From Candidatus Iainarchaeum sp. (GTDB taxonomy: Archaea; Iainarchaeota; Iainarchaeia; Iainarchaeales; JAFCCW01), in contig JAFCCW010000004.1 in assembly GCA_017609985.1 (NCBI GenBank), positions 15,899 through 79,898 on the forward strand: a stretch of 64,000 nt of DNA, read 5' to 3'. Shown here one piece after another: positions 1 through 64,000 of the stretch. Numbering within the stretch: position 1 is the stretch's first letter; the number at the start of each line of letters is the position of its first letter. Made by a program: the position numbers and the translations under genes. Under the pieces are notes generated by a model that searched no databases, was not told the DNA's origin, and saw only the letters and a list, made by a program, of their open reading frames with translations.

Positions 1-651
1 GTTCAAAACATATTCATAAAATCCAGTTGAATCCATCTTCTCCAGAAAAGCAATTGCCTTCAAATCCTTTTCTCTGGCTTGCTCTGCCGGCTCATAGTGA
101 GTAAAATCACTGCTTATAATTACACTTGTCTTTTTTTCAAGATTTCCAATTAATTTTCCCAGCGTCTCGAGCTCTCCTTGGCTTTGCTCTGCAAGCGTTA
201 TAGGCACAATCTTTGCATTTTTTGCAGTCCCACCTATTTTTTCTTGCAAAAATTGCAAAAAAGGAAGCTGTACTTCAAGTGAATGTTCTTGCAAGTGCGC
301 TGACTCGTCAAATTCTGCATTGATTTCCTCTACAATCTTTTCCGCCAGCTCTCTGTCAACCTGCAATCTTCCAAGCGGTGTTTCCCATTGCTTTGCCTCT
401 GTAATAGATACTGGTGAGCCAAATCCAGTGTGGTTTGGCCCAAGCAAAACATAACTCTCTGCCTTCGCAAGCCTTGAGAATGCAAGCGCAGCAAGCCTTC
501 CGGAATAGGTGTAGCCAGCGTGCGGTGAAATAATAAGCCTTGAATTCTGTTTCAGTTTCAGACCAGAGAAAAACTCTTCAAGTTCCTGCCAAAGCTCTTC
601 TCTGCCTTCAGGATAAAACCTGCCTGCTACTGCTGCCTGCCTTGCTGCCAT
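1..651 (-). CDS. MEMO1 / AmmeMemoRadiSam-system protein B family (partial; continues past window start)
   Basis: Minus-strand ATG at 651 reads MAARQAAVAGRFYPEG...ISPHAGYTYSG...GPNHTG, typical of the Memo1 family. Its start overlaps the stop of the 651..1850 ORF (ATGA). It is absent from the ORF track because it runs off the window edge. Confidence 0.7.
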   Translation of the reverse strand, partial: MAARQAAVAGRFYPEGREELWQELEEFFSGLKLKQNSRLIISPHAGYTYSGRLAALAFSRLAKAESYVLLGPNHTGFGSPVSITEAKQWETPLGRLQVDRELAEKIVEEINAEFDESAHLQEHSLEVQLPFLQFLQEKIGGTAKNAKIVPITLAEQSQGELETLGKLIGNLEKKTSVIISSDFTHYEPAEQAREKDLKAIAFLEKMDSTGFYEYVLN

Positions 652-1850
652 CAGTCTGCACCCGCTGAGAGCAAATCATTCAATGCAATTATTGACTCTG
701 CAACATTGTTTCTCAGAACTTCAAGCTCTTCTCCTGAAAATCGCTTTGTTCTCATATAAGGGAGTGGTGTATCATGCTCATGTCTGACTGGTGCCTTTCC
801 TGCTTCTTCAACCAATCCCCATTTTTGCATAACTTTTGGAACATCAATAGAGTTGTAGCCTGGAAAAGTTCTTGCAAGCGCAAGAGTGCTCATTGAAGTG
901 CTGTCTTGCGGAGATTCATATAATTCCATTGGCACTACAACAACGCGCCTCCCATCTCCCTTCCACCAGTCGCACCATTTTCTTTCAATATAATCCGGCT
1001 GGAAAAGAATAGTGTATACGATCTCTGCAGACCTATCAGTGTCTCTAAGCAATCCTATTTCCCTAAGTCTTCTGTCAATTGCATATAGTTCCGAATTAAG
1101 TTTGCTTGTTTCTTCATTATAGCCCTGAGTTTTTTCTTCAATTTCTTGGTATGCTCTTAGTCTTTCCCGGTTTCCAGGGCGCTCCAAGAACATCTGCACA
1201 TATCTTCCATTCCTGTAGGAAGGGGTTGCTCTGTTGTTGACTGCGTGAATGCTCACAGACCTTGTCTGCCCCCCTGTTGAAAACAAATAGATGTGCGGGG
1301 CTGGAATGCATTTTCTGTCAAAAATTATCCTGACATGCGAACCATCTTTTGGTTCTATTCCTGTTATCTTGCAGGCTGGCTGCTTGTCATATTCAATCGA
1401 GATGTTTGCGCTATTTACACTAAAATATGTTCTTGTTGAATTAAGCTTGACTCTTACAACTTCTTTAGCTGTTTTTTTCCTGCTTTCCCCGCTGTCACCG
1501 TAGTATACAATGCCTTTCTTTTTTCCTTCCTCTAGCTTCAGCGTATAAGTTGAAGTTTTTGGGGTGCTGTTTCCAATCCTGCTTTGCTTTCTTACTTCCA
1601 CTGTTGCGCTTCTTGGACCAACTTCTTTAACAAGAAAGCTTATTCTCTGAGTCTCGCCAAAAAGCCAATCTTTTTCAATTTCCTCGTTTGGAATGATGTA
1701 AGAGTTTTCTTTTGCTATGCCAATTTCTGTCTTTGAAAAAAAATAAGGTGACTTTGAAACAGTCAGACTTGAATGCAATGCAAAGCAGTTTCCCACAATA
1801 ATCAAGAGGGCTAATGCAATCAGCAAAATCCTTTTGTTAGGCAATGGCAT
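651..1850 (-). CDS. hypothetical exported/membrane-anchored protein (399 aa)
   Basis: N-terminal hydrophobic segment LLIALALLIIVGNCFA looks like a signal peptide or anchor. No recognisable catalytic motif. Confidence 0.55.
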   Translation of the reverse strand: MPLPNKRILLIALALLIIVGNCFALHSSLTVSKSPYFFSKTEIGIAKENSYIIPNEEIEKDWLFGETQRISFLVKEVGPRSATVEVRKQSRIGNSTPKTSTYTLKLEEGKKKGIVYYGDSGESRKKTAKEVVRVKLNSTRTYFSVNSANISIEYDKQPACKITGIEPKDGSHVRIIFDRKCIPAPHIYLFSTGGQTRSVSIHAVNNRATPSYRNGRYVQMFLERPGNRERLRAYQEIEEKTQGYNEETSKLNSELYAIDRRLREIGLLRDTDRSAEIVYTILFQPDYIERKWCDWWKGDGRRVVVVPMELYESPQDSTSMSTLALARTFPGYNSIDVPKVMQKWGLVEEAGKAPVRHEHDTPLPYMRTKRFSGEELEVLRNNVAESIIALNDLLSAGAD

Positions 1851-1910
1851 AAGTAAAATTAAGGTCTTCTAATATATATATTATTTATCGAATTAGTAAT
1901 ATATCAATAT

Positions 1911-2510
1911 TCAGCAAATTGCTTCTACAAGCTCTCCCGCTTCTTTTATCTGTTCTGAGCTGTCTTCAAGAGTTCCAAGATTAACCTTTATTTTTTCAAT
2001 CTCAAGGCTTTCAGCCAGGTCTGGATAGTTTTCTTCAAGCAGTTCAATTGACAGATTCAATTCTTCTGATTTTGATACAATCTGCTCTGAAAGTGAAACA
2101 ATTTCTTTAAGCAAGCCTGCTTGTGAACAAATATTTTCTTCACTTAATTCCTGTTCTTCAAGTTCAGTTGTTTTTTCCTCTAGCCCAAGGCTTAATTCAA
2201 GCAATTCAAGCCAGGAAAGATATGTTTCTGAAGCATCTATTGCTGAATCCCGCGCATTGCTTTTTGCATAGCCTGCTAGCTCTTGGTTAAGCTTCTTCAT
2301 TTCCTGCTTTGCCTGTTCAATCCTGCTTTTTTCAGGCAGGCTTCCACTGTTCAGCTCTTCAAACTTAATTCCGCTTGATTCAAAAACAGTTGTAATCTTC
2401 AAATAGGCTTGTTCCTCACTAAGTTCCTGTTTTGGAAAAAGAAAAATAATTGATACAACAAGAACTGCAACAACCACAATTATTGCAATATGCATCTTAT
2501 TTAATGCCAT
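1911..2510 (-). CDS. membrane-anchored acidic coiled-coil protein (199 aa)
   Basis: N-terminal TM helix (IAIIVVVAVLVVSIIFLF) followed by Glu/Leu-rich heptad-like sequence. Confidence 0.5.
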   Translation of the reverse strand: MALNKMHIAIIVVVAVLVVSIIFLFPKQELSEEQAYLKITTVFESSGIKFEELNSGSLPEKSRIEQAKQEMKKLNQELAGYAKSNARDSAIDASETYLSWLELLELSLGLEEKTTELEEQELSEENICSQAGLLKEIVSLSEQIVSKSEELNLSIELLEENYPDLAESLEIEKIKVNLGTLEDSSEQIKEAGELVEAIC

Positions 2511-2551
2511 GATTTTAATACGCTACACTGGAATAAAAAGCTTTTCTTAAG

Positions 2552-3238
2552 TTATCTGTAGCTTCTGCGCCTGTCTCCGTCGTCTCTGCGGTTAAATCTT
2601 CGCCCAGTTTGTTCAGGTTTTTCTTCTCTCTCGCCTTCCTGTATCTGGTGCTCGTAATCCTCAACTGTTTCCTTAAAGTCTTCGTTGCTTTTTATTGCTC
2701 CTTTTTCTTTAAGTATTTCTCGTGACAAAAGCCAGAAAACAAGAGCAAGGCTTTTTCTTCCCTTGTTGTTAACTGGAATAATCAAGTCAACATTGCTGAT
2801 AGAATTGTTTGTGCTTGCAAGTGCTATAACCGGAATCTTTAACTTTGCTGCTTCTTTTACTGCCTGAAAGTCGGTTTCAGGTTCTGAAATAACAAGAACT
2901 TTTGGTTCAATAAACTTTTTGCCTGAAGGATTTGTGAATGTACCTGGAACAAATCTGCCTGTTAATGCTTTTGCGCCAATTGCTTTTGCAAATTTTTCAA
3001 CCGGAGTTTTGCTGTAAAGCTTTCTTGCAACAATTACTATTCCGTCTGATTCATATCCTGACAAGAATTTTGCAACTGTTGTTATTCTTGAATCAATTGT
3101 TTCAACATCCAAAACATTTAACTGGTCTGGTCTTTTTTTGAAAATAAACCTAGCCATGTGTCCATGTTTGAATTTTGTTCCGATATGGGACCCGGTTTTT
3201 AAATATCGCTCGCTTTCTACCAGCATGTTTTCAACCAT
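2552..3238 (-). CDS. rps2: 30S ribosomal protein uS2
   Basis: KTGSHIGTKFKHGHMARFIF, PVIALASTNN and an acidic C-terminal tail, all typical of archaeal uS2. Confidence 0.9.
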   Translation of the reverse strand: MVENMLVESERYLKTGSHIGTKFKHGHMARFIFKKRPDQLNVLDVETIDSRITTVAKFLSGYESDGIVIVARKLYSKTPVEKFAKAIGAKALTGRFVPGTFTNPSGKKFIEPKVLVISEPETDFQAVKEAAKLKIPVIALASTNNSISNVDLIIPVNNKGRKSLALVFWLLSREILKEKGAIKSNEDFKETVEDYEHQIQEGEREEKPEQTGRRFNRRDDGDRRRSYR

Positions 3239-3246
3239 TCAATCAC

Positions 3247-3441
3247 CTAAACATTGTATTTCATAAAATCATCAATTAAGTCTGCTTGAGAAAAAATCAT
3301 TCTTCTACAGCAATATCTTGTAATCTTAAGATCGTCCAGTACTTTTTCTGCTTTTTCTCCTTTTTTTACTCTTTCCAAAAACTCTTCGTATGCCTGCCCT
3401 ATTGCTTTTCCACAACTGAAACAACGTACTGGAACCATCAT
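3247..3441 (-). CDS. rpoN: DNA-directed RNA polymerase subunit N (Rpo10)
   Basis: [15 protein letters not shown]...RYCCRRM zinc-binding motif. I chose the internal ATG-ATG at 3441; the listed ORF start at 3552 would overlap rps9. Confidence 0.85.
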
Positions 3442-3448
3442 CTTTGAA

Positions 3449-3880
3449 TCACCTTTTACTGCTTTGTTTTTTCTTTCTTGCTTTCTTTCCCAACGGCTTT
3501 TTTGGTTCAACTCTTCTTGGATCGTCAACCAGCAAAAGCCTGTCATATTCAATCATTTTTACTTTTAATTTTTCATCTTTTGAAAATGTAACCAGTGCTT
3601 TGGCAATAGCACTTCTTGAAGCAACAGCCTGTCCCATGAATCCACCGCCCTGAACTGTCACATCAATATCAATTCCGCCTGCTACATTTTCTGCAAGCTC
3701 AATTGGTTCTTGAATCATTCTCTTAACCTGAACAGGAGTAATTGTTGAAATTGAACGATTGTTAATCTTTATTTTTCCGTCTCCAGCGCTTGCTGTAGCT
3801 CTTGCAATGCTTTCTTTTTTCTTTGCTTTAACCTGAATTGTTTTTTTCTTTGTTTTTCTTATTTTTGCCATTTTATTCAC
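3449..3880 (-). CDS. rps9: 30S ribosomal protein uS9
   Basis: [19 protein letters not shown] and a C-terminal KR tail. Confidence 0.9.
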
Positions 3881-4293
3881 CTTGCACCAAGAGTTTTGCT
3901 TACTTCTTCAAGTGTCATAAATCTTTTCTGTTCATGATTTTTTGCCTGTTCTGGTCTTTCAAATTCTTCTATTTTTTCTCCTTCTGGAAGTCCAATAAAA
4001 ACCTTCACAAGAGATAATGCTTCCCGTCCTCTTTTACTATTTGTTGGAAGCATTCCTTTCACAGCATTTCTCAACATCCTGTCAGACATTTTGGAATATT
4101 TTGGGCCCTTCAGTGGGTTTCCTTTTGCAGCTCTGTTCATTCTGGTTCTGTATTTTCCAATTATTCCATTTCTTGTTCCAACAACAACAGCTTTTTCTGC
4201 ATTCACAATAATAACAGTTTCTCCTTCAAGAGCTTTTTTTGCAGTAAGAGACGCAAGTCTGCCCATCACAAGATTTTCAGCATTGATTTTCAT
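3877..4293 (-). CDS. rpl13: 50S ribosomal protein uL13
   Basis: VIIVNAEKAVVVG...MLPTNSKRGREAL signature. Confidence 0.9.
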   Translation of the reverse strand: MKINAENLVMGRLASLTAKKALEGETVIIVNAEKAVVVGTRNGIIGKYRTRMNRAAKGNPLKGPKYSKMSDRMLRNAVKGMLPTNSKRGREALSLVKVFIGLPEGEKIEEFERPEQAKNHEQKRFMTLEEVSKTLGAR

Positions 4294-4649
4294 CCAATAA
4301 TCACCATTTCACTTGGTTTTGTTTCTGATTCAACAAGCTCTTTTAGTGTCATAAACTTTCCTTTTTTTTCAATTTCTTTTTTTGCTCTTTCGCTAAATCC
4401 AAAAGCAGCAATAGTAATTTCGGAAGTAAGCTCTCCCTTTCCAAGAACTTTTCCAGGCACAATAACTGTTTTTCCTTTTAGCTTCTCTGCCATAGTGTCA
4501 AGTTTCCAAAGATTAATTTTTATTTCTCCTCTTCTTCTCTTCTTCAGCCTTTCAGCTAAATCAAGCCATATTTTTTGCTTGGATTGCCTTCCTTTTTTTT
4601 CAAGAACAGCAATTGTATTTCTTGCATAGTTTCCTTTTTCTGAAATCAT
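4290..4649 (-). CDS. rpl18e: 50S ribosomal protein eL18 (L18e)
   Basis: Position between rpoD and rpl13, and sequence NLWKLDTMAEKLKGKTVIVPGKVLGKGEL. Confidence 0.8.
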   Translation of the reverse strand: MISEKGNYARNTIAVLEKKGRQSKQKIWLDLAERLKKRRRGEIKINLWKLDTMAEKLKGKTVIVPGKVLGKGELTSEITIAAFGFSERAKKEIEKKGKFMTLKELVESETKPSEMVIIG

Positions 4650-4693
4650 TCAAACACCATTTTTCTTTGTTTCTTTTTTTCTTCTTGCTGAAT

Positions 4694-4816
4694 TGCAGGG
4701 GGGGAGATTCGAACTCCCGAAGGCACTAAGCCACAGGATTTCTCAAACCCTTGCAATAAAAACACTAATTCAAGGCATCTTAAGTCCTGCCCGTTTGACC
4801 GCTTCGGTACTCCTGC
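4694..4816 (-). tRNA. tRNA-Leu(UAA) with a ~39-nt intron at the canonical 37/38 position
   Basis: The reverse complement folds as follows. The acceptor stem is GCAGGAG/CCCCTGC with one A:C mismatch, and the discriminator is A. The anticodon stem is CAGGA/TCCTG and the loop begins C-U-UAA-G. The variable arm is a GGC-TTAGT-GCC hairpin (class II), and the T-arm is GGGAG-TTCGAAT-CTCCC. The intron is inferred from a 46-nt stretch between the two anticodon-stem strands. Confidence 0.7.
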
Positions 4817-4840
4817 GATATAAACAATCTCCCAGTATTG

Positions 4841-4850
4841 TTTTTTTAAA
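4841..4850 (-). promoter_or_regulatory. TATA-like box (TTTAAAAAAA on minus strand) about 30 nt upstream of tRNA-Leu
   Basis: A/T hexamer at the expected archaeal TATA distance from the tRNA 5' end. Confidence 0.3.
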
Positions 4851-4861
4851 CCACTCGGGGA

Positions 4862-5614
4862 TTAGCTTAACTTTTTCACCTCTTTTTTGAAATCATTTAC
4901 TTTTGCTTCAAGTACTTCAATTGAATTCTTAATAATTTCTGCTGTTGAAAGAGAACCAGTTGACTCAATTGACAAAACAAATGAATCTTTCTCTGGCAAA
5001 ATCTCCAAAGCATTCTTTTTGCACACATCTCTGCATTCTCCACAGAGAGTGCATTCAATACTATCTTTTAGAATAATTTTTCCTGATTTTTCTTCAATTA
5101 ATCCTTTTGGACAAGCTTTAATGCATTCCTTGCAAAGATTGCAGTCCTTTGTAGTGGTCAATGCTGCTGTCTGCTTGAATCCAATTATTGCTGACTGCCA
5201 TTTAACATGTTCTCTTCCGGTTTCCATTATTGCTGTTGCTTCAAGTTTTATTTTATCTCCTTTCTTAAGTTTAACAATTGGAATTTTTTTGTCACTAACC
5301 TCTATCTTGGGATCAGTACTTTCAAGGTCTCCGCTGTACACTGTTCCAGGCCCTTCTTTTTCAAGCAAGAGCTTCATGCTGTCTCCCTGCTTGTAAGACT
5401 TTGAATCAGTCTTCAGAGGAATCATTGCAAGCCTGTGAGCAACCATTTCATCAAACATTACTGAATCATTGTCGTAGAATGAAACAGTCTCTATTGCAAG
5501 AACAGGCACAGAGTTCATTGAAATTCTTCTAATTGCATTAATCAAAGCAGGAGTTGTTCCTGTGACAAAAAATCTTTCCGAGTTTCCAATCGGGGCAATT
5601 TTTTTCATGTTCAT
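4862..5614 (-). CDS. rpoD: DNA-directed RNA polymerase subunit D (Rpo3) with 4Fe-4S cluster domain
   Basis: VPVLAIETVSFYDNDSVMFDEMVAHRLAMIPL plus CxxCxxC...C ferredoxin-like insert. Confidence 0.85.
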   Translation of the reverse strand: MNMKKIAPIGNSERFFVTGTTPALINAIRRISMNSVPVLAIETVSFYDNDSVMFDEMVAHRLAMIPLKTDSKSYKQGDSMKLLLEKEGPGTVYSGDLESTDPKIEVSDKKIPIVKLKKGDKIKLEATAIMETGREHVKWQSAIIGFKQTAALTTTKDCNLCKECIKACPKGLIEEKSGKIILKDSIECTLCGECRDVCKKNALEILPEKDSFVLSIESTGSLSTAEIIKNSIEVLEAKVNDFKKEVKKLS

Positions 5615-6201
5615 TTTCTTTTCCCCCTGAATCTTTTCTTTTTTCTGCAGCCATCATGTGGCATTGGCGTAACATTTTTAATTGTAATAATTCTTAAACC
5701 ATTCCTTGTTAGGCTTCTGATTGCTGCTTCACTTCCCTGTCCAGGAGAATTACTCTTGTTTCCCCCAGGTCCTCGCACACGCACTTCAACTTCAAAGATT
5801 CCTTTTTCTCTTGCTTCGTTTGCAATATTTTCTGCAATCTTCAAAGCAGCATATGGTGAACCTTCTTTGTGCTGGCTTTTAACAACCTTTCCTCCTGAAG
5901 AGTTTGCGATTGTTTCAGCACCAGTCATGTCAGTAAGTAAAATATTAGTGTTATTGTGTGAAGCAAAAATATGAATAATTCCTCTCTTTCTTTGGGTTCC
6001 TGTTTGAGAAGGAGCTGGTTGACGTTCAGGGGATTTTTCTTCAGGTGCTTTCTCAGCAACAACAGGCTTTTTCTCAACAGCTTCAGGCTTTTTTTCAGCA
6101 ACAGCTTTTTCTGCTATTGACTTGTCTGTTTTTTTGTCTTTCTTTTCAACTGCCTGTTTTGTGACTTTAGTTTTTTCTTTTTCTTCACTCATTTGCGTCA
6201 C
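5611..6201 (-). CDS. rps11: 30S ribosomal protein uS11 with K/E-rich N-terminal extension
   Basis: GIIHIFASHNNTNILLTD...RVRGPGG...ITPMPHDGCR. Confidence 0.9.
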   Translation of the reverse strand: MTQMSEEKEKTKVTKQAVEKKDKKTDKSIAEKAVAEKKPEAVEKKPVVAEKAPEEKSPERQPAPSQTGTQRKRGIIHIFASHNNTNILLTDMTGAETIANSSGGKVVKSQHKEGSPYAALKIAENIANEAREKGIFEVEVRVRGPGGNKSNSPGQGSEAAIRSLTRNGLRIITIKNVTPMPHDGCRKKKRFRGKRK

Positions 6202-6988
6202 CTTTTTTGTCCTCTGTATCTACTTTTTCTTCTTTCTTTTCTTTTTTCTCTTCAGTTTTTTGCACAGGCTTTATTTCTTTTTCTGCTTTTTTTTTCTTGT
6301 CTGTTTCTGGTTTCTCTTTTTCTTCTTTCTTTTCAGAACCAGTTTTTTCCTGCTTGACTTCCTTTTCCTTTTTTTCAACTTCTTTCTCGCTTGTTTCTTT
6401 TTCAACAGTCTTTGCTACTGTTTCTTCTTTTTGTTCTTCGTCAGGAAGAGCTTCTTTGAATTCTTCTTCCCCTGTCTTTTTTGTTTTTACTGGTTCTGGC
6501 TGTTCCAAAACCATTTTATCTTTCCAGTAGTTAATGCTTTTTTCGTCCTCTCGTTTCACGAGCAAACTAGGAGCATCAACTTTTCTTCCGTTAATTGCAA
6601 TATGGCCGTGTGTAATAAACTGTCTTGCCTGTATTGGGGTAAGAGCAAGCCCTTTTCTCCAAACAATTGTCTGAAGTCTTCTTTCCAAAACGCTTTCAAC
6701 AGACAATGACAACACATCATCAAGTTTTGCATCCTTTTCAAGTATTCCCATCGTATACAGGCTTCCCAAAAGTTCTTTTTCTCTTTGAAGTCTGATTTCA
6801 AGTTTAAGAGCAAGCAATTTTCTTGCATTGTTTCTTTTCTTTCTAAGAATTGTTTCAGTTCTCCACAATTCTTTCTTATTTTTCAAGCCATAAAGCTTTT
6901 TCAGCGCCTTCTCTGACTCAAGCCTTGTTTTTTCCCAAGGCTTTTTAGGCCCTTCATAATGTTTTTGAGTCTTTCTCGGATCTCCCAC
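6185..6988 (-). CDS. rps4: 30S ribosomal protein uS4 with ~90-aa K/E-rich C-terminal extension
   Basis: RLQTIVWRKGLALTPIQARQFITHGHIAINGRKV S4-domain core. The tail EEQKEETVAKTVEKETSEKEVEKKEKEVKQEKTGSEKKEEKEKPETDKKKK is shared with uS3. Confidence 0.9.
   Translation of the reverse strand: MGDPRKTQKHYEGPKKPWEKTRLESEKALKKLYGLKNKKELWRTETILRKKRNNARKLLALKLEIRLQREKELLGSLYTMGILEKDAKLDDVLSLSVESVLERRLQTIVWRKGLALTPIQARQFITHGHIAINGRKVDAPSLLVKREDEKSINYWKDKMVLEQPEPVKTKKTGEEEFKEALPDEEQKEETVAKTVEKETSEKEVEKKEKEVKQEKTGSEKKEEKEKPETDKKKKAEKEIKPVQKTEEKKEKKEEKVDTEDKKGDANE
6283..6432. repeat. ~150-bp repeat copy A, encoding the KE-rich tail of uS4; near-identical to 18703..18851
   Basis: By-eye alignment of the two loci shows only 2-3 mismatches over ~150 nt. 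Confidence 0.8.
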
Positions 6989-7000
6989 TATATCTCACCT

Positions 7001-7558
7001 TTATTTTTTTGTTTTTCCTGCTTGCTTTGTAGCCTGTTGTGAAGCTGATTGTTCTTTTGCTTTTCCGCCACCGCCGCCTTTTGCATCTCTCTTATGGACA
7101 CCAACAACTCTTCCCTTTCCTCTAAAACTGCTTCTGGTTCTCTGTCCTCTTACAGTCAAACCCCAACTGTGTCTTAGACCGCGATAGCTTTTGATTTCAT
7201 TAAGTCTTTTAATATTTTGTCTTAATCCAAATTCCAAGTCTCCCATAACCCAGTGCTGGTCTTTTCCGGATTCTCTTTCATTTCTCTGATTAATCATCCA
7301 TTCAGGAATTCCGTGCTTTCCAGGGTTTAAAACAATATCTTCCAAAATCTTGTCCTGGTCTTCTGGAACCTTTCCAAGTCTCGCATCTGCTTTAGTACCA
7401 GACTCTTTTTCAAACTTTGACGCAACAACTCCCGCATATCTGTGGCTTACACCTCTTATTCCGCGCAATGCCTGAATTATTGGCTTGTTACCGTCCAAGT
7501 CCTTTCCTGCAATTCTAACAATATATCTTATTTCTTCTTTTTGTTCTTGTTCCGCCAT
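7001..7558 (-). CDS. rps13: 30S ribosomal protein uS13
   Basis: IVRIAGKDLDGNKPI...RGLRHSWGLTVRGQRTRSS. Confidence 0.9.
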   Translation of the reverse strand: MAEQEQKEEIRYIVRIAGKDLDGNKPIIQALRGIRGVSHRYAGVVASKFEKESGTKADARLGKVPEDQDKILEDIVLNPGKHGIPEWMINQRNERESGKDQHWVMGDLEFGLRQNIKRLNEIKSYRGLRHSWGLTVRGQRTRSSFRGKGRVVGVHKRDAKGGGGGKAKEQSASQQATKQAGKTKK

Positions 7559-7562
7559 AAAA

Positions 7563-7787
7563 TCACTTCAGTGCTTCTACAATCTCCTCGTGCTTTGTTC
7601 CTTTTTTAATGTCTATTTTTTCTCCAGTAAAAAACAAGTGTCTCATATTGCACTTTTTCTTTTTCATTCCGTCGCCGTCAATTACTGCAGTCAATGTTTT
7701 TTCATCAATCTCAATAACTACTGCTTTTTGTCCAGCATTTTTTCCAGCAAGTTTGTAACATACTGCTCCAGTTTTTATTCCACTCAT
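7563..7787 (-). CDS. rpl14e: 50S ribosomal protein eL14 (L14e)
   Basis: KOW-like GAVCYKLAGKNAGQKAVVIEI and conserved position next to cmk. Confidence 0.8.
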   Translation of the reverse strand: MSGIKTGAVCYKLAGKNAGQKAVVIEIDEKTLTAVIDGDGMKKKKCNMRHLFFTGEKIDIKKGTKHEEIVEALK

Positions 7788-8263
7788 TTCAATTCACCTA
7801 AACTCTTTTTTACCAAAGCAATTGCTCCATCATCTTTTATTTTTTCAAGACTAACCACAAGATCGTATCTGCTCAAATCAAAAACATCAATTCCCTTTGC
7901 TTCAAGCATTGCATTTCCAATATTTTCTTCAAGTTCTTCCAGCATTGAAACTGCTTCCACTTCACTAATATTTTTTGAGATCGCGAGATTCTTTGCTCTG
8001 TTCTTTTCTGAGGAAAGCAAAAACACGCTTAATTCCGGTTTAACTATTGCTGGAGCAATAATTCCTTCCACTAATTTTCCTTTTTGAATTTTTTCTTTAA
8101 TAATTTCCTCCATTTTCTCAGCGGATTCCTTGTCTGAAACAATCACGTTGCTTTCTTTTCCAAGTTCTTCCTCTGAAACAAAGTTTAATCCAAGTTCTAG
8201 TGAAAGAGCTTTTCCAAGCTTTTTTGTATGAGTTCCAGGATAACCGCTAAGAGTAATAATCAT
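7784..8263 (-). CDS. cmk: cytidylate kinase-like protein (archaeal Cmk family) with non-canonical P-loop
   Basis: MIITLSGYPGTHTKKLGKALS resembles the archaeal CMP-kinase N-terminus MIITISGxPGSGKTT. It sits in the canonical eL14/eL34 position. The Walker A Gly and Lys are replaced. Confidence 0.6.
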   Translation of the reverse strand: MIITLSGYPGTHTKKLGKALSLELGLNFVSEEELGKESNVIVSDKESAEKMEEIIKEKIQKGKLVEGIIAPAIVKPELSVFLLSSEKNRAKNLAISKNISEVEAVSMLEELEENIGNAMLEAKGIDVFDLSRYDLVVSLEKIKDDGAIALVKKSLGELK

Positions 8264-8619
8264 TTCTTTTCACCCTTAACCATGTATTTTCTAATCTTAA
8301 TGCTCACGTCTTCAACACTTTTTGCTTTTGAAACAACTTTTGCTGTTTCCTCTGCAAGATTTCTTCTGCATTCTCCGCACAGCACTCCGCCATGCTTTGC
8401 AGTAGGCCTCTTTTCTGATTTTGAAAGCTTCAAAATATCACTTTTTGGCTTGTGGTTAGGTACTCCGTGAAGTGGCTTTCCACACAGTCCGCACGATTGC
8501 TTTCCAGGTGTTCCTCTTTCAAAGACTCTTTTACTTTTTCCCTTAGTAGTCTTCCTGAACTTTTTCTTTTTTGTTCTGTCGCCTGGTTTAACCATTCTGA
8601 ACACCTTTTGCTTTTTCAA
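8260..8619 (-). CDS. rpl34e: 50S ribosomal protein eL34 (L34e)
   Basis: C4 zinc ribbon CGLCGKPLHGV...CGEC with basic composition. The true start may be the internal Met (MVKPGD) at about 8595. Confidence 0.8.
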   Translation of the reverse strand: MKKQKVFRMVKPGDRTKKKKFRKTTKGKSKRVFERGTPGKQSCGLCGKPLHGVPNHKPKSDILKLSKSEKRPTAKHGGVLCGECRRNLAEETAKVVSKAKSVEDVSIKIRKYMVKGEKK

Positions 8620-9088
8620 ATATCTTTAAACCAATGCCCACGAGAATATTCATTGTAAGATAACTCACAAAATACCATCCAAACCAACTGGTTTCACTAT
8701 AAAATGTAAATGCAAAGAATCCTTGTTCTGCAAACCAAGGCAATGCAACAGGCAAGGCAAATGGTTCAAATTGAGTATAAAACATTCCCAGCAAATAAAA
8801 TGCTATGAGAAACACTGGCAATGAAATCATCATATATCTCATGCTTGTCTGCATACTCTTCTGCATTGTCTCCATCATTTCCTTGTTTATCTGTTCAATC
8901 TCCTGCTTGCTTTTTTCATCATCCTTACCCATAAGTTCTTTAACACGATTTTGCTGTGTCTTCATTGTTTCTCTATCTTGCTTCATCTGAGCCTTGTTCA
9001 TAAATTTTGACTGCATTACTTTGGAAACAATTACTAATACGGCAGATATCATAACGATATCAATGCTTGGTGAAATAAACGGAATCAT
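8588..9088 (-). CDS. DUF106-family membrane protein (archaeal Oxa1/YidC/EMC3-like insertase homologue)
   Basis: Three hydrophobic segments flank a coiled, charged cytosolic loop. The position between secY and cmk is conserved in archaea. Confidence 0.65.
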   Translation of the reverse strand: MIPFISPSIDIVMISAVLVIVSKVMQSKFMNKAQMKQDRETMKTQQNRVKELMGKDDEKSKQEIEQINKEMMETMQKSMQTSMRYMMISLPVFLIAFYLLGMFYTQFEPFALPVALPWFAEQGFFAFTFYSETSWFGWYFVSYLTMNILVGIGLKIFEKAKGVQNG

Positions 9089-9200
9089 CTTTATCCCTCT
9101 AAAACCATTTCCAAAAAGTTGGAGCCCAAAAAGCAGGTTTTGTGGCTATAACTATTATTTCCGCATGGAATACTATATAAATGCTTTGTTGTCATCTCAT

Positions 9201-10610
9201 TCACCCTAACAGTTTTCCCAGCATTGGATGCATTTCTGCTAACTGGCTCCTTGCAAGTTCTTCATAAAGTCTGTAAACTATTCCAACTGTAAGCAAAATT
9301 CCCATTCCACTCACTAGTGTTCCAAGAGACATGTCTCCCAAGCCAGCTAAAAGTCCAACAAAAACTGAACCCAAAATTGTTATTGTCGGAATATATCTGT
9401 CAAGAATTCCCTTAATTATTCTCTTGTCTCGTCTGAATCCAGGAATATACATTCCGCTACTCTGCAACTGCTCTGAAATTGCTTCCGGACCCTGTCCACC
9501 CATTTGAACCCAGAATTTTCCAAACACAATACATGCTGAAATAAGTATTGCTAAATAAACAAGTGCGTGTCCAAGAGCAGGAGCCATAATCATTAAACCA
9601 TTAATTGGTCCTTCAGCAATAACCCTTAGTACAAGATCCTGAATTAAATTATAAGGAGATGTAGTGGCCCAGGCAAGGAATCCAAGAATTCCCCCAGTAT
9701 CTGGTGCTGCTGGAAGAAACTCTAGTCCGTTTCCAATTATTGGAATTCCTGCAGTCATCATGCTCCAAATTCTCACGTTTGCAAAAAGTGCTGCTGCAAG
9801 AATAACCGGCATGTTAGAAACGTAAAGCAGTTTAACTGGAAATCTGCCCCCAGTTCCGCGTCTTCCCATAGTAATTGGAATATTTACATGCATTCCCTCT
9901 GCGAAAACAATTATTATAAAAATTGCCAAAGCAATAATTACTGGAATAAGTGAAATAAAGTCAGCGCTTCCTGAAGCAATGCTCGAGATAAATCTTGAAA
10001 TAATTCCTCCCTGAATTCCAGCAAGAGCTCCAACTGGCGGGGCAAAAACCTGCCAAAAGAATGCTCCTGAAACTCCGCCTGCAATAAACAATCCTACTCC
10101 TGAGCCAATCCCGTGCTTTGAAACAAGTTCATCTAAATAAAGCAGTATAAGCGAACCAAGAGCAACCTGTAGCACTATCACGAGAAGCATTCCCTCCATT
10201 GGCTGAAGAAGACCTGATGCAGTGTAAACAAATGCTTCAAAAAAGCAAAGCACTATTGCGAAAAGCTTTTGAAGCCCCTGAAATCTTGCCTTGTCTTTTG
10301 GATTTGACAAATCAATGTCAAGAATTTTTCCACCGACAAGAAGCTGCAAAATGATTGATGCAAGAACAATTGGGCCAATTCCAGCACTAATTAAGGAACC
10401 TGTATTGCTTGCAAGAATAGTCTGCATTTGAGCAAGAACAGCTCCTCTCTCTGCTGAAAGACCTATTAGTTCAATGTTTCCCATTATGAAAAACAACAAC
10501 AGTGCAAGAGAACTCCATACTAATTTTTTCTTGATGCTTGGCTCTGTTTCAGGCGCCTTTATTTCTGGCAACACACTGTAAACAGGTTCCAAAATATCAA
10601 GAATTCCCAT
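9201..10610 (-). CDS. secY: preprotein translocase subunit SecY
   Basis: Ten TM segments, a plug region, and a GMGILLTVGIV C-terminal motif. Confidence 0.95.
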   Translation of the reverse strand: MGILDILEPVYSVLPEIKAPETEPSIKKKLVWSSLALLLFFIMGNIELIGLSAERGAVLAQMQTILASNTGSLISAGIGPIVLASIILQLLVGGKILDIDLSNPKDKARFQGLQKLFAIVLCFFEAFVYTASGLLQPMEGMLLVIVLQVALGSLILLYLDELVSKHGIGSGVGLFIAGGVSGAFFWQVFAPPVGALAGIQGGIISRFISSIASGSADFISLIPVIIALAIFIIIVFAEGMHVNIPITMGRRGTGGRFPVKLLYVSNMPVILAAALFANVRIWSMMTAGIPIIGNGLEFLPAAPDTGGILGFLAWATTSPYNLIQDLVLRVIAEGPINGLMIMAPALGHALVYLAILISACIVFGKFWVQMGGQGPEAISEQLQSSGMYIPGFRRDKRIIKGILDRYIPTITILGSVFVGLLAGLGDMSLGTLVSGMGILLTVGIVYRLYEELARSQLAEMHPMLGKLLG

Positions 10611-10621
10611 GCTCTAACACC

Positions 10622-11209
10622 TTAAGCTTTCTTTTCCTCTTTGCCTTTGTTATCTTTACTATCTTTACTTTCAGTTTTACTTTCTTTAACTGCCTTTGCA
10701 GGCTCTTCTTTTTCTTCAATTGCTTGTTCTTCATTGATTTCAGCAGAAGTTTCTTCTTCAAACTCTTCCAGTTCTTCTTCTGCTTCTTCTCCTGCGTCTC
10801 CACCAGCTTCCAAAATCTTTTCAATAGCAGACTTGCTTGCTTTAATGTTAACAAGTTTTACAGGCACTGTGATTTTTCCTTTTCCAAGAATCTTATCAAT
10901 GTCTGTTTTTATTCCATCAAAGACATACATTTTTCCATGCTTTTCAATTTCTTTGGATTTTTCAAGCTTTTCAATAATCGAAGAAATATCTTCAACATTA
11001 ATAGTTTTTTCAGTATTCTTTGGCTTCAATGCTGGTTCTTTTCCAAAGCTATCATAGTACTTGCTGTACTTGTGCTTGTGTGATCCAGCTCTTCCTCTTC
11101 CGCCTCGGCAACCTGCTCCGCGTTTATTCTTTGTATCACCTTTTCCATGCGATCTATTTCCACGAAGCTTGTTTTTCTTTCTAATCCTTCTTGTTACCAT
11201 AAAACTCAC
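10622..11209 (-). CDS. rpl15: 50S ribosomal protein uL15 with acidic/KE C-terminal tail
   Basis: RGNRSHGKG...GAGCRGGRGRAGSHKHK. Confidence 0.85.
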   Translation of the reverse strand: MSFMVTRRIRKKNKLRGNRSHGKGDTKNKRGAGCRGGRGRAGSHKHKYSKYYDSFGKEPALKPKNTEKTINVEDISSIIEKLEKSKEIEKHGKMYVFDGIKTDIDKILGKGKITVPVKLVNIKASKSAIEKILEAGGDAGEEAEEELEEFEEETSAEINEEQAIEEKEEPAKAVKESKTESKDSKDNKGKEEKKA

Positions 11210-11668
11210 CTAAATCATTTTCTTTATCAGCAGGTTTATGTCTGAAGCCCTGTATCCAAGTGCTCCTCCAACTGTATAACTTTTCTTTATTCCTGCTCTT
11301 TCATAACCTTTTTTTGGAGGCCTTAATCTGAACACAGGTTTTATTCCAAGTTCCTTAAGCTTTTTTCCAGCAATTACTGTTTCAGCTAATTCTTTGAAAT
11401 CTTTAATCTTGCTTTCTTTGAAGAATTCTTCTCCAATTTTTTTGTTTCCCGCTAGTCTTCCTCTTTTTTCAAGAACTGCTGCAAGAGTTTCTGCAGTAAT
11501 TTCACCAAAAGTAACATAGTTTTCTGTTTTTCTCAGCATGCTTCTGTTTTGTTTGTTTTCTTCAGAAACAACAAGATGATTTACTCTTGTTAAACGGAGC
11601 AATTCCATTGTCTTTTTTATGTCAGGTTTTATGTTAACATTTCCTCTGACTCTAACAACTGCGTACAT
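11210..11668 (-). CDS. rpl30: 50S ribosomal protein uL30
   Basis: MYAVVRVRGNVNIKPDIKKTMELLRL. Confidence 0.85.
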   Translation of the reverse strand: MYAVVRVRGNVNIKPDIKKTMELLRLTRVNHLVVSEENKQNRSMLRKTENYVTFGEITAETLAAVLEKRGRLAGNKKIGEEFFKESKIKDFKELAETVIAGKKLKELGIKPVFRLRPPKKGYERAGIKKSYTVGGALGYRASDINLLIKKMI

Positions 11669-11674
11669 CTTTTA

Positions 11675-12403
11675 TCACTCTTTCCTTCCTGTTGAAAACT
11701 TTTTTGAAATATCTTCTGAAATTCTCATTTTTGCTGTTTTTGAAAGTGCATCAATTGCAGCTATTGCAAAATTAATTGTTGTTTTTGTTGCGCCAGAAGT
11801 ATTGCTCCAAACATCTTGGATTCCTGCAAACTCTAAAACCTTTTTTATATTGTCTCCTGCGACAAGTCCAATTCCTTTTGGCGCAGGGATAAGTGTTACG
11901 CGAACTGAAGCGCATTTTCCCTCTACTTTGAAAGGAACTGAATGCTGATCATTGCATGGGCACTCCCAGCTTCCACAGCCTCTTTTTATTCTAACCAAAT
12001 TTAATCTTGCTTTTCTTTTAGCTTTGTCTATTGCAGGCCATTTGTCTGTATCCTTTGCAGTTCCAAGCCCCACAAGACCGTTTTTGTTTCCAATAAGCAC
12101 TGATGTTCTGAAAGCAAATTTTCTTCCAGCTCTCACAACTCGAGAAGTTTTCTTAATATCAATTATTTCTTCTTGCATTTCCACTAGATAATCAACTATT
12201 TCTGGTTCAAGAATTGAAATATTCTTTTCAAATATTTCATCAATGGAAGTAATTTCTCCATTTTTAACTTTTTTTCCCAAGCTTGTTTTTGGAACCCAGT
12301 TGGTGAGCATAGCTTCCTTGTTCTTTTCATCTTGCTCTCTTCTGCTTTCTTTTCTTCTCGCTTCTCTTTTTGTTTTGTCATTCTCAGTCAACTGAATCAC
12401 CAT
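11675..12403 (-). CDS. rps5: 30S ribosomal protein uS5
   Basis: SRVVRAGRKFAFRTSVLIGNKNGLVGLG...IPAPKGIGLVAG. Confidence 0.9.
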   Translation of the reverse strand: MVIQLTENDKTKREARRKESRREQDEKNKEAMLTNWVPKTSLGKKVKNGEITSIDEIFEKNISILEPEIVDYLVEMQEEIIDIKKTSRVVRAGRKFAFRTSVLIGNKNGLVGLGTAKDTDKWPAIDKAKRKARLNLVRIKRGCGSWECPCNDQHSVPFKVEGKCASVRVTLIPAPKGIGLVAGDNIKKVLEFAGIQDVWSNTSGATKTTINFAIAAIDALSKTAKMRISEDISKKFSTGRKE

Positions 12404-12975
12404 TTTTTATTTGAAATCTTTTCCTTTACTTCTTCAAATTTTTTTGAGATATTCTTCACGTCAAAACCTTCTTTTACATAGCGTGAAAATCTTTTATTAA
12501 ACTCTTCTTCCCCAAGCTTTTCCACATATTCTTCAATATGCTTGCCTGAAACCCTGTTTGGATCAGCCAATGCTTTTTCGTCGTGCGGAATATTCATTCC
12601 AGCGTCAATTGCTCCCTTTAATGCTGCAAAAGGGATACTTCCGTGAACCGGTGCTCGAAAGCCAAGGTCAAATACTGCTTCTTTTGCATTATTCTTGATT
12701 GCAATAAATCCGCAAGCAAAACCTGTCAGATAAGCACTTGGAATATTTCTTGAACCAACCCATCCGAATTCATCAAGCTTTTTTGAATTAAATTCTGCAA
12801 CAATCTTATCCCCGTGTTTTTGCATTTCAATAGCCTGAACCTTTACTCCAGTATTTGAGTCTCTGACAACAAGTCTTATTTTTCCAGACTTCACAAGAGC
12901 TAGTCTCTTCTTATAATTTGTTTTTCCCTCTCTTCTTCTTCTGAATTTTACACTAAACGTTGCCTTGTTTGCCAT
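12397..12975 (-). CDS. rpl18: 50S ribosomal protein uL18
   Basis: RRRREGKTNYKKRLALVKSGKIRLVVR. Confidence 0.9.
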   Translation of the reverse strand: MANKATFSVKFRRRREGKTNYKKRLALVKSGKIRLVVRDSNTGVKVQAIEMQKHGDKIVAEFNSKKLDEFGWVGSRNIPSAYLTGFACGFIAIKNNAKEAVFDLGFRAPVHGSIPFAALKGAIDAGMNIPHDEKALADPNRVSGKHIEEYVEKLGEEEFNKRFSRYVKEGFDVKNISKKFEEVKEKISNKKW

Positions 12976-12983
12976 AAAAACAC

Positions 12984-13427
12984 CTACTTATTTCCTTTCA
13001 CATAAGATTCAACATATTTTTTTCCTCTGAAGAACCCGCCTTTAATTTTTCTGTACACATTTGAATAACCTGCTTTTTCAACATCTTCAGGACTTTCTGC
13101 TCTTAATTCTCTTAATTTTCTTCTCTGAGCTCTTACATTTTTTATCCAAGTCTTCTTTTTGTTAGTTCTTGCTTTTTTTGTTCCCTTTCTTTTTCCAGGG
13201 CCTTTCTTTCTTCCTGCTGCTTTTTTGACCTGAAGTTTTCTTGCTCTTGACCTGCTTTGCCCGTTAACTTCCTTTTTCTTTATTGCTCCTTCTTTAATCA
13301 GTTCTCGAATGTCATCTTTTGTAATGACTTCGCTGATTTTTTCTCCCTGTACTGGGTCAAGCCATATTCTGTTTCTTCCTGTCTTCAGCACTCGGGCTGC
13401 AATGCTTTTAACTTTGTCCAGATCCAT
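12984..13427 (-). CDS. rpl19e: 50S ribosomal protein eL19 (L19e)
   Basis: MDLDKVKSIAARVLKTGRNRIWLDP. Confidence 0.85.
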   Translation of the reverse strand: MDLDKVKSIAARVLKTGRNRIWLDPVQGEKISEVITKDDIRELIKEGAIKKKEVNGQSRSRARKLQVKKAAGRKKGPGKRKGTKKARTNKKKTWIKNVRAQRRKLRELRAESPEDVEKAGYSNVYRKIKGGFFRGKKYVESYVKGNK

Positions 13428-13431
13428 AAAC

Positions 13432-13989
13432 TCACCTATTTAGTACAACAATTCCTTTTTTTCCAGCTTCTTTTACGATTCCAATTCTTTTCTTTTTTCC
13501 AACAGTTCCGCTAATTCTTGCAGCTTCTCCTTCCTTCAAAGCAACAAGTTCTTTTGGGTTGTTAACTAATACTTCCCTGTAACCAGACGGGTGCAAGCCT
13601 CTAACTTCTTTTGCAGTTCTATAACCTGTTTTTGGCATTGCTCCATCCTCTTTTCTGTTAAGCACGTCAATTCCTCTTGGCTTTCTCCACTTCTGCCACT
13701 TCTTATTGCTCTTTCTTCTAAACTGTTTTTTTCCAAATCTTCCTCTAAAAATTGGAAGTTTTTTCTTTTTCTTAATCTTTGTTTGAAGTTTTTTAACTGA
13801 TTCTGGTTTTTTAATCTTTTTTGATTTTGGCTTTTCTAAAGTTTTCTCAGTTTTCATAGGTGCTTGTTTTTCAGTTTTTGGACTAGCCACTGTCTTTGAA
13901 ACAGGCTCTTTTTCCATTTTGGAAATTGTTTTCTTGGTTACTGCTATTTTATTATCTTTTGATGGCTTGTCTTTACTCATTGTCTTCAC
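13432..13989 (-). CDS. rpl32e: 50S ribosomal protein eL32 (L32e) with K-rich N-terminal extension
   Basis: KKWQKWRKPRGIDVLNRK...VRGLHPSGY. Confidence 0.8.
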   Translation of the reverse strand: MKTMSKDKPSKDNKIAVTKKTISKMEKEPVSKTVASPKTEKQAPMKTEKTLEKPKSKKIKKPESVKKLQTKIKKKKKLPIFRGRFGKKQFRRKSNKKWQKWRKPRGIDVLNRKEDGAMPKTGYRTAKEVRGLHPSGYREVLVNNPKELVALKEGEAARISGTVGKKKRIGIVKEAGKKGIVVLNR

Positions 13990-14554
13990 CCTTTGTTTCT
14001 TCTTCGTTCTTCAAAAATCCTTTTTCAACAAGATATATACCGTCCTGAAAAATTCTAGTATCCCTATTTTTTATCCTTGTAGCCTGTTCAAGATTTGCTG
14101 AAGTCTGGCTTACACGTTCCTTATTGATTCCTGAAACAGTGATGTCCTTCCCCTTAATTTCAACCTTGACTCCTGGCCTGATTTTTGCAATTCTTGGCTT
14201 TTTTTCTCCTGCAAAATTGTTTATTTCAACATTTTCTCCCTGCACTACAATGTTCATTGGAAAGTGAGAAAAAACAACTGAAAGCTTGTATTGAAATCCT
14301 TTCTCAAGACCGTCAATAAGATTGGTAACATGCGTTTTGAAAGTTTTTACAAGAGCTCTTACTCCCCTGGTATCCGGTTTTCCTCTGATTGCGATTGAGT
14401 TCTTTTCAGGAACAAGCATAACATTTGCTGATTCAAACACATAGCAGTTTTCTTCTCCGCCTTTCTTCAGGCAGAGCTTTTTGCCATGTATTTCAAATTC
14501 TATTCCTTCAGGAATCTCAATTTTTTCTTCGTAAATCTCAATCATTTTATTCAC
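13973..14554 (-). CDS. rpl6: 50S ribosomal protein uL6
   Basis: Two repeated L6 domains: IEIPEGIEFEIHGKKL and VKVEIKGKDITVSG. Confidence 0.9.
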   Translation of the reverse strand: MNKMIEIYEEKIEIPEGIEFEIHGKKLCLKKGGEENCYVFESANVMLVPEKNSIAIRGKPDTRGVRALVKTFKTHVTNLIDGLEKGFQYKLSVVFSHFPMNIVVQGENVEINNFAGEKKPRIAKIRPGVKVEIKGKDITVSGINKERVSQTSANLEQATRIKNRDTRIFQDGIYLVEKGFLKNEEETKGEDNE

Positions 14555-14947
14555 CTAGTAAACAAACGCAAGAAGTCTTCCTCCAACGCCGTTTTCTTTT
14601 GCCTGCTTGTGAGTAAAAACTCCTTTAGGAGTTGTTACTATGATGATTCCAACATCCTTTGAAGGAAGATATCTTTTTTCATATTTTTCAAATTCGTCTT
14701 TCTTAACAGCATATCTTGGCTTGATTGCCTTGCATGCATTAATTGTTCCGTTAAGTTCAACCGTGAAAAAACCTTCTCTTCCGTCTTCCACAAACTTGAA
14801 ATCTCCCACATATTTTTCTTCTTTCATGACATTAAGGATTTCTCCAAAGAGCTTGGACGCAGGCCTACAAATACATTCTTTTTTTGAAGCAAGGTCACTG
14901 TTCTTAATGTTCACAAGTGCATCTGATATTGGATCAACTAAAGTCAT
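14555..14947 (-). CDS. rps8: 30S ribosomal protein uS8
   Basis: DPISDALVNIKNS...GIIIVTTPKGV. Confidence 0.9.
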   Translation of the reverse strand: MTLVDPISDALVNIKNSDLASKKECICRPASKLFGEILNVMKEEKYVGDFKFVEDGREGFFTVELNGTINACKAIKPRYAVKKDEFEKYEKRYLPSKDVGIIIVTTPKGVFTHKQAKENGVGGRLLAFVY

Positions 14948-14956
14948 TCTGTCACC

Positions 14957-15106
14957 TCACCCAAACTTCCTGAAGCCAAGATCTATTGCTATTTCTTTAA
15001 AACATCTTCTGCAGATTTTCAGACCATATTTGCTGATGACTCCTCTTTTAGTCTTGCAAATTCTGCACTCTGATGGCTTCTTTTTCCCAGTCTCTTTTTC
15101 AGTCAT
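14957..15106 (-). CDS. rps14: 30S ribosomal protein uS14 (zinc-ribbon type, 49 aa)
   Basis: Manual translation gives MTEKETGKKKPSECRICKTKRGVISKYGLKICRRCFKEIAIDLGFRKFG, with a CxxC...CxxC ribbon. It is below the 60-aa ORF-track cutoff and overlaps the rpl5 stop. Confidence 0.8.
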   Translation of the reverse strand: MTEKETGKKKPSECRICKTKRGVISKYGLKICRRCFKEIAIDLGFRKFG

Positions 15107-15600
15107 GCAATTTCAACTCCAAACTTTTCTGTAATAAACTCAATTGCTTCTTCTCGTGAAACACAATGCTTTCTTCCAACTTTTTTCTTTCCTATTTTTC
15201 TTTTCTTAATTCTGTATCCTGCTCTCTCAAGAGAAACAAGAACATCAAATCCCTTTATCCCAAGCTCTGGTTCATACTTAATGTTTGGAAGATCAATATA
15301 CTCTTTGATTCCAAATCCGAAATTTCCATTTCTGTCAAAATTTTTTCCCGCAAGCATGTTTTCTTTTGCAAGAAAAGCTTGTTTCAAAAATTCAACAGCA
15401 TCAGTTCCTCTGAGAGTAACCTTTGCTCCAATCGGAAGACCAGGCCTGATATTTAAAGTTGGAGCCTTTACTTTGCAGAGAGTCTGAATAGGCTTTTTTC
15501 CAGTGATTTTTTTCAAAATCTTGATTGCTTTTTTCAGCTCTTCACCGCTTTCGCCAACACCCATGTTGACTGTGATTTTTCCAACTTTAATGTCTTTCAC
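15103..15600 (-). CDS. rpl5: 50S ribosomal protein uL5
   Basis: KITVNMGVGESGEEL...FGFGIKEYIDLP. Confidence 0.9.
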   Translation of the reverse strand: MKDIKVGKITVNMGVGESGEELKKAIKILKKITGKKPIQTLCKVKAPTLNIRPGLPIGAKVTLRGTDAVEFLKQAFLAKENMLAGKNFDRNGNFGFGIKEYIDLPNIKYEPELGIKGFDVLVSLERAGYRIKKRKIGKKKVGRKHCVSREEAIEFITEKFGVEIA

Positions 15601-15602
15601 TT

Positions 15603-16349
15603 TTACTCACCTTTTGTCTCCAGTCCCTTTAATTCAACACTTTTTTCTCCAACAATAAAAATTTTATCCTTTACTGTCAAAAACTCGTCTCCATCCTTTG
15701 GTTTCAAGGAAATAAGTGGAGGTCGCTTCATTGTTCCAGTCTGCACCCGCAAAACAGTTCCTATTGTTGAAACACGTCTTCCCCCTGTTACAATAGCTGT
15801 GTTTCCCTCAACAAGCTTGAAAATTTTTACAATTTTTTGGTTTGGAAGCTCTATCTTTAGCACGTCTCCTGTTGAAATTTCATTCTTGTCATCTGAAAAT
15901 ATTCTTCCATCCTGGCTCTCAACAACAATCTTGTTTTTTGCGACTGTTTTTTTGCCAGTTATCTTGCATAGTTTGGATGACTTTTCTTTGAAATCCAATT
16001 CTCTTACTTCAAATCGTCCGAGTTTGTCAAGTGCAAGTAGATATTTTTTCTTTATTTTTTCAATTGTAATTATGTCAAAAAGACCAACCGGAAACCTGTA
16101 ATCTTTTCTTACAACTTCATCAACTTTGACTTCCTGATTTTTAAGCACAATTCTTGTTTCTCTTAGATTATCTGTCAACCCAAGCAAGTTTCTGACAACA
16201 AATCCTAATGGCACGCTTTCTTCTCTAGAGTGCGGTCCTGGATTTGAACGAATTGTCCAAGTACTTTGTTTTCTTTCAATCTTTCTGGACTTACTTGTAC
16301 TAAGAGTTTTTTCCGCTGTTTTTCCGCCTTTTTTACCCATAAATATCAC
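15603..16349 (-). CDS. rps4e: 30S ribosomal protein eS4 (S4e)
   Basis: KYLLALDKLGRFEV...KDGDEFLTVKDKIFIVGEK. Confidence 0.9.
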   Translation of the reverse strand: MIFMGKKGGKTAEKTLSTSKSRKIERKQSTWTIRSNPGPHSREESVPLGFVVRNLLGLTDNLRETRIVLKNQEVKVDEVVRKDYRFPVGLFDIITIEKIKKKYLLALDKLGRFEVRELDFKEKSSKLCKITGKKTVAKNKIVVESQDGRIFSDDKNEISTGDVLKIELPNQKIVKIFKLVEGNTAIVTGGRRVSTIGTVLRVQTGTMKRPPLISLKPKDGDEFLTVKDKIFIVGEKSVELKGLETKGE

Positions 16350-16840
16350 GCCTTCTTCTTTTTGCCTGAGTTTTCCTTTTTTGTTTCAGTTTTCTTTTCA
16401 GTCTTTGCTTCAGGTTTTTTTGCTTTCTTTTCAGTATTTTTCTCTACTTTTTCAGATTTTTTTTCAATACTCTTTTTTGAAATCTTCTTTCCTCTCTTAA
16501 ATCTTTTATCATCATCTCTTTCAATTTCCAAAACAACAATATTTGAAGGATTTATTGGAACAAGAATTTCTGTTCCGTCTGATTTCTTTCTGATAATTTT
16601 TTCAATATAAATTCTTGCTCTTTCCCTGTTAATTCTTGAAATTTTTCCCTCTTTACCTTTTTTGCTTCCCCGCACAATCTTTACTTTATCTCCTTTTCTA
16701 AGCGCTATGCTTCTTTTTTCAAGTTCTTTTCTCAATTCTTTTGACAAATGGCCTGAAACTCTGCTGGTTTGATGGTGCAGAGGCATGTTGTAAAATACTT
16801 TTCTCTGTTTTGAAGGTTTGCTACTTTTCATCATAAACAC
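16346..16840 (-). CDS. rpl24: 50S ribosomal protein uL24 with K/E-rich C-terminal tail
   Basis: KOW motif LRKGDKVKIVRGSKKGKEGKI. Confidence 0.85.
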   Translation of the reverse strand: MFMMKSSKPSKQRKVFYNMPLHHQTSRVSGHLSKELRKELEKRSIALRKGDKVKIVRGSKKGKEGKISRINRERARIYIEKIIRKKSDGTEILVPINPSNIVVLEIERDDDKRFKRGKKISKKSIEKKSEKVEKNTEKKAKKPEAKTEKKTETKKENSGKKKKA

Positions 16841-17239
16841 CTAAACTATTGACGAGGCAAGACCTGCTATTTTTGGCCATCTTTCTCCAACCTCTTTTGC
16901 TACAGCTCCTTTTATTTCAGATGCTTTTGGAAGACCTTTTTCATCCACTAGCACAACTGCATTGTCTGAAAATTTTATTCTGGTTCCATTAGCTCTCTTA
17001 AATTCTTTTTTTGCTCGAATAATAATTGCTCTTTCAACTTTTTTTCTCATTTCAGGTTTTCCCTTTTTTACAACAACATTAACTACATCGCCGATTCCTG
17101 CTTTTGGATTCATTCTTCTCTTTCCCCTAAATCCGAAAACTGAAATAATCTCAACTTCCTTGGCTCCGGAATTATCTGAACAGACACATCTGCTTTTTTG
17201 AGTCAAGCTTTTTGCTACTGACGCGCTTATTGCTTTCAT
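16841..17239 (-). CDS. rpl14: 50S ribosomal protein uL14
   Basis: CVCSDNSGAKEVEII...GDVVNVVVKKGKPEMRKKV. Confidence 0.9.
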   Translation of the reverse strand: MKAISASVAKSLTQKSRCVCSDNSGAKEVEIISVFGFRGKRRMNPKAGIGDVVNVVVKKGKPEMRKKVERAIIIRAKKEFKRANGTRIKFSDNAVVLVDEKGLPKASEIKGAVAKEVGERWPKIAGLASSIV

Positions 17240-17288
17240 TTTTTATCGCCCTTTTTTTCTTCGATTTTTTCTTTTTTTACTTCTTCTT

Positions 17289-17654
17289 TTATTGAGTCTT
17301 TATTTCAGGCACTGACTCGGATTTTTTTTCCTTCATTTTTTCTTCCTTTACTTTATCTACTTTTTCTGCTTTTTTCTCAATTGACATAACAACAAAGCTT
17401 TTTGTCTTGCTAAGCCTTCTTGTTTCACCAACAGTTACAATGTCACCCTCGCCTGCAGCAATGCATTCAGGGTTATGAGCATAAATTTTTGAAGTGAATT
17501 TTTTGTATCTTTCATACTTTGGAATCTGTCTTATAAGTGTTCTTGTAATCACTACAGTGCGATGTGGCTTTGCGCTGACAACTGTTCCAGTAAACATATT
17601 GCCTCTTATTTTTAGTCCGCCATGCACGGGACATTTTTTGTCATTGCATTCCAT
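17289..17654 (-). CDS. rps17: 30S ribosomal protein uS17
   Basis: CNDKKCPVHGGLKIRG...GDIVTVGETRRLSKTKSF. I chose the internal start MECNDKK to limit overlap with Rpp29; the listed start is 17717. Confidence 0.8.
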   Translation of the reverse strand: MECNDKKCPVHGGLKIRGNMFTGTVVSAKPHRTVVITRTLIRQIPKYERYKKFTSKIYAHNPECIAAGEGDIVTVGETRRLSKTKSFVVMSIEKKAEKVDKVKEEKMKEKKSESVPEIKTQ

Positions 17655-17952
17655 TTTTTTTCCTCCAAAATTCCTTAATCCTGTTTTCTGGTTTTTCTTC
17701 AATAAACTTTCCATCAATCCTAACTCTTTCTTTTCCCAATAAAAACTCTATTACAACTTCCCTTTTTGGAATAATTTTTTCGCCTGAACCTGTTTCAACA
17801 ACAAGAGTGTTTTTTGTTTCATCAACAACTCTTCCGCACAACCCTTTTCTTGAGCTTTCCTTGCTTTCCAAGACCTTTACTTCAAGTCCGATAAGCTCGT
17901 GTGCTCCAAGGTTTTCTTTTGTTATGCGATATTGCTGTGATTCAAGCATCAA
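17641..17952 (-). CDS. rnp1: RNase P protein component Rpp29 (Pop4)
   Basis: ELIGLEVKVLESKESSRKGLCGRVVDETKNTLVVETGSGEK, Rpp29 Sm-like fold. It sits in the conserved L29-SUI1-Rpp29-S17 context. Confidence 0.75.
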   Translation of the reverse strand: MMLESQQYRITKENLGAHELIGLEVKVLESKESSRKGLCGRVVDETKNTLVVETGSGEKIIPKREVVIEFLLGKERVRIDGKFIEEKPENRIKEFWRKKNGMQ

Positions 17953-18244
17953 TCAATTCCTCCTTAAATCCTTTTTTTATCAGGAAATCTTTAACTTTTT
18001 TCAGATGGTTTCCCTGCAGTTCAATTTCATCATCTTTTATTGTTCCTCCACAAGCAAACTGCCTTTTCATTTCCTTTCCAAGCTCCTGAATGTTTGCATC
18101 TTTTTCTATTCCATTTACCGTAGTGACAATTTTTCCAAATCGTCTTCTTACTGTTCTAACTTTTATTTTTGTCGATTCTTTTGCGATTTCACTGCAGACA
18201 CAAAGCGACTGCGGCATTCCACATTTTTGGCAAACTCCACTCAT
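17942..18244 (-). CDS. translation initiation factor SUI1 (aIF1)
   Basis: N-terminal Zn knuckle CQKCGMPQSLCVC plus KRQFACGGTIKDDEIELQG SUI1 core. Confidence 0.85.
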   Translation of the reverse strand: MSGVCQKCGMPQSLCVCSEIAKESTKIKVRTVRRRFGKIVTTVNGIEKDANIQELGKEMKRQFACGGTIKDDEIELQGNHLKKVKDFLIKKGFKEELIDA

Positions 18245-18474
18245 TCGCTTTTACTCACCTCTGGTTTTTTCTTTATTTCAATTTCATTAAGAATTGTAAG
18301 CGTTCTGGCAATTTCTCTCCTATTTTTTCTGATAATTCCCGGATTCTCCGGCCTGGTTCCTGAAGAAATCAGAGCACGTTCCTTTGAGAGTTCTTGCTTA
18401 ATTGTCACTATTCTCTCCTTAAGCTCTTCTTCGCTCATTGCTCTCAAATCTTTTGGTTTAATCTTTTTTGCCAT
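18241..18474 (-). CDS. rpl29: 50S ribosomal protein uL29
   Basis: LRAMSEEELKERIVTIKQELSKERAL. Confidence 0.85.
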   Translation of the reverse strand: MAKKIKPKDLRAMSEEELKERIVTIKQELSKERALISSGTRPENPGIIRKNRREIARTLTILNEIEIKKKPEVSKSE

Positions 18475-18480
18475 TCAAAA

Positions 18481-19461
18481 TCACTCTTTTTTATCTTCTT
18501 TCTTGTCTGTTTTCTTTTCTTCTTTTGCTTTTTCTTCGTTCACTATTTTATTTTCTTTCTTTGTTTCTTCTTTTTTCTCGTTCTTTTTTTCCTTTGCAGG
18601 CTCAGACTTCTCTTTTTTTACTTCTTCTTTTTTTGGCTCTTCTTCTTTCTCATTTTCCTTTTTCTTCTCTTTCTTTTCTTTGTTTTTATTGTCTTCTTTT
18701 CCTGCTTTTTTTTCCTTGTCTGTTTCTGGTTTCTCTTTTTCTTCTTTCTTTTCAGAACCAGTTTTTTCCTGCTTGACTTCCTTTTCCTTTTTTTCAACTT
18801 CTTTCCCGCTTGTTTCTTTTTCAACAGTCTTTGCTACTGTTTCTTCTTTTGGTTCCTCTTTAGACATTACATCTGCAATATTAACCTTGTCAGGAAACAC
18901 TACTTCTGGTCTGATAATCCTAAGTTTTATTCCAATAGCGCCTGCTTTTGGATAAGCTGATGCTTTTGCATAATCAACTAATTCAGTTTGAGCTCCAACT
19001 TTTTTCATATAACCGCTTGCGATTCTGTGTTTTCTTTTTCTTCCGCCTTTTCCAGCAAGCTTTCCTGAAAATACTAATTCTATTCCCTGTGCCCCTGCAC
19101 TCTGAATATCTCTGACTGATCTGAAAGCAACACTTCTCCAAGAGAAACCTCTCTCAATCAGGGAAGTCATTTTGTCAACCATTGCTTTTGCATTAAGCTC
19201 TGGATTCTCGATTTCTTTTATTTCCAACTGTGGGTTTTCAAATCCAAATTGTTCTCCTATTTCTTCAGTCAAGCGTCTGATATTCTTTCCGCCTTTTCCA
19301 ATTGCAAGGCCAGGGTGAGTAACATTAAGCACAATTCTTGTAACAAGCGGAGTTTTCACTATGTCAAGGTGAGTGAAGCCCGCTCCATCAAGCTCTTTCT
19401 TAAGGTATCTTTCAAGTTCAACCTTTTTGATTCCTTGTTTTATAAAAACTCTTTCAATCAC
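18481..19461 (-). CDS. rps3: 30S ribosomal protein uS3 with ~120-aa K/E-rich C-terminal extension
   Basis: KH domain LAIGKGGKNIRRLTEEI and S3-C domain SGKLAGKGGRKRKH. The tail contains EEPKEETVAKTVEKETSGKEVEKKEKEVKQEKTGSEKKEEKEKPETDK, shared with uS4. Confidence 0.9.
   Translation of the reverse strand: MIERVFIKQGIKKVELERYLKKELDGAGFTHLDIVKTPLVTRIVLNVTHPGLAIGKGGKNIRRLTEEIGEQFGFENPQLEIKEIENPELNAKAMVDKMTSLIERGFSWRSVAFRSVRDIQSAGAQGIELVFSGKLAGKGGRKRKHRIASGYMKKVGAQTELVDYAKASAYPKAGAIGIKLRIIRPEVVFPDKVNIADVMSKEEPKEETVAKTVEKETSGKEVEKKEKEVKQEKTGSEKKEEKEKPETDKEKKAGKEDNKNKEKKEKKKENEKEEEPKKEEVKKEKSEPAKEKKNEKKEETKKENKIVNEEKAKEEKKTDKKEDKKE
18703..18851. repeat. ~150-bp repeat copy B, encoding the KE-rich tail of uS3; near-identical to 6283..6432
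   Basis: By-eye alignment. The spurious antisense ORFs 6122..6709(+) and 18394..18960(+) share the identical segment FFFLVCFWFLFFFFLFRTSFFLLDFLFLFFNFF. Confidence 0.8.
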
Positions 19462-19469
19462 TTTACCAC

Positions 19470-19940
19470 CTATGCTGCCTCCATAACGACGATTTCGATA
19501 TGGGTACTTTTCTTTTTTCTTCTTTTTCCTGCGATTCTTCCTTTTGACTGATAAGAATTTCTTCTAAATCCCTCTGAAGCAAAAGCATGAATTATGAGAA
19601 GTTTTTCTGCATCAAGCCCCTTAAAGTCAGCATTTGCTTTTACACTTTCTAAAATGTCAAGAAAAGCCTTGCATGTGTTTTCAGGATATCTTCCTGACTT
19701 AACTCCACTCTTGCTATCTCCTTTTCTGTGACCAACTTTCTTGTTGTATTTTTTCAAAGGAATAAAATCCTTGTGTTCAATTACTCTCTTCAAATAATCT
19801 TCAATTTTTGAAACTGGTTTTCCCTTTATTTCTCTGCAAATTTCAGTAGCGTACTTGGTTGAAACAGGCTTGTTCTTTCCGATCGCTCGAGCAGTCTTCT
19901 CATGAGATTCCTGCATTGCCTGATAATTTTTCTTTACCAT
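19470..19940 (-). CDS. rpl22: 50S ribosomal protein uL22
   Basis: KYATEICREIKGKPVSKIEDYL...RYPENTCKAFLDIL. Confidence 0.85.
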   Translation of the reverse strand: MVKKNYQAMQESHEKTARAIGKNKPVSTKYATEICREIKGKPVSKIEDYLKRVIEHKDFIPLKKYNKKVGHRKGDSKSGVKSGRYPENTCKAFLDILESVKANADFKGLDAEKLLIIHAFASEGFRRNSYQSKGRIAGKRRKKKSTHIEIVVMEAA

Positions 19941-19949
19941 AAAATCACG

Positions 19950-20363
19950 CTATCCTCTTGCTGTTGCAATTGCTGTTGAAGATCTTGTAGCTCCAATTCC
20001 TGCTTTTCCATGTGAAAGCTTTTTTCTTGTGAGTGCAAACTCTCCAAGATAGTGCCCGAGCATTTCCGGCATTACTTCAACATTAACAAACTCATTTCCT
20101 TTATGAACTGCAAATTTTGCTCCAATCATTGCAGGAATCACAATAATATCTCTCCTGTGTGTTCTGATTACTTTTGGTTCAGTTTCCGGGCCAGATACTT
20201 TCTTTGCATTTTCAAGCTTTTGCATAATTTTCTTATTAACTCCTCGCTTAAGTGTTCTTCTTGCTCTTGAGTCAACAAGCTCTGCAAACTGTTCGATAGT
20301 CATGCTCTGCAATTCTTCCAAAGTTTTTCCCTTGAATGTAAATATTTTCTTTGCCATAGTCAA
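19950..20363 (-). CDS. rps19: 30S ribosomal protein uS19
   Basis: IRTHRRDIIVIPAMIGAKFAVHKGNEFVNVEV...GHYLGEFALTRK. Confidence 0.9.
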   Translation of the reverse strand: MTMAKKIFTFKGKTLEELQSMTIEQFAELVDSRARRTLKRGVNKKIMQKLENAKKVSGPETEPKVIRTHRRDIIVIPAMIGAKFAVHKGNEFVNVEVMPEMLGHYLGEFALTRKKLSHGKAGIGATRSSTAIATARG

Positions 20364-20369
20364 TCACCG

Positions 20370-21077
20370 CTATTTTTTCTTTCGCCCAGTTCTTTTTGAC
20401 GCTATTGCTCCAACCTTTCTTCCCGGAGATGCATGTCTTGAAGTGCTTTTACTCTTTCCAGCATGATGTTGTTCTCCACCAAATGGATGGTCTGAAGCGT
20501 TCATTGCAACACCTCTGACTCTGGGCCATTTTCTGCTTTTTGCCTTCATAAACTTAAATTTTGCTCCAGCTTTAACCATTGGCTTTTCTTTTCTTCCGCC
20601 CCCGGAGCAACAACCAATGCTTGCTCTTGAAACAAGAGGAATATTTTTGATGTTACCGCTTGGCAACTTAATTCTGGCATAAGTCTTCTCTTTTGAAACA
20701 AGGATAGCATACATTCCGCTTCCCCTAACAAGCTTTCCACCGTCTCCGTTCACAAGCTCTATATTAAACACAGGACATCCTTCTGGAATTCCTGACAAAG
20801 GCAGAGTATTTCCAATGCTTATTTCAGAATCTAGCCCCATTGAAACTTTTTGTCCCACGGAAAGTCCTTCTGCTGCAATAACTGTTTCTTTGTTTCCATT
20901 GTTAAATTCTATATTCGCCATAACTGTGCTTCCACCATTATCTTTTTCAAGATTCATAACTTCTCCTGCCACAGTTTTGTCTGCATCAGAAGAACAGTAT
21001 TTAGAGCAGATTCCTTTCTTTTTTGCTCTGAACACAGATGTTCCGCGCCCTCTTCTCTGTAGCATCAGTTTAGCCAT
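20370..21077 (-). CDS. rpl2: 50S ribosomal protein uL2
   Basis: GGSTVMANIEFNNGNKE...VAMNASDHPFGGEQHHAGKSK. Confidence 0.95.
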   Translation of the reverse strand: MAKLMLQRRGRGTSVFRAKKKGICSKYCSSDADKTVAGEVMNLEKDNGGSTVMANIEFNNGNKETVIAAEGLSVGQKVSMGLDSEISIGNTLPLSGIPEGCPVFNIELVNGDGGKLVRGSGMYAILVSKEKTYARIKLPSGNIKNIPLVSRASIGCCSGGGRKEKPMVKAGAKFKFMKAKSRKWPRVRGVAMNASDHPFGGEQHHAGKSKSTSRHASPGRKVGAIASKRTGRKKK

Positions 21078-21087
21078 ATTAATTCAC

Positions 21088-21354
21088 CTAAATAACTCCA
21101 AGCTTGGTTGCAAGTTCCTCTGCTTTAAATTCCTTGCCAAGCTTTACAATTGCTTTTTTTCTTCCCTTTGTATCGTTAATAACCTTTATTCCTTCAACCT
21201 TAACTTTGTGAACTGTTTCAACAGCATTTTTTATCTCTGGCTTTGTTGCTAACTTATTGACAACAAATGAAATCTTGTTTTCTCGCTCAATCATTCCGAC
21301 TGCTTTTTCAGTAATAAGCGGGAACAAAATTATTTCATCAATCCTTAAAGTCAT
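21088..21354 (-). CDS. rpl23: 50S ribosomal protein uL23
   Basis: ILFPLITEKAVGMIERENKISFVV. Confidence 0.85.
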   Translation of the reverse strand: MTLRIDEIILFPLITEKAVGMIERENKISFVVNKLATKPEIKNAVETVHKVKVEGIKVINDTKGRKKAIVKLGKEFKAEELATKLGVI

Positions 21355-22163
21355 GCAACCACTCTCTTTTCAGCCTTAAGACCTTCGATTGCGGTTTCTG
21401 TCCAGACAGTCAATCTTCCTGGCATGCAACCAGGAGCAAGCTTCTCTGCACTAATGCTTGAAACAGTTGAAATATCCACTCCTTCAAGATTTCTTGCTGC
21501 TTTGTAAATTTCTGCCTTATCCCCAGTAACAATCAAAATACTCTTTTTTCTCTTATGAACTCTTCCCCTCTTCTTTCCCTTGCCAGCTCTTCTCTTTTTC
21601 TTGCTTTTTGCGCTTTCAATATCTTCATAAATTCCAATCTTGCTAAGCACATCAACAATCTGTTTTGTTTTTGCAAATTTTTCAAAATCACTTTCAATAA
21701 TAACTGGAAGCACTATGTTTCCAAGAATATGTCTTTTTGAAACAAGGTCTTTGTTTGCAGTTGCAGCAATTGCTGAAGCAATAGCCTTTGCTTTTTCCTT
21801 TTTGTTAACTTTTTCTTTTATAACCTGCTCGACTTTCGGAGCGTGTGCTTTTGGCCCTCCAACAGCCTGTGAAACAGCTGCAACTCTTCCTGAAAGAAGA
21901 CCGCGTCTGTTCTTCATTCTTGGAAGTCTTGCTTTTCCAACATTAATTGTTCTTGCATGCTGTGGCAGGCTTCTTGAACCGCGGTATTCAGCAGTATTGT
22001 CTCTTCCAGCCTTTGGTTTAACTCCTTTTGGCTGTTTTCTTGCAGATTGTCCTGCAAGCACTGCTCTCTTAATCAATCCGGGCTCGTAAGCCGAACTAAA
22101 AACTTTTGGCAAGTCAATAGACTTAAGTTTTTTTCCTTCAACTGAAAAAACATCTGCTTTCAT
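21351..22163 (-). CDS. rpl4: 50S ribosomal protein uL4
   Basis: Operon position between uL3 and uL23, and the KKRRAGKGKKRG basic loop. Confidence 0.85.
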   Translation of the reverse strand: MKADVFSVEGKKLKSIDLPKVFSSAYEPGLIKRAVLAGQSARKQPKGVKPKAGRDNTAEYRGSRSLPQHARTINVGKARLPRMKNRRGLLSGRVAAVSQAVGGPKAHAPKVEQVIKEKVNKKEKAKAIASAIAATANKDLVSKRHILGNIVLPVIIESDFEKFAKTKQIVDVLSKIGIYEDIESAKSKKKRRAGKGKKRGRVHKRKKSILIVTGDKAEIYKAARNLEGVDISTVSSISAEKLAPGCMPGRLTVWTETAIEGLKAEKRVVA

Positions 22164-22180
22164 AACACATCACATTTAAT

Positions 22181-23227
22181 CTAATTAACAATCTTTTCGA
22201 TTTCCTCTAGTTTAATTTTTTCAGTAATTCCTTTTCTCATGTTTGTTCTAAGCGCAATTAATCTTTTTCTTGGACCCGGCACTGAACCTGCAAGCAGTAC
22301 AAAAGAGTTTTTGACAACCCCATAATTTGTAAAACCAGCTTTTGGATTTATTTCGTTTACATCACTCCCAAGCTTTAAAATCTTCTTGTTGTATTCTGTT
22401 CTGCACTGGTATCCGAGCTGGCCTGGTCTTGCAACAGTCCACATTACAGTAGCTGGATGCCATGGTCCAATACTTCCCATAACTCTCTTGTGCTTTGCTT
22501 TGGGTCTGTGAATCTTGACACCAGCTCTTTTAACAACTCCCTGAAAACCTTTTCCTTTTGTAACAGCTTTTACGTCAACAAATTGTTTTTCCTTGAAAAC
22601 TTCTTCTATTGAAAGCTCTTTTCCAAGTTTTTCTTTTGCGTAAGCAAGCTGTTCTTCACTGTTTCCAGACAGCATTATTTCAACAATTTCTGGCTTCTTT
22701 TTTCCAGTTCCAGTAATTGCCGGCTGAGAATGTGCAAGAAGTCTTATTCCAACAATTCGCTCCAAATCCTTTTCTAAATCAGAAACAGTTGTCTTCTTTG
22801 CACTTTCTTTCTCCTCTTCTTTCTTTTCTTCTTTTGCCCCACTTCCTTTGCCTTTCTTTTGTTTCTTTTCCCGGAATGCTTTAATTTTTCTCAAAAGATG
22901 CTTGTCTGCTTTCTCAGCTAAGACATCTCCCAAAACCTTTAATCCATAAGCGTCTTTTTTGTAAGCCCTGATTCCAAAAATTTTTATTGGGGGAGTCTCA
23001 ATAACTGTTGCTGCCTGTGAAGTGCTCATTCCATAGCTTGGGCTTTTCTCATGCATATTCTTTCCAATCACGTGAGACATTCCTGCTTTGTAACCAACAA
23101 AGTTAAGTGGAACACAAGTTTCTTGCTCAGCCAGCCCTGCATTGCTGAAGCTTGGTGTTTCTTTCTTTGCTCTTTTCTTTGGATAGAAAGCAAGACTTCC
23201 AGACCTTGGCTTGTGTTTTTGACCCAT
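22181..23227 (-). CDS. rpl3: 50S ribosomal protein uL3 (with internal KE-rich insertion)
   Basis: GYKAGMSHVIG...VTKGKGFQGVVKRAGV...WHPATVMWTVARPGQLGYQ. Confidence 0.9.
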   Translation of the reverse strand: MGQKHKPRSGSLAFYPKKRAKKETPSFSNAGLAEQETCVPLNFVGYKAGMSHVIGKNMHEKSPSYGMSTSQAATVIETPPIKIFGIRAYKKDAYGLKVLGDVLAEKADKHLLRKIKAFREKKQKKGKGSGAKEEKKEEEKESAKKTTVSDLEKDLERIVGIRLLAHSQPAITGTGKKKPEIVEIMLSGNSEEQLAYAKEKLGKELSIEEVFKEKQFVDVKAVTKGKGFQGVVKRAGVKIHRPKAKHKRVMGSIGPWHPATVMWTVARPGQLGYQCRTEYNKKILKLGSDVNEINPKAGFTNYGVVKNSFVLLAGSVPGPRKRLIALRTNMRKGITEKIKLEEIEKIVN

Positions 23228-23414
23228 TCTTACACCATCTTATTCAAAAAAAGCACAGTCTTGTCTCTCCCAAGTTTCAGATGAATTTCCCTTCAATTGA
23301 GGGCAGCCAAACAAACAGTTGGCATTTATATCCGACCCGGTTTGGGCAAGACACAGTGTGCTCTATTATTCTATATTCTATATTTTCTATACAGTAAGCT
23401 TTAAAAATGCAACT

Positions 23415-25496
23415 TTATTCAATCCATTCTTCTTTTCCTTCTGCTTCAGCCCAGGGCTCTTCTGGCTGTTCTCTTCCAATTACTATGAAGACAGCAATAA
23501 TTAAAATCGCGATTACTACAAGCGCAATCCAGAAGCTTTCAACAAATGAAAACAAAGCTGCTCCAAGATTAAAACCTGTTTCTTGTTCAGTTGCGTCTCC
23601 TTCTTCAGCAGGTGTTTCTTCAACAATCTCTTCTTCTGAGTTGTCAGCCTGCTTTTTTACAACCTGAACAGTGTGTTCTCCTGCGCTTGTTCCTTCAAGG
23701 TCAACAGAAAACTTTATTTCTCCTGTTCCATTTGTTTCAATATTTGCATAAAAAATTTCTTCCATTTTGTTAGGAACTGAAATAACTCTTGGCTGAACTT
23801 TTGCATTGACTGCACTCAAAGCAATATTTGCTCTTTTTCCTGAAAAATTGCTGACTCTGAAAACAAGTATGCCCTTGCCATTCTCAAGCTCTTTAAAGGA
23901 GGCTGTGCTCAGATTAAATCCTGAAATATCTGCTTCCTGTTCGTTTTCCCTGCTTGCTTGATTTCTTGTTGAATTCTTTTCAGAGGGCAAAACAAGAACA
24001 CTAAATCTCTTTGAAAGATGGTTTTCATAGCAGTTTTTTCCTGAAGCAAAATGCCCTCTCACTTTCAAAAACCCGGTTGGGTCAACTGCTTTGCCAATTG
24101 ATGAAACTTTAACAATTATTTCTCCCTTGCTGCCTGGTTCAATCACACGCTCTCTAGAGTGCTCTTCAGTTATTATGTCGTCACTCAAGTCATAGGCATA
24201 AACCCAGTCAACATAGAATACTTCGCTTGAATGATTCCAAAGGAAAAAAGAAGCATAAACACTTTCATCTTCGTAAAGTGAAACATTATTTCCTGAAATA
24301 GAGAGCGCTGAGCAGCTTGAATCATTTGAAGCAAAATATGCATAATCTTTGCTTTCTTGCTCTGTTCCATTCATTGTTGTTGTTTCATTTTCTGTGTTTC
24401 CTGCGCTGTTTTCAAGAGTCAACGGAGTAAATGAATTAGTTTTAACAATATGTGCTGTTTCTTCAAATTCAAAAGAATCCTCAATTGTTATGTAGAAAGG
24501 TCTGTTTGTTTTCCTGCATTCTATTCCGCTTTCAAAGTGGCCTTCAAGGCTTGCGTATCCTGTACCTCTCTCTTGCCCGATAATTTCTCCAGAGTAAACC
24601 TTAACCTTAATTTTTGCTGTCCCGTATGGCTCAATGTAACTTGGTTGGTGCACAGCTTCTGCTTCGAACCTGTCGTTGTAATCTCTTACTTCAAGTCCGT
24701 CAATATAAAATGCTTTTCCTGAAGTATTGTAAACAGTAAAATTCTTTTCCTGTGCACTGTTTTCTTCCAGCTCAAAATCTGCTGTGCTGAATCTTATTTC
24801 TGAACAGTCTGCTTTCGGCTCCTGAAATTGCTCAATATAACTCTGGTTTGTATTAAACTGGTTTTGCTCTTTTCCTGTTTCTTTGTATTCTGGTTCTGTC
24901 TCTTCTGCTTTTTTCCAGTTAGTGACCTGTACATAAGCATTCTCGCTGTCATATGAATTTTTTCCAGCAATGCTTGTCTTGATGCTTATTTTGTATTCTT
25001 CAAATTCTCCTGCTGTGAAAGCATTCCTGAATTCAAAAAATTTTGTTGAAAAACCATGCTTTGTCCAGCTCTGGAAATAAGATCCAGTGCTTGCATAGCC
25101 ATATCCACACCATGGCTCAAAATAGCCCATTATTGTGCTATATGTGCTTCCGCTGTCCATGTAATTGTAAGTATCATAACCATATCCCTTTGGATAAACA
25201 TAATCATATTCTGCTGGCAGAGTCTTTACTTGCTTCCAGACTCCGTCTTCGTTGCCATAAACAGTTGCTTCTGCCTTGACTTCGTAATATGGCTCATAGC
25301 CCTTGTCAAGGAAAATACTTGCATGAATATCTATTCTGTCGCCTGTGCTTGCTTTTGCGTGGTGCAGCCACTCGCCCCCGTCAGCTCTTGCTTCAGCAAA
25401 ATTTATTTTTACATGTGCTGTGTTGCTGCTGGCTACTGCAAAAGAACACAAAAAAGCCAGAGCGATGAATGCGTAGAATAGCTTTGAAAAAGTCAT
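23415..25496 (-). CDS. large exported surface (S-layer-like) protein with C-terminal TM anchor, 693 aa
   Basis: N-terminal signal peptide (AFIALAFLCSFAVASS) and a C-terminal hydrophobic helix (WIALVVIAILIIAVFIVI) followed by an acidic tail. There are more than 15 N-x-S/T sequons, and composition is Tyr/Asn/Ser-rich. Confidence 0.6.
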   Translation of the reverse strand: MTFSKLFYAFIALAFLCSFAVASSNTAHVKINFAEARADGGEWLHHAKASTGDRIDIHASIFLDKGYEPYYEVKAEATVYGNEDGVWKQVKTLPAEYDYVYPKGYGYDTYNYMDSGSTYSTIMGYFEPWCGYGYASTGSYFQSWTKHGFSTKFFEFRNAFTAGEFEEYKISIKTSIAGKNSYDSENAYVQVTNWKKAEETEPEYKETGKEQNQFNTNQSYIEQFQEPKADCSEIRFSTADFELEENSAQEKNFTVYNTSGKAFYIDGLEVRDYNDRFEAEAVHQPSYIEPYGTAKIKVKVYSGEIIGQERGTGYASLEGHFESGIECRKTNRPFYITIEDSFEFEETAHIVKTNSFTPLTLENSAGNTENETTTMNGTEQESKDYAYFASNDSSCSALSISGNNVSLYEDESVYASFFLWNHSSEVFYVDWVYAYDLSDDIITEEHSRERVIEPGSKGEIIVKVSSIGKAVDPTGFLKVRGHFASGKNCYENHLSKRFSVLVLPSEKNSTRNQASRENEQEADISGFNLSTASFKELENGKGILVFRVSNFSGKRANIALSAVNAKVQPRVISVPNKMEEIFYANIETNGTGEIKFSVDLEGTSAGEHTVQVVKKQADNSEEEIVEETPAEEGDATEQETGFNLGAALFSFVESFWIALVVIAILIIAVFIVIGREQPEEPWAEAEGKEEWIE

Positions 25497-25531
25497 GTAT
25501 ATATTTGCTGTTGAACCAGTATTTAAATGTT

Positions 25532-25559
25532 CCTAATTAACGGGAATTGGTTAATTAGG
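25532..25559. promoter_or_regulatory. perfect 10-bp inverted repeat CCTAATTAAC-N8-GTTAATTAGG, just upstream of a TATA-like box of the surface-protein gene
   Basis: Read directly from the sequence. It lies 36-64 nt upstream of the ATG at 25496, and TTTAAAT sits between it and the ATG. Confidence 0.35.
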
Positions 25560-25562
25560 TTA

Positions 25563-27026
25563 TTATCCCTTTATGCAAACAACAGGTTTCAATCCAACAA
25601 CTTTTTCCGTAATTCCTGCCTTGTGCATTACTTCAACAACATCAACAACATCTTTGTATGCGTCCGGGGCCTCTTCTGCAATCCCTTTGATTGAACGTGC
25701 TTTGATTATTATTCCTTTTTCTTTGAGTTTTCTGACTACTTCCTCTCCCTTCCATTTCTTTGTTGCTGCTGTTCTTGACATGCTTCTTCCCGCTCCGTGG
25801 ATAGTGCTTCCAAAAGTCTCATCCATTCCTTTTTCTGTGCCCTTAAGAAGATATGAAGACGTGCCCATCGTGCCCCCAACAATCACTGGCTGGCCTATAC
25901 TCCTGTATTTCTCTGGAACTTCCTCTCTTCCAGGTCCGAATCCTCTTGTGCTCCCCTTTCTCTGCACTAAAACATTCTTTCCTTTACCTAAAATCTTATG
26001 TTTCTCTATTTTTGCGGTATTATGTCCTATATCATAAACCTGCTTGATTTCCTTTTCTCCAACTCCAAAAACCTCGGCAAACGCTTGTCTTGCAAGATGT
26101 GCAATAACCTGGCGGTTAGCAAAAGCAGTATTTATTCCTGCTTTTACTGCTGAAAAAAATTCCTGTCCTTCTTCGCTTTCAATCGGAGCACAAACAAGTT
26201 CTCTTTCAGCAATCTCTATTCCATACTTTTTTCTTGCGCTATCTAGTTTTCCAAGATAGTCTGTTCCAATCTGGTGACCGAGAGCACGGGAACCACAGTG
26301 AATGCTTATCAAAGTCTGTTCTTTCTCCAACCCATAGGTTTTTGCTGCTTCTTCATCAAAAATTTCTTCAACAAACTGAACTTCAGCATAGTGATTTCCA
26401 CTTCCAAGAGTACCAATCTGCTTGAAAGCACGTTTTTTTGCCTTTTGAGACACGTGCTCTGGCCCAGCCCCCTTTATTTTTCCGCCTTCCTCTGTAAACT
26501 GCAAATCCTCTTTTAATCCATATCCTTGTTTTACTACATACTCTGCTCCATTCACAATTACTTCATCAAGCTCTGCTTCATTCAATCTAAGCTTTCCAGT
26601 GCTTCCAAGTCCTGCTGGGATGTGTTTGAACAATGCATCTGCAAGTTCTTCTTTTTTCTTTTTCACTTCCTGCTTCGTAAACGGAGTTGCAAGAGTTCTT
26701 ACTCCACAATTAATGTCAAAGCCAACTGCTCCGAAGGTAATTACTCCTTCTTGCAGGTCTGAAGCAATCACTCCTCCTATTGGGGCTCCGTAGCCTGGAT
26801 GCACATCGGCAAGAGCAAGAGAATATTTTTCCACTCCTGGAAGCATTGCAACATTCTTTATCTGTCTTAACGCACTCCAAGCCTCTGGTCTTGACTCTTC
26901 TTCCACGAGCTGTTCCATTATTTGCTTGTTTCCATAGAACCTGCCTGGAACAGTCATCTTTCCTTGTTTGGGAATTTCCCAGACAAACTCTTCGATTTGC
27001 TTTAATTCAGTCATTTTATCACTCAA
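25563..27026 (-). CDS. rtcB: tRNA-splicing ligase RtcB
   Basis: Conserved RtcB blocks: DVHPGYGAPIGGV, FDINCGVR, GSGNHYAEVQ, HNTA, GTMGTSSYLL, HGAGR. Confidence 0.9.
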   Translation of the reverse strand: MSDKMTELKQIEEFVWEIPKQGKMTVPGRFYGNKQIMEQLVEEESRPEAWSALRQIKNVAMLPGVEKYSLALADVHPGYGAPIGGVIASDLQEGVITFGAVGFDINCGVRTLATPFTKQEVKKKKEELADALFKHIPAGLGSTGKLRLNEAELDEVIVNGAEYVVKQGYGLKEDLQFTEEGGKIKGAGPEHVSQKAKKRAFKQIGTLGSGNHYAEVQFVEEIFDEEAAKTYGLEKEQTLISIHCGSRALGHQIGTDYLGKLDSARKKYGIEIAERELVCAPIESEEGQEFFSAVKAGINTAFANRQVIAHLARQAFAEVFGVGEKEIKQVYDIGHNTAKIEKHKILGKGKNVLVQRKGSTRGFGPGREEVPEKYRSIGQPVIVGGTMGTSSYLLKGTEKGMDETFGSTIHGAGRSMSRTAATKKWKGEEVVRKLKEKGIIIKARSIKGIAEEAPDAYKDVVDVVEVMHKAGITEKVVGLKPVVCIKG

Positions 27027-27067
27027 AAAAATAGTCTAACAAAAACCTTAATAGTATACATCAAATA

Positions 27068-27487
27068 CTAGACATCCACAATACACTGTGCTTTCCAGAT
27101 AATATCTTCTCTCTCCACTCTCAACCCCGAGTAGGTTGCTGCTTTTACTTCAGTTTTGACTTCCTGCGCATCATTCATTTTTTCACCAAAAACTTTTCCG
27201 TTTAACTCATATCCTTTTCTTTTCTTTTTTATTTCCTTAATCTCAAAACCAGAGAAAAACATGCTGTGCACATCCTTTAAGTAAAGCAGTTCATTAAGCC
27301 ATTCAACAAGCAGTTGTTCTAAATCATAGCTTGTAACTATAACTTCTTTTTCTTCTTTCTTCTCAATCTGCTCCAAATCAATCATTATTGAAAACATTGC
27401 TTTTGCACACTCAGAAAAAGCTTCTTCTCTACTTTTTCCAACACCCCTAATTCCCATATCTGCCTTGTGCTCAAAAGTCTCAAACAT
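27068..27487 (-). CDS. archease (RtcB activator)
   Basis: MFETFEHKADMGIRGVGKS...YSGLRV archease family signature. Adjacent to rtcB. Confidence 0.85.
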   Translation of the reverse strand: MFETFEHKADMGIRGVGKSREEAFSECAKAMFSIMIDLEQIEKKEEKEVIVTSYDLEQLLVEWLNELLYLKDVHSMFFSGFEIKEIKKKRKGYELNGKVFGEKMNDAQEVKTEVKAATYSGLRVEREDIIWKAQCIVDV

Positions 27488-27497
27488 TTTTTACTCT

Positions 27498-27947
27498 TCA
27501 CTCCAAATCCATTATCTTGTCAACGCGCCTTTTGTGCCTTTCCCCATCTGGCTTGTTTCCATCAAACTCTGCGTCAAAAAATGCAGCAAGACAGGTTTTA
27601 GCAGTCTCAAGCTCAAGAACCCGGGCTCCGACACAAACAAGGTTTGCGTTGTTATGTTCTTTTGCAGCTCTGCCAGTAAATTCGTTATGTATAACTGCCG
27701 CTCTGATTCCCTTAATTTTTCCGGAAGCCATGCTCATTCCAATTCCTGTTCCACACACAAGCACTCCATAGTCTGCTTTTCCACCTGCTACTGTTCTTGC
27801 AACTTTTTCTGCATAATCAGGATAGTCTACGCTTTCTTCATTGTCTGGCCCAGCATCTTCTACTTCATAGCCTCTTTCTTTCAAGAATTCTTTCAAACCT
27901 TTTTTGTATTCTACTCCTGCATGATCGCTTCCAATAACAACTTTCAT
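27498..27947 (-). CDS. rpiB: ribose-5-phosphate isomerase B (RpiB/LacAB family)
   Basis: MKVVIGSDHAGVEYK...GVLVCGTGIGMSMASGKIKGIRAA...NNANLVCVGARV. I chose the internal Met at 27947. Confidence 0.85.
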   Translation of the reverse strand: MKVVIGSDHAGVEYKKGLKEFLKERGYEVEDAGPDNEESVDYPDYAEKVARTVAGGKADYGVLVCGTGIGMSMASGKIKGIRAAVIHNEFTGRAAKEHNNANLVCVGARVLELETAKTCLAAFFDAEFDGNKPDGERHKRRVDKIMDLE

Positions 27948-28570
27948 TATATCACGTCCTCTGACTTGCACTCTCCCAATCTATCAAGACAGTCTTCCTT
28001 TATTTCTTCATCTACTTCAGTACAAAGCTGTTCCAGTTTACTTAATTGGTCACAAACCTCTTGAGAAACAATATTTCTCAAAACAGTCTTATAACAGCCC
28101 TGCTTGTTTGCTTCGATTGAAATATTTTCACAAACAAATGGATTGTCTGTGTAAATAGCCACGCTGTAAAAACAGAATCTCTGATCGTCTATTGGAAGAC
28201 TTTTGCATAGGGAAGCATCTTCTAAAATTGACGCAATTCCTGAAACACAATCAAGTCTAGTATATTCATCTTCAATGCTGTTGCAATAGCTTATGTTTTC
28301 TTCTTCAAGTGAAAGCTCTTTGTAACAATAGTCCCTTGAAACTCCTTCTTCTCGCTCAGCACACTCTGGACTTTGTTTAATCTGCCAGTCCTCTAGTTCT
28401 GGTTCTGGCACGTCATCAGGAGTCAGGTTTTCGAATTCTTGATTGCTTATTTCCGCAAGATTAAGACTGTCTTTTTCTTCCACAGTCTTTTTACTCGCTG
28501 GAGAAAATAGTGTAATTGCTAAAAATACTAGTGCAAGTGCAATCACTGCGTGCTTCCAGTTTAAGTCCAT
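27947..28570 (-). CDS. exported cysteine-rich repeat protein, 207 aa
   Basis: N-terminal TM/signal (AVIALALVFLAITLF), an acidic linker, then about 14 Cys spaced every 10-14 residues (DYCYKEL, ISYCNSI, LDCVSG, SLCKSL, RFCFYS, FVCENI, GCYKTV, VCDQL, LCTEV, DCLDRL, GECKSE). Confidence 0.55.
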   Translation of the reverse strand: MDLNWKHAVIALALVFLAITLFSPASKKTVEEKDSLNLAEISNQEFENLTPDDVPEPELEDWQIKQSPECAEREEGVSRDYCYKELSLEEENISYCNSIEDEYTRLDCVSGIASILEDASLCKSLPIDDQRFCFYSVAIYTDNPFVCENISIEANKQGCYKTVLRNIVSQEVCDQLSKLEQLCTEVDEEIKEDCLDRLGECKSEDVI

Positions 28571-28605
28571 TCAAACCATTAGAAGATAGTTCTTTGAATT
28601 TAAAT

Positions 28606-28676
28606 AGTTTTCTAAAAAACTTTTCTACAATGTTTAGTTGCTTTACTTCTTTGATTTCAAAAAGTTTTCTAAAAAA
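28606..28676. repeat. direct repeats AGTTTTCTAAAAAA (28606-28619 and 28663-28676) in the promoter region downstream of rps10
   Basis: Read directly. A TATA-like TTTAAAT lies at ~28598-28606 on the minus strand, about 30 nt upstream of the ATG at 28570. Confidence 0.3.
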
Positions 28677-28680
28677 GGTT

Positions 28681-28989
28681 CTAGTCTCTTAGCTCAATTT
28701 CTACATGCACGTCTTCTGGAATTTCAACACGCATAATTCTTCTAAGCGTACTTTCGTCTGCTTTGATGTCAATTAGCCTTTTGTGAATTCGCATTTCCCA
28801 TTTTTCATAGGTTTCTGTTCCGCCACCGCAAGGACTCTTTCGGGTTGGAATAACGAGTTTTTTTGTTGGCAATGGCACTGGACCAGAGTACTTAGCACCT
28901 GTTCGCTCAGCTACTGCAATCACCTGTCTGGCGATTTCATCAACGCGCTCGAAACTTTTCGAACTCAGTTTTACTCTAGCTTTCTGCAT
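28681..28989 (-). CDS. rps10: 30S ribosomal protein uS10
   Basis: [10 protein letters not shown]...[22 protein letters not shown]...IHKRLIDI. Confidence 0.85.
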
Positions 28990-29058
28990 AACCAATCAAC
29001 TCAATTAAAAGCAATTAAGCCTTTTTTCCCTAAAAATAAAAAAAATAGGGAAAGAACA

Positions 29059-30327
29059 TCACTCTTTTGGAGTGATGCCTGTTACCATTCCTGCAGCTAC
29101 TGTCTGGCCCATATCTCTGATTGCGAACCTTCCAAGCTGTGGGAATGCCTTGTATTCCTCTACAACAACTGGTCGAGTTGGAACAATCTTTACGATTGCT
29201 GCATCTCCTGTTTTGAGGAATTTTGGATTCTCTTCCTTGACGTTTCCTGTTTTAGGATCAAGAGATTTTTGCAATTCTGTCAAAGTACAGCTGAGCTGTT
29301 CTGTGTGCATATGGAACACTGGAGTGTATCCTGCAGGAATTGCAGTAGGATGACTTAACACAACAATCTGTGCAGTGAACTCTTTTGCCACTGAAGGCGG
29401 ATTGTTTGTGTGACCAAGCACGTGTCCTCTTTTGACCTGTGTCTTGTCAAGTCCTCTTACATTGAATCCAATATTGTCACCTGGCACTGCTTGTGGCAAC
29501 TGTTCGTGGTGCATTTCAACAGTTTTTACTTCTCCTGTTGCACCTGATGGTTGCACAATAATTTGGTCTCCAGGCTTAATTATTCCTGTTTCCACTCTGC
29601 CGACAGGAACCATTCCAACACCCTTTATGTTGTAGACATCCTGAATTGGAAGTCTCAGTGGTTTGTCTGTTGGTGGCTCTGGTGCAATAAGGTCGTCTAA
29701 AGCATCAATTAGGGTTGGCCCAGAATACCAAGGCATTTTTTCTGTCTTTTTTGCAACATTATCGCCTTCCCACGCTGAAACAGGGATATATTTGACTGTT
29801 TCTGCCTTGAATCCGATTCCGCCAAGCAATTTTTCCATTTCACCCTTGATTTCCTTGAACTTGCCTTCTTCATAGCCGACTTCATCCATCTTGTTAATGG
29901 CTATAGTAAGCTGCTTTATTCCCATTACCTGGGAAAGAAATGCATGTTCTTTTGTCTGAGGCTTTACTCCCTCTTTTGCAGCAACAACCAGTACAGCAGC
30001 GTCTGCCTGACTTGTTCCTGTAATCATGTTCTTTACAAAATCTTTATGTCCAGGAGCGTCAATTATTGTAAAGTCGTTCTTTTTTCCTTCAAACTTCTTG
30101 TAAGCAACATCAATTGTTACTCCGCGCTCTCTTTCCTCTTTTAGATTGTCCATTGCATAAGCAAAGGCAAAAGTTCCTTTTCCTTTTTCCTTAGCTTCTG
30201 CTTCCAGCTTTCTGTACTCCTGCTCACTCAAAGAGCCAGAGTCGTACAACAGCCTTCCGACAAGTGTAGACTTTCCATGGTCAACGTGACCAATGAAAAC
30301 CAAATTCAAGTGTGGTTTATCTGCCAT
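29059..30327 (-). CDS. tuf: translation elongation factor 1-alpha (aEF-1A)
   Basis: [22 protein letters not shown]-motifs; domains II and III conserved. Confidence 0.95.
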
Positions 30328-30462
30328 AAAATCCCTCCAATTTATTGATGCTTTAGCGTAAACAATTCTTAATCGAAAGTATTAAAAAACTAAATTCAAG
30401 CGAAATTCCGCTAAATCACTAACTTATATGGCCTCACAATGTTTTAAAATCTATTGATATTT

Positions 30463-32670
30463 TTACTCCAGGAAGAAGTTGAATGCTTTGACTGATTCAG
30501 ACATTCCCTTTCTTAATCTAATTTCCTTGATTGTTTTCTCCTGCAGTTCGTAAGGCAAAAGCTCGTAGCCAGCATACTCTGCTGTCCAGATAGCTCTTCC
30601 CTGTGTAGCAGAACGCATGTCTCCTGCAAATCCAATTAATTCTTTTACTGGGGCTTTTGCAATAATTATTGAACTGTCTCCCTCTTGCCTCATTTCGTTA
30701 ATTTGAGTTCTTCTCTGTCCTAATTCTTTTGAAACTGCTCCCATATAATCCTGTGGCACAGTAATTGTAAGAGTTTGCTTTGGTTCAAACAATTTTGTTC
30801 CAGCCTGCAACATACAAGCATAAATTCCTCTTGTGATTGCTGGCAAGACCTGTGCTGGTCCTCTGTGAATTGCATCCTCATGCAAGGTTGCATCTTCTAA
30901 CAATAACATAACTCCAAAACATTTTTCTTTTGCAAGTGGTCCAGCATCCATTGCATCCTGAAAACCCTGTATTACAAGTTCTCTAATCTCGTGCAATGCA
31001 TCAATTCCTCTGGTTGAATCAATCAACACATTGTTGTTGTGCACACACCAGATTTTCTTTGAAACATCAGTTTCAAAACCAATTTCCTGGAATTTTGCAA
31101 TCATTTCCTTGTCTTTTGCTTTTACTTTTTGGTTAATCTTTTTCTCTATAAGTTTTTCAAGAATTGCTTCAGAAATAGGCTTTACACTAATCTTGAATTT
31201 ATTATGCTTGTTTGGACTTTTTGCTTCAAGTGTCTCGCTGTTATTGTCAATTGTTTCTCTGTACACAACAATTGGTGGAGAAACCTCTATTGGAATTCCA
31301 TGATGCTTCTCAATCCTGTACTGTGTAATTTCAAGATGTAATTCTCCCATTCCGCTCAACAGATGTTCTCCTGTTTCCTGATTGAGTGTTGCTTTTATGT
31401 TTGGATCCTCTTTTGTAATCTGTCTAATAACCTCGATAAGCTTTGGAAGATCCTTTGTTTCCTTTGCTTCAACAGAAATTGTAATCACTGGCTCTGCATC
31501 TGACTTAAAGCTTTCAAATTCAGCTATTTCTTGTTCAGAAACAGTTTCTCCAGTATAAACTTCTCTTAATCCAACAAGTGCAGCAATGTTTCCCGCAGGA
31601 ACTTTGTCTGTTTCAACAAAATCCGGGCCCATAAAAACACCAACTTTTTGAAGTACAGCATCTTTTTTTGCTCCAATCAATTTGATTGGATTTCCCTTTT
31701 TTGCAGTTCCGCTGTAAATTCTGCCTGTTGCAATATCTCCTGCGTGCTTGTCAACACTCACATCAGTAACCATCATTGCAAATGGAGCATTTTCATCACA
31801 TTCAATCATTCCCTTTCCAACCTTGCTTTCAGAATCTCCTGCCCAGATTTCTTTTGATCTGTATTTTTGTGCAGAAAGCGGATTTGGAAGATGGTCCACA
31901 ATCATATTAAGAACTGCTGTTGAAAGCGGAGACTTTTTTGCAAGCTCATCCTGCTTTTCATCTTTCATAAAATTGTAAACTTCCTTGAAAGAAATTCCTG
32001 TTTTCTGCATTGTTGGAACTGAAACAGCCCATTTGTGATATGCAGAACCAAAAGTAACTGAACCATTCTTTACATCCACAATCCAGTCTTCTAGATATTG
32101 TTTAGGCGCATTCTTTTTGATTAACTTGTTTACCTGTGAAATAACCTTGACAAACTTTTCCTGCATCTGCTCTTCTGTAACCTGCAATTCATTAATCAGT
32201 CTGTCCACCTTGTTAATGAACAAAACAGGTTTTGCCATTTCCTTCAGAGCCTGTCTAATAACTGTTTCTGTTTGAGGCATTACTCCCTCTACAGCGTCAA
32301 CTACAAGAACAACTCCGTCAACAGCTCTCATTGCTCTTATAACGTCTCCTCCAAAATCAACATGCCCTGGAGTGTCAATAACATTAATCAAGTGTTCTAC
32401 TTCATCTTTTTTGTAAAGCAATGAAATATTTGCAGCATTAATTGTAATTCCTCTCTCTTGCTCCTGGTCTTCTGAATCCATAAACAATTGTTTTCCCGCA
32501 AGCTCTTCACTCATTAGCCCTGATGCAGCAATAAGTGAATCAGTCATAGTGGTTTTTCCATGGTCTATGTGAGCAACTATTCCTATGTTTCTTATGTTTT
32601 CTCTGTTTTCCATAAGCTTTTCAGCCAGCTTCACAATATCTTCTTTTTTTGCCATAAACACCACGTCCAT
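30463..32670 (-). CDS. fusA: translation elongation factor 2 (aEF-2)
   Basis: AHIDHGKTT, DTPGHVDF, NKVDR G-motifs. A diphthamide-region His (HEDAIHRGPAQV) is present. The true start may be the internal MAKK at about 32655. Confidence 0.95.
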   Translation of the reverse strand: MDVVFMAKKEDIVKLAEKLMENRENIRNIGIVAHIDHGKTTMTDSLIAASGLMSEELAGKQLFMDSEDQEQERGITINAANISLLYKKDEVEHLINVIDTPGHVDFGGDVIRAMRAVDGVVLVVDAVEGVMPQTETVIRQALKEMAKPVLFINKVDRLINELQVTEEQMQEKFVKVISQVNKLIKKNAPKQYLEDWIVDVKNGSVTFGSAYHKWAVSVPTMQKTGISFKEVYNFMKDEKQDELAKKSPLSTAVLNMIVDHLPNPLSAQKYRSKEIWAGDSESKVGKGMIECDENAPFAMMVTDVSVDKHAGDIATGRIYSGTAKKGNPIKLIGAKKDAVLQKVGVFMGPDFVETDKVPAGNIAALVGLREVYTGETVSEQEIAEFESFKSDAEPVITISVEAKETKDLPKLIEVIRQITKEDPNIKATLNQETGEHLLSGMGELHLEITQYRIEKHHGIPIEVSPPIVVYRETIDNNSETLEAKSPNKHNKFKISVKPISEAILEKLIEKKINQKVKAKDKEMIAKFQEIGFETDVSKKIWCVHNNNVLIDSTRGIDALHEIRELVIQGFQDAMDAGPLAKEKCFGVMLLLEDATLHEDAIHRGPAQVLPAITRGIYACMLQAGTKLFEPKQTLTITVPQDYMGAVSKELGQRRTQINEMRQEGDSSIIIAKAPVKELIGFAGDMRSATQGRAIWTAEYAGYELLPYELQEKTIKEIRLRKGMSESVKAFNFFLE

Positions 32671-32699
32671 TCATAAATGCATTTAATCAATAACTCTAA

Positions 32700-33302
32700 T
32701 TACCTGCTTGCTTTTGCAATTCTTTCAACTTCATCTCTTCTCTTCACAGAAAAGCTTTTTTTGTCCTCGTCTGCTGCAAGAATAAGCTCGTTTGCAAGAG
32801 CATCCTCTGCACTTGTTTTATTGTTGAACGAAGAAGAGAATCCTGCAAGTGCAATATTTTTAACAGCTTCATCAACTCTTTTCAGTGGAGCAATATCAAC
32901 TGCCTGTGAATAAGAAATTCCCCCTCTTTTAATTCTGGTTATGTCCTCTCTTGGAGCTGCATTTTCTATTGCAGTAATCAAAACCTGAACAGGATTTTTC
33001 TTTGTTTTTTGTTCAACTATTTCGAAAGCGTTTTCTACAATTCTCATTGCCTGAAGTTTTTTTCCGCAGCTTCCTCTGCCTCGGATGTATTTTCCGCTAA
33101 GTTTTCTTTTTCCCTGTCCGCTTCTCATAATCTTGTTAATTAGTCTTTCAACAATAGCAATATTTGCTTTTTCAAATTTCTTTGTAGTATTTTGTCCAAA
33201 ACTATGAGGAATAGTTTTTGACTCAAGATTTATATATCTTGCAAGACCTGAATCTCTTACCTTAATTTCTTTTGTGTCCCATCTGTCGAAAATCAGCGTC
33301 AT
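32700..33302 (-). CDS. rps7: 30S ribosomal protein uS7
   Basis: KLINKIMRSGQGKRKLSGK...AIENAAPREDITRIKRGGISYSQAVD. Confidence 0.9.
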   Translation of the reverse strand: MTLIFDRWDTKEIKVRDSGLARYINLESKTIPHSFGQNTTKKFEKANIAIVERLINKIMRSGQGKRKLSGKYIRGRGSCGKKLQAMRIVENAFEIVEQKTKKNPVQVLITAIENAAPREDITRIKRGGISYSQAVDIAPLKRVDEAVKNIALAGFSSSFNNKTSAEDALANELILAADEDKKSFSVKRRDEVERIAKASR

Positions 33303-33311
33303 TCAACTCAC

Positions 33312-33734
33312 CTATCGCTTAACCTTTTCTTTTCTTCCAGATCTCAGCATTTCAAGACTCTGGTTATTAACCTTTATAACTTTGTATTTAACTCCCCAAA
33401 GATCTCCTGGAGCACCGCCTTTTCTTCCTCCAAGACCCTCCACGATAACTTCATCGTGTTCATCAATATACTTTATTGCCCCATCTTTTGGAGCAAAAGC
33501 TGTTAATTCTCTTCCATTCTTTATAAGCTGAACTCTTACACATTTTCTGATTCCTGAATTTGGCTGTCTTGCAGTAACTCCTCTTTTTTCAATTACAAGA
33601 CCTCTTCCCTGCGGGCTTCCTTCAAGCAAGTCAGATTTTTTCTTCTTATGTCTCTTTTTTTGGCGAGGATCCTTATGTTTCCATTTCTTTCGCTTTTTTT
33701 CAAGTTGTCTTGCTGAAAATTCACCTTTAGCCAT
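33312..33734 (-). CDS. rps12: 30S ribosomal protein uS12
   Basis: [25 protein letters not shown]...[23 protein letters not shown]. Confidence 0.9.
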
Positions 33735-33738
33735 AAAT

Positions 33739-34152
33739 TCACCTAATCATCATGTTTCCTATGTTATAATTTCTTTCGGCAATCATTTTAACTCTTTTTA
33801 ATTTTCTTCCTCTTTCCCTGATTTTTATCTTGCTTTCTGGCGAAAGAGAAACAATTGCTTCCTTACTGCCATTTTCTTCAACAACATTAACTTTGTCAAA
33901 ATTTATTTCACTCATTGCTGCTTTTAGAAAAGAACCAAAATCCTGATTGTATGACAGAATTTCAATCTTTTTTCCAAGTGCATCATTGAGTTTTTTAACA
34001 TTCACCGCCTTTTTTCCAATTGCTTTTCCAACATCCTTCGGGGGCACGAGAAAAGAAACTATTTCTCGGTCAACCACACAGTCTCTTGCACTCACACCAG
34101 ATATTGATTCAAGTGCGTTAATCATTCTTATCTGGTCTTCATCAATTTTCAT
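33739..34152 (-). CDS. nusA: NusA-like KH-domain transcription termination/antitermination factor
   Basis: Two KH-like motifs, and the conserved position between rps12 and rpl30e. Confidence 0.75.
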
Positions 34153-34463
34153 GCATTCCCCTTTCCCTTGACTAAGTCAAGCACTTTGCTTTTTCCAACA
34201 TTTTCTATAGTAAGAGCGGAAATTACAAATGGTTTTCCACAAATGCTTCCCAATGCAGAAGCAGGTTCTCCAAATTCATAATGTGGAATTCCTGCAACTT
34301 TTCCAAGCTGTATAAGTTTTTCTTTAACATTTTCAACTGTATTAGAGCTAAACACAATAAGTTTTGCACTTCCAGTTAACAGAGCTTTCTCACTCTGTCT
34401 GACACCAAAAAGCACTTTGCCAGTGTCAACAGCTCTTCTGATTTCACGTTTTTCATCAACCAT
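34149..34463 (-). CDS. rpl30e: 50S ribosomal protein eL30 (L30e)
   Basis: GKVLFGVRQSEKALLTGSAKLIVFSSN...AGIPHYEFGEPASALGSICGKPF. Confidence 0.85.
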   Translation of the reverse strand: MVDEKREIRRAVDTGKVLFGVRQSEKALLTGSAKLIVFSSNTVENVKEKLIQLGKVAGIPHYEFGEPASALGSICGKPFVISALTIENVGKSKVLDLVKGKGNA

Positions 34464-34581
34464 TCAGGCCACTCTCAAGTATTCAAATCAAAAAACCACT
34501 AGAGAAAAAGTATTTGAAACGCCTTCACATTTTTTCTCCAGCGTTAACATATTTCCCAAGCTAATGTTTTTAAATGAAATG

Positions 34582-35817
<1,236 letters not shown>

Positions 35818-38427
35818 CTACAAGTCCTTTTCTATTGATTTTTTAACATTCATACTTTTTCCCTTAATTGACTTCATTGGGAAAATTCCGTCTTCTCCGT
35901 AAGAATACTGCACAAGATTCTTTGACGCAGTTCTCACTGTTCTGTCTGTTTCAACAAACAAGTCTTTCAGAGAATTTGCCAGACGCCTGTAAAGATATCC
36001 TGACACTTTTGTGGACACTCCAGTGTCAACTTCTCCCTGTCTTCCGCCCATTGAATGATAGAAGTATTCTTTTCCCTTCATTCCATCCATAAAGTTCTGG
36101 TTGATAAATCCGCCAGTAATAAGGCCAACATCATCTTTTTCATTAAGGGTAATAAGCCTGTTTTTGAAACCGCGTTTTGGTCTTCCTTCTCTTACCGAAG
36201 CCTGCCCCCAGAATCCAGCAATATTCATCAGGTTTGTACTGCTTCCTCTGCTTCCACTTAAAATCATAACCGTAGTGTTAAGTTCTGGATTTTTTCCAAG
36301 AACTTTTTGGACTTTTTCACTCATAATCATTTTTTCAATCTCTTCTTTTGTTTCTGCTGAAAGTCGCATCATTCCAATTTCAAAACTTTCTTGCAGTGTT
36401 TTTCCGGGAATAATATCAAGAGTCTTGTTTTCGTATTTTTTCACAAGCTTGGTTCCTTCCTTTAAAGCATTTTCTATTGAAGACTCGGAAGCCTTCTTTA
36501 TCTTGTCACTCATTTCGTATTCGTCAAGTCCTGCAGTCATTCCCTTTTTTGTAAGAAGATCTGAAACCACTCTGTTAACCATGTTGTAAAATTTTTCAAT
36601 TACGTCGCTGCTGTATTGTCTTGCAAGAGTGTCTATTAAGATTCCCTTTGCTTCTCCCAAACTTGAACTGTCAATAACTCCTGTTTCAAGCACGCCATCC
36701 TTTATTTTGACATAAGCTCCGTAAGGACATTTGTCTCCCTTACAAGCACTAGTGCAGACACCTGTCTTTTTCAATACCTTGCAAGTGTTTGAAGTGTATT
36801 CAAGGTTAAGGTCGTCTGGAAGCATTTGACTGAAAATAAGTTTTCCTGAATAATTCTTTCCCTTGTCTGGTTTTGGAAGCTCTTTAATTCCCATTTCATA
36901 AAAATACTTCATTGCTTCGTCTTTTGAAAATTCTGTACTGTCAAGTGTTAAAATATATACTCCGCTTACTCCGTCTTCTTCAAGCACTACAACTGGTGCT
37001 CCGTATCTTGGACTAATAACATTGTTTTGCACATACATTAACTCTTGCGCTTCACTCTTTCCTTCTTCTGTTTGTGGGACATGAATATTCATTTCGTCTC
37101 CATCAAAGTCTGCATTGTATGGCTTGCAAACAACTGGATTAATTCTCAAAGTCTTGCCATCCATTATTCTTACCTTGTGTGCCATCATACTCAGTCTGTG
37201 GAGTGAAGGCTGTCTGTTAAAAAGAACAATATCTCCGTTCTGCAAGCTTCTTTCAATCTTAAATCCTGGTTCAATTTCTTCAAGAATAAGGTCTCTTGTT
37301 TCATCAGTAATTTTTCTTCTCTGCCCGTTTGGTCTTGCAACATATTGAATTTCATCAGTTTCCTTGATTTTTTTCTTGATTGCGTCAATTGTTGCCTCAG
37401 TAATTGGCTCAGGCAAAGTTAAATCATTTGCAATATCTTGCGGAATCCCAATTTCGTTAATTGAAATAAATGAGTCTGGACTCACAGTAGATCGTGCAGC
37501 AAAATTAACTCTTTTTCCGGTTAGATTGTGTCTGAATCTTCCCTTTTTTCCCTTAAGTCTCTGAACAAGAGTTCTCAAAGCTCTTCCAGACCTGTGTTTC
37601 GCTGGGGGAACGCCAGCAGTATTATTGTTATAGTACGTTGTCACGTGATACTGAAGCAAATCCCATAAGTCCTCAATAATAAGCTGTGGTGCTCCTGCAT
37701 CAATATTGTCGTTAAGTCTCAGGTTAACCCTGATTATATCAACAAGCTTGTGAGTTAAGTCATCTTCACTTTTGACCCCGCTTTCAAGTGTAATAGATGG
37801 GCGTACAGTTATTGGTGGAACTGGCAACACTGAAGTGATAAACCATTCAGGTTTTGTAATTTCCAAATCATATCCTAAAAGTTTCAAATCCATTTCTGGA
37901 ATTTTTTCAATCCATTCTCTTATTTCTGTCGGATAAATTCTTTCCTTTCCAAGGAAGAAATTTGTTGGTTTGTCAAGCAGAATTTTTTCTTTTGGTGCCT
38001 TGCAATGCTCACATTCTTTTGCAGTTTTTGCTTTTCTCACAATTTTTGTAGGAACCTCTAAATCTCCTTTCTCCAGTTTTGATTCATACATTTTAAGCTT
38101 GTCATCTGGAAGATTTAGTCTGCCACATTCTTGACAGGTTGACTGCATTATAAGCTCAAGCTTTTTGCTGAATTCAGGATGCAAAACAGGTCTTACAAAT
38201 TCAATGCTTCCAAAGTGACCTGGACAGTCCTTCATTTTTTGACCGCAAGTCTTGCATCTAAGACCAGGATTTATTACTCCAAGATGTGGATCCATTAATC
38301 CCCCATCCATTGGATAACCATCTTTGTCATAAGTATCAGGTGTCTTTATTTCTATCGCAGACATTTTTCTGATTGTTTTAGGATCAAGAACACGAAAATC
38401 AATGCTGTGAATTTTCTTCATAAACAA
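35818..38427 (-). CDS. rpoA1: DNA-directed RNA polymerase subunit A' (Rpo1N)
   Basis: Zinc-ribbon Cys clusters, the NADFDGDEMN active-site motif, and the bridge helix. Confidence 0.95.
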   Translation of the reverse strand: MFMKKIHSIDFRVLDPKTIRKMSAIEIKTPDTYDKDGYPMDGGLMDPHLGVINPGLRCKTCGQKMKDCPGHFGSIEFVRPVLHPEFSKKLELIMQSTCQECGRLNLPDDKLKMYESKLEKGDLEVPTKIVRKAKTAKECEHCKAPKEKILLDKPTNFFLGKERIYPTEIREWIEKIPEMDLKLLGYDLEITKPEWFITSVLPVPPITVRPSITLESGVKSEDDLTHKLVDIIRVNLRLNDNIDAGAPQLIIEDLWDLLQYHVTTYYNNNTAGVPPAKHRSGRALRTLVQRLKGKKGRFRHNLTGKRVNFAARSTVSPDSFISINEIGIPQDIANDLTLPEPITEATIDAIKKKIKETDEIQYVARPNGQRRKITDETRDLILEEIEPGFKIERSLQNGDIVLFNRQPSLHRLSMMAHKVRIMDGKTLRINPVVCKPYNADFDGDEMNIHVPQTEEGKSEAQELMYVQNNVISPRYGAPVVVLEEDGVSGVYILTLDSTEFSKDEAMKYFYEMGIKELPKPDKGKNYSGKLIFSQMLPDDLNLEYTSNTCKVLKKTGVCTSACKGDKCPYGAYVKIKDGVLETGVIDSSSLGEAKGILIDTLARQYSSDVIEKFYNMVNRVVSDLLTKKGMTAGLDEYEMSDKIKKASESSIENALKEGTKLVKKYENKTLDIIPGKTLQESFEIGMMRLSAETKEEIEKMIMSEKVQKVLGKNPELNTTVMILSGSRGSSTNLMNIAGFWGQASVREGRPKRGFKNRLITLNEKDDVGLITGGFINQNFMDGMKGKEYFYHSMGGRQGEVDTGVSTKVSGYLYRRLANSLKDLFVETDRTVRTASKNLVQYSYGEDGIFPMKSIKGKSMNVKKSIEKDL

Positions 38428-38440
38428 CTTTTAACACCTA

Positions 38441-40252
38441 CTAAACCTTGTCTCCAATATTAAGTTTTGGCATGACTCCAAGAGCTTTTAGCTCATCAAG
38501 CAAAAGCTTGAAACCATAACTCATTTCAACAGGATAAACCTTTGAACTGTCACAAATTGGACAAAATTTTCTCTTTCTAATATTGTCTTCTACAGCTATT
38601 ACTCCGCATTTTTCACAAACAAGCTGTACAACCCTGTCACTGTCTTCTATAAGTTTTTCCTGCAAAAGCATTGCTGCTCCGTGCCCAACCAGTGTTTCTG
38701 TTTCCATCTCTCCAAATCTTAAGCCGCCTTCTTTTTCCTTTCCTTCAGTTGGCTGTCTTGTGAGAATCTGCACTGGTCCTCTTGACCTTGCCTGCATTTT
38801 GTGGGATACAAGGTGGAACAATCTTCTGTAAGAAACAATTCCATTAAAAATTTCTCCTTCAAGTTTTTCTCCACTTATTCCGTCGTAGAAAACCTCTTTT
38901 CCATCTCCTCTAAAACCATGCTTTTTCATCATTTCTTCTAATTGTGCCTGTGGCTCTGAATTGAATGGTGTTCCATCAATAGTTTCTCCTTCAAGAGAAG
39001 AAGCTTTTCCTGCTAGCATTTCAAGCAAGTGGCCCACAGTCATTCGGCTTGGAATTGAATGTGGATTAAGAATCAAGTCAGGTTTTATTCCATCTTCAGT
39101 AAACGGCATATCTTCTTCTGGAATTATTGCTCCAATAATTCCTTTCTGCCCATGTCTTGAACTAAATTTGTCTCCAACTTCCGGGATTGTTTCACTTCTA
39201 ACCTTAATCTTTGCAAGCTTGTTTCCATCTTCACTCTCTGTAATCATTACCTGGTCAACCCAGCCTTCTTTTCCTCTTCTTGCAAGCATTGAACTCTCTC
39301 TTCTCTTTTCCTTAACAATTCCAAATTCTGAAATTTCTTCAAGAAATCTTGGGGGTGAGGTTCTTCCAATAATAATTCCCTTGTCTCCAACATAGCTCTC
39401 AATATTTACAATTCCGTCTTCTCCAATATTTTTGTAAGCGTCTTCTCCAAGATATCCCACTGTGTCCTCGTCTGGAATTTCAAACTTGTCTTTTTGTCCT
39501 CCAGGATATCTCTGCTGTGTTGCTTCGTACATTCTGTAATAACCGCTTCTTCCAAGCCCTCTTTCAACAGCTCCCTTGTTGAGCACAAGAGCATCGAGAA
39601 CATTGAATCCATAGTATGGAAGAATTGCAACAACAAAATTCTGACTCTGTGGTCTTTTGTCCAGTCCAATTAAATCCATTGTCTTTGTTTTAACAATGTT
39701 CTTTTGAGGATAGTGAAGCAGGTAACTTTCTGTATCAGTTCTTAGCTTGAAATTAATTCCGCTTATTCCAAGAGCCTGTTTGAACATTTTTGCTCCGTGA
39801 AGAGCTTTTCCAGCCATGTCATGCTGAATATAAGGAATCATTGAAGAAATAACACTAAGCATTCCAATTGCATCAATTTCAAGATGGGTGTGCTCTGCAG
39901 TTAATTCTTCTTCACTAAGTGCAACAAGAGCATTTTCTTCTTCTTCTGCGTCAAGATATTCAATAATTCCCTTGTCAATAAGATCTTTCCAACCTAATTT
40001 TCCTGATTTAACTTTTGCTAAAGTTTCGTCTGAAAGCTTGCTTTTTCCATTCTCAACAACTATTACTGGTCTCTGTACTCTTCCAGAATCAGTGTTAATA
40101 TAAATTTCATTTGTTTCTTCATTAAATGCTATGTTCACGCCTGACTCAATCTTTCCGTCTCTTCTTGACTGTTTTAGGTCTTTCACAAGCTTGTCAGAGC
40201 TTTGGTGAAATCCAATAAGCCTTCCGTTGATGTAAACCTTTGCCTTTTCCAT
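38441..40252 (-). CDS. rpoB1: DNA-directed RNA polymerase subunit B' (C-terminal part of Rpo2)
   Basis: SRHGQKGIIG, GEMETETLVGHGAAMLL, C-terminal CxxC...CxxC. Confidence 0.9.
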   Translation of the reverse strand: MEKAKVYINGRLIGFHQSSDKLVKDLKQSRRDGKIESGVNIAFNEETNEIYINTDSGRVQRPVIVVENGKSKLSDETLAKVKSGKLGWKDLIDKGIIEYLDAEEEENALVALSEEELTAEHTHLEIDAIGMLSVISSMIPYIQHDMAGKALHGAKMFKQALGISGINFKLRTDTESYLLHYPQKNIVKTKTMDLIGLDKRPQSQNFVVAILPYYGFNVLDALVLNKGAVERGLGRSGYYRMYEATQQRYPGGQKDKFEIPDEDTVGYLGEDAYKNIGEDGIVNIESYVGDKGIIIGRTSPPRFLEEISEFGIVKEKRRESSMLARRGKEGWVDQVMITESEDGNKLAKIKVRSETIPEVGDKFSSRHGQKGIIGAIIPEEDMPFTEDGIKPDLILNPHSIPSRMTVGHLLEMLAGKASSLEGETIDGTPFNSEPQAQLEEMMKKHGFRGDGKEVFYDGISGEKLEGEIFNGIVSYRRLFHLVSHKMQARSRGPVQILTRQPTEGKEKEGGLRFGEMETETLVGHGAAMLLQEKLIEDSDRVVQLVCEKCGVIAVEDNIRKRKFCPICDSSKVYPVEMSYGFKLLLDELKALGVMPKLNIGDKV

Positions 40253-40267
40253 TCAAACACCCAGCAC

Positions 40268-41728
40268 TTATTTAAGTGAAACTCCTTTCGATTTGAGCAA
40301 TTCTTCAATTGGCTCTTCATCTGATTCAGTTGTAACTTCTGCAAGCATTGAAAGATTCTTTACAAGTCCGCACTGTGGCCCATCAGGAGTTTCAATTGGT
40401 CCAAGTCTTCCCCAGTGAGTTCCATGAACATCTCGTGCTTCGTAAAGCTCTCTGTTTTTGTTCAATGGGCTCTTAACCTTTCTCAAGTCAGTTAATGGTG
40501 AGAGATAATTTACTCTGTCCATAAACTTGCTTACTCCAGTTGCTCTGCCAATCCAGTTTCCAGTACTCATTGCAAATCTTATTCTTTCAGTAATTGCCCC
40601 TGGCCTTACAACTGTTGCAATATTCAATTTTCTTCTTCTAGTAATTGTTCTGTCAATCTGGAATCTTAAATCTTTTATAAAATACTTGAAAGCATATCTG
40701 AACAAGTGCTCCATAAGTTTTCCGCTTAACTCAAGTCTCTTGTTTCCGTAATGGTCTTTGTCATCCTCACCTCTTAGGTTATGGAATCTTTCAATTGCCT
40801 TTGTTGCCATCATTCCAAGATAGTAAGCTTTTGCAAGCCTGTTTTCCTTTTCCTGTCCAATGTGTGGCAGAAGGAAAGCATCAATAACTTCCTGTGCTCT
40901 CTTGAGCCTGTAATCAATAACCTGGCCTGGAGCAACATATTTTCCTATTTTGTCAATTGCTTCTTCTTCAGTTTTTATTTCACAATTTTGCCAGTTAAGC
41001 AGTATGTCGTTCTGAATTTCAACACTTTCACCAAAAGCATTTGAAATCTCTTTAAGGCTTCCAAGTCCAAGAGCTTTTAACAACACGAACAAATTAAGCT
41101 TTCTTGGAGACGAAGGAAATGTGACAGAAAGCATTCCGTCTTTTCTTCTTCCAATTCTTACTCTTCCCTTAAAAGCACCCTTTGTAGAAATTACTTCTGA
41201 AGTAACGTCTCCGCTTCTTTCTGAAATCATAACTCTGTCTGATGCGAGAACTTCCTGAGTCATCAATGCTTTTTCAGAGCCATTAATTACAAAATAGCCT
41301 CCAAAGTCCATTGGGTCTTCGCCCATTTCAATAAGCTCTTCTTCTGTCTTGCCATTAAGCCAGCAAAGATTACTTTTCAGCATTATTGGCAATTCTCCAA
41401 TATAAGTTCTTTTGATGTCCTGTTCTACATCTCTTCTAAGCAGTCGCATTGTAAGAAAAACAGGTCCAGAATAAGTTCTGTTTCTAAGTCTTGCTTCCAT
41501 TGGAAAAAAGTTCTCTCTTGGAGAACCATCTGCTTCAAGAATTCTTGGATGCAAGACCTCTATTTCTGAAAGTTCAAGTTTTACTTCCTCAATTTTTGGA
41601 ATTATTTCATCATTTTCTTCAACAACTTCTGGAATTTTTTGTTCCACAAATTGATTGAATGAAGCAACTTCCATGTCGGCAAAATTTTTACCATCAAAAT
41701 AAGAGTTTATAACAGGCCATTTGTTCAT
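40268..41728 (-). CDS. rpoB2: DNA-directed RNA polymerase subunit B'' (N-terminal part of Rpo2)
   Basis: Split Rpo2 N-terminal half. GYFVINGSEKAL, rifampicin-region homologues. Confidence 0.9.
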   Translation of the reverse strand: MNKWPVINSYFDGKNFADMEVASFNQFVEQKIPEVVEENDEIIPKIEEVKLELSEIEVLHPRILEADGSPRENFFPMEARLRNRTYSGPVFLTMRLLRRDVEQDIKRTYIGELPIMLKSNLCWLNGKTEEELIEMGEDPMDFGGYFVINGSEKALMTQEVLASDRVMISERSGDVTSEVISTKGAFKGRVRIGRRKDGMLSVTFPSSPRKLNLFVLLKALGLGSLKEISNAFGESVEIQNDILLNWQNCEIKTEEEAIDKIGKYVAPGQVIDYRLKRAQEVIDAFLLPHIGQEKENRLAKAYYLGMMATKAIERFHNLRGEDDKDHYGNKRLELSGKLMEHLFRYAFKYFIKDLRFQIDRTITRRRKLNIATVVRPGAITERIRFAMSTGNWIGRATGVSKFMDRVNYLSPLTDLRKVKSPLNKNRELYEARDVHGTHWGRLGPIETPDGPQCGLVKNLSMLAEVTTESDEEPIEELLKSKGVSLK

Positions 41729-41738
41729 TTAATCACGC

Positions 41739-41969
41739 TCAGTCCACAATCCTATAATAGGTAGTTTTTCCTGCTGTTGGAGAATAACGATTTATTTTGA
41801 CTATGTCCCCCTTTTTTGGCTTAAATTCCTTTATTGCTGGGTCGCCTTTTGGGATTTTTGGAAGTTTTGATTTGTCAATTCCAAGTTCAGAAATAATTTG
41901 TTCAACGCTATCGCTGTCAAGAAGAGAATGCCTTGGAACCAGAAAGTGTTCTTTTACGTCAAATGCCAC
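41739..41969 (-). CDS. rpoH: DNA-directed RNA polymerase subunit H (Rpo5)
   Basis: HFLVPRHSLLDSDSVEQIISELGI...GDIVKINRYSPTAG. Confidence 0.85.
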   Translation of the reverse strand: MAFDVKEHFLVPRHSLLDSDSVEQIISELGIDKSKLPKIPKGDPAIKEFKPKKGDIVKINRYSPTAGKTTYYRIVD

Positions 41970-42124
41970 GCTTGTCTCACCAATTTAACGCGGATTTTTG
42001 AAGGATTTTGAAATAATTGCTTAAAGCACCAGTTAAAGCCTTGTCATCATATCCAAAAAAACCGCGAGCAGAAATACATCTAATAAACTTTTATCAAATT
42101 TTATACGGAAACTATTAAAAAGCT

Positions 42125-43201
42125 TTGTTCAAAAGTCTTGTTTATATGCTTGAATTTCTTTCACAACAGTATTTTGGAAACAATCTTTTACAGTATTCTT
42201 TATTCTTCGGAACACTTATAATTTCTTTGATAGTTGGAAAAATACTTTCTTTTATTATCAAAAACTATGCTCAAAAACTTGCTGACAAAACCAAGAGCAA
42301 GATAGATGACATGCTACTTGACATAATTGAGAAACCAATTCTTGTAATTCTTGTTCTATTGGGTGCTGGTGTTGGTTTTCAGTTTTTGAATTCTCCAAAC
42401 AGCTTTGCTGATTTTTTTTATAATTCATTAAGTATTGTTGGGGTAATCATCTTTGCCTGGTTTTTAATCAGGCTTGTTGATGCTTTCATTGAAGAAGTTG
42501 TAAAACCTGGTTTTGACAAAACAGAGTCAAAACTTGATGACCAGCTTCTTCCCATAATCTCGAGAGGAGTTAAAGCTTCAATCATAATAATTGCTTTTGT
42601 AGTAATTCTTTCCTCTTTCGGATATGATGTTACTGCATTGGTTGCAGGTCTTGGAATCGGAGGTCTTGCTTTTGCTTTTGCTGCAAAGGAAACAATCTCT
42701 GACGCATTTGGGGGGTTAAGCATTTTCACAAGCAAACCATTTGTTGTTGGCGACTGGGTTCAAATAGACAAAGTTGTTGGGGTTGTTGAAGAAGTTGGCT
42801 TAAGGTTCACGAGAATAAGAAACCTTGACAAGCGACTTGTTACAATTCCAAACAGCAAGGTTGCAAAAGGAATAATCGAAAATATTTCTTCTGCTCCAAA
42901 AAGAAAAATAGTGCTTAACCTTGGTCTTACTTATGGAACATCCTCTGCAAAGCTGGAGAAAGCAAAAAAGATGCTGTCAGACATCATAAACAAACATCCT
43001 GAGTGTGAGGATAATCCTCATATTTCTTTTTCTGAATTTAAGGACTCCTCCTTGAACTTGTTTGTAATCTATTATATTCTTCCCGGCGAAAAAAGCTGGC
43101 TTGAAGTCAGAGGGGAAATAAACGATGAAATCAAAAAACAGTTTGATAAGGCAAAGCTTGATTTTGCTTTTCCGAGCCAGTCAATTTATTTAGAAAAATA
43201 A
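42125..43201 (+). CDS. mscS: small-conductance mechanosensitive channel (MscS family)
   Basis: TM helices followed by the MscS beta-domain SKPFVVGDWVQIDKVVGVVEEVGLRFTRIRNLDKRLVTIPNS. Confidence 0.85.
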   Translation: MFKSLVYMLEFLSQQYFGNNLLQYSLFFGTLIISLIVGKILSFIIKNYAQKLADKTKSKIDDMLLDIIEKPILVILVLLGAGVGFQFLNSPNSFADFFYNSLSIVGVIIFAWFLIRLVDAFIEEVVKPGFDKTESKLDDQLLPIISRGVKASIIIIAFVVILSSFGYDVTALVAGLGIGGLAFAFAAKETISDAFGGLSIFTSKPFVVGDWVQIDKVVGVVEEVGLRFTRIRNLDKRLVTIPNSKVAKGIIENISSAPKRKIVLNLGLTYGTSSAKLEKAKKMLSDIINKHPECEDNPHISFSEFKDSSLNLFVIYYILPGEKSWLEVRGEINDEIKKQFDKAKLDFAFPSQSIYLEK

Positions 43202-43237
43202 TAGCAGTTTTTTAAATATCTGTTTCCTAACTAGTTA

Positions 43238-43807
43238 ATGCTTGCAAAATCAAATATCTCAAAGTCAAACATTTCAAAGCCAAATATTCGGGAAGCAGAC
43301 ATCTTGGAAAAAATACTTCCTTATGTAGAAGATGGCGAGCGTCTTTTAGATGTTGGTTGTGGAAAAGGCAAAATTGCAAAAATAATTTCTCAGAAAAAAG
43401 ATGTTCTTGTTGTTGGAGCAGAAATTTATGATTCCAATTGCTGTATTGACTGCAAGCGGTTTGATGGTTGCAATCTTCCGTTTAAAGATTCTTCTTTTAA
43501 TACTGTTGTTGTTGTAGATGTTATTCATCATGCAGACGATGGTTTGAAGCTCCTTAACGAGCTCTGCAGAGTTGCGTCAAAAAAAGTCATAATTCGAGAT
43601 CATTATTATTCAAGCTGGCTGGGCCTCTTATTTCTCAAATTTGTTGACTGGACAACAAACATAATTCATGGAGTCAGCACTCCGTTTAATTTTAGGACAA
43701 AAAAAGAATGGGAAAAAGACCTTGCTTCTTTGCCCGCAAAAAACTTAAAAATTGAGTATTATCCTAAATTTGGGATAAAAAACATTGTTGCAGTTCTTTT
43801 TCTCTAA
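43238..43807 (+). CDS. class I SAM-dependent methyltransferase
   Basis: Motif I LLDVGCGKGKIAKII and motif post-I VVGAEI. The N-terminus carries an SKSNISKSNISKPNI tandem repeat. Confidence 0.7.
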   Translation: MLAKSNISKSNISKPNIREADILEKILPYVEDGERLLDVGCGKGKIAKIISQKKDVLVVGAEIYDSNCCIDCKRFDGCNLPFKDSSFNTVVVVDVIHHADDGLKLLNELCRVASKKVIIRDHYYSSWLGLLFLKFVDWTTNIIHGVSTPFNFRTKKEWEKDLASLPAKNLKIEYYPKFGIKNIVAVLFL

Positions 43808-43856
43808 TCGTTTTTTGATTGTCTTTTTCTTTAAAATAATTAGTTCGATAAACAGC

Positions 43857-43907
43857 TAACAAGAAATACTTTTAATAAGAAATACTTTTTTTAATAAGAA
43901 ATACTTT
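43857..43907. repeat. 3 tandem copies of a 16-nt unit TAA(C/T)AAGAAATACTTT in the convergent intergenic region
   Basis: Read directly: copies at 43857-43872, 43873-43888, 43892-43907. They lie between the 3' ends of the methyltransferase (+) and ACS-GNAT (-) genes, in a T/A-rich possible termination region. Confidence 0.5.
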
Positions 43908-43965
43908 ATTTCTTTTATTAATATTCTATATATTAAAACCACAATTTACTTCTTTAATAACTTCT

Positions 43966-46659
43966 TTATTTCTTTTTCTTCTTTTTTTCAAATTTCAACA
44001 GAGCCTTGTATGCGTTTTCTTCAGGAATATTCTCCATTTCAAAGCCTCTTGCCTTGCACACATCCACCATTATCCTGTTTTCCTTCATTATTGTGCCGTA
44101 AACCTGCTTTAATCCTCTTTTTCTTGCAATCTCAAGAATATAATCCATCATTTCGCTTCCCAGTCCCTTGCCCTGCCATGGATCCCCCACAACTATTGCA
44201 AACTCTGCACTCTCATTGTTTGGGTCGTGAATAAGCCTTACTACTCCGAGCATTTTTTTCTCACCTTTTTCTTCAGCTTCTGCAATAATTCCTATTTCTC
44301 GGTCATAGTCATTGTGAGTATATCTGACAAGCAAATCATGGGTTACCTCTTTGATTATCCTAAAAAATCTGTACTTCATGGTTTTCTCGCTAAATGTCTT
44401 GAACATTTCTGCTTCCATTGGCTCGTACTCTGGTCTGTTTGGCTTTAGCATGATTTTTTTTCCATCAACATTAATTTCTTTAATCAATTCCTTTGGATAA
44501 GGTCTTATTGCAAGATGTGAATAGGTTTCATCTTTTTCCTTTGGCTCGCTTTCAAGAATAATTCTTGCATCAAGCACAACAGCACCCTGTTCATCAACTA
44601 AAACAGGATTCATATCAACCTCTTTTATTTCCGGAAAGTCAGCAAGCAAATAAGAAAACCTAATAAGCATGTTTTCCAGCTCACGAATATTCGCAGGCTT
44701 CTTGTGCCGGTAACCCTTCATTGCATCAAACACTTTTGTTTCCTCCATAAGCCTTCTTGCAAGAGTCTGTGTTAGGGGTGGCAATGCAATATTTCTGTCC
44801 TTCATAACCTCAACTGCTGTTCCCCCTGCCCCAAAAACAATAACTGAACCAAACAAGCTGTCCTTTTTGGAACCAATCAATACCTCATAACCCTCTTTAT
44901 TAATCATTCTTTGAACAGTGACTCCCTCTACTTTTGCATCTGGATTTGCTTTCTTCACATTCTCCATTATTGTTGTAAAAGCAGTTTCAACTCCTTTTGT
45001 TGACTGCAGGTTAAGAATTACTCCTCCAACATCGCTCTTGTGAGTAACCTCTTTTGAATCAATCTTGAGCACAACAGGAAATCCAATTTTTTCAGCTGCC
45101 TTTCCCGCTTCCAACCCATTCTCTGCCTTAACTGTTTCAACTGAATGAATTCCATACTCTTTCATAAAATTCTTGCTCTCTGCCTCTGTCAAAATCATTC
45201 TCTTTTCCCTGCACGCTCCGGAAATTATTCTTTTCAGTTCTTTCTTGTCTGGATTAATTCCTGAAACAACTGCTTCCGGTGTCTCGTAAAGAAGCTCTAC
45301 ATTGTGCTTGTATCTATACATGTTCATGAAAGTGCTCACAGCATCTTCCGGGGTAAAATAATTTGGAATATTGTTACTGTGAAGAGTATTTACTGCTTCT
45401 CTCACTGAAGTCTCCCCAATAAAAGACGCAAACACTGGCTTATCTGTAAGCTTTGCATTTTCAATAATTGCCTTTGCGCTACCGGTTGCATCACTGCCAT
45501 CCTGTGGAGTAAAGATTGCAAGAATTCCGTCAGCATCAGATTTTTTTGCGCAAACCCTTAGTGCTGAATCATATCTCTCTGCCTTTGCATCTCCCAAGAT
45601 ATCAACTGGATTGCTTCTGCTCCAACACTTTGGAAGAACCGCATCAAGCTCTTTTACTCCCTTACTGTTAAGCGAAGCAAGCTCTCCACCCTTTTCAATT
45701 AATTCATCAGTAGCCATTACTCCTGGTCCGCCTGCGTTTGTAATAATGCAGAGTTTTTTTCCTGAAGGACGGGGCTGCATTCCAAGAACCTGTGCACAGT
45801 TGAACAAGTCTTCAATATCATAAACACGAAGCACTCCAGCTCTCTTGAAAGCAGCATCATATATTGCATCTTCCCCTGCCAAAGCACCAGTGTGGGAAGC
45901 AGCAGCCTCTGCACTCTCCGCAAACCTGCCGCTCTTAACAACAATTATTGGCTTGCTTCTGGCAAAACCTGAAGCAGCAGACATGAAAGATCGCGCATCC
46001 TTTATTGACTCAATATACAAAATAATACTGTGAGTGTGACTGTCTTCTCCAAAATAATCAATCAAATCACCAAAGTCAACGTCAAGCATTGAACCAATCG
46101 AAACAAAGTTGCTGAAACCAATGTTGTTGTAAGTAGCCCAGTCAATAACTGAAGTGCAGAGCGCACCAGACTGGCTTACAAAAGCAACACTTCCTTCCAA
46201 CGGCATCATCGGAGCAAAGCTTGCATTAAGATTCAGTGGAGGCCGAATTATTCCAAGACAATTTGGTCCAATAAGCCTCATGTTCTTTTTTCTGGCAGTT
46301 TCTGCAATATTTTGCTCTAGCTTTTTTCCCTCTTCATCCAACTCTCCAAATCCTGCTGAAACAATTACTGCACCGCCAACGTCTGAATCAGCACATTCTT
46401 GAATCACGCCTGGAACAAACTTTGCAGGAACAGCTACTACTGCTAAATCAATTTCTGCAGGCACTTCTTTTATTGAAGTATACGAGTGTATTCCCTGAAC
46501 ACTTTTATGGTTTGGATTAACTGGGTAAACAGTTCCCTCAAAACCTCTTCCAATCATGTTTTTGAGAAGAGAATAACCAACCGAACCCTGCTTTGAACTG
46601 GCTCCAACCACAGCAATATTCTTGGGAGAAAAAATCTTGTCCAAGTTCTTCGTACTCAA
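43966..46659 (-). CDS. Pat-like protein acetyltransferase: acetyl-CoA synthetase (ADP-forming) alpha/beta-like region fused to C-terminal GNAT domain, 897 aa
   Basis: N-terminal CoA-binding Rossmann (IAVVGASSKQGSVG), a succinyl-CoA-synthetase-like domain, an ATP-grasp, and a C-terminal GNAT (AFxIVVGDPWQGKGLGSEMMDYILEIARKRG). Confidence 0.8.
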   Translation of the reverse strand: MSTKNLDKIFSPKNIAVVGASSKQGSVGYSLLKNMIGRGFEGTVYPVNPNHKSVQGIHSYTSIKEVPAEIDLAVVAVPAKFVPGVIQECADSDVGGAVIVSAGFGELDEEGKKLEQNIAETARKKNMRLIGPNCLGIIRPPLNLNASFAPMMPLEGSVAFVSQSGALCTSVIDWATYNNIGFSNFVSIGSMLDVDFGDLIDYFGEDSHTHSIILYIESIKDARSFMSAASGFARSKPIIVVKSGRFAESAEAAASHTGALAGEDAIYDAAFKRAGVLRVYDIEDLFNCAQVLGMQPRPSGKKLCIITNAGGPGVMATDELIEKGGELASLNSKGVKELDAVLPKCWSRSNPVDILGDAKAERYDSALRVCAKKSDADGILAIFTPQDGSDATGSAKAIIENAKLTDKPVFASFIGETSVREAVNTLHSNNIPNYFTPEDAVSTFMNMYRYKHNVELLYETPEAVVSGINPDKKELKRIISGACREKRMILTEAESKNFMKEYGIHSVETVKAENGLEAGKAAEKIGFPVVLKIDSKEVTHKSDVGGVILNLQSTKGVETAFTTIMENVKKANPDAKVEGVTVQRMINKEGYEVLIGSKKDSLFGSVIVFGAGGTAVEVMKDRNIALPPLTQTLARRLMEETKVFDAMKGYRHKKPANIRELENMLIRFSYLLADFPEIKEVDMNPVLVDEQGAVVLDARIILESEPKEKDETYSHLAIRPYPKELIKEINVDGKKIMLKPNRPEYEPMEAEMFKTFSEKTMKYRFFRIIKEVTHDLLVRYTHNDYDREIGIIAEAEEKGEKKMLGVVRLIHDPNNESAEFAIVVGDPWQGKGLGSEMMDYILEIARKRGLKQVYGTIMKENRIMVDVCKARGFEMENIPEENAYKALLKFEKKKKKK

Positions 46660-46875
46660 TAAATCACCCTTTGTTCATCAAATCTTTCTTAACTCAAAAT
46701 AAAAAATAAAGAAAAAAAGCTATTAATATAGTTTGCGAGAAAAAATATTAATAAATCTATTTGATTGTTTGTTCTGGAAAAATTCTTGGTCAATTTCCTC
46801 TTGCTCACTGTTCACACAAGAAAGCAAAAGAATTTAAAACAAAACGCAGACCAAATTAATAGTAATGCGATTTTT

Positions 46876-46947
46876 GCCCCTGTAGTCTAATGGTTAGGAT
46901 ACAGCCCTGTCAAGGCTGTGATTCGGGTTCGAACCCCGGCGGGGGCG
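46876..46947 (+). tRNA. tRNA-Asp(GUC)
   Basis: Acceptor GCCCCTG/CGGGGGC, anticodon stem CAGCC/GGCTG with loop CU-GUC-AA, T-loop TTCGAAC. Confidence 0.8.
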
Positions 46948-46959
46948 CTTTAATCCTTC

Positions 46960-47400
46960 TCATTCTTCCAAAATTCTTTTTTCAAAAAACCAGGCAAGCC
47001 CTATTCCTGCTAATGGAAGTTCTATCAGGGGAGCAAAAGCCCAGCTTGCAACAATTGCGAGAGGATAGTTCATTGAAGTAAGCACAAGAAACTGCCCGGG
47101 CACTGTTGCAACAATCCAGACAAGAAAGCCAAACACTAATCCTTTTTTGACAAATCCCCTGGCTTTAACACAGTCTCCAAGCTGTGAATAAACTCCAGCC
47201 ATTGCTAAACCGTAAACAAATGGGTGAAGAAAAAACAAAAGCATCATTGGGTCGTCCCAAGCCCTCATTCCTGGTTGTCCAGCCAGCCACTCTCCATAAT
47301 CTGGAATCATTGCTTCAAATGCAAAATTCATCATAATCATTATTAAAAAAATTATTACTCCTGCAACAAGACCTGCTCCAACAATCTTTTTCAAATTCAA
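46960..47400 (-). CDS. hypothetical membrane protein (146 aa, about 4 TM helices)
   Basis: Hydrophobic helices only; no recognisable motif. Confidence 0.45.
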   Translation of the reverse strand: MNLKKIVGAGLVAGVIIFLIMIMMNFAFEAMIPDYGEWLAGQPGMRAWDDPMMLLFFLHPFVYGLAMAGVYSQLGDCVKARGFVKKGLVFGFLVWIVATVPGQFLVLTSMNYPLAIVASWAFAPLIELPLAGIGLAWFFEKRILEE

Positions 47401-47409
47401 TTAATCACC

Positions 47410-48975
47410 TCATAAAAAAATCTGCTTTACGCTAATAATGTTTTCAATGTTTTTTAATTTATCCATAACTTCTTCGCTGAGTGCAGAGTCAAGATTTATT
47501 ATCGCAAGAGCTTTTTCTCCCTTGCTTTTTCTGCCAAGATGCCATTCTCCGATATTTATTTTGTTTTCTCCAAGCAGGGTTCCCACTGCTCCAATTACTC
47601 CTGGCTTGTCGTAATTTTCCATGAGCAAAATTGTCCCAGCAGGGATAAAATCAGTATTGAATTCTTTAAGCTGGACAATTCTTTGCTTTTTTCCTTCAAG
47701 AATCGCTCCCTTTAAAACCTCGCTCTTGCTTCCATTGGATTTAACAGTTATCATGTTTGTGTAGTCTTCTTCTTCAAAACTTTTAGCCTGCTTTACTATG
47801 ATGCCGTGCTTTGCCGCAATGACTGGGGAATTAACATAGTTTACTCCGTCTCTTATTCTGGAAAGCAATCCCTTGAGAAACGCAACAGTAACAAGTTTTA
47901 TTCTTCCCTCCATTTCTCCCCGCGCCTCTATTTCAATTCCCTTGCCTGCATCCTCAAGCTGAGAATGCAGGTTTCCCATTGCCTCGGCAAGCTCAAGAAA
48001 CGGTCTTAGCTTTATATAGTCCTCTCCTTCAAACGGCAGGTTTACAACATTTCTATAGCTTTTTTCTTTCAGTGCATCAGCAACCTGTTCTGCAAGCTGA
48101 ATGGAAACTTTTTTCTGGCTCTCAAAAGTGTTTGCTCCAAGATGAGGAGTCACAAGAGTCTTTGGGTGCTTCACAAGCTTGCTTTCTTTTGGAGGTTCGT
48201 CTTCAAAAACATCAAGGCCTGCTCCATAAAGCTCTCCTTTGTCAAGAGCCTTAAGCAATGCTTTTTCATTAACTATTCCTCCTCTGGCACAGTTAATTAT
48301 CACAGCATTCTTTTTCATTTTTGAAATTTCCTTTTCTCCAATTAAATCTTTTGTTTCCGCATTCATTGGAGCGTGAATTGTAAGAACATCGCATTTCTCA
48401 AGCAGTTCCTCCAAGTCATCAACAAGTGTTGCTCCGCATTTCCATGCTCGTTCTTCTGGAATGTACGGGTCAAAGGCAAGCACCTCCATTTCAAATGCCT
48501 TGCATCTTTTTGCAATTCTGCTTCCAATTCTTCCAAGTCCAATTATTCCAACTGTTTTCTTGTAAAGCTCAAAACCAGTGAACTGTTTTCTTTTCCATTC
48601 TCCCTGTTTGAGGGAATCATTTGCATTAGGAATAGTTCTGCAAAGAGACAACAGCAAAGCCATTGTGTGTTCCACAGCACTAATTGTGTTCGCATCAGGA
48701 GTATTCATTACAATAATTCCTTTTTCAGAAGCACTGTCCAAATCTATGTTGTCAATCCCCACTCCGCCTCTGCCAACAAGTTTTAGTTTTCCAGAATTTT
48801 TCAAAAGCTCGCAATCAATCTTGGTTTCACTTCTCGTCAGCAGAGCATCAAATTCTCCAATCAGGTCAAGCAATTCATTTCTTTTAATTCCTTGCTTTTC
48901 AACAACTTCAAAACCCTGTTCTCTTAGCATGTCAAGACCGCTTTTTTCAATTTCTCCAGTCACAAGGATTTTCAT
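47410..48975 (-). CDS. serA: D-3-phosphoglycerate dehydrogenase with ACT domain
   Basis: NAD-binding GIIGLGRIGSRIA, catalytic R/E/H, and a C-terminal ACT domain (DKPGVIGAVGTLLGENKINI). Confidence 0.9.
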   Translation of the reverse strand: MKILVTGEIEKSGLDMLREQGFEVVEKQGIKRNELLDLIGEFDALLTRSETKIDCELLKNSGKLKLVGRGGVGIDNIDLDSASEKGIIVMNTPDANTISAVEHTMALLLSLCRTIPNANDSLKQGEWKRKQFTGFELYKKTVGIIGLGRIGSRIAKRCKAFEMEVLAFDPYIPEERAWKCGATLVDDLEELLEKCDVLTIHAPMNAETKDLIGEKEISKMKKNAVIINCARGGIVNEKALLKALDKGELYGAGLDVFEDEPPKESKLVKHPKTLVTPHLGANTFESQKKVSIQLAEQVADALKEKSYRNVVNLPFEGEDYIKLRPFLELAEAMGNLHSQLEDAGKGIEIEARGEMEGRIKLVTVAFLKGLLSRIRDGVNYVNSPVIAAKHGIIVKQAKSFEEEDYTNMITVKSNGSKSEVLKGAILEGKKQRIVQLKEFNTDFIPAGTILLMENYDKPGVIGAVGTLLGENKINIGEWHLGRKSKGEKALAIINLDSALSEEVMDKLKNIENIISVKQIFL

Positions 48976-50045
48976 TAATTCATCGCCTCAACAATTTCAT
49001 TAATTGTTTCCAGCAATTCATTCACATCATTTAGGCTAGTGTCCCCCATGTGAGCAATCCTGAAAGTTCTTCCTGCAAGTTTTCCATATCCGTTTCCGAT
49101 GAGAAAACCTTCTTTTTCAAGCTTTGAAATCAGCTCTGAAACATCAAGTCCTTTGTTGTTCTCAACAGCAGTAACTGTTAGGGATTCATAACCTGGTTCT
49201 GCAAACAAAGCCCATTCTTCTTCCGCCCATCCCTGAACAAGCTTTGCCATTTCCCAATGCCTCTCAAATCTCTGCTCCAGCCCCTCATCAAGAATTTCAT
49301 TCAGTTTATGGTTTAGTGCATAAATTTGTGGAATTGCAGGAGTGCTTGGAGTCTGTGCTTTTTTATCATATTTTGCAAACTCTGTAAAGTCAAAATAATG
49401 CCCCCTGTTTTTGGTTTCAGAAGCTCGCTTAATTGCTCTGTCTGAAACAGATGCCATTGCAAGTCCTGGAGGGATAGCAAGACATTTTTGAGAAGATGCA
49501 AGAAGCACATCTATTCCAAGCTTGTCTGTTTCAATTTTTACTCCCCCCAAAGAACTCACTGCATCAACACAAAACATTGTTTCAGGAAAGTCTTGCACAA
49601 TTTTTGCAATTTTTTCAAGCTTGTTCATGGCACCGGTTGAAGTTTCATTATGAGTTAAAAAAACAGCATCAAATTTTTCTTTGCTCAACTGTTCTTCAAC
49701 ATCCCCTGCCTTGATTCCCAAACCCCAGTCATATTCAAGCTTTTCTGCTTTCTTTCCATTTGCTTTTGCTATCTTAAACCATTTCTCGCTGAAAGCTCCG
49801 TTTACAAGATGAAGAGATTTGTTCTGGACAAGATTTCTTGTAGCTGCTTCCATGAGTCCGCTTCCGGAAGAAGTTGACAAAAAAATTCTGTTATCAGTAA
49901 ACATTATTTTTCTTAAATTTCCAGTGACCTCTCTGTAAAGTTTAGAAAAGTCTTCTGACCTGTGCCCAATCATCTGTTTTGAAAGACTGTTTCTAGTATT
50001 TTCACACAAGTTAACAGGCCCTGGAATAAACATTCTCTTAATCAT
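48975..50045 (-). CDS. class V aminotransferase (phosphoserine / serine-pyruvate aminotransferase family)
   Basis: PLP-fold motifs (TSTG, SSQKCL Lys region). It sits between serA and serB with overlapping stops and starts. Confidence 0.75.
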   Translation of the reverse strand: MIKRMFIPGPVNLCENTRNSLSKQMIGHRSEDFSKLYREVTGNLRKIMFTDNRIFLSTSSGSGLMEAATRNLVQNKSLHLVNGAFSEKWFKIAKANGKKAEKLEYDWGLGIKAGDVEEQLSKEKFDAVFLTHNETSTGAMNKLEKIAKIVQDFPETMFCVDAVSSLGGVKIETDKLGIDVLLASSQKCLAIPPGLAMASVSDRAIKRASETKNRGHYFDFTEFAKYDKKAQTPSTPAIPQIYALNHKLNEILDEGLEQRFERHWEMAKLVQGWAEEEWALFAEPGYESLTVTAVENNKGLDVSELISKLEKEGFLIGNGYGKLAGRTFRIAHMGDTSLNDVNELLETINEIVEAMN

Positions 50046-50889
50046 CCTGTTTCACCTTCAATAAAGAATTTAGGTGGCTTCTTATTTTAATTGCTTTTCC
50101 TGAAAAATCAACCTGTTCAATCGCAAGTCTTGTTCCCTTTTTTGCAAGCAGGTCTCCACCTTCAACAGCTTTCTTTAGTTTCTCTTGTCCAAGAGCAATT
50201 GCGTAAAAAGGAGCAAGTGATTCACAATTAATATAAACATCTGATTCTTTCTTCACGTTCTCTCTTTTCTCCACTCCACCGTATCCTGCAAAAAGCCCCA
50301 CCTGATTTTTTACTTCAAGATCGCTTGACCCGTCACCAGTGTATATTATTTCCTCTGGCTTCGCTCCAATTGATTTAATCATCTCAATCTTTCCCTCGCT
50401 TTTCCATAAGGGGGATTTTTTATCAAATCCGATGAATTCCTGTTTTTTTCCATTTTCAAAATCAGAGTAATTCCACCAGTTTCCTGAAAGCTGGTCAAAG
50501 AACAATGGAACTGCGAGCACGTTCTTTTTTCTTATTCCAAGTCTCCAGGCAAATTTTTTCACTGGCTCTGAATAGCCTCCGCTTACAACAAAAACTTCAA
50601 TTCCATTTTTCCTTAGACTTTCCACAGTTTGCTTTGCATCTTCAACTGCATTCTTTGTGTAAAGCTTCACCAGCTTTTCAATCTGTTCTCTTGACGGATT
50701 AATTATTTTCAGTCTTTTTTGAAAAACCTGTTCAAGTGGAATCTCTCCATCCATTGCTTTTTTTGTAAGCTCTTCAACTGCCTCAAACTTTCCCGCCAAG
50801 CGTGCTAGCTCGTCAATTCCCTCTATTCGTGAAAGCGTGGAATCACAATCAAAAACCGCAACTCTAAAACTGTTATCAAACAAGAACAA
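50038..50889 (-). CDS. serB: phosphoserine phosphatase (HAD superfamily)
   Basis: HAD motif I VAVFDCDSTL, motif III K, motif IV GDGSSD. Operon context with serA. Confidence 0.75.
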   Translation of the reverse strand: MFLFDNSFRVAVFDCDSTLSRIEGIDELARLAGKFEAVEELTKKAMDGEIPLEQVFQKRLKIINPSREQIEKLVKLYTKNAVEDAKQTVESLRKNGIEVFVVSGGYSEPVKKFAWRLGIRKKNVLAVPLFFDQLSGNWWNYSDFENGKKQEFIGFDKKSPLWKSEGKIEMIKSIGAKPEEIIYTGDGSSDLEVKNQVGLFAGYGGVEKRENVKKESDVYINCESLAPFYAIALGQEKLKKAVEGGDLLAKKGTRLAIEQVDFSGKAIKIRSHLNSLLKVKQDD

Positions 50890-51023
50890 GCACCACCAAA
50901 AATTTTTGAATGCCTGCTTTATAGTGAGCAGGAAGATGACGAACTAGAACAAGAGCAAAAAACTGAATTTCTCAGGGCCATCATAAAATAATAAAGGCTC
51001 TACTTGTTTTTATTCTTTTCCAA

Positions 51024-51758
51024 CTATGAAAAAACTAGTTTAAACAAATACATTAAGCTTATTCCAATCGCAAAAGCTCCAAGCGCAGCAACAGACTTTT
51101 TCCAGCTTGTTTCCTTTTTTATTTCCGGAATCAAGCCAGATGCTGCAATGTACATAAAACTTCCAGCAGTAAATGGGATAAGAGAAACAGCAAGCCAGCC
51201 AATATTTCCCATTATAAAATACCCTACAAGTCCGCCGATTATAACAGTCAGTGCAGAAGCAAAATTAAACAAAAGAGCTTTCATTTTGCTGAATCCGCCA
51301 TAAACAAGAACTCCAAAATCGCCTATCTCCTGTGGAATTTCATGAAGTGCAACAGCAAAAAACGTGGTTATTCCAAGCTCAAAACTGGTTAGAAAAGATG
51401 CAGCTAAAATTAACCCATCAATAAAATTATGAAAACCATCTCCAATAAGAATCAGGTATGACAAAGAATGCTGTTCACATTTTCCGCTGTGACAGTGATG
51501 CCAGTGAAGAAATTTTTCAATCGCCAAAAAAACACTAAATCCAATTATTGCAAGAACAAACGCACCAATTCCTGGAATTTGCTCTGCAGCTTCAGGCAGC
51601 AGATGGAGTAAGGCACCGCCCATAAAAGCTCCTGCTGATAGTCCAACAAGAACAAGCAGTATCTTGTCCAAAATCTTGTCATTAATTGCAAGTGATACAA
51701 TGCCTACAAATGCAATAAGTGCAATCGCAAAACTGCTTCCTAAAATCCATTCAAGTAT
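51024..51758 (-). CDS. ZIP-family divalent metal transporter (ZupT-like); start codon unresolved
   Basis: HNFIDGLILAASF and HEIPQEIGDFGVL ZIP signatures. The ORF track starts it at TTG 51671. The preceding 29 in-frame codons (ILEWILGSSFAIALIAFVGIVSLAINDKI) encode a typical ZIP TM1 and begin right after the TAG of the upstream gene; there is no ATG, GTG or TTG among them. Confidence 0.6.
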   Translation of the reverse strand: MLEWILGSSFAIALIAFVGIVSLAINDKILDKILLVLVGLSAGAFMGGALLHLLPEAAEQIPGIGAFVLAIIGFSVFLAIEKFLHWHHCHSGKCEQHSLSYLILIGDGFHNFIDGLILAASFLTSFELGITTFFAVALHEIPQEIGDFGVLVYGGFSKMKALLFNFASALTVIIGGLVGYFIMGNIGWLAVSLIPFTAGSFMYIAASGLIPEIKKETSWKKSVAALGAFAIGISLMYLFKLVFS

Positions 51759-52649
51759 CTAATCACCTATTTCTCCAAGAACACTTTCAACAATTGGCTC
51801 GAACAGTTTTTCAATCTTTGTACTGAATTCAACAGCAGGTTTCAGTTCCACAAGAGACTTTACAAAATCCTTGTCATAGGGGATTTTTCCAAGAACAGGA
51901 ATCCCACTCTCTTTCGCAAAGATCTCTATTTCCTCTGTTTTTTCAGGATTCAAATCCCATTGATTAATTATTATTCCATAAGGAATTCCAAATTGTTCCA
52001 CAACCTGTAGGGCTCGTTTAAGGTCACTAAATCCGCTGGGGGTTGTTTCAGCTATTCCAACAACAAAATCGCTTTCCCTTACTGCCGCAATAACCGGGCA
52101 ACCAATTCCAGCAGCAGCATCCACTATAACCAATTCTGTATTTTCTTCTTCCGCAAGCTCTCTTGCAGCTTGCTTTACTTCATCAACAACTTTTCCAGAA
52201 CCAGATTCTCCCATTTCAAGCTGGGCTCCAACCATCTTGAACCCATAATCTGTTTCTCCTCTCACTGCACTTGCATTCTCTATTTCCACAAGCTTGATTG
52301 CTCCAGCAGGACAGGCAAGAGCACATGCTCCGCAGCCCTCACAAAGAAATCTATTGAACACTGGTTTCTCTCCTGGTTTCCACGAAATCGCATTAAAGGC
52401 ACAAATCTCCGCACACTTTCCGCAAGCAAGACATTTTTCTTCTGAAAAACTTGACTTGTGAGCCGCCTTTATTTTTTCTACTTCTTTTAACTTGTTTTTA
52501 AGACCAAGGGAAATTGCAAGATTTGGAGCATCAACATCAGCATCAACTGCCACAATCTTTTTTTCTTTTGCAATCATTACTGCAAGCGATGCGGTTATGG
52601 TTGTCTTTCCCGTGCCACCCTTTCCTGACAAAATAGTTAGGGTCTTCAT
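51759..52649 (-). CDS. MinD/ParA-superfamily P-loop ATPase with inserted 2x[4Fe-4S] ferredoxin domain (COG1149-type)
   Basis: Deviant Walker A GKGGTGKTT, the insert CLACGKCAEIC...CEGCGACALACP, and a downstream ATPase half. Confidence 0.8.
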   Translation of the reverse strand: MKTLTILSGKGGTGKTTITASLAVMIAKEKKIVAVDADVDAPNLAISLGLKNKLKEVEKIKAAHKSSFSEEKCLACGKCAEICAFNAISWKPGEKPVFNRFLCEGCGACALACPAGAIKLVEIENASAVRGETDYGFKMVGAQLEMGESGSGKVVDEVKQAARELAEEENTELVIVDAAAGIGCPVIAAVRESDFVVGIAETTPSGFSDLKRALQVVEQFGIPYGIIINQWDLNPEKTEEIEIFAKESGIPVLGKIPYDKDFVKSLVELKPAVEFSTKIEKLFEPIVESVLGEIGD

Positions 52650-53488
52650 TTTAACACCTCCACTGCATCAGCTATTGCTTCAATTTCCTTTCCACTAATT
52701 GCCTCACCCAAAGAATATTTTTTTCTTATTTCTTTACTGTAAGGAATTTTTCCAACAAGCTCTGCATTAAATTTCTTTGCAATCTCTTCCACTTTTTCAC
52801 TTTCTGCAATTCCTGCCTTGTTCAAAATAAGGTTTTTTGAAATTCCAAGCACGTCAAGAAGCTTTAAAATAAGCTGCACATCATGCTCCCCCAAGGGAGT
52901 TGGCTCTGTCACAGCAAACGCATGTTCCACACCGACCAGTGCAGAAATAACATTGCAATGCGTTCCAGCAGCAGTATCTACAAGAACATAGTCAAATTCT
53001 TTCTCTATTTCAGTTGCCTTCTTCATCAAAGCATGGACAATTGGAGAGGCTTCTTCAAAACCTATTTTTATTTCTCCAGTGAGAAGAGTAATTCCATCTT
53101 TTTCTCCTTTGTAAATAGCACCTATATTTTGCGTGTCATAGCTTATTGCTCCCACTGGACATGCAAGACTGCAGGCACCGCATCCAGTGCACTGTTCTTT
53201 TACAAGAATAGGAGTTCTGTTTTTTACAAAAACAATAGCATTCTCCATGCAGTGCTCTGAGCACTTTCCGCACTTGGTGCATTTTTTCGAATCAAAAACA
53301 GGAATTTTTCCCTTAATATCATCAATTTTTTTTCTCTCGATTGAAAGAATCAAGTCGTCATTAGGACAGTCTACATCCGCGTCCACTAAAAGAACTTTCT
53401 TTCCTCTTTTCCCAAGCTCTGTAGCCAAAGCTGTTGAGACAAGGCTCTTGCCTGTCCCTCCCTTTCCGCCAGTTATTCCAAGTTTCAT
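52646..53488 (-). CDS. MinD/ParA-superfamily P-loop ATPase with inserted ferredoxin domain (paralogue, COG1149-type)
   Basis: GGKGGTGKSL; CTKCGKCSEHC...CTGCGACSLACP. Overlaps the downstream paralogue by 4 nt. Confidence 0.8.
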   Translation of the reverse strand: MKLGITGGKGGTGKSLVSTALATELGKRGKKVLLVDADVDCPNDDLILSIERKKIDDIKGKIPVFDSKKCTKCGKCSEHCMENAIVFVKNRTPILVKEQCTGCGACSLACPVGAISYDTQNIGAIYKGEKDGITLLTGEIKIGFEEASPIVHALMKKATEIEKEFDYVLVDTAAGTHCNVISALVGVEHAFAVTEPTPLGEHDVQLILKLLDVLGISKNLILNKAGIAESEKVEEIAKKFNAELVGKIPYSKEIRKKYSLGEAISGKEIEAIADAVEVLK

Positions 53489-53490
53489 TT

Positions 53491-53829
53491 TTACACCTCA
53501 AAGTCTTCCAAAGCTTTTATTACCTGCTGCATATACATTAAGGCAGGACCCCCGCCCATCATTGTGGCAACCCATGCAGCTTCCATTATTTCTTCTTTTT
53601 TAGCTCCGCTCTCCAACGCATTTTTTATGTGAAATGCAATGCACCATTTGCATTGAGAATTCACTGATAATGCAACTAAGATAAGTTCTTTGTTTTTTTT
53701 AGATATTGCTCCTTCTTTTTCCACAGCATGCATAAATTCGTGAAAACTTTTCATTTGTTCAGGATATTCTTTTCCAAACTGTGCAAGATTTTTATTTATC
53801 TCCTCTAAGTATTTGTTTGAATCATTCAT
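53491..53829 (-). CDS. carboxymuconolactone decarboxylase-family (AhpD-like) protein
   Basis: AhpD-core CxxC-H motif NSQCKWCIAFH within an all-alpha ~110-aa protein. Confidence 0.7.
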   Translation of the reverse strand: MNDSNKYLEEINKNLAQFGKEYPEQMKSFHEFMHAVEKEGAISKKNKELILVALSVNSQCKWCIAFHIKNALESGAKKEEIMEAAWVATMMGGGPALMYMQQVIKALEDFEV

Positions 53830-53840
53830 TCTATTGCCTC

Positions 53841-54173
53841 CTAATGCCCACAGCTTTCTGTTAGATCTTCAAGAAAGTCAAGGTTTTCAACAACTTCTTT
53901 AACTGTTCTATAATCGCCAGTTTTAAGAATTATTTTTCTATTTTTACATTCCTCTATTGCATTCATTCCCAGCCCGTGTGAAAAAATAGCATCTACTTTT
54001 TTTTCATCCAATGCAAGCACTGGCGAACAACCCGAACTCATTTGGTTAACTTTCACAAACTCTAAACTTTTCGTTTCAGAATCATACACTGCGAGAAAAA
54101 CAACATGCCCAAAATGGGGTGCGATTTCAGATTCCAATCCTTTATTATCTAATACTGGAATTCCAATTTTCAT
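53841..54173 (-). CDS. NifX/NifB-C-terminal-like (dinitrogenase FeMo-cofactor-binding fold, COG1433) protein
   Basis: MKIGIPVLDNKGLESEIAPHFGHVVFLAVYD...VDAIFSHGLGMNAIEEC, the family N-terminal signature. Confidence 0.75.
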   Translation of the reverse strand: MKIGIPVLDNKGLESEIAPHFGHVVFLAVYDSETKSLEFVKVNQMSSGCSPVLALDEKKVDAIFSHGLGMNAIEECKNRKIILKTGDYRTVKEVVENLDFLEDLTESCGH

Positions 54174-54442
54174 TCCGAATCAGCTCCGTTTTTTGTTTCT
54201 TCTAACTTTTTTGCATTTTGCTCTTCAATTAATTTTATTCCAAGCCCTTTAAACCCATAAAAAGAAAAATATGCTGAAGCAAAGAAAACAATTAACAAAA
54301 AGACATTTCCAAAAGAAAGCAATCCAAACACAATAAACATTGCAGGATAAAGATAACGTCTATACCAGCAGCTTTCCTCGTTTACAGTAAAATAATATAT
54401 AAGCGTAAACAGTAACGCAATAATTCCAAAAATTTCATTCAT
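54170..54442 (-). CDS. small two-TM membrane protein (90 aa)
   Basis: Two hydrophobic helices. It overlaps its neighbours by 4 and 8 nt, which suggests operon coupling. Confidence 0.45.
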   Translation of the reverse strand: MNEIFGIIALLFTLIYYFTVNEESCWYRRYLYPAMFIVFGLLSFGNVFLLIVFFASAYFSFYGFKGLGIKLIEEQNAKKLEETKNGADSE

Positions 54443-55700
54443 TCAAACCATCTCCTTTCTTTGTGTGCTTATCAAGCCTTTCAAGTTTTCCCCCTGCAAA
54501 ATTTTTTGCAACCTCTTCAACAGTTTTTCCCTTAAGAAAATAAATATCTACGAAATGGTCTCTGATTGTGTGAAAAGAAATTTCCCCAAGATTTGAAGTA
54601 ACAAGAGCATCTGCTTTCTCTTTGCAGATAAGATTGGATGCGTCCAACCCTGCTTTGACATTTTTTTTAGTGAATGGATTTTTCTTGCAGTAATGCTCTA
54701 CAATTTCTCCGCTGTCTGAATTAATTGTTACAAAAATGAATTTCTTTGCTCTGCCAAACTTTCCCAAGGCAATACTTTCAAGACCATTATCTTCTTCAAC
54801 AGGAATAGCAATTTTTTGTTCAACTGTCTTAAATGGTTCTATGTGAATGCTTATTCTTTCAACTTCGGGAATTGCATTCATAACTCTTTTCTCGATTCTG
54901 TCAGAAATTGCATGAGCTCTCTGCACATCAATATTTTTCTTGATTTTTATTATAATTTCTCCAAAAATAAACGGACCTGCTTTTCTCAGCATAATGTTTC
55001 CTATTCCTGCCACGTTTGGAACACTGCTTACAATTCTTGTAACCCTGCTTTCAACTTCCTTGCTTGCGCCAACATCCATTAGCGCAAAAACAGAGTCTCT
55101 TGCATTTTCAAAACCGATTTTTAAAATCATCAAAGAAATTGCAATAGTTATTGCTCCCTCTACATATGGAACACTAAAATAAGAAAGCAGAATAGCAATG
55201 AAAACAATTCCTGACGCAAGAATATCAACTTTTTTGTCGTCAGCATTTGCCTTAAGCGAATCAGACTTTGTTTCTTCACCAATCTTTTTCAAATATCTTT
55301 CATTCCAAAAGCTTGCAATAATTGAAACCCCTGCTACTCCAAGAGCAATCAAAGGCATTTCAATATTTGATGGCAAAAATAAAGCAAGATATCCATTGTA
55401 CAATGTTTCAATTGCAGCGTAAAGAATTACAATTGAAACAGTGAGAGCTGCAAGATTTTCTGCCTTAAAATATCCATAGGGAAATTTTTCATCTGGTTCT
55501 CTTTGCGCAATTTTTAGCCCAAACCAGGCTGCTGCTCCTGCAACAAGGTCTGTTCCAGAATGAAGCGCATCACTAATCAATACAACGCTTCCAGACATCA
55601 AACCAGCTACTCCCTTTCCCAAAGCAAGAGCTAAAGAAATCAATGCAGTAACTGCTGCTGCCTTTTCTCCCCTCTTGAGAGACTTTTGCTTTTCATTCAT
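54435..55700 (-). CDS. cation diffusion facilitator (CDF) transporter with an extra C-terminal NifX-like (COG1433) domain
   Basis: CDF TM core (SDALHSGTDLVAG...) and a cytosolic CTD, then ~125 aa KIAIPVEEDNGLESIALGKFGRAKKFIFVTIN...ADALVTSNLGE matching the NifX-like fold. Confidence 0.8.
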   Translation of the reverse strand: MNEKQKSLKRGEKAAAVTALISLALALGKGVAGLMSGSVVLISDALHSGTDLVAGAAAWFGLKIAQREPDEKFPYGYFKAENLAALTVSIVILYAAIETLYNGYLALFLPSNIEMPLIALGVAGVSIIASFWNERYLKKIGEETKSDSLKANADDKKVDILASGIVFIAILLSYFSVPYVEGAITIAISLMILKIGFENARDSVFALMDVGASKEVESRVTRIVSSVPNVAGIGNIMLRKAGPFIFGEIIIKIKKNIDVQRAHAISDRIEKRVMNAIPEVERISIHIEPFKTVEQKIAIPVEEDNGLESIALGKFGRAKKFIFVTINSDSGEIVEHYCKKNPFTKKNVKAGLDASNLICKEKADALVTSNLGEISFHTIRDHFVDIYFLKGKTVEEVAKNFAGGKLERLDKHTKKGDGLNE

Positions 55701-56161
55701 TGCATTCCTCTTCTTCCTGCGCCCATTCCTCGCCCCTGACCAGCGCCTGCTCCTCTGCCTTGGCCGGCTCCAAAGCCTGCGCCCGTGGTTGGCTTTCCAC
55801 CGCTTCCCATTGGACCGGGCATGCTTAACTCTTGAAGCTTTCCGCTGGCTGCTTCAATAACACTTTTTTCAATGCTTCCGCCATTTCCAACAAAAACCTT
55901 TATTCCTAATTCATTCATTACTCCAAAAGCTCTTGGCCCCATGGCTCCGGTTACTATTGCTTCAACTCCCTCGTTTCCAATAAGCTGTGCTGCGCTGATT
56001 CCAGCCCCGCCAGCTTGCCCAACAGCTGTGTTTTGCAAACTTTTTATTTCTTTGACTTCTTCTCCTTCAACTTCTGCTATTACAAAAAATGGACATCTGC
56101 CAAAAATAGGGCTTGACTCTGCATCCAATCCTTGTCCTTGAGAACTTACTGCTATCTTCAA
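55697..56161 (-). CDS. NifX-like (COG1433) protein with Gly/Arg-rich C-terminal tail
   Basis: MKIAVSSQGQGLDAESSPIFGRCPFFVIAEV...VEAIVTGAMGPRA. Tail GAGFGAGQGRGAGAGQGRGMGAGRRGMQ. Confidence 0.7.
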   Translation of the reverse strand: MKIAVSSQGQGLDAESSPIFGRCPFFVIAEVEGEEVKEIKSLQNTAVGQAGGAGISAAQLIGNEGVEAIVTGAMGPRAFGVMNELGIKVFVGNGGSIEKSVIEAASGKLQELSMPGPMGSGGKPTTGAGFGAGQGRGAGAGQGRGMGAGRRGMQ

Positions 56162-56254
56162 AAAAAATCACCTCTAAACATAACTATGCTTTTCTTTTAT
56201 TTTAACTTATTTTATTGTAACTTGTCTTCCTTTTCTCGTGTTTTCTTATTTTTT

Positions 56255-56410
56255 CTATTCCCTAATCATTGCTGTTCCGCACTTTGAGCATTTTTGCTGA
56301 AAGCAAGGCAAGCCAGTTGAATGTGCTGACTTTGTACCGCACGAAGGACAGACACATCCTCCACCAGGCCCCTGTGCAAAACCACCCATTCTTCCTCTTC
56401 CGCTCTGCAT
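56255..56410 (-). CDS. small Gly/Arg- and Cys-rich protein (51 aa), possible zinc ribbon
   Basis: Manual translation: MQSGRGRMGGFAQGPGGGCVCPSCGTKSAHSTGLPCFQQKCSKCGTAMIRE. Below the ORF-track size cutoff. Confidence 0.45.
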   Translation of the reverse strand: MQSGRGRMGGFAQGPGGGCVCPSCGTKSAHSTGLPCFQQKCSKCGTAMIRE

Positions 56411-56464
56411 TATTATCAACTCCTTTTCTATTTATTTAAATATAGAAAAGAAAGAAAAACTGAC

Positions 56465-56851
56465 TTACTTTTCTAGTTCAGTCAGCCTTTTTTTGACTGC
56501 ATTCAGTTCTTGTTCCAATGCGCTGGCTTCCTGATTTAAAGCTTCAATTTCCTGTTGCTTAAAGTCCTGTTGCGCTACTGGTGTAGACGCATTTGCTGGA
56601 ACATTATATGCTGGTGCGCCAAGATATTGCTGTGCCTGCACTCCTGCCACAAAAAATCTTCCGCGAAAGCCTCTTCCTCGACCAAAGCCAACTCCAAAGC
56701 CTCTGCCTCTACCGAAACCTCTTCCCGCTCCAAATCCAGGGCCTGTTGCATATCCTGGTGCATTGTATCCTGCACAATATCCTGTGCCTCTTCCTGTCAT
56801 TGAACCCATTCCATTAGGTCCTGTTCTGTTTCCAAATGGCATTTTTACCAA
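56465..56851 (-). CDS. DUF5320-like protein: Gly/Arg/Phe low-complexity N-region plus C-terminal coiled coil
   Basis: MPFGNRTGPNGMGSMTGRGTGYCAGY...GRGFGRGRGFGVGFGRGRGFRGRFF, then a heptad-rich EIEALNQEASALEQELNAVKKRLTELEK. The likely true start is MPFGN at about 56842. Confidence 0.6.
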   Translation of the reverse strand: MVKMPFGNRTGPNGMGSMTGRGTGYCAGYNAPGYATGPGFGAGRGFGRGRGFGVGFGRGRGFRGRFFVAGVQAQQYLGAPAYNVPANASTPVAQQDFKQQEIEALNQEASALEQELNAVKKRLTELEK

Positions 56852-56973
56852 CCTCCGTTGTTTCTATTTTAACAATTTCCCTTTTGAAGCCCTGCTTTTT
56901 TTCCTTTCGCTCTCGGACTTCTGCTTCTTGGTCCTGTTCCGTCTCTATCCGGCATTTTACACCACCTCTTTTT

Positions 56974-57345
56974 TTACATCCATTTCATTCCTCTTCTGCC
57001 TCTTCCTCTGAAGAAAGCAGGCTGGAAAGGAATTTCCTCAATATTCTCTGATATGTCATCAATCATTTCCCCAAGGCTTTCAAAGATTGCTCCTGCCTTT
57101 CCGCTTCCCATACTGTAAAAAGAAAAATTTCCTGACTTCCTTGTCTTAACCAGCCCGACGCTTTTAAGTGCAGACAGGTGATGGGAAACAAGAGGCTGTG
57201 ACTGGTTAACCTCTATTGCAATCTGTGAAACAGATTTCTCCCCATCCTTAAGCAACTTCATTATCAAAAGCCTGTTCGGGTCTGAGAGCACGCTGAAAAC
57301 GCGTGCAAAGACAAGCGCTTCCTTTCTTTCCTTAGGTGAAATCAT
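56974..57345 (-). CDS. ArsR/SmtB-family metalloregulatory transcription factor with RG-rich C-terminal tail
   Basis: wHTH LSDPNRLLIMKLL...SVSQIAIEVNQSQPLVSHHLSALKSVGLV. Tail FFRGRGRRGMKWM. Confidence 0.8.
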   Translation of the reverse strand: MISPKERKEALVFARVFSVLSDPNRLLIMKLLKDGEKSVSQIAIEVNQSQPLVSHHLSALKSVGLVKTRKSGNFSFYSMGSGKAGAIFESLGEMIDDISENIEEIPFQPAFFRGRGRRGMKWM

Positions 57346-57367
57346 TTTACTCTATACTAATTAGCAC

Positions 57368-57391
57368 ACAAACATCTATATAAATGTTTGT
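57368..57391. promoter_or_regulatory. palindromic operator ACAAACAT-CTATATAA-ATGTTTGT overlapping a TATA-like box, upstream of the ArsR-family gene
   Basis: 8-bp perfect inverted repeat around a TATATAA core, about 25-45 nt upstream of the ATG at 57345. A third ATGTTT half-site lies at 57396-57401. Confidence 0.4.
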
Positions 57392-57407
57392 TTATATGTT
57401 TAATTCT

Positions 57408-58001
57408 TTATTTTATTCCTTTCAACACAAACATAGCTGCTTTTTGCTCTTCGCTTGATTCAAAAACATTTTCTCCTTCTATTCCAAGAAAGTATTCCTC
57501 TTCAACTTCCTTGAAATGCTTTGAGAACATATTTTTGATTTCTTTCAAATCTTTTTGTTTTATTTTGTTAAAGTAGGAGCCTGGCTTTTTGCTTTTCTCT
57601 TTGAAGTAAGATGACTCTGGGTTCAAAAGCAGAGCAATCACTTTTCCATTCTTGCCCACTACTCTTTTTGTCTCAGCCAGTGCCCTGTCTGTATCTTCCA
57701 CAAACTCCAGTGATGTCACAAACAAGGAAGCGTCAAACTCTTCGTCTTCAAAATCCAGCTTTTTTGCTTCCCCGTGCACTGTTTCCATGAAATCAGGGCA
57801 CTCTTCCAGCATTTGCCTGCTGGAGTCAAGGCATACAACTTTCTTGCCTCCAATCTGCTGCAAGCCGGCTTCCAGCACACATGGGCCGGAACCAATGCTC
57901 AGAATTTTTTTATAAGGAGCAAGCTCTTGCATTACATAAACCAATTCCTTCTCCAGCACCTGCCTGCCAAAATCGGTTTTATAGAAATCCACATAACCCA
58001 T
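57408..58001 (-). CDS. class I SAM-dependent methyltransferase
   Basis: Motif I ILSIGSGPCVLE, an acidic motif II, and motif III NGKVIALL. Confidence 0.7.
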   Translation of the reverse strand: MGYVDFYKTDFGRQVLEKELVYVMQELAPYKKILSIGSGPCVLEAGLQQIGGKKVVCLDSSRQMLEECPDFMETVHGEAKKLDFEDEEFDASLFVTSLEFVEDTDRALAETKRVVGKNGKVIALLLNPESSYFKEKSKKPGSYFNKIKQKDLKEIKNMFSKHFKEVEEEYFLGIEGENVFESSEEQKAAMFVLKGIK

Positions 58002-58005
58002 TCAA

Positions 58006-58317
58006 TCACTTCTTTTCATTCACTGATTTAATTTTTCCATTCAAGTTCTGTTCCTTGTCCCTGCGTTCATCCACTTTCAAAAAAGTCACAAGCCTCATAG
58101 CCCCTTCTTCCAGCACGGCTTTATGCACTGCCTGCATTCCCCTGCAAGCTTCTTCAATATTCTTTGCCTCAAATTCAGTAGCCATTGCCCTGTTCTTTGC
58201 AATGAAACCTTCTTTCTCAAGTGCATTTACTGCCTTTACCACATACCTGCTAACACTCGCAGTTTTTGTCCCAACCGGAACCACACTCAGTTCACAAACA
58301 ATCATTGTGTTACGCAC
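58006..58317 (-). CDS. MTH1187/YkoF-family (thiamine-binding-like) small protein
   Basis: MIVCELSVVPVGTKTASVSRYVVKAVNALEKEG, ferredoxin-like fold signature of the family. Confidence 0.65.
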   Translation of the reverse strand: MRNTMIVCELSVVPVGTKTASVSRYVVKAVNALEKEGFIAKNRAMATEFEAKNIEEACRGMQAVHKAVLEEGAMRLVTFLKVDERRDKEQNLNGKIKSVNEKK

Positions 58318-58318
58318 C

Positions 58319-58663
58319 TTACAGTTTTTCTATTTCTCTGTCAACAGCTCTGACCCAAGCATGCACAATTTTTGTAATCCTTGCTTTCAAATCTTTTTTA
58401 TTCTCTACTTCATAAAAAAAAACATAACCGCCTTTTTGTAAATTGCGCTGAATTCTTCTAACAAGGTTTTTTTCCAGAAGAGTCTTTATTGCTTTTTGCA
58501 CAGTAGTTCTTTCAAGTTCCATTTTTTCAGCTATTCGAATTACTGTTATTGGACTCTTGTTTTTAATCATAAAAAACAAAACATTGTATTCTGTTTTATT
58601 AATTTCAAAAGAACATCTGATTAATTCATCTGGCTTTATTTTTTTGCAGGCAAATGTAATCAT
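58319..58663 (-). CDS. winged helix-turn-helix transcriptional regulator (MarR/TrmB-like)
   Basis: LTKTEYNVLFFMIKN...ITVIRIAEKMELERTTVQKAIKTLLEKNLV. Confidence 0.55.
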   Translation of the reverse strand: MITFACKKIKPDELIRCSFEINKTEYNVLFFMIKNKSPITVIRIAEKMELERTTVQKAIKTLLEKNLVRRIQRNLQKGGYVFFYEVENKKDLKARITKIVHAWVRAVDREIEKL

Positions 58664-58665
58664 CT

Positions 58666-59076
58666 TCAGTTTTCCTCCTTGATTTTAAGCAAATCAAACA
58701 CAATACATAAACCATGTGCTGTTTTAATATTGTTTCGTTTGCACAGGCTTATTGCCTTTTCTGATTCAGAGCCTGGCTGCATCCAGATATTTTTTATCCC
58801 AAGCTCAATGCACTGCGTTACAATCTGTTCAGTAATTTTTGGAGAAACAACAGTTATTACTGTGTCCGGCTTGTGCGGAGTTGATTTCAATTCAGGATAA
58901 CAGGGCTTGTTTCCAATTTGATTGTGTTTAGGGTTTATTGGAACAGCGTTAATTCCCGCACCCAACAGCGCCTCATATATTTTTCTGCCCCACTTCTCTG
59001 GCTTCTGTGAAACACCAACAACAGCAACATAATTGCCTTTCCTAAAAAATTCTTCAGGATTCATTTTTGTTTCCAA
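58666..59076 (-). CDS. CoA-binding domain protein (YccU/YneT-like Rossmann)
   Basis: VAVVGVSQKPEKWGRKIYEALLGAGINAVPINPK and a WMQPG motif. Confidence 0.7.
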   Translation of the reverse strand: METKMNPEEFFRKGNYVAVVGVSQKPEKWGRKIYEALLGAGINAVPINPKHNQIGNKPCYPELKSTPHKPDTVITVVSPKITEQIVTQCIELGIKNIWMQPGSESEKAISLCKRNNIKTAHGLCIVFDLLKIKEEN

Positions 59077-59386
59077 AAATCTTGCGTATCAAAGATTTTT
59101 TAATCCCAAGCGCTTTCTCCAGCTTGTTTATAAGAGCTCCCTCTTCAGGGGTTCCAACAAACCTAAACAGCTGGTTTTCATCACCATCAACACAAACAAT
59201 TGTGGGGTAAGCACTTATCCCAAATTTGCCTGAAAGCTCTTTTGCCTCTGGAGTTTTTGCCCTGACCTTCCTGTATTCAAGACCATGGCTTTCATGGCTG
59301 AGGGCAACTTTTTTTGCAAGCGATGCTGCCTTTGGGCAGTGAGGGCAACCTGATGAAACAAAAACAAGCAATTCCATGGCTATCAA
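59054..59386 (-). CDS. thioredoxin-fold protein (CPHC active site)
   Basis: VFVSSGCPHCPKA, cis-Pro region YPTIV. Confidence 0.7.
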   Translation of the reverse strand: MIAMELLVFVSSGCPHCPKAASLAKKVALSHESHGLEYRKVRAKTPEAKELSGKFGISAYPTIVCVDGDENQLFRFVGTPEEGALINKLEKALGIKKSLIRKIFGNKNES

Positions 59387-59387
59387 T

Positions 59388-59672
59388 TCACACTTTTACA
59401 AATAGCCTGCAATGGCACTGTCCGTCCTTTTCAATTTCTTCTTCATGATAAACACAAGGGCAAATTATTTTTTTGTCCTCTTCTTTGTCTCCTGTAACAC
59501 GCCTGCAAGGGCAGTATTGTTCTCCATGTTTTTCTTCATTCAACAGAAGCCCTTTTATTATGCCGTCTGCTATTTTCCTGTCAGGGTTAATTTTTATCCC
59601 AGTTTCTTCAGCAAATTTTTCTGATTTTTCCCGTACTTCAACCATTTTTTTTTCAAGTTCTTTTTCTTCCAT
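59388..59672 (-). CDS. ferredoxin:thioredoxin reductase catalytic-subunit-like protein (FTR-like)
   Basis: CPC...CPC...CHC triad (YCPCRRV, ICPCVYH, CHCRLF). Confidence 0.7.
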   Translation of the reverse strand: MEEKELEKKMVEVREKSEKFAEETGIKINPDRKIADGIIKGLLLNEEKHGEQYCPCRRVTGDKEEDKKIICPCVYHEEEIEKDGQCHCRLFVKV

Positions 59673-59851
59673 TAATTTCCCCCCATTTCAATTGCATTGT
59701 TTGGGCAGGCCCTGATACAGGCACCACATTTCCTGCAGTTTTCCGGATGAACAACAACTGCCTTGCCATTTATTAGCTCAAGCACGCCAAAAGGGCAGGC
59801 TTTCACGCAAACACCACAGCCTTCACATTTTCCCTCAATTATTTTTACCAT
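59672..59851 (-). CDS. 2x[4Fe-4S] ferredoxin (59 aa)
   Basis: Manual translation MVKIIEGKCEGCGVCVKACPFGVLELINGKAVVVHPENCRKCGACIRACPNNAIEMGGN. Its stop overlaps the FTR start (TAATG). Confidence 0.75.
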   Translation of the reverse strand: MVKIIEGKCEGCGVCVKACPFGVLELINGKAVVVHPENCRKCGACIRACPNNAIEMGGN

Positions 59852-60846
59852 TAATCCGCCTCCTCAATGCAAATCTCTTTTCTTTTAATTGCTCTGATTG
59901 TTTTAATCACTAAAAGCAATACAACCAAATTTAGAAATAAGAATATTCCCCACGAAGCTATTTTAAAAAATTCCAGTTTTGTTTCATGGTACATTAAGAA
60001 TGTTCCAATAGCAAGTGCGTCTATTGGGAATGAATAAGCCCACCAGGACAGGTAAAACTTAATCTTGGAGAACAGTTTATACTGAAACAAAATTAGAATA
60101 AACAGAAATAACCCAAAATAATAAAGCAAATTGCCAATCGGGGTAAGTCCGCCTAGCAATTTTGTCAGGGCAATAAATCCAATTACAGGCGGCGCGAACA
60201 GAATAAAAAAGGTCGGAATCAATTTATCATCTATGGCTTGGTGAAATATTACCCTGTGCATAACCAAAGTAAACAAGATAAGCCACCAGAAAATTCCAAT
60301 GCTAAAAAAGAACCAGGATAACTCCGGAGAGAAATGTTTTATTCCCGCAATAGGAATTAATATGCTTCCAACAACAGGAATAAACCAGGATGGATTAATA
60401 TGGCGTATTTCAAATTTATCATGTTTAATCCAGGAAGACATTATTATGATTGTAAAAATAAACTGGATTGTGACTCCCATCCACCAAGCATATTTTGATA
60501 TTGTGAGATTTAAACCCAGATAGATAATGCTGACAATCAAAAACAATTTTGCAATTATTGGGTAAAAATTGAGCTTAATCGGATGGTTAAACTCTTTCTT
60601 GACTTCCAGAGGATACTTAGCTAATTTCAAAAGATAAATTATAAAAATAACCAATATTACGATTATTGAAAAATACAGCAAATAACCGCTAACCATAAAA
60701 GGCAATTCCAGTATCTGCTCTGCTTTCTGCCATGCAAGAGTAAAACCAATTAAACCCAAGGCAATAGCCAAAAAAGATATTGGAAAATTTCTTAGCCGAC
60801 TAAGGTCTACAAATTTACCTGCTTTTTTCAGTTTAGTTTTTATCAT
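59851..60846 (-). CDS. TDT/TehA/SLAC1-family anion (C4-dicarboxylate / tellurite-resistance type) transporter
   Basis: About 10 TM helices with the family N-terminus FPISFLAIALGLIGFTLAW. Confidence 0.7.
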   Translation of the reverse strand: MIKTKLKKAGKFVDLSRLRNFPISFLAIALGLIGFTLAWQKAEQILELPFMVSGYLLYFSIIVILVIFIIYLLKLAKYPLEVKKEFNHPIKLNFYPIIAKLFLIVSIIYLGLNLTISKYAWWMGVTIQFIFTIIIMSSWIKHDKFEIRHINPSWFIPVVGSILIPIAGIKHFSPELSWFFFSIGIFWWLILFTLVMHRVIFHQAIDDKLIPTFFILFAPPVIGFIALTKLLGGLTPIGNLLYYFGLFLFILILFQYKLFSKIKFYLSWWAYSFPIDALAIGTFLMYHETKLEFFKIASWGIFLFLNLVVLLLVIKTIRAIKRKEICIEEAD

Positions 60847-60915
60847 TTTATTCCCTTCATCCTGCTCTTACCTGCATAAATATCTTGTCCTGCTTTTCCA
60901 CACCACAACGCATAT

Positions 60916-61710
60916 TTATATTCCCTCTGCCTTCAAGAATGGGCACTTGTTTTCTTTTGCCTTTCCATCAAGCACAGCGCGGATAAATTCATTGCAAGAA
61001 GCAAACCCGCATTTTCCGCAATTTCTATTGGGGATTCTTGCCTTCAGGCTTTTGCCAAGCTTGTATCTCTTCAGTGTCTCATCAGAATCAACTGTTTTGT
61101 TTCCATAACAATAACCGCAAACAGCAGTAGGCATTGCGTGCTTTAAAGTAATCTTTCCTCTGATCTCTGGGCTGTTTCTGATTGCCTCGGCGATGTCAAT
61201 TGCGCCCTCGCCTGTCAAACCATTTGACTCAACAAGCAATGTTCCTTTTTCAGTCACCTTAACAACTTCTGACCTGAAAATTTCCCTCTCAGCCTGAGAA
61301 ATTAAATCCCCCTTGGTTAAAGCAACAACATCAGCCTGTGTCAGCAAAGGCCCATAGCTCGATGGTTTTCCGGATAAAATGTTTAACACGTTTATTGCAA
61401 GACCTTCATGTATGTACGGAGAGCACCTTAAGCACAAGCCAGCTGTTTCAAGCAGGATAAGGTCTTTGTCTTTGTTACTTTCAATGATTTTTGGAATTTC
61501 AAGCGCAGCATAATGGTCTGGGCAAACATCTCCTGAAATCTTTTTTTCAGTGCTTATCCCAAACTTTTCTTTTATCAATATATGGTCTTCAGTGTTCAGA
61601 ACATCAAATTTGACATAATGAATATTCAAATCTTTAAGTTCCTGAATAATAAACTTTATTGCACTAGTTTTTCCGCTTCCGGGCGTACCGCCAACAATAA
61701 CAAGTTTCAT
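60916..61710 (-). CDS. divergent HypB/UreG-family (G3E) P-loop NTPase with C-terminal Cys-rich extension
   Basis: Collinear with HypB: GTPGSGKTSA (P-loop), GDVCPDHYAAL (cf. CHLDA metal site), LLETAGLCLRCSPY (cf. ENVGNLVCP), TKGDL (cf. NKxD), SNGLTGEGAIDI (cf. SAKTGEG). Extra tail CGYCYGNK...CGKCGFASCNEF...CPF. Confidence 0.6.
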   Translation of the reverse strand: MKLVIVGGTPGSGKTSAIKFIIQELKDLNIHYVKFDVLNTEDHILIKEKFGISTEKKISGDVCPDHYAALEIPKIIESNKDKDLILLETAGLCLRCSPYIHEGLAINVLNILSGKPSSYGPLLTQADVVALTKGDLISQAEREIFRSEVVKVTEKGTLLVESNGLTGEGAIDIAEAIRNSPEIRGKITLKHAMPTAVCGYCYGNKTVDSDETLKRYKLGKSLKARIPNRNCGKCGFASCNEFIRAVLDGKAKENKCPFLKAEGI

Positions 61711-61713
61711 ATC

Positions 61714-62517
61714 CTATGCCTCCATTGGTGTGCAGATAAGCTTTAATTCTTCAATCTGCTTTCCTTTCCTTACTTCTTCCCTTACATCAAGAATGTAATT
61801 ATTAATCCAGGAAAGATAGTTTGCAATGCCTCTTTCTTTTATAGAAGTATAAATTATGTTCTTTATCGCGCCTGACTTCATCACAAGCCTTTTGTCAGTA
61901 TCCAAAGCAAGAATAGGGTCATGAGTAACCAAAAAAATAATTTTGCCTTTTTTTATCAGCAAGTCAAGCGCGCTCTTAATTCTTATGCCTGCATTTTCTA
62001 TTTCATCAATCAAAATAATGGGGGACTCGCTGACATGGGCAAGATCAGAAATCATTAAAGCCCTTGACTGCCCGCCAGACAATATAAGCAAGTTCATTCC
62101 CTTATCAATTTTTTCACCAGTAATAGTGTTAGCATCATCTATTATTTTATCAATAAGCTGCTCTGTGCTCTTTTTTGACCTGTGTTTTCCCCTTGTTTTA
62201 ATATGGGATTCAAGAAAATCCTTCACACTAGAATCAGTCATAAAATTCATGTGCTGAGTAAGATATCCAATTATTTTCTGGGACGGGTCAATCTTAAAAT
62301 TTTTTCCAACAGGTTTTCCATTAATTAAAATCTTTCTTCCTGTTTTTGTTTCCCCTGACGCGATTTTTTCAATATCATACAATAGCTGACTCTTTCCGGA
62401 GCCGGTTGGTCCGACAATTCCTGTTTTCTGCCCGGCAAAAATGTCAATGCTTCCAAATTTCTCCTTGCTTCCATTTTTTCCTTTTCCTGCCAGAATAGAA
62501 AGCTTATCAATTTTCAT
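61714..62517 (-). CDS. ABC-transporter ATP-binding protein (no permease gene adjacent)
   Basis: Walker A GPTGSGKS, Q-loop, signature LSGGQ, Walker B ILIDE, H-loop THD. Confidence 0.8.
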   Translation of the reverse strand: MKIDKLSILAGKGKNGSKEKFGSIDIFAGQKTGIVGPTGSGKSQLLYDIEKIASGETKTGRKILINGKPVGKNFKIDPSQKIIGYLTQHMNFMTDSSVKDFLESHIKTRGKHRSKKSTEQLIDKIIDDANTITGEKIDKGMNLLILSGGQSRALMISDLAHVSESPIILIDEIENAGIRIKSALDLLIKKGKIIFLVTHDPILALDTDKRLVMKSGAIKNIIYTSIKERGIANYLSWINNYILDVREEVRKGKQIEELKLICTPMEA

Positions 62518-62597
62518 AAAATCACCGTCCTACAATTAATCCCTTAATCCCCAATTTATGTCTAATACGGGCTGATACTGTATCTTCTGTTTTGCAT

Positions 62598-62999
62598 CTA
62601 TTGCAGGTTCTTGTCCAGCCACTGTTTAACCGCCGGCTCGGGCAATGCTCCTACAAATTCGTCAACAACCTGGCCATTCTTGAACATTTTTACTGCTGGG
62701 ATTCCTGAAATTCCGTGCCTGCTGCTTGTAACCGGGTTTTCATCAACGTTAAGTTTTGCCAGAACAAACTTTCCCTGAAATTCTTTTGCGAACTTTTCAA
62801 GGCTTGGCCCAAGCATTAAACAAGGAGTGCACCAGGTAGCCCAAAAATCAACAGCGACAGGCACTGTTTTTGATTTTTCCAATACCTCTTCTTCAAAATT
62901 GCTGTCATTAACTTGAATTTCTGTTTTAATCCTGCTTGTTTCAAGTTTTTTTTTCATTTCTTTCAGTTTTTTTTCTTTGATATCCTCAGCTTCGTTCAT
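62598..62999 (-). CDS. trxA: thioredoxin (WCTPC active site)
   Basis: VAVDFWATWCTPCLMLGP...KLNVDENP...GISGIPAVKMF. Confidence 0.85.
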   Translation of the reverse strand: MNEAEDIKEKKLKEMKKKLETSRIKTEIQVNDSNFEEEVLEKSKTVPVAVDFWATWCTPCLMLGPSLEKFAKEFQGKFVLAKLNVDENPVTSSRHGISGIPAVKMFKNGQVVDEFVGALPEPAVKQWLDKNLQ

Positions 63000-63076
63000 A
63001 AAATCACTCCTCAGTAGTGATTAATTACGCCACTACCTGGTTAAATAGATTTCTAACTTGTGGCTTGCAAGCATGC

Positions 63077-63104
63077 AAAAAATCACACCCGTTTGTGATT
63101 TTTT
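63077..63104. promoter_or_regulatory. 11-bp inverted repeat AAAAAATCACA-N6-TGTGATTTTTT upstream of trxA
   Basis: Read directly. Core TCACA-N6-TGTGA. It lies 80-105 nt upstream of the trxA ATG at 62999 and about 100 nt downstream of the small ORF 63206..63382. Confidence 0.35.
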
Positions 63105-63134
63105 TACCCCTACTCAAGTTTCTGTGTTCAAATA

Positions 63135-63161
63135 GGATTTGTGAAGAAGGATTTGTGAAGA
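63135..63161. repeat. tandem direct repeat (A)GGATTTGTGAAGA x2 plus a partial third copy
   Basis: Read directly at 63135-63147 and 63148-63161, followed by TTTGTA. Confidence 0.4.
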
Positions 63162-63205
63162 TTTGTACTTTTGCAAAAACAAGAAGTTTATACTAAAATG
63201 CAATG

Positions 63206-63382
63206 TCAGTCAATTGTTTCAATAGTAAATTTTACTTTTTTTCTCATGCCAATCTCAGGCACAAACAAGGAAAGAAAATCACCAATATCCGCCCCATCAC
63301 CCTCACACCCAAGATGATTAAAGTCTTTATTGCCCATTTTCTCAATCCTGTTGAACAAATAACCTGTTGTTGTTTTTTTCAT
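63206..63382 (-). CDS. hypothetical small protein (58 aa)
   Basis: Manual translation MKKTTTGYLFNRIEKMGNKDFNHLGCEGDGADIGDFLSLFVPEIGMRKKVKFTIETID. No motif recognised. Below the ORF-track cutoff. Confidence 0.3.
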   Translation of the reverse strand: MKKTTTGYLFNRIEKMGNKDFNHLGCEGDGADIGDFLSLFVPEIGMRKKVKFTIETID

Positions 63383-63467
63383 CCCAACACCTCAACTAAT
63401 AACTGTATCTAAAGATTATATAAAATAAGTTGTAATAGTTTTTTTTAGTTTTTTTTCCAAACAGGAG

Positions 63468-64000
63468 TCAGGTACAGAAATTTTCAATACGCATTTGACT
63501 TTCCCTGTCCAGCTGAACAAACGGCAATGCCTGTTTCACAATCACTCCGCAGGCCTTCAATTGTCTTGTCTCTTTTATCCTGCTCTGCTCTCTTGCTTTC
63601 ATAAGCCTGTCAGCTCCAACAGGACCTATACCCGGAACTCTCAACAACTCTTCTCTTCCTGCACTGTTCACATCCACTGGAAACTTTTCCGGCATTCCAC
63701 TTGCCACTGCTATTTTCACATCTCTCTGAAGCGAAAGATTTCCTTTTTCATTCAAAGCATTCTTCACTTCCTTTAATTCAAATCCATAAACCCTCATTAA
63801 CCAGTCTGACTGGTAAAGCCTGTGTTCTCTTATTTTCCTTTCGCCTTCCATTTCTTCCAGCGCGGTTCCCTTTACCGGCTCAAAAGCAGAAAAATAAGTT
63901 CTCCACAGCTGCGTCTTGCCATATAACTCACTCATCTTTCCAAGTATCTCCAAATCGCTTTCTCCTCCTGCTCCAAGAATAAACTGGGTTGTAAAACTTT
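63468..64000 (-). CDS. helix-hairpin-helix DNA-binding C-terminal region of a larger protein (partial; likely continues past window end), possibly the C-terminus of a DNA modification/repair radical-SAM-type protein
   Basis: HhH motif VDVNSAGREELLRVPGIGPVGADRLMKAR. The ORF-track start is a TTG, and the reading frame stays open to position 64000 (..SFTTQFILGAGGESDLEIL..). Confidence 0.45.
   Translation of the reverse strand, partial: SFTTQFILGAGGESDLEILGKMSELYGKTQLWRTYFSAFEPVKGTALEEMEGERKIREHRLYQSDWLMRVYGFELKEVKNALNEKGNLSLQRDVKIAVASGMPEKFPVDVNSAGREELLRVPGIGPVGADRLMKAREQSRIKETRQLKACGVIVKQALPFVQLDRESQMRIENFCT

Follow-up and report, generated by a model that had tools for sequence, protein, structure and literature searches.

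A conserved gene cluster joining NifX-like proteins, MinD-type ferredoxin ATPases and a CDF exporter, with a likely role in iron-sulfur handling

We found that the window, i.e. the whole stretch of 64,000 nucleotides analysed here, carries a gene cluster that is real and widespread in anaerobic archaea and bacteria, and whose most likely role is to store, move and dispose of iron-sulfur material. Taken jointly with the whole mechanism proposed below, its identification as the archaeal (DPANN-type) counterpart of the Desulfovibrio "orange protein" (ORP) system, with features of IssA, has in our view about an even chance of being correct. The function of such clusters has been obscure since 2011, and the metal exporter joined to this one makes it accessible to testing.

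Gene content and transcription

A preliminary description of this DNA had proposed eleven co-directional genes with three NifX-like domains, one of them fused to a CDF exporter. All eleven ORFs were confirmed on the minus strand (51024-57345), and HMM searches with Pfam recovered every domain proposed for the cluster (Zip, CbiA/ParA with 2xFer4, CMD, three Nitro_FeMo-Co, DUF5320, Cation_efflux and HTH_5). From the upstream end, the features are:

57368..57391, no strand: perfect palindrome ACAAACAT-N8-ATGTTTGT over a TATA-like TTTATATAG, 23 nt upstream of the ArsR start
56974..57345, minus: ArsR-family regulator, 123 aa (HTH_5 1e-16)
56869..56955, minus: basic ORF of 28 aa, MPDRDGTGPRSRSPRAKGKKAGLQKGNC, a possible gene (start similar to the DUF5320 N-terminal motif)
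56465..56842, minus: DUF5320 protein, 125 aa (PF17253 7e-23)
56451-56494, no strand: terminator-like hairpin after DUF5320 (inverted-repeat search)
56423-56450, no strand: second palindrome CTTTTCTAT-N10-ATAGAAAAG enclosing a TATA-like TTTAAATA, ahead of the Cys peptide
56255..56410, minus: GR-Cys6 peptide, 51 aa (no Pfam family; conserved in sister loci)
55697..56161, minus: IssA-type NifX-like protein (NifX_GR), 154 aa, TTG start (PF02579, Nitro_FeMo-Co, 1e-20)
54435..55700, minus: CDF::NifX fusion (Cation_efflux, ZT_dimer and C-terminal Nitro_FeMo-Co 1e-10; TIGR01297 222 bits)
54170..54442, minus: two-helix membrane protein, 90 aa (CWYRRY motif; no Pfam match)
53841..54173, minus: second-type NifX-like protein, 110 aa (PF02579 6e-11)
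53491..53829, minus: AhpD/CMD-family protein, 112 aa, with a CKWC (CxxC) motif (CMD 9e-20)
52646..53488, minus: MinD-type ATPase A (MinD_A) with an inserted 2x[4Fe-4S] ferredoxin domain (CbiA/ParA + 2xFer4)
51759..52649, minus: MinD-type ATPase B (MinD_B) with an inserted 2x[4Fe-4S] ferredoxin domain (CbiA/ParA + 2xFer4)
51024..51758, minus: ZIP-family transporter (Zip 9e-38)

From NifX_GR through MinD_B, adjoining genes share 4-8 nt or lie at most 11 nt apart; the two MinD genes overlap by 4 nt, and the gene for the 90-aa membrane protein is translationally coupled to CDF::NifX. There look to be at least three transcription units (ArsR-DUF5320, the Cys peptide, and NifX to ZIP). The ZIP gene had been called from a TTG at 51671 (215 aa), and the frame open back to 51758, that is to the stop codon of the preceding gene and without a canonical start codon, encodes the conserved first TM helix; the ZupT model aligns from its position 35, and the ortholog in locus L001 (246 aa) includes the upstream-encoded N-terminus. 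An extra basic ORF of 28 aa between ArsR and DUF5320 had been missed in the first reading; the same position is occupied by a 29-aa basic ORF in a related locus (L094) and by none in another (L095).

The setting had been described as apparently archaeal, with no nitrogenase genes in view. The archaeal part stands, with RpoA'/A''/B'/B'', aEF-2, EF-1alpha and SecY all present, and a non-exhaustive check of the window found no nitrogenase gene among the annotated ORFs.

The palindrome upstream of ArsR, the sole perfect copy (0 mismatches) in the window, is a candidate operator and promoter. Its presence agrees with the palindromic operator originally proposed for ArsR, but only the left arm and the TATA box fall within a block kept in two orthologous promoters (TAAACAyATAAACAwAyrTTTATATr), the right arm being only about 5/8 conserved in them; the conserved promoter element consists of two ATAAACA copies plus the TATA box. 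ArsR itself is Cys-free and lacks the usual metal-ligand sites. It ends in a conserved cationic tail, PAFFRGRGRRGMKWM (GRGRRG-x-x-WM), which is like the tails of the carrier proteins and is kept in all of the only 7 close homologs found, and two independent contigs carry this ArsR within the same kind of cluster.

Conservation of the gene neighbourhood

Around 90 related loci were surveyed with the CDF::NifX fusion protein as anchor, and linkage within 8 kb was calculated for the 26 of them with at least 3 kb on both flanks. First, a standalone NifX was found in 92% of these well-flanked loci, a DUF134/Cys6 module in 88%, each MinD-Fer4 paralog in 77% and DUF5320 in 62%. Second, the window's own flanking genes, used as controls, recurred in 0-8%; the linkage is thus not incidental, and the genes are indeed linked rather than scattered in related genomes. 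Third, the pattern survived de-replication at 70% identity, and the partners were unchanged when DUF5320 or ArsR served as anchor. The core therefore comprises a DUF134 or Cys6 module, a Gly/Arg-tailed NifX of the IssA type, CDF::NifX, DUF5320 and a pair of distinct MinD-2x[4Fe-4S] ATPases. The eleven genes do not all belong to this unit. AhpD (ahpD_dom score of 50 bits against a cutoff of 27.8) was found in none of the 26 loci and is a lineage-specific accessory, whereas ZIP, found in 15% of them, is conserved in close relatives only, as are the ArsR with its tail and the membrane protein of 90 aa. L094 and L095 encode homologs of the membrane protein in their clusters, of 95 and 102 aa respectively, and none was detected in the wider CDF::NifX survey. 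Across the family, the regulator is normally DUF134.

The cluster was found in DPANN archaea, Asgard archaea and bacteria. Among the loci anchored on DUF5320, one (L098) is a complete bacterial cluster of the ORP type, in which a sigma54 activator is accompanied by three NifX genes, two MinD-Fer4 genes and an Mrp; in another (L097), DUF5320 adjoins a partial one with a sigma54 activator and one NifX gene; it also adjoins a fused A-B ATPase and, in an Asgard archaeon, a DtxR-family iron-dependent repressor and a ZIP gene. Sister loci hold further Fe-S parts, namely Mrp/NBP35, an RnfB-type FeS protein and radical SAM enzymes.

Despite the absence of a Pfam family, the 51-aa ORF is a conserved gene. 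It has the motif GRGRMGG...GPGGxCxCPxCG-x4-H-x3-G-x-PC-x4-C-xx-CG and is 52-64% identical to modules in sister loci, with matches of up to 64% falling inside the DUF134 genes of L008, L010 and L012. Dozens of relatives are standalone or fused, including in bacteria a standalone copy (L099) and one fused to NifX (L097). The peptide is thus a standalone copy of a widespread module otherwise found at the C-terminus of DUF134 regulators or NifX proteins, which is a new finding. Equally new are the DUF5320-NifX fusions (L006, L017, L023, L041 and L062), the A-B ATPase fusion and the tail on a Cys-free ArsR.

Likeness to the ORP and IssA systems

The genes had been presented as having no assigned function, which is somewhat outdated. 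The Desulfovibrio ORP complex has been purified, and its proteins co-purify and hold Fe-S clusters delivered by MrpORP (PMC6345978). Pyrococcus IssA, a NifX-family protein, serves as a thioferrate store and, when DTT is present, rebuilds [4Fe-4S] ferredoxin; Vaccaro et al. placed MTH1175 in the IssA clade (PMC5524996), and proteins of this clade increase in pyrite-grown Methanococcus voltae (PMC8516115).

In NifX_GR, a globular domain that is acidic (pI 4.6) precedes a Gly/Arg tail of 42 residues (pI 12), and cationic Gly-rich tails were present in 45 of 75 homologous ORFs. Its best solved relative is the IssA-clade member MTH1175 (6.8e-26). It differs from IssA, however, in that its tail lacks Cys and contains a single aromatic residue, and in its overall pI of 6.5, whereas the IssA clade is partly defined by high pI. 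The IssA tail counts 70 residues with 15 Gly, 7 cationic, 14 aromatic and 1 Cys, with a pI of 10.7 (PMC5524996). Compared with this published description of the P. furiosus protein, residues 1-72 of DUF5320 are similar in composition (24 Gly, 9 Arg, 11 aromatics, 1 Cys, pI 11.9). DUF5320, with at least 3264 homolog clusters, starts with an MPxGxRTGP motif, continues with this 72-residue Gly/Arg/aromatic segment and ends in a coiled coil. The 110-aa NifX-like protein carries an HFGH motif and a C-terminal Cys-x-His (..ESCGH), and archaeal and bacterial counterparts also end in C-x(1-2)-H.

In D. gigas, the protein from which the ORP system takes its name binds a cluster of Mo/Cu sulfide, [S2MoS2CuS2MoS2], and not Fe-S. 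NifX might accordingly carry thiomolybdate-type anions bound by the cationic tails, in a form of Mo/W-Cu thiometallate handling. The match of NifX_GR to ORP (2wfb, 4e-11), the orthology of the gene content to ORP-type bacterial clusters and the suitability of anionic thiometallates for such tails speak for this. Nevertheless, we regard it as very unlikely: NifX_GR is far closer to MTH1175 than to ORP, no Mo/W transport or molybdopterin genes were found among the annotated window genes or the related-locus gene tables listed, the linked CDF and ZIP move divalent cations, and components of the ORP complex hold Fe-S clusters (PMC6345978).

In the ATPases, the eight ferredoxin cysteines are invariant in MinD_A and all kept in at least 29 of 31 MinD_B orthologs. 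C41 and, in switch II, G175-x-H177-C178 are invariant among 42 MinD_A orthologs, and G181-x-G183-C184-P185 is kept in at least 30 of 31 MinD_B orthologs. A switch-II Cys is likewise kept in both, with a spacing that we take to be that of NifH. The best bacterial match of MinD_A is the first ATPase of an ORP-type cluster and the N-terminal half of a fused A-B protein, whereas MinD_B best matches the second ATPase and the C-terminal half. In both domains of life, A and B thus form distinct orthologous groups.

Similarity to the MinD family could also point to cell division or positioning, the role first suggested for the ORP complex, which was described as a putative division factor and whose MrpORP localises to the cell pole (PMC6345978). 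Or else the cluster could deliver nickel and F430 to methyl-coenzyme M reductase, as was proposed for an ANME-2a cluster of similar content, in which a CDF, a NifX protein, a P-loop NTPase and two 4Fe-4S proteins were linked to F430 (PMC12622379). Both are already disfavoured and extremely improbable: the MinD equivalog models give 66 bits against cutoffs of 202-213, and the genes conserved alongside them encode metal transporters, Fe-S carriers and regulators of the metal type. Moreover, the DPANN archaea, Asgard archaea and bacteria that host the cluster are not known to have methyl-coenzyme M reductase, so an F430 role cannot be general.

Transported metal and proposed mechanism

All of the at least 120 CDF::NifX homolog clusters have the three domains. 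Transport site A (H47/D51 in TM2, D156/D160 in TM5) is carboxylate-rich, without His in TM5, and H263, H286 and E288 are invariant in the C-terminal domain. The AlphaFold2 model (pLDDT 80) had YiiP as top Foldseek match. Site A and the ranking of the specific NCBIfam models, with MamM, MamB, MntE and FieF scoring highest, count in favour of the Fe2+ (possibly Mn2+) export proposed below; since the CDF subfamily models all fall below their cutoffs, the metal assignment rests on few residues.

What counts against an Fe-S role is that ArsR, ZIP and CDF form the classic zinc trio and that the nearest solved CDF structures are zinc transporters. The locus could then be a zinc (or Co/Ni/Cd) homeostasis island, in which ArsR/SmtB would sense the cation, ZIP import it and CDF export it, with the NifX-like domains and Cys6 peptides as cytosolic buffers or allosteric sensors and the ATPases as CooC/HypB/CobW-type metallochaperones. 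Besides YiiP and ZnT as top structural matches, this would fit the three invariant residues, which are those of CDF sensor sites, the likeness of the Cys6 module to zinc ribbons (weak Pfam hints) and the one Zn carried per IssA protein (PMC5524996). We consider it unlikely, as ArsR has neither Cys nor an alpha5-type ligand set and, by inspection, its only two His lie in the DNA-recognition helix, as the usual regulator is DUF134 and one Asgard locus has the DtxR-family iron repressor as neighbour, and as D/E in TM5 takes the place of the His that is usual in Zn-CDFs. ZIP is moreover infrequent, and the constant partners are Fe-S proteins (the 2x[4Fe-4S] ATPases, Mrp/NBP35, the RnfB-type protein and radical SAM enzymes).

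We favour iron-sulfur handling, most likely a system that uses ATP and redox chemistry to store and mobilise an anionic Fe-S species and that is coupled to Fe2+ export. The analysis establishes the domains, the conserved linkage and gene order, the paralogy and fusion of A and B, the fusions of modules and the conservation of the tails; from these we infer the ligand (Fe-S), which metal is transported and in which direction, what ATP and electrons do and how sensing works. The tailed NifX and DUF5320, the latter through its Gly/Arg/aromatic segment and coiled coil, would bind and wrap an inorganic Fe-S anion, either thioferrate-like or a larger Fe-S cluster. A MinD A/B heterodimer would combine four [4Fe-4S] clusters with the NifH-like switch-II cysteine site, and ATP would gate electron transfer by which the Fe-S species is built up or dissolved. 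The NifX domain under the cytoplasmic sensor domain of the CDF may receive or sense this species, and the exporter would expel the released Fe2+ (possibly Mn2+). ZIP might import divalent metal and the AhpD-like CxxC protein might be the source of dithiol reductant, two roles that are weak in the model because neither gene is a conserved part. Expression would be controlled by ArsR, or elsewhere by the DUF134 regulator, via the carrier-type cationic tail or the GR-Cys6 module. The initial reading of the cluster as loading, trafficking or storing a metal or Fe-S-type cofactor was of the right class, since neither the HMM nor the neighbourhood tests refuted it.

Instead of binding ligand, the Gly/Arg tails might be docking or ATPase-activating peptides for the MinD_A/B dimer, which would act as a hub loading or unloading tailed clients (NifX, CDF::NifX, DUF5320, Cys6) and sequestering the tailed ArsR; an Fe-S cargo would be compatible with this. 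In ParA/MinD systems, short cationic partner peptides stimulate ATP hydrolysis. Both ATPases have a deviant Walker A (KGG) motif, and their relatives in this class are activated by partners; a C-terminal GRGRR-x(0-3)-[W/F] is common to ArsR, NifX orthologs and some CDF::NifX proteins, and the tail is the best-conserved part of ArsR. We hold this reading to be rather improbable all the same, given that IssA binds thioferrate in vitro without an ATPase (PMC5524996) and that tails are present even in the 23% of well-flanked loci without a MinD-Fer4 gene within 8 kb.

Gene content and transcription units

By calling ORFs in the window, we recovered exactly the eleven minus-strand genes that the preliminary description had listed at 51024-57391, and every domain assignment made there was returned by Pfam and NCBIfam. 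With Pfam, PF02579 was found in two standalone NifX-like proteins and in one domain fused to a CDF exporter (CDF::NifX).

Genes of the cluster at 51024-57391, with strand and family matches
ArsR-family regulator; minus; HTH_5 (PF01022), 1e-16
DUF5320 protein; minus; PF17253, 7e-23, 82.2 bits (cutoff 27), model positions 1-99 of 99
51-aa Cys-rich peptide; minus; without family
NifX-like protein of 154 aa with a Gly/Arg tail (NifX_GR); minus; PF02579, 1e-20
90-aa membrane protein; minus; without family
Second-type NifX-like protein of 110 aa; minus; PF02579, 6e-11
AhpD/CMD protein with a CKWC (CxxC) motif; minus; CMD, 9e-20; ahpD_dom, 50.2 (cutoff 27.8)
Two MinD/ParA-type ATPases (A and B); minus; CbiA/ParA and two Fer4 stretches each, forming an inserted two-cluster ferredoxin domain
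CDF::NifX; minus; Cation_efflux, 2e-48; ZT_dimer, 3e-16
ZIP transporter; minus; Zip, 9e-38, 130.7 bits (cutoff 35.1)

The AhpD-like protein scored below the cutoff of TIGR04169 (64 vs 120). On its scores, above the Pfam Zip cutoff and below that of the ZupT equivalog (49.6 vs 252), the ZIP protein is assigned to the ZIP family. From the NifX_GR gene through ATPase B, successive genes overlap by 4-8 nt or are separated by at most 11 nt, a tight spacing that is typical of a single operon. Since a terminator-like hairpin lies 3' of the DUF5320 gene and the Cys peptide gene has its own upstream palindrome and TATA-like box, we count at least three transcription units. A further palindrome, ACAAACAT-N8-ATGTTTGT (57368-57391), spans a TATA-like box 23 nt upstream of the start of ArsR and is the sole perfect copy within the window. 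It had been proposed as the operator of ArsR. The palindrome is indeed present, but orthologous promoters conserve no more than its left arm and the TATA box, which weakens its case as the conserved operator.

The host signature in the window is archaeal, with split RNA polymerase B, A'/A'', aEF-2, EF-1alpha and SecY. A non-exhaustive check of the annotated window ORFs found no nitrogenase genes. Over the same window Rfam returned one tRNA and nothing else, and neither riboswitches nor known RNAs were found in the cluster.

Two details of the gene calls deserve mention. First, the ZIP frame runs uninterrupted from the TAG that ends the preceding ATPase gene, and this stretch (51672-51758, minus) encodes a conserved first transmembrane helix (ILEWILGSSFAIALIAFVGIVSLAIN), which the 246-aa ortholog in the related locus L001 also has. 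ATG, GTG and TTG are absent from it and its first in-frame codons are ATA CTT GAA; the gene may use a rare start codon, the assembly may carry a sequencing error, or the protein may be N-terminally truncated. Second, between the ArsR and DUF5320 genes lies a 28-aa basic ORF (56869-56955, minus) that begins with MPDRDGTGP, a match to the motif at the N-terminus of DUF5320. One tailed-ArsR locus (L094) has a basic ORF of 29 aa at the equivalent position; the other (L095) has none. The window ORF could be what is left of a duplicated DUF5320 5' end, or a genuine small protein.

Conserved linkage and module shuffling

The window CDF::NifX sequence itself matched no contig exactly. Because a one-protein scan of genome contigs had yielded only 7 loci, the wider survey was done by a metagenome scan with alignment, which gave 425 CDF::NifX relatives. 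In this family, each of at least 120 clusters (43-68% identity) has the three domains, and the closest relatives with a source name come mostly from DPANN lineages. With the window proteins as tblastn queries, we searched 90 related loci that were free of duplicates; most of them are metagenomic contigs whose taxonomy is uncertain, and 86 of the 90 anchors carried the fused NifX domain. These loci were picked by similarity to one anchor, and divergent partners may escape such a search. For the linkage counts we took the 26 fused loci whose two flanks each reached at least 3 kb, and scored a gene as linked when it lay no more than 8 kb from the anchor.

Homologs of cluster genes near CDF::NifX (share of 26 loci)
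Standalone IssA-type NifX; 92%
DUF134 and/or Cys6 module; 88%
Each ATPase paralog; 77%
DUF5320; 62%
Metallo-beta-lactamase-fold protein, not in the window cluster; 62%
ZIP; 15%
Second-type NifX; 15%
ArsR; 4%
AhpD-like gene; 0%
90-aa membrane protein; 0%
Controls, homologs of eight window genes flanking the cluster; 0-8%

With core partners at 62-92% and flanking controls at 0-8%, the linkage proposed from the window alone holds in related genomes. The commonest order is DUF134 - NifX - CDF::NifX - ATPase A - ATPase B, and after merging the anchors at 70% identity NifX and both ATPases were kept in 12 of 14 lineages. The AhpD-like gene, which had been included in the proposed system, keeps its identity as a CMD/CxxC protein but is absent from all surveyed loci.

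Among the flanking controls, only two recurred at all: a small CoA_binding_2 protein, encoded 1.3 kb upstream of ArsR (58666-59076, minus) and found near CDF::NifX in 7 of 90 loci (L002, L014, L030, L048, L050, L070 and L074), and Thiamine_BP, with a single match in L049. The metallo-beta-lactamase-fold protein (about 220-260 aa) accompanies CDF::NifX in L001, L008, L010, L014-L018 and others; as its gene is missing from the window cluster, the window is without one common accessory of the system.

Other anchors led to similar neighborhoods. A search of the protein collection gave just seven close relatives of the ArsR with its C-terminal tail. As an anchor it gave two independent contigs, where its neighbors are ZIP, CDF::NifX or two MinD-Fer4 genes (MinD-type ATPases with the inserted ferredoxin domain), two NifX genes, a 90-aa membrane protein homolog and DUF5320. 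With DUF5320 homologs of distant taxa as anchors, we found a bacterial cluster (L098) with a sigma54 activator, three NifX, two MinD-Fer4 and Mrp/NBP35 genes, a single 613-aa ATPase A-B fusion adjoining DUF5320 (L099) and, in an Asgard archaeon, a DtxR-family iron-dependent repressor gene and a ZIP gene adjoining it. The fused ATPase (L099 4063-5904, Halanaerobiaceae contig) has an A-type half followed by a B-type half; on its flanks are DUF5320, two NifX genes and a 58-aa peptide of the GR-Cys6 type described below. Fe-S accessory genes of the sister loci encode Mrp/NBP35, an RnfB-type FeS protein and radical SAM enzymes.

The main new result is the shuffling of modules among these proteins. 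The 51-aa peptide represents, as a protein on its own, a module, GR-Cys6, with the pattern GRGRMGG..GPGG-C-x-C-P-x-C-G..H..PC-x4-C-x2-CG. We saw this module in four arrangements: in many loci it makes up a small protein (about 35-85 aa), elsewhere it forms the C-terminus of DUF134 helix-turn-helix regulators (L008, L010, L012) or of tailed NifX proteins and, once, it follows a DUF5320-type N-terminal motif. It is also found in bacteria. Pfam detected no DUF134 helix-turn-helix among the cluster ORFs, and the 54 nt upstream of the Cys peptide are too short for one. DUF5320-type coiled coils are fused to NifX in five loci. On account of these module fusions and of the A-B ATPase fusion, we argue that the proteins probably act together physically; translational coupling and gene fusions give indirect hints of a physical complex.

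The regulator takes part in this shuffling. The window ArsR ends in PAFFRGRGRRGMKWM, and six close homologs all end in ..GRGRRG(R/M)(K/R)WM or in the one-residue-shorter ..GRRGRRWM; a GRGRR-x-[W/F] ending is also carried by many NifX tails and some CDF::NifX proteins. Thus, in the window lineage an ArsR fold has taken the place of the DUF134 fold as regulator, and it bears a cationic tail of the kind that belongs to the system. By inspection against known motifs, we found no metal-ligand site (alpha3/alpha3N Cys, alpha5 Asp/His/Glu): Cys is absent from the window ArsR and from six tailed homologs, and the sole His pair lies in the recognition helix (SHHL). In the literature searched we found no account of CDF::NifX with its conserved operon, of GR-Cys6, of a link between DUF5320 and these clusters, or of the tailed ArsR.

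Relation to orange protein, nitrogenase and IssA systems

The ORP system ('orange protein' complex of Desulfovibrio) is widespread in anaerobes and has been purified as a complex. Like ORP, the locus combines two paralogous MinD-type ATPases having two [4Fe-4S] motifs each (Orp3/Orp4) with several single-domain NifX-like ('Di-Nase', PF02579) proteins (Orp5/Orp8), and it is found in anaerobes; moreover, DUF5320 and GR-Cys6 are present in bacterial clusters of ORP-type gene content (L097-L099). Judged by gene content, and through these bacterial clusters rather than the DVU proteins themselves, the locus belongs with the ORP system. Unlike ORP, which consists of two divergent operons, it is archaeal and its genes are co-directional. 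It has ArsR (elsewhere DUF134) where ORP has sigma54 and a cognate enhancer-binding protein; sigma54 activators are encoded in bacterial loci L097 and L098. The window also differs in having no Mrp/NBP35-Di-Nase fusion (Orp9 = MrpORP, NF041136), this model giving partial matches of 21-60 bits against a cutoff of 450, while standalone Mrp/NBP35 occurs in sister loci L001, L094 and L098. Finally, the window adds the CDF-NifX exporter, the ZIP importer, the small membrane protein and the AhpD-like protein. Orp3, Orp4 and Orp8 co-purify and hold Fe-S clusters, which MrpORP can deliver (PMC6345978; facts on ORP are from this source and PMC3897727).

Sequence identities place ATPases A and B in distinct orthologous groups (A-A 45-58%, B-B 46-53%, A-B only 31-37%). 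This split reaches the two ATPases of one bacterial ORP-type cluster, with which A and B pair one-to-one, and both halves of the fused A-B protein. The eight ferredoxin Cys are invariant in 42 A orthologs and kept in at least 29 of 31 B orthologs. In the ortholog alignments A keeps C41 and G-x-H177-C178, and B keeps G-x-G-C184-P. The switch-II Cys lies seven residues past the Walker B aspartate, which we take to be the spacing of the cluster-ligating Cys132 of NifH, as a resemblance only. No solved structure spanning a whole MinD-Fer4 protein was found. Two other functions were considered and are disfavoured by gene context and taxonomic distribution: cell division, for which MinD equivalog scores are far under the cutoffs, and F430 delivery, a speculation from an ANME-2a paper (PMC12622379) against which the distribution of the cluster argues as a general role.

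The closest parallel in nitrogenase assembly is that of NifX, NafY and NifB-C with NifH, where small NifX-fold proteins ferry complex Fe-S species between partners. Like NifH, the window ATPases would be dimeric deviant-Walker-A ATPases with a switch II Cys and, by analogy, might deliver ATP-gated electrons. Unlike NifH, they contain inserted ferredoxin domains and may pair as a heterodimer of two paralogs. The nitrogenase genes and the NifB radical-SAM fusion of nitrogenase assembly were not seen among the annotated ORFs and, unlike the nitrogenase carriers, the NifX domains have no conserved cluster-ligating Cys, apart from a C-terminal Cys-x-His in the second type.

To our knowledge, storage by IssA, the iron-sulfur storage protein of Pyrococcus furiosus, or its like has been described in a single organism. 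This protein keeps Fe and S in the form of thioferrate by means of a NifX-fold domain with a cationic tail, and rebuilds [4Fe-4S] ferredoxin when given a dithiol (PMC5524996); in Methanococcus voltae, IssA-clade proteins are up when thioferrate-like iron accumulates (PMC8516115). Among solved structures, NifX_GR best matched MTH1175 (6.8e-26), assigned to the IssA clade by Vaccaro et al. 2017 (PMC5524996), and matched the D. gigas orange protein ORP (2wfb) at 4e-11. Its being nearer to MTH1175 than to ORP weighs against the handling of Mo/Cu thiometallates, for which the orange protein sets a precedent. As the linked transporters move cations and no Mo/W genes were seen among the annotated genes, we demoted this possibility relative to anionic Fe-S species.

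NifX_GR resembles IssA (P. furiosus PF2025) and the uncharacterised 'IssX' clade of the same authors in joining a globular domain of the NifX family to a probably disordered tail that is cationic and rich in Gly. The domain is acidic (pI 4.6) and the tail of 42 residues has 17 Gly (40%), 5 cationic, 1 aromatic, no acidic and no Cys residues (pI 12), a combination that would suit an anionic Fe-S polymer. Gly/Arg-type tails were found on 45 of 75 NifX homologous ORFs of the related loci. The published IssA tail, in contrast, has 70 residues with 15 Gly, 7 cationic, 14 aromatic and one Cys (pI 10.7; PMC5524996), and the pI of whole NifX_GR is 6.5, not high. An aromatic, Cys-bearing tail-like segment is instead found on a separate protein, DUF5320, of which residues 1-72 comprise 24 Gly, 9 Arg, 11 aromatics and one Cys (pI 11.9). 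In composition this segment is very close to the IssA tail as published, closer than the NifX_GR tail, and NifX-DUF5320 fusions exist elsewhere; a literature search on DUF5320 returned nothing relevant. Dedicated ATPases, a CDF fusion and a regulator are not described for IssA. Thus, with IssA compared by its published description, the locus appears IssA-like in part: it has the NifX-family domain and a Gly/Arg tail. The tails could also act on the MinD-type ATPases, by docking or by activation, in the manner of cationic peptides in ParA/MinD systems; this would be compatible with an Fe-S cargo.

Proposed metal and cargo, and genomic surroundings

CDF::NifX scored 221.6 bits against TIGR01297 (cutoff 82.35), and its AlphaFold2 model (pLDDT 80) matches YiiP-type CDFs. 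Its transport site consists of H47/D51 in TM2 and D156/D160 in TM5; family-wide, site A reads (H/D/E)xxxD and (D/E)xxxD, without His in TM5. In the cytoplasmic sensor domain, H263, H286 and E288 never vary. The NifX domain has no invariant Cys and keeps R317; H377 and R380 are retained by at least 90% of the sequences, and some family members have an Arg/Gly tail beyond it. The highest-scoring specific NCBIfam models were MamM, MamB, MntE and FieF, yet all CDF equivalogs stayed below cutoff (MamM 164/350, MamB 157/350, MntE 145/500, FieF 128/420, ZitB 63/408 bits). Like the iron/manganese exporters of the CDF family (FieF/YiiP, MamM/MamB, MntE), the protein has six TM helices, ZT_dimer and the sensor-site His/Glu. 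Unlike them, it has the C-terminal NifX-like domain, sometimes Arg/Gly-tailed, a fusion for which a literature search on CDF and NifX found no description.

A zinc island, in which ArsR, ZIP and CDF make up a zinc set, would fit both this trio and the YiiP match. We demoted it for three reasons: ligand residues are missing from the regulator, the partner genes encode Fe-S proteins and few of the related loci carry ZIP. The best-supported explanation is an ORP/IssA-type system that would handle anionic Fe-S species, coupled to divalent-metal transport. It draws support from the Fe-S genes of sister loci, the DtxR-family repressor beside DUF5320 in one archaeon and the carboxylate-rich CDF site, together with its sub-threshold top matches to MamM, MamB, MntE and FieF. 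From sequence, gene context and published work on relatives, on which all functional statements here rest, we infer which ligand and which metal are handled, in which direction flux runs, what ATP and electrons do and how the regulator senses. Roles for ZIP and the AhpD-like protein are weak because neither is a conserved part of the cluster.

A bolder version, which we regard as improbable, is that one anionic inorganic Fe-S polymer would be cargo, scaffold and signal at once through the shared Gly/Arg tail or GR-Cys6. The storage protein, the coiled-coil protein, the exporter NifX domain and the transcription factor would be the bearers of tail or module, and these four would assemble on the polymer and report its cellular amount. 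The Cys-free tailed ArsR would then sense an inorganic polymer through a disordered cationic tail, not through a metal-binding pocket, and CDF::NifX would be an exporter supplied straight from a mineral store.

The locus and its roughly 90 relatives join ORP and IssA and tie both to a transporter and regulators. Through it, ORP function, open since 2011, becomes directly testable, and a context is given to three modules that are uncharacterised in the resources consulted: DUF5320, the DUF134 C-terminus and standalone GR-Cys6 peptides. If the Fe-S explanation is true, very small anaerobic archaea of sulfidic sediments would buffer iron and sulfide without ferritin-type chemistry.

Further features were noted around the cluster.

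Features of the window outside the cluster
59054-61710, minus, just upstream: thioredoxin, ferredoxin:thioredoxin reductase catalytic subunit and 2x[4Fe-4S] ferredoxin; also a TehA/SLAC1-type anion channel and a 264-aa CobW/HypB-like P-loop protein with a C-terminal PF04060 'FeS' domain
43966-46659, minus: 897-aa ADP-forming acyl-CoA synthetase (alpha and beta parts) with an extra C-terminal segment (residues 731-869) resembling the protein acetyltransferase Pat
23415-25496, minus: 693-aa ORF among ribosomal-protein/translation genes, no Pfam or NCBIfam match at the thresholds used
651-1850, minus: 399-aa ORF among ribosomal-protein/translation genes, no match in the Pfam scan
63468-63953: gene fragment about 6 kb upstream of the cluster, matching a UDG-linked radical SAM family

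The PF04060 'FeS' domain is also found as a 91-aa protein inside the L001 cluster. Given this shared domain and the upstream thioredoxin and ferredoxin genes, the redox/Fe-S theme may extend beyond 51024-57391. Throughout 1-64000, genes of at least 150 aa are nearly all on the minus strand, an unusually long co-directional stretch, and GC skew is negative in every 2-kb bin but 42001-44000, the site of two plus-strand genes. A radical SAM gene lies near the L008 cluster and another within the L010 cluster. Uracil-DNA glycosylase genes adjoin the cluster in several loci (L001 6361-7029, L008, L010 and L094), an adjacency that is probably unrelated synteny.

Follow-up and report, generated by a model that had tools for sequence, protein, structure and literature searches.

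A cation diffusion facilitator fused to a PF02579 domain in a PF02579/MinD-ferredoxin gene cluster of uncultured archaea and bacteria

Introduction

What does a metal exporter do with a PF02579 domain at its C-terminus, in a cluster of genes for PF02579 proteins and MinD-ferredoxin ATPases? Clusters of this ORP type are widespread in anaerobes, and among the functions proposed for them are roles in cell division, in the maturation of Fe-S clusters and in the binding of Mo-Cu. The question is raised by a 64,000-nt stretch of contig JAFCCW010000004.1 of the archaeon Candidatus Iainarchaeum sp. (the window), in which an initial annotation had recognized a cation diffusion facilitator (CDF) metal exporter that continues into an additional domain, described there as NifX/NafY-like and cofactor-binding. 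Here we consider whether this fusion is genuine, what its two halves are, and how it relates to the genes around it.

Results

One gene with three colinear domains

The fusion gene starts with an ATG, its frame contains no internal stop when read directly from the DNA, and its stop codon is at 54435-54437 (Table 1). The two separate ORFs that the initial annotation had considered are not there; the 421-aa frame runs through without stop or frameshift. Three Pfam families are matched, each above its own cut-off: Cation_efflux at residues 17-208 (E 2e-48, 165.3 bits vs a cut-off of 26.6, covering PF01545 profile positions 3-198 of 198), ZT_dimer at residues 213-290 (E 2.8e-16) and, in the C-terminal part, Nitro_FeMo-Co (PF02579) at residues 313-401 (E 1.1e-10, 42.1 bits vs a gathering cut-off of 26.3). 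The CDF cytosolic domain is thus followed by a complete extra domain, as had been claimed, and the motif quoted in that claim, KIAIPVEEDNGLESIALGKFGRAKKFIFV, corresponds to residues 296-324. In PDB sequence searches, YiiP/FieF aligns with residues 11-291 (E 7.5e-24) and the PF02579 protein TM1290 with residues 296-416 (E 2e-7).

All 120 database homologues listed have the same three domains in the same order, at 43-68% identity and, apart from one fragment, 91-100% coverage, and this colinearity rules out that faulty assembly or a frameshift created the fusion. A close relative, 304 aa long and on a 1-kb contig, does end after the CDF domain, but with an uninterrupted frame here and colinear full-length homologues from many independent assemblies in both domains of life, the chance that a sequencing or assembly error has merged two genes into one reading frame is negligible. 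The fusion of a CDF exporter with a PF02579 domain is confirmed as real.

Table 1. Features of the fusion gene and its neighbors (coordinates within the window)
Feature	Coordinates	Strand	Support
ArsR-family HTH regulator, cluster head, no cysteine, ends FFRGRGRRGMKWM	56974..57345	minus	HTH_5 E 1.3e-16
DUF5320 protein: long Gly/Arg/Phe-rich segment, then coiled-coil-like C-terminus	56465..56851	minus	Pfam E 6.6e-23
54-aa protein: GRGRMGG segment and CxCPxCG...CxxC zinc ribbon	56255..56419	minus	
Upstream PF02579 protein, 154 aa, translationally coupled to fusion gene	55697..56161	minus	Pfam E 1.1e-20
CDF exporter with C-terminal PF02579 domain, whole gene	54435..55700	minus	Single 421-aa ORF
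Transmembrane domain, six helices, residues 1-208	55077..55700	minus	Pfam, TIGR01297, AF2
Transport site A: H47; D51; D155; D159	55560-55562; 55548-55550; 55236-55238; 55224-55226	minus	Codons checked
Cytosolic CDF C-terminal (dimerisation/regulatory) domain, residues 213-290	54831..55064	minus	ZT_dimer, alignment
Linker, three residues K291-T292-V293	54822..54830	minus	Between last CDF cytosolic strand and first PF02579 strand
PF02579 domain (IssA/ORP/MTH1175-type), residues 294-413	54462..54821	minus	Pfam, PDB profile search, Foldseek
90-aa ORF, two hydrophobic segments, overlaps both neighbor genes	54170..54442	minus	
Second stand-alone PF02579 protein, 110 aa, tailless	53841..54173	minus	Pfam E 5.9e-11
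CMD/AhpD-like protein, CxxC motif (QCKWC)	53491..53829	minus	Pfam CMD E 9.3e-20
MinD/ParA-type P-loop ATPase with inserted 2x[4Fe-4S] ferredoxin domain	52646..53488	minus	CbiA, ParA, Fer4
Second MinD-ferredoxin ATPase, 4-nt overlap with first	51759..52649	minus	CbiA/ParA and Fer4
ZIP-family metal importer (ZupT-like), last gene of run	51024..51671	minus	Pfam Zip E 9.4e-38

The same architecture is common among public sequences. A scan of species-representative genomes matched 335 stretches, the best 80 of which are full-length fusions, encoded by DPANN archaea, Thermoplasmatota, Bathyarchaeia, Methanosarcinales and CPR bacteria. It is no rarity: hundreds of uncultured archaea and bacteria have the fusion. 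Automated public annotation calls these proteins just ‘cation diffusion facilitator family transporter’, and the suspicion that the fusion had so far gone undescribed agrees with full-text literature searches, which gave no description of a CDF-PF02579 fusion, the DUF134 angle being obscured there by names of the form DUF134x. A paper on ANME-2a archaea mentions a CDF adjoining NifX-family, P-loop and 4Fe-4S genes, and reads it, without evidence, as nickel uptake for F430.

An intact CDF with a variable transport site

Identification of the N-terminal part as a CDF metal exporter holds up well: the CDF model TIGR01297 scores 221.6 bits vs a cut-off of 82.35, the AF2 model has six helices (residues 3-36, 39-65, 78-108, 116-144, 147-174 and 179-207) followed by a beta-alpha-beta domain, and transport site A is occupied. 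The six-helix transmembrane domain and ferredoxin-like cytosolic domain are those of the Fe/Zn-type CDFs YiiP/FieF and MamM/MamB, from which the extra 130-residue PF02579 domain sets the fusion protein apart. Foldseek matches the cytosolic domain to the MamM CTD with TM 0.93-0.95 and an rmsd of 0.9 A, and also matches the AF2 model to YiiP.

The metal-liganding quartet on TM2 (xxxD) and TM5 (xxxD) is present with all four positions ligand-type, H47, D51, D155 and D159 aligning with D45, D49, H153 and D157 of E. coli YiiP. Site A has the composition known from YiiP/FieF, one His and three carboxylates on TM2/TM5, whereas its His lies on TM2 in the fusion protein and on TM5 in YiiP/FieF, and the site B histidines of YiiP/FieF are absent (F73, Y77). 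Across the 120 relatives D51 is invariant and the four positions are always ligand-type (N in one sequence), forming the quartets HDED (43 relatives), HDEH (36), EDDD (15), DDDD (10), HDDD (9), DDED (6) and NDDD (1), of which DDDD and NDDD resemble Mn-CDFs. Among the family members we found no case in which the site A His had moved in a compensatory way from TM2 to TM5 or back; the quartets vary without such a pattern. Since site A varies across the family, the substrate may differ between members. In the cytosolic domain, H263, H286 and E288 align with H261, H283 and D285 of site C in YiiP, and each is conserved in 118-119 of the 120 relatives.

The closest named NCBIfam models are those for the iron transporters MamM and MamB, followed by MntE and FieF, and all score far below their cut-offs (164 bits vs 350 for MamM, the best; 127.5 vs 420 for FieF). 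No equivalog cut-off is reached by the MamM, MamB, MntE, FieF, ZitB or DmeF models, and the substrate is therefore not assignable by orthology. We infer that it is most likely Fe2+, with Mn2+ or Zn2+ also possible.

A PF02579 domain matching the MTH1175/ORP/IssA branch

The profile of the fused domain matches seven solved PF02579 proteins (TM1816, MTH1175, TM1290, PH0822, MJ0327, ORP and Ta1041) at E values of 4e-20 to 7e-4. Foldseek gives target-normalised TM-scores of 0.75-0.91, with the orange protein ORP as best structural match, and the only NCBIfam model matched is the Di-Nase part of MrpORP. With these hits the fused domain matches the MTH1175/TM1816/ORP/IssA branch of PF02579, the kind of domain that proteins storing or carrying iron-sulfur have. 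Conserved within it are the generic PF02579 loops FGRA, NP and RAG and the family-specific polar residues H377, R380 and D381; a conserved cysteine or other obvious cluster ligand was not found across the 120 relatives. A recent fusion with a neighboring gene was considered and rejected, the fused domain being just 26% and 25% identical to the adjacent PF02579 proteins.

The junction between the two halves appears stiff. AF2 places strands at residues 280-290 and 294-301, with junction pLDDT given as 83-86 and as 83-95, the span from residue 290 to 300 is identical in length in 120 of 120 relatives, and a construct of CTD plus PF02579 domain reaches a pTM of 0.73 where the full-length protein has 0.53, both as monomer models. 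From the fixed linker length, the junction pLDDT and the rise in pTM, we infer that the fused domain is rigidly coupled to the CDF cytosolic domain.

A compact cluster with IssA-like and ORP-like members

The cluster runs from the DUF134/ArsR position through DUF5320, a stand-alone PF02579 gene and the fusion to two MinD-ferredoxin ATPases. From the IssA-like PF02579 gene to the second ATPase, no gap between neighbors exceeds 11 nt and some genes overlap, and the sequence ATGA holds both the start codon of the fusion gene and the stop codon of the gene before it. The 90-aa ORF downstream of the fusion has no homologue in 85 related loci. In relatives, the GRGRMGG/zinc-ribbon module of the 54-aa protein is found fused to DUF134 or PF02579 proteins.

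The tail of the 154-aa upstream protein is 42 aa long and counts 17 Gly and 5 Arg/Lys but no acidic residue (pI 12). By the published definition of IssA, an IPR003731 domain followed by a glycine-rich, cationic and aromatic C-terminal tail, its architecture is fully IssA/IssX-like (PMC5524996). IssA of Pyrococcus furiosus, a thioferrate iron-sulfur storage protein compared here by its published description, has an MTH1175-type PF02579/IPR003731 domain, as does the fusion (PMC5524996). MTH1175 served Vaccaro et al. as structural model for the IssA domain, and the IPR003731 domain of IssA alone binds Fe and S (PMC5524996). IssA is soluble and forms nanoparticles, whereas the fused domain is attached to a membrane transporter. 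An Arg/Gly/Trp tail such as YRGWGRRGWWWRGRGPWWRR ends 27 of the 120 fused proteins, with the chemical character described for the cationic, thioferrate-binding Arg/Gly/aromatic tail of IssA (PMC5524996); the window protein, in contrast, has no such tail and ends in a short acidic KKGDGLNE.

With two PF02579 genes and two paralogous MinD-type ATPases that each carry two [4Fe-4S] motifs, the window cluster has the parts of the Desulfovibrio ORP complex (Orp3/4/8/9; PMC6345978) plus the IssA-like protein, a likeness known here from genes. The ATPases are Orp3/Orp4-like by the published description of those proteins (PMC6345978). The systems differ in their regulators, since Desulfovibrio ORP is under sigma-54-dependent regulation while fusion clusters have a DUF134 or ArsR regulator, and no CDF is described for the Desulfovibrio system in the ORP literature examined. 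MrpORP (PMC6345978) is a precedent for a PF02579 domain that is fused to a P-loop NTPase and binds Fe-S, but the three cysteines of MrpORP_CT said to hold a [3Fe-4S] cluster have no conserved counterpart in the fused domain.

Gene neighborhoods in related genomes

Of 84 related loci, 57 have both a stand-alone PF02579 gene and a MinD-ferredoxin gene on the strand of the fusion and no farther than 6 kb from it; where 3 kb or more of sequence is available on both sides (46 loci), this holds for 34. FeoAB, Zip or NifU_N genes are close by in some. A MrpORP-like gene (a Mrp-PF02579 fusion), missing from the window, occurs in one relative's locus, where it adjoins a fusion gene whose product has gained a FeS_assembly_P domain. 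About 20 of 85 related loci have the fusion with no cluster nearby, mostly in Methanomassiliicoccales, Thermoplasmata, Bathyarchaeota and Actinomycetota.

Discussion

In hundreds of genome-reduced archaea and bacteria, an exporter is fused to a signature domain of a cluster and encoded inside that cluster. By a ‘Rosetta stone’ argument, the PF02579/MinD-ferredoxin cluster would then handle metal, in all likelihood iron and iron-sulfide, and have a membrane outlet, and the recurrence of the fusion inside the cluster suggests how it connects to the membrane. From the observed architecture, conservation, synteny, fold type, relatives' tails and intact transport site, we predict the metal's identity, ligand binding and coupling as follows. 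With middling confidence, we propose that the protein exports a divalent metal, probably Fe2+, and that a rigidly attached module, which binds Fe-S or docks partners, would link this export to the cytosolic Fe-S pool. The fusion protein would be the membrane component of the conserved cluster; its PF02579 domain would bind anionic Fe-S species non-covalently, like IssA and ORP, and/or dock onto the soluble PF02579 and MinD-ferredoxin partners. Because the domain is rigidly attached beside the metal-sensing cytosolic domain, metal export would be coupled to the state of the iron-sulfur pool, either as a ‘store is full’ sensor or by passing on iron that Fe-S material gives up. The putative roles offered by the initial annotation, in which the domain senses or delivers the substrate or the exporter removes metal that a cluster has released, are plausible.

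Several observations count against this proposal. The window protein has neither a cationic tail nor, in its fused domain, a conserved Cys or other obvious cluster ligand; site A differs from member to member, so that the substrate may differ too; every equivalog score lies far below its cut-off; and there are the loci in which the fusion stands without a cluster. The ORP complex has been tied to cell division rather than metal trafficking (PMC6345978), and P. furiosus cells without IssA were still analyzed for thioferrate-like iron, the authors of that work favoring detoxification over storage.

The rival that survives best holds that the PF02579 module is ligand-free and an adaptor only, tethering an ORP-like complex to the transporter or strengthening CDF dimerisation. 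In D. vulgaris, PF02579 proteins share a single physical complex with MinD-ferredoxin ATPases, and on its own the Di-Nase domain is dimeric (PMC6345978). MrpORP localizes to the cell pole, most loci have the fusion gene nested among PF02579 and MinD-ferredoxin genes, and the fused domain's lack of a conserved Cys fits as well. We nonetheless consider a pure adaptor somewhat unlikely: the FGRA, NP and RAG loops with H377, R380 and D381 suggest a binding pocket over a bare interface, and the IssA-type cationic tail in a quarter of the relatives and the Fe-S assembly domain in one point to ligand handling.

It is also possible, if quite improbable, that the metal is another one, with the CDF moving Mn2+, Zn2+, Co2+ or Ni2+, the domain binding a Mo/W-Cu-type thiometallate, and the cluster serving Mo/W or general metal homeostasis. 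ORP is the best structural match, and ORP homologues hold a non-covalent Mo-Cu sulfide cluster (PMC6345978); the carboxylate-rich DDDD and NDDD sites resemble Mn-CDFs, and MntE is one of the best-scoring named models; the ArsR-family regulator and the ZIP importer belong to the generic equipment of metal homeostasis; and one related cluster has FmdE. Links to iron and Fe-S are more numerous, however, comprising the IssA-like neighbor, FeoAB, NifU_N, the FeS_assembly_P fusion, the MrpORP-like neighbor and the ferredoxin-type ATPases, and among the genes of the window cluster we saw none for molybdate or tungstate transport or cofactors.

That the transporter carries a nitrogenase-type NifX/NafY-like carrier of FeMo-co or NifB-co is highly improbable. 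The Pfam family name and the superfamily PF02579, shared with the C-terminal domain of NifX/NafY/NifB, are all that speak for it. There is no detectable similarity at the subfamily level: NafY and NifB are absent from the PDB profile search with the fused domain even at E<=10, NafY is absent from the Foldseek top 50, and the NifX and NafY NCBIfam models give no match at E<=0.01 in 37 members. We see no evidence that the NifX/NafY/NifB ligand-binding residues are present in the fused domain, and no nif genes (nifHDK, nifEN, nifB) occur in the window cluster or annotated related loci. The NifX/NafY assignment thus fails in its strict sense, and since there is no conserved Cys, no nif gene and the hosts are DPANN- and CPR-type organisms, binding of a FeMo-co-like cluster is not the natural reading. 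The Fe-S/thioferrate-type ligands of IssA and MrpORP are the closer precedent.

A bolder version of the iron proposal, which we think unlikely, starts from the Arg/Gly(/Trp) segments found on soluble PF02579 proteins, DUF5320, the small zinc-ribbon protein and the DUF134 or ArsR regulator, and in many genomes also on the CDF-PF02579 transporter itself. These cationic segments might all recognize one inorganic polyanion, a thioferrate-like (FeS2-)n polymer, and the cluster would then be a self-contained iron-sulfide mineral system of DPANN and CPR organisms. At the membrane, the CDF-PF02579 protein would hold Fe-S particles in place, supply them or dissolve them, in a role rather like that of MamB/MamM in magnetite formation, and the regulator's tail would sense the polymer directly. 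If true, the thioferrate reading bears on tolerance to iron sulfide influx in sulfidic habitats.

For CDF transporters themselves, a fused PF02579 domain would widen the repertoire of regulation past the canonical cytosolic domain. As a separate observation, close CDFs include some with odd architectures (PRK plus CYTH, a PriA 3'BD domain, and a tandem CDF), which may be gene-calling chimeras.

The fused gene and its distribution

The fused gene is a single unbroken frame of 421 codons with an ATG start, both by ORF calling and by direct reading of the DNA, and its product matches three Pfam domains above their gathering scores (table). The CDF superfamily model of NCBIfam gives 221.6 bits (cut-off 82.35), and in a PDB sequence search residues 11-291 align with YiiP/FieF (E 7.5e-24) and residues 296-416 with the PF02579 protein TM1290. 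The fusion that the initial annotation described, a CDF exporter with an extra C-terminal domain in one ORF, is therefore correct, far beyond chance, and the prospect of an artefact is negligible. The gene content elsewhere in the window is archaeal, with split RpoA and RpoB subunits, aEF-2, aEF-1alpha, a Sec61-type SecY and RtcB.

The three-domain architecture is present in 120/120 homologues listed (43-68% identity), those with names bearing only the source label 'cation diffusion facilitator family transporter'. When a single genome per species was scanned, 335 stretches encoding a relative were found. The best 80 of these span almost the entire query, in most cases from about residue 1 to residue 415, and come from archaea (Aenigmatarchaeota, Woesearchaeota, Iainarchaeum, Micrarchaeota, Parvarchaeota, Thermoplasmata/Methanomassiliicoccales, Bathyarchaeota, Methanosarcinales) and bacteria (Saccharibacteria, Parcubacteria, Portnoybacteria, Actinomycetota), with some further MAGs under an untrustworthy Gammaproteobacteria label. 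One related locus is certainly bacterial, since bacterial RNA polymerase alpha and ribosomal genes adjoin it. Full-length fusions also form the majority of the best 150 representatives of 50%-identity clusters. Full-text literature searches found no paper describing the architecture, in line with the earlier impression that it was undescribed.

Several 'binchicken' MAGs labelled Gammaproteobacteria/Pseudomonadales (loci L002/L066, L043, L049, L054, L058, L070) carry the cluster; these labels look doubtful, and the gene order matches a Microgenomates (CPR) contig: LigD_N, DUF134, PF02579, fusion, MinD-ferredoxin, 395-aa protein, MinD-ferredoxin, YibE_F. Three close CDF relatives have other C-terminal additions, namely phosphoribulokinase/uridine kinase plus CYTH (P0235), a PriA 3'-DNA-binding domain (P0153) and a tandem CDF (P0263), which may be real or may reflect chimeric gene calls.

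Features of the fused protein, its gene cluster and other parts of the window
Feature	Position	Strand	Remarks
Cation_efflux	fusion residues 17-208		Pfam, E 2e-48
ZT_dimer	fusion residues 213-290		Pfam, E 2.8e-16
Nitro_FeMo-Co PF02579	fusion residues 313-401		Pfam, E 1.1e-10; 42.1 bits, gathering score 26.3
1 ArsR-type regulator	56974-57345	-	
2 DUF5320	56465-56851	-	
3 RG + zinc-ribbon protein	56255-56419	-	54 aa
4 PF02579 protein with Gly/Arg tail	55697-56161	-	154 aa
5 CDF-PF02579 fusion	54435-55700	-	421 aa
6 two-TM ORF		-	90 aa
7 PF02579 protein		-	110 aa
8 CMD/AhpD-like CxxC protein	53491-53829	-	
9 two MinD-type ATPases		-	inserted 2x[4Fe-4S] ferredoxin domains
10 ZIP importer		-	
HAD-family hydrolase, class-V aminotransferase, 3-phosphoglycerate dehydrogenase with ACT domain	47410-50889		directly downstream of ZIP gene, same strand
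ADP-forming acyl-CoA synthetase (CoA-binding, succinyl-CoA-ligase-like, ATP-grasp) + C-terminal GNAT acetyltransferase	43966-46659		897 aa
Large ORF	23415-25496		693 aa
Large ORF	651-1850		399 aa

The transporter and the extra domain

An AlphaFold2 monomer model (39 family sequences as input, mean pLDDT 84) has six long helices at residues 3-207, an alpha-beta cytosolic domain and a further alpha/beta domain. Alignment to E. coli YiiP predicts a transport site (site A) of H47 and D51 on TM2 with D155 and D159 on TM5; YiiP likewise has one His and three carboxylates there, but the fusion's His is on the other helix, and F73 and Y77 replace the site B histidines. D51 is invariant among the 120 relatives, whose site A quartets are HDED (43), HDEH (36), EDDD (15), DDDD (10), HDDD (9; also the quartet of the window's fusion), DDED (6) and NDDD (1). 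Judged from these residues, metal selectivity may have diverged within the family; quartets of carboxylates only, and NDDD, resemble manganese CDFs. At cytosolic site C, 118-119/120 relatives retain each of H263, H286 and E288. In a structure search with the model, the cytosolic domain fits the MamM CTD with an rmsd of 0.9 A. The nearest named NCBIfam models are MamM, MamB, MntE and FieF, every score lying well under its equivalog cut-off.

Three residues separate the last strand of the CDF cytosolic domain (280-290) from the first of the PF02579 domain (294-301), with pLDDT 83-86 at this modelled junction. The spacing of family positions 290 to 300 is the same in 120/120 sequences, and residues 209-421 modelled separately reach pLDDT 88.4 and pTM 0.73, against pTM 0.53 for the whole protein. 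These data fit two cytosolic domains held in a fixed arrangement.

The C-terminal part had initially been called a NifX/NafY-type domain. Its PF02579 membership stands in the profile scan, but the assignment within PF02579 does not. Searched against the PDB, the fused-domain profile matches TM1816 (4e-20), MTH1175 (1e-19), TM1290, PH0822, MJ0327, ORP (5e-8) and Ta1041, but neither NafY nor NifB at a cut-off as loose as E<=10. Across 37 family members the only NCBIfam match is the Di-Nase part of MrpORP (33/37), with none to NifX or NafY models, and the orange protein ORP is the top match in a structure search with the model. Among the 120 relatives the domain has no conserved cysteine; it keeps the generic PF02579 loops (S309, FGRA 315-318, N341-P342, R/K349-A-G351, G372) together with H377, R380 and D381. 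Thus the extra domain is a genuine PF02579 domain of the IssA/ORP/MTH1175 type and, by its profile, NCBIfam-model and structural matches, not a NifX/NafY-type cofactor carrier. A nitrogenase-cofactor role for the protein is correspondingly far-fetched.

A gene cluster with iron-sulfur links

In the window, from the tailed PF02579 gene through the second ATPase, neighbouring genes overlap or lie at most 11 nt apart. The usual order in relatives is DUF134, (DUF5320), PF02579, fusion, MinD-ferredoxin, (395-aa membrane protein), MinD-ferredoxin. Stand-alone PF02579 and MinD-ferredoxin genes both occur within 6 kb on the same strand at 57/84 loci, and at 34/46 loci that have 3 kb or more of sequence to either side; about 20 loci (a fifth), mostly in Methanomassiliicoccales, Thermoplasmata, Bathyarchaeota and Actinomycetota, have the fusion without the cluster. 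The Desulfovibrio ORP complex is likewise made up of PF02579 proteins and two ferredoxin-type MinD ATPases; in its Mrp-PF02579 subunit each domain binds Fe-S clusters (PMC6345978).

The 154-aa upstream protein has the architecture of IssA/IssX as delimited by Vaccaro et al. (PMC5524996), its 42-residue tail (pI 12) holding 17 Gly, 5 Arg/Lys and no acidic residue. An IssA-like tail follows the PF02579 domain in 27/120 fused transporters (e.g. YRGWGRRGWWWRGRGPWWRR; GPWW in 17), the window's fusion having none. One relative, P0156, combines CDF, ZT_dimer, PF02579 and FeS_assembly_P; it sits behind MinD-ferredoxin, Mrp/ParA-PF02579 (MrpORP-like) and metallo-beta-lactamase-fold genes, with NifU_N about 3 kb downstream (locus L087, 6001-7575 and 3890-5152). 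Other related clusters are flanked by FeoAB or Zip genes. In M. voltae, expression of two PF02579 proteins is raised on pyrite (PMC8516115).

In related loci, RG-rich segments are far commoner in cluster proteins (28/67 stand-alone PF02579, 22/60 DUF134 and 22/30 DUF5320 proteins) than in the remaining ORFs of 100 aa or more (16/1363). Four of the window's cluster proteins have cationic Arg/Gly-rich segments: the tailed PF02579, DUF5320 and zinc-ribbon proteins and the ArsR-type DNA-binding regulator (last 13 residues), which ends in FFRGRGRRGMKWM and has no cysteine. A small recurrent module, 'GRGRMGG(P)F..GPGGxCxCPxCG', joins an RG stretch to a zinc ribbon. In the window it stands alone as the 54-aa gene, whereas in relatives (L001 9350-9811, L002 5973-6473, L007 1189-1743, L009 5998-6588) it is C-terminal on DUF134 or PF02579 proteins. 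Within this cluster it acts like a mobile domain, and we found no name for it.

The 395-aa protein, often between the two MinD-ferredoxin genes (L001 10223-11410, L002 9063-10250, L003 9066-10253), has no confident Pfam match. With an N-terminal thioredoxin-like GCPHC, about seven hydrophobic segments and AINPCAF and LLPCTSGP motifs, it looks by eye like a thioredoxin-CcdA/DsbD-type membrane thiol-disulfide protein. It is absent from the window, which has the CMD/AhpD-like CxxC protein instead.

Discussion

We propose, with about even confidence, a divalent-metal exporter rigidly extended by an IssA/ORP-type module. The transporter would export a divalent metal, most likely Fe2+, and the module, extending the regulatory cytosolic domain of the CDF, would bind Fe-S species non-covalently and/or dock soluble PF02579/MinD-ferredoxin proteins, so that export would be tied to the cytosolic iron-sulfur pool. 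What the data show directly is the three-domain architecture and how well it is conserved, its type of fold, the synteny and the additional fusions in relatives; metal identity, ligand binding and coupling are inferred. Against this stand the window copy, which is without a tail, and the absence of the cluster at a fifth of related loci; that the fused domain is purely an adaptor is unlikely. The variable site A chemistry, Mn-like variants included, also counts against our proposal; transport of another metal, or a thiometallate as the ligand in the manner of ORP, is a still slimmer chance.

PF02579 is fused to a radical-SAM domain in NifB. It is also joined to a P-loop domain in MrpORP (PMC6345978) and to a magnetochrome domain in FmpB (PMC4287615). 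Both the CDF-PF02579 fusion and its position as the membrane component of an ORP/IssA-type cluster appear to be undescribed, though the parts are known. The biological roles of the ORP complex and IssA are both debated, and the fusion, while no new principle, offers a widespread and testable way into a system that is specific to anaerobes and still unexplained.

Elsewhere in the window, the 693-aa and 399-aa ORFs have no Pfam match at E<=1e-5. The three genes next to the ZIP importer look like a serB/serC/serA-type serine pathway trio, and the 897-aa fusion resembles bacterial Pat-type protein acetyltransferases.

Follow-up and report, generated by a model that had tools for sequence, protein, structure and literature searches.

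The window, a stretch of 64,000 nt from a contig of Candidatus Iainarchaeum sp., carries on its minus strand a run of genes in which a ferredoxin, a ferredoxin:thioredoxin reductase (FTR) catalytic-subunit-like protein, a thioredoxin-fold redoxin with a CPHC motif and a single-domain CoA-binding protein are encoded one after the other. The original prediction had described these as four tightly packed or overlapping genes flanked by a winged-helix (wHTH) regulator and an anion transporter; coordinates, families and junctions all agree with that description, and both flanking genes are confirmed by their Pfam matches. From the 5' to the 3' side of the run, the features are the following:

63209..63382, minus strand: small ORF of 58 aa with a GCEG motif (conserved by tblastn)
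62598..62999, minus strand: canonical thioredoxin, WCTPC (PF00085 96.2 bits; TIGR01068 103.9 bits, above its cut-off)
61714-62517, minus strand: ABC-type ATPase (Pfam)
60916-61710, minus strand: CobW/HypB-like GTPase, PF04060 Fe-S domain at its C-terminus (Pfam)
59851..60846, minus strand: SLAC1/TehA-type (TDT family) anion transporter (PF03595 167.7 bits)
59672..59851, minus strand: 2x[4Fe-4S] ferredoxin, 59 aa (Fer4_7 65.5 bits; Fer4 61.5 bits)
59388..59672, minus strand: FTR catalytic-subunit-like protein, 94 aa (PF02943 FeThRed_B 89.5 bits)
59054..59386, minus strand: CPHC thioredoxin-fold redoxin (Pfam Thioredoxin 25.2 bits)
58666..59076, minus strand: single-domain CoA_binding_2 protein (PF13380 106.9 bits; PF02629 35.6 bits)
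58319..58663, minus strand: wHTH regulator (Pfam MarR, TrmB and DnaD_N matches)
58006-58317, minus strand: MTH1187-family protein (PF01910 81.6 bits; TIGR00106 86.7 bits, above its cut-off)
57408-58001, minus strand: Methyltransf_11 methyltransferase (PF08241 53.7 bits)

As read from the sequence, the TehA/ferredoxin and ferredoxin/FTR junctions have a TAATG in common, with a 1-nt overlap each, the FTR and redoxin genes are separated by 1-10 nt, the redoxin and CoA-binding genes overlap by 11 nt, and a gap of 2 nt lies between the CoA-binding and the wHTH genes. The redoxin probably starts at the ATG at 59377 (107 aa, matching the public-database call), and the CoA-binding protein probably at the one at 59064, which gives 132 aa as in its homologues. 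The MTH1187-family and methyltransferase genes follow 3' of the wHTH gene with gaps of 1-4 nt, so that the run from the transporter to the methyltransferase (60846 down to 57408) consists of genes with only overlaps or gaps of at most 4 nt, in a conserved order. The transporter gene is the first of this tightly packed run and is preceded by a 69-nt gap with a TATA-like ATATTTAT, and the canonical thioredoxin gene lies on the same strand, 3 kb upstream of the block. The unit is therefore longer than first noted, including the TehA-like transporter at its 5' side and the wHTH regulator at its 3' side. Judging from packing and order, this is a real, conserved, operon-like unit, for which co-transcription is predicted; a search of sequencing runs listed no RNA run and one DNA run with a small share (0.12) of the words.

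Conservation and exchange of the reductase genes

The order ferredoxin-FTR-redoxin-CoA-binding-wHTH was found in about 12 other contigs, mostly from Iainarchaeum-type DPANN MAGs, and this recurrence shows that the genes have not come together by chance. The full five-gene order is present in G019/L175, L123, L124/L146, L131, L138, L148, L173, L178 and L180, whereas a cut contig (L125) retains FTR-redoxin-CoA-binding-wHTH. There are also variants with a thioredoxin gene in first position, namely Trx-FTR-redoxin-CoA-binding-wHTH in L128 and Trx-FTR-redoxin-CoA-binding, followed by the end of the locus, in L155. The wHTH-MTH1187-methyltransferase order also occurs in L187. The upstream context differs among the loci with the conserved block, although some of its elements recur: the thioredoxin-ABC ATPase-CobW/FeS trio (or ABC-CobW/FeS where the locus is cut) is found with 71-86% identity in L130, L131, L138, L139, L173, L175, L178 and L180, and at the edge of L155 only the CobW/FeS gene of the trio is seen. 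Furthermore, the small ORF of the window is matched in tblastn by ORFs of 67-77 aa in G019, L123 and L124 (64-72% identity, E ~1e-25); it has no Pfam family, adjoins the ferredoxin gene on the upstream side in these relatives and recurs in 13 of the 67 wHTH loci.

The exchange of the reductase genes is observed directly. Four loci from other lineages (L163, L165, L166 and L168) carry a thioredoxin and a flavin thioredoxin reductase (TrxR), then a gene of 1.2 kb and then redoxin-CoA-binding-wHTH, the gene between TrxR and redoxin being, in L166, a glutamate dehydrogenase. The reductase unit is thus swapped for a Trx-TrxR set while the trio of redoxin, CoA-binding protein and wHTH stays. A further arrangement, Trx-TehA-like-TrxR-wHTH-CoA-binding, is found in L032/L152. 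The prediction that the four-gene arrangement has no assigned function agrees with our literature search, in which no function given to it was found; likewise, that search returned no paper that treats ferredoxin-thioredoxin reductase together with either CoA-binding or DPANN, and nothing useful about single-domain proteins of COG1832/PF13380.

The ferredoxin and the FTR-like reductase

The ferredoxin contains two CxxCxxCxxxCP motifs and is the presumed electron donor; its gene is beside that of the FTR-like protein in L123, L124, L131, L138, L148, L173, L175, L178 and L180. The genome encodes an enzyme of the pyruvate:ferredoxin oxidoreductase type (POR_N 242.8 bits), which makes reduced ferredoxin, and also CoA chemistry, plausible. 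The FTR-like protein had been predicted to fall in the FTR catalytic-subunit family, and the profile search places it there: it matches PF02943 with 89.5 bits (cut-off 22, E 1.8e-25) over profile positions 5-87 of 106. Its motifs are CPC (54-56), CPC (71-73) and CHC (86-88), with the spacing CPC-x14-CPC-x12-CHC, and the six cysteines (C54, C56, C71, C73, C86 and C88), together with H76, are invariant among 26 relatives. The middle residue of the third motif, on the contrary, varies within the clade (H, L, F, Q or K), so that its His is not a clade-wide feature.

Among solved structures, 7pwe_A (E 1.4e-18) and 4tpu_A (E 6.5e-18) come closest, the plant and cyanobacterial catalytic subunits (FTRc) being matched much more weakly, at E 1e-7 to 6e-9. 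Of the first two, 4tpu is the Methanosarcina acetivorans ferredoxin:disulfide reductase (FDR), entered in the PDB under the name "Rubredoxin", and 7pwe is an FTR subunit B protein. Both are like the window protein in their six-Cys FeThRed_B core, in the CPC-x14-CPC-x12-CxC spacing and in being without a variable subunit, but they are longer (173 aa for 4tpu and 196 aa for 7pwe, with a rubredoxin or an N-terminal extension), whereas the window protein is the 94-aa core only. They also differ from it in the third motif, which is CYC instead of CHC, and at a position after the second CPC (CPCxYH), His76 in the window protein, which is invariant in the DPANN/CPR clade and an Arg in the solved FDR-type chains. 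The FTRs of plants and cyanobacteria (FTRc plus the variable subunit FTRv; 1dj7, 2pu9 and 7bzk) belong to the same Pfam family, have the same CPC/CPC/CHC triad and follow a common logic, in which electrons pass from a ferredoxin to an Fe-S/disulfide enzyme and then to a thioredoxin. Nonetheless, in the alignment their motif spacing is about x16/x8, as opposed to x14/x12 in the window protein. In addition, the donor in the plant system is a [2Fe-2S] ferredoxin, whereas the gene adjacent here encodes a 2x[4Fe-4S] protein, and plant FTR has an FTRv; the family of that subunit (FeThRed_A, PF02941) has no match in the genome, at 86.6% completeness, but is matched in the Synechococcus control. The CoA-binding protein was considered as a substitute for that variable subunit and rejected, since most FTR genes of DPANN/CPR have no such neighbour.

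Most DPANN/CPR homologues of the FTR-like protein adjoin a canonical thioredoxin and have no CoA-binding gene next to them; elsewhere in DPANN/CPR, the gene directly beside FTR or TrxR is usually a homologue of the window's canonical thioredoxin (44-66% identity). The genome has a second FTR module, on contig C13, in which a Grx-like CPFC protein, an FTR-like protein with a CLC motif and a ferredoxin are encoded. In Methanosarcina barkeri, Wei et al. (2015; reference 32 of PMC6262447) reportedly described a path from FDR through NrdH to a class III ribonucleotide reductase. The electrons are reportedly carried there by a small redoxin encoded beside FDR. The window module resembles that path, and the C13 module does so even more; however, in the window a CoA-binding protein and a regulator stand in place of the ribonucleotide reductase, and no ribonucleotide reductase gene adjoins either FTR module in the stretches read. 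As for the FTR being the sole thioredoxin reductase of the organism, this was rejected because a flavin TrxR-like enzyme is encoded on contig C27 (TIGR01292 329 bits, slightly below the cut-off of 343).

The redoxin, the CoA-binding protein and the winged-helix regulator

The CPHC redoxin matches the Pfam Thioredoxin family (PF00085) with 25.2 bits, just above the cut-off of 23.5, and its PDB matches are the C-terminal unit of the Pyrococcus protein disulfide oxidoreductase (PDO; 1a8l and 1j08) and the MJ0307 thioredoxin (1fo5). It is below the NCBIfam cut-offs for both types, with 42.8 versus 92.75 bits for the MJ0307 family (TIGR00411) and 47 versus 185 bits for PDO (TIGR02187). Its relatives were assembled via the wHTH alignment, and a profile search of the genome contigs using the redoxin alone gave no matches. 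Across 18 loci, the CxxC, the PT of the cis-Pro loop and a basic-hydrophobic C-terminal tail, LGL-[KR]KS-F..[KR]-FG, are conserved, and the protein is treated here as a putative separate thioredoxin-fold subfamily defined by that tail.

The CoA-binding protein covers profile positions 3-113 of 116 in PF13380 (106.9 bits, cut-off 22.8). Its closest solved relatives are Pyrococcus PF0725 (1y81_A, E 3.4e-22) and then PH1109 (2d59, E 2.8e-15; also 2d5a and 2e6u), which belong to the same family, are of the same size, match it over nearly the full length and have in common with it the GxS...K.G, NP and W.Q.G motifs and a late cysteine. These two proteins have no assigned function, whereas genome context, and this only, links the window family to a CxxC redoxin and to a regulator with a Cys pair. 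That link has several components. The CoA-binding gene lies at most 150 nt from the wHTH gene in 21 of the 67 loci, in both gene orders, and in three contigs (L131, L138 and P0132) the two domains are found within one open frame. The wHTH-linked proteins also cluster on the tree (8 label changes versus 21 in shuffles). Hence, the CoA-binding gene tracks the wHTH and the CPHC redoxin instead of the FTR, and this holds with either FTR or flavin TrxR as the reductase. Nevertheless, most CoA_binding_2 homologues have no wHTH neighbour, and about 60% of the wHTH loci have no CoA-binding gene nearby, which points to a protein that is accessory to the regulator. In the AlphaFold2 model of the natural fusion from L138 (3599-4339), both domains are confidently predicted (mean pLDDT 92.1), but the linker (129-137) is below pLDDT 50 and the pTM is 0.59, with no fixed packing of the domains, and a predicted complex of wHTH, CoA-binding protein and CoA scored 0.28 with the mark at 0.32, which speaks neither for nor against such a complex.

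The wHTH scores below the NCBIfam cut-offs for Sta1 (NF053606, 65.8 versus 80 bits) and Lrs14 (NF040939, 63.3 versus 90 bits). By these profile comparisons, it is distantly Lrs14/MarR-like and belongs to a separate family, akin to these, that is represented by PDB 3r0a, whose chain A matches the family profile over its full length (E 2.2e-38). C6 and C17, an N-terminal C-x10-C pair, are two of only four invariant columns among 40 sequences, down to 34% identity, and the pair is also present in 3r0a (FACK...C), a structural-genomics entry named "Putative transcriptional regulator" that we take to be a Methanosarcina mazei protein and that has no function attached. The thioredoxin system is the habitual surrounding of this family: a gene for Trx, TrxR, FTR, Grx or a CPHC redoxin lies on the same strand within 2.5 kb upstream of the wHTH in 48 of the 67 species genomes. 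Eleven wHTH loci have neither a thioredoxin-system nor a CoA-binding gene, the upstream flank being cut in four of them. A search for a shared operator (inverted repeats with 5-nt arms) in 58 upstream regions gave no recurrent motif. The TCACA/TGTGA palindrome located 5' of the window's thioredoxin gene is not common, either word being present in 12 of the 58 regions, and it may be the terminator of the small ORF, since a T-run follows it.

Two known regulators invite comparison. Rex, the NADH/NAD+-sensing repressor, joins a winged helix to a Rossmann-type nucleotide-binding domain of the Pfam CoA_binding family (PF02629), which also matches the window's CoA-binding protein (35.6 bits). The likeness is one of architecture only (winged helix plus Rossmann), and the fusions found here have the reverse domain order. 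SurR, from the Thermococcales, likewise has a winged helix, uses a CxxC as its redox switch and is encoded next to a protein disulfide oxidoreductase. The redoxin of the window is, for its part, most like the C-terminal unit of PDO, but the wHTH cysteines are spaced C-x10-C and not CxxC. No NCBIfam Rex or SurR model matches the wHTH or the CoA-binding protein (for Rex, at E 0.01 or better).

A two-unit model and its alternatives

Taken together, we propose, with confidence that stands evenly between acceptance and rejection, that this DPANN archaeon of the Iainarchaeum order has a self-regulated, ferredoxin-driven, thioredoxin-type disulfide-reduction operon composed of two units, one for reduction and one for sensing and regulation. 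In the first, the reduced 2x[4Fe-4S] ferredoxin would pass electrons to the minimal 94-aa FTR-like enzyme, which would hold a [4Fe-4S] cluster beside a redox-active disulfide and work without a variable subunit, like the ferredoxin:disulfide reductases of Methanosarcina. According to PMC6262447 (with its references 29-32), these reductases contain Fe-S, are relatives of FTRc and, in Methanosarcina, act on atypical thioredoxins. We infer the same activity for the FTR-like protein from its family, from the adjacent ferredoxin and redoxin genes and from that literature. It would reduce the adjacent CPHC redoxin and, probably, also the canonical thioredoxin encoded 3 kb upstream; either of the two may be the target, as most DPANN/CPR FTRs adjoin a canonical thioredoxin and not the CPHC redoxin. 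The second unit would comprise the CPHC redoxin, the CoA-binding protein and the wHTH, whose C6/C17 pair would act as a thiol switch; the CoA-binding protein would be the ligand-binding partner of the wHTH, reporting CoA or the CoA-thiol state, and the redoxin would reset the switch. These cysteines, two in each monomer, could just as well be ligands of a metal or of an Fe-S cluster instead of forming a disulfide switch.

Is the CoA-binding protein then a regulatory element or the end of the electron path? The original prediction had drawn a complete electron path from the ferredoxin to a disulfide target and had linked this protein to it. The part of it that comprises the ferredoxin, the FTR and the CxxC redoxin is in keeping with their being packed together; the link to the CoA-binding protein is not supported in that form, since the CoA-binding gene tracks the regulator. 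As the gene tracks the wHTH and the redoxin, and is fused to the former in three contigs, the protein looks more like a sensory or regulatory part than like a catalytic end-point, which suggests that it is the sensor half of a Cys-pair regulator. According to the alternative, which develops the idea of CoA-disulfide chemistry put forward at first, electrons would flow from the ferredoxin through the FTR and the CPHC redoxin to a CoA-binding protein that presents CoA-disulfide, CoA-persulfide or CoAlated proteins, the module being a ferredoxin-dependent stand-in for CoA-disulfide reductase. Coherent with this are the position of the redoxin gene, which immediately precedes the CoA-binding gene in 15 of 29 cases (with an 11-nt overlap here), the close CoA-binding homologues that come directly after a canonical thioredoxin in L033, L046 and L081, a cysteine that is near-invariant in the family (89 of 91 sequences; C124 in TTG numbering) and the failure to find a gene of CoA-disulfide-reductase size in the genome at its 86.6% completeness. 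However, the protein is a single Rossmann-like domain of 132 aa with no known catalytic activity, and its gene tracks that of the wHTH, whichever of the two comes first, also in loci that have no adjacent redoxin (L034, L150, L171, L182 and L188). The three contigs in which it is joined to a DNA-binding domain weaken this alternative but do no more than that, because enzyme-regulator fusions exist. Overall, the CoA-disulfide idea is possible but less supported than a sensing role, and we consider it unlikely.

Other explanations look to the neighbouring genes for the function of the block. It could serve an adjacent ORP/COG1149 cluster for iron-sulfur handling, with ferredoxin, FTR and redoxin as the thiol reductant for Fe-S or persulfide handling and the wHTH as an Fe-S or metal sensor controlling the cluster. 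Paired COG1149 ferredoxin-ATPases indeed come after the wHTH, either at once or past the MTH1187-methyltransferase genes, in L123, L124/L146, L148, L155, L173, L175, L178, L180 and L187, and two cysteines per monomer could hold a cluster bridging a dimer. Nonetheless, in genomes that are not of the Iainarchaeum type, the wHTH gene is preceded by Trx-TrxR, FTR or Grx but has no COG1149 genes behind it (L166, for instance, has an eIF-2-beta-like gene there), which indicates that the constant partner of the wHTH is the thioredoxin system and not the ORP cluster, and makes this explanation quite improbable to us. The transporter, in turn, could point to the detoxification of an oxyanion (tellurite, selenite or sulfite) by a TehA-type transporter, a thiol reductase system and a methyltransferase, in a loosely TehAB-like manner. 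The TehA/SLAC1 gene overlaps the start of the ferredoxin gene, TehA-like genes recur (in the equivalent position in G019/L175 and L138, less than 1 kb upstream of the FTR gene in L155 and, more distantly related, in L032/L152 and L143), a Methyltransf_11 gene is recurrent near the block and ArsR genes are close by. Yet TehA is not part of the conserved blocks of L123, L124, L148, L173, L178 and L180, and its being missing from L123, L124 and L173 makes it an accessory element; moreover, the window's methyltransferase is a generic Methyltransf_11 protein, has no TehB-family match and shows no detectable relationship to the methyltransferase of L124. We regard oxyanion detoxification as very unlikely.

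Returning to the regulatory role of the CoA-binding protein, a more far-reaching version of it would be that a CoA-binding domain and a Cys-pair wHTH, split or fused, constitute an undescribed class of transcription factor, a sort of "Rex for coenzyme A", that senses the state of the CoA thiol pool, either as the balance of CoASH and CoA-disulfide or through S-CoAlation of C6/C17, controls the thioredoxin systems of DPANN and is reset by the CPHC redoxin; this proposal is offered as a speculative one, on the doubtful side of the balance.

DPANN archaea have tiny genomes and are biochemically almost unstudied, and the locus bears on how their thiols stay reduced. It would represent a compact thioredoxin system assembled from interchangeable modules, either a ferredoxin with an FTR-like enzyme or a glutamate dehydrogenase with a flavin TrxR, that feed into one downstream trio. 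It also provides a candidate function for three families whose structures have been solved but to which no role is assigned, namely the single-domain CoA-binding proteins (1y81 and 2d59), the 3r0a-type regulators and the tailed CPHC redoxin. Finally, if the CoA-binding protein were the sensor of the regulator, this would establish a direct link from the CoA thiol pool to transcription.

Gene content and packing of the locus

Between 57.4 and 63.4 kb the window has all its genes on the minus strand, and those in 56974-62999 were assigned with Pfam and NCBIfam as follows.

Gene assignments at the locus (window coordinates, strand, product)
62598-62999, minus, canonical thioredoxin
61714-62517, minus, ABC-type ATPase
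60916-61710, minus, CobW/HypB-like GTPase with C-terminal PF04060 Fe-S domain
59851-60846, minus, SLAC1/TehA transporter
59672-59851, minus, 2x[4Fe-4S] ferredoxin, 59 aa
59388-59672, minus, FeThRed_B (FTR-like) protein, 94 aa (89.5 bits, cut-off 22)
59054-59386, minus, thioredoxin-fold protein with CPHC (redoxin)
58666-59076, minus, CoA_binding_2 protein (106.9 bits)
58319-58663, minus, winged-helix (wHTH) regulator
58006-58317, minus, MTH1187-family protein
57408-58001, minus, Methyltransf_11 methyltransferase
56974-57345, ArsR regulator

There is a TAATG overlap, read from the sequence, at both the TehA/ferredoxin and the ferredoxin/FTR junctions, the redoxin gene runs 11 nt into the CoA-binding gene (given an ATG start at 59064), 2 nt separate the CoA-binding and wHTH genes, and Shine-Dalgarno-like GGAGG runs precede several gene starts. 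The first larger gap, of 69 nt, lies upstream of TehA and contains a TATA-like ATATTTAT. The original prediction, a packed four-gene thiol-reduction operon from the ferredoxin to the CoA-binding protein, is thus confirmed by the family assignments and junctions as regards its genes and their packing, but not in its extent, since the packed run comprises eight genes.

The thioredoxin, ATPase and GTPase genes form a trio (60916-62999, minus strand) that, whole or cut by the end of the locus, also stands upstream of the ferredoxin-FTR-redoxin-CoA-wHTH block at the comparison loci L130, L131, L138, L139, L173, L175, L178 and L180, with 71-86% identity across them, far above the 50-66% of the block genes. 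A conserved small ORF (63209-63382, minus strand; 58-77 aa, with relatives at L028:6254-6457, L123:381-614 and L124:615-836) has an MKKT start and a GCEG motif, and no Pfam family matched it or its relatives; present at 13 of 67 loci with the regulator, it lies 5' of the thioredoxin gene in the window and directly 5' of the block's ferredoxin gene in relatives. Between it and the thioredoxin gene there is a palindrome (AAAAAATCACA-N6-TGTGATTTTTT; 63085-63125, minus strand) with a T-run at its end, which could be the terminator of the small ORF and not an operator. It is not shared by the other loci compared, and a search of the upstream regions of the loci for a shared operator motif found none.

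The FTR-like enzyme and the CPHC redoxin

The proposed placement of the CPC/CPC/CHC protein in the FTR catalytic-subunit family is borne out by its FeThRed_B score. Its nearest homologues are found in DPANN archaea and CPR bacteria. Among solved structures it is closest to 7pwe (FTR subunit B) and 4tpu, a Methanosarcina acetivorans enzyme deposited in the PDB as 'Rubredoxin' (E about 1e-18), whereas plant and cyanobacterial FTRc match more weakly (E 1e-7 to 6e-9). It shares its Cys spacing (x14, x12) with the archaeal ferredoxin:disulfide reductases (FDRs) and its CHC motif with plant FTR. Among 26 relatives the six Cys do not vary, nor does the His that follows the second CPC; the residue within the last CxC differs (H, L, F, Q, K). 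In PMC6262447, FDRs are described as FTRc-related Fe-S enzymes that reduce atypical thioredoxins of Methanosarcina, and work cited there concerns an FDR that supplies electrons to the class III ribonucleotide reductase of M. barkeri. Judging from its sequence, the protein is best called a putative minimal, stand-alone reductase of the FDR/FTRc type.

The window's own genome, that of a DPANN archaeon of the Iainarchaeum order (1.16 Mb, 37 contigs, 86.6% complete), yielded no FTR variable subunit when searched for one. It contains a pyruvate:ferredoxin-oxidoreductase-type gene, two canonical thioredoxins, a TrxR-like flavoenzyme (TIGR01292, 329 bits, slightly below cut-off) and, on contig C13 (L002:974-2965), another FTR module. 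This second module encodes an ArsR, a Grx/NrdH-like protein with CPFC, an FTR-like protein in which CLC replaces CHC, an ECF-S-like membrane protein, a ferredoxin and a DUF1858 protein.

The closest matches of the CPHC redoxin are the C-terminal unit of PDO from Pyrococcus and the MJ0307 thioredoxin; it reaches the cut-off of neither model. In eighteen members of its subfamily the CxxC and the cis-Pro loop are conserved, as is an unusual tail at the C-terminus (LGL-[KR]KS-F..[KR]-FG). The gene immediately upstream of the CoA-binding gene encodes a redoxin of this subfamily in 15 of 29 cases.

The regulator and its proposed CoA-binding partner

A canonical thioredoxin adjoins each of four FTR homologues on long contigs, of which two also have a ferredoxin and none a CoA-binding gene; therefore, FTR alone does not explain the CoA-binding protein. 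The CPHC-redoxin homologues with readable context all lie within the block, and in the same-order genome G019 the block has the window's gene order and is preceded by the same Trx-ABC-CobW/FeS-TehA run. When species-representative genomes were scanned with the wHTH alignment, 67 loci came up, from Iainarchaeum, Aenigmatarchaeota, Woesearchaeota, Micrarchaeota, Nanohalarchaeota and other archaeal MAGs, and the neighbours of these wHTH genes were identified by tblastn with the window's proteins.

Gene arrangements at wHTH loci (tblastn)
Full block: L128, L131, L138, L146, L148, L155, L173, L175, L178, L180 (ten genomes)
Trx, flavin TrxR, 1.2-kb gene, redoxin-CoA-wHTH: L163, L165, L166, L168
Trx-TrxR-wHTH without CoA-binding gene: about ten loci
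FTR-wHTH: four loci
Grx-wHTH: five loci
wHTH-CoA, reversed order: four to six loci

A thioredoxin-system gene lies within 2.5 kb of the wHTH gene on the same strand at 48 of the 67 loci, where chance would give a few per cent (a rough estimate from ~1,200 genes, some seven of them of the thioredoxin system), and 11 loci lack both a nearby gene of this kind and a nearby CoA-binding gene, the upstream flank being truncated in four. The reductase unit is interchangeable, with either ferredoxin/FTR or NAD(P)H/TrxR, while redoxin-CoA-wHTH is kept together. The 1.2-kb gene, identified for L166 only (operon at L166:670-4345), is a glutamate dehydrogenase, placing an enzyme able to make NAD(P)H within a thioredoxin operon, where ferredoxin and FTR stand elsewhere. 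L146 (JAFCBY010000047.1), L178 and L155 are titled 'Candidatus Falkowbacteria', 'Chloroflexi bacterium' and 'Thaumarchaeota', and the genes on them show 50-88% identity to the Iainarchaeum block; these MAG labels look wrong.

A search of 1.84 billion representatives returned 282 relatives of the regulator, 101 of them below E 1e-10. It falls short of the Lrs14 and Sta1 cut-offs, and 3r0a is a solved family member with the same Cys pair. An alignment of 40 sequences, with identities as low as 34%, has only four invariant columns, C6 and C17 among them; together with the usual position of the regulator, downstream of thioredoxin genes, this suggests a thiol-based switch, the main alternative being that the pair serves as metal or Fe-S ligands.

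At 21 of the 67 loci no more than 150 nt separate the CoA-binding gene from the wHTH gene, and CoA_binding_2 followed by the Cys-pair wHTH forms one open frame of 247-251 residues at L131:3599-4339, L138:3599-4339 and L126:605-1354 (ENA protein P0132). Since these are three separate sequences (L131 and L138 68% identical, P0132 and L138 56%), a single assembly error is unlikely. A structure model of the L138 fusion gave no fixed packing of the two domains. A quickly built tree of 118 CoA-binding proteins places those linked to the wHTH in two groups, the main one with 20 of 23 (support 90, not starred) and the other made up of reverse-order loci (support 95); the linkage label changes 8 times against 21 in shuffles, which indicates clustering only, because related proteins carry the same labels. 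A canonical thioredoxin directly precedes the CoA-binding gene in the sister group of the main one and in L033, and more distant CoA_binding_2 proteins lack neighbours of these kinds. Judged by gene neighbourhood and fusion, the CoA-binding protein is associated with the regulator. Elsewhere in the window, the N-terminal part of an 897-aa ORF (43966-46659, minus strand) weakly matches a CoA-binding domain (E 2.4e-7), and the ORF resembles acyl-CoA-synthetase-like or protein-acetyltransferase chains from a PDB search.

Proposed electron path and its rivals

Reduced ferredoxin would pass electrons to the FTR-like enzyme, which would reduce CxxC redoxins; the canonical thioredoxin would serve general disulfide reduction and the CPHC redoxin a special task, probably resetting the Cys-pair regulator, whose CoA-binding partner may couple it to the CoA or CoA-thiol state. 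The layout is comparable to Rex and to SurR/PDO, but by sequence the proteins belong to neither. The main rival is the CoA-disulfide or de-CoAlation function of the original prediction. As a second rival, the block might serve the adjacent ORP Fe-S cluster or, as a third, have an oxyanion role linked to TehA, whose gene overlaps that of the ferredoxin.

The locus is a real, conserved system of the FTR/FDR-thioredoxin kind already known, and its unexpected, testable part is a CoA-binding domain linked to a regulator.
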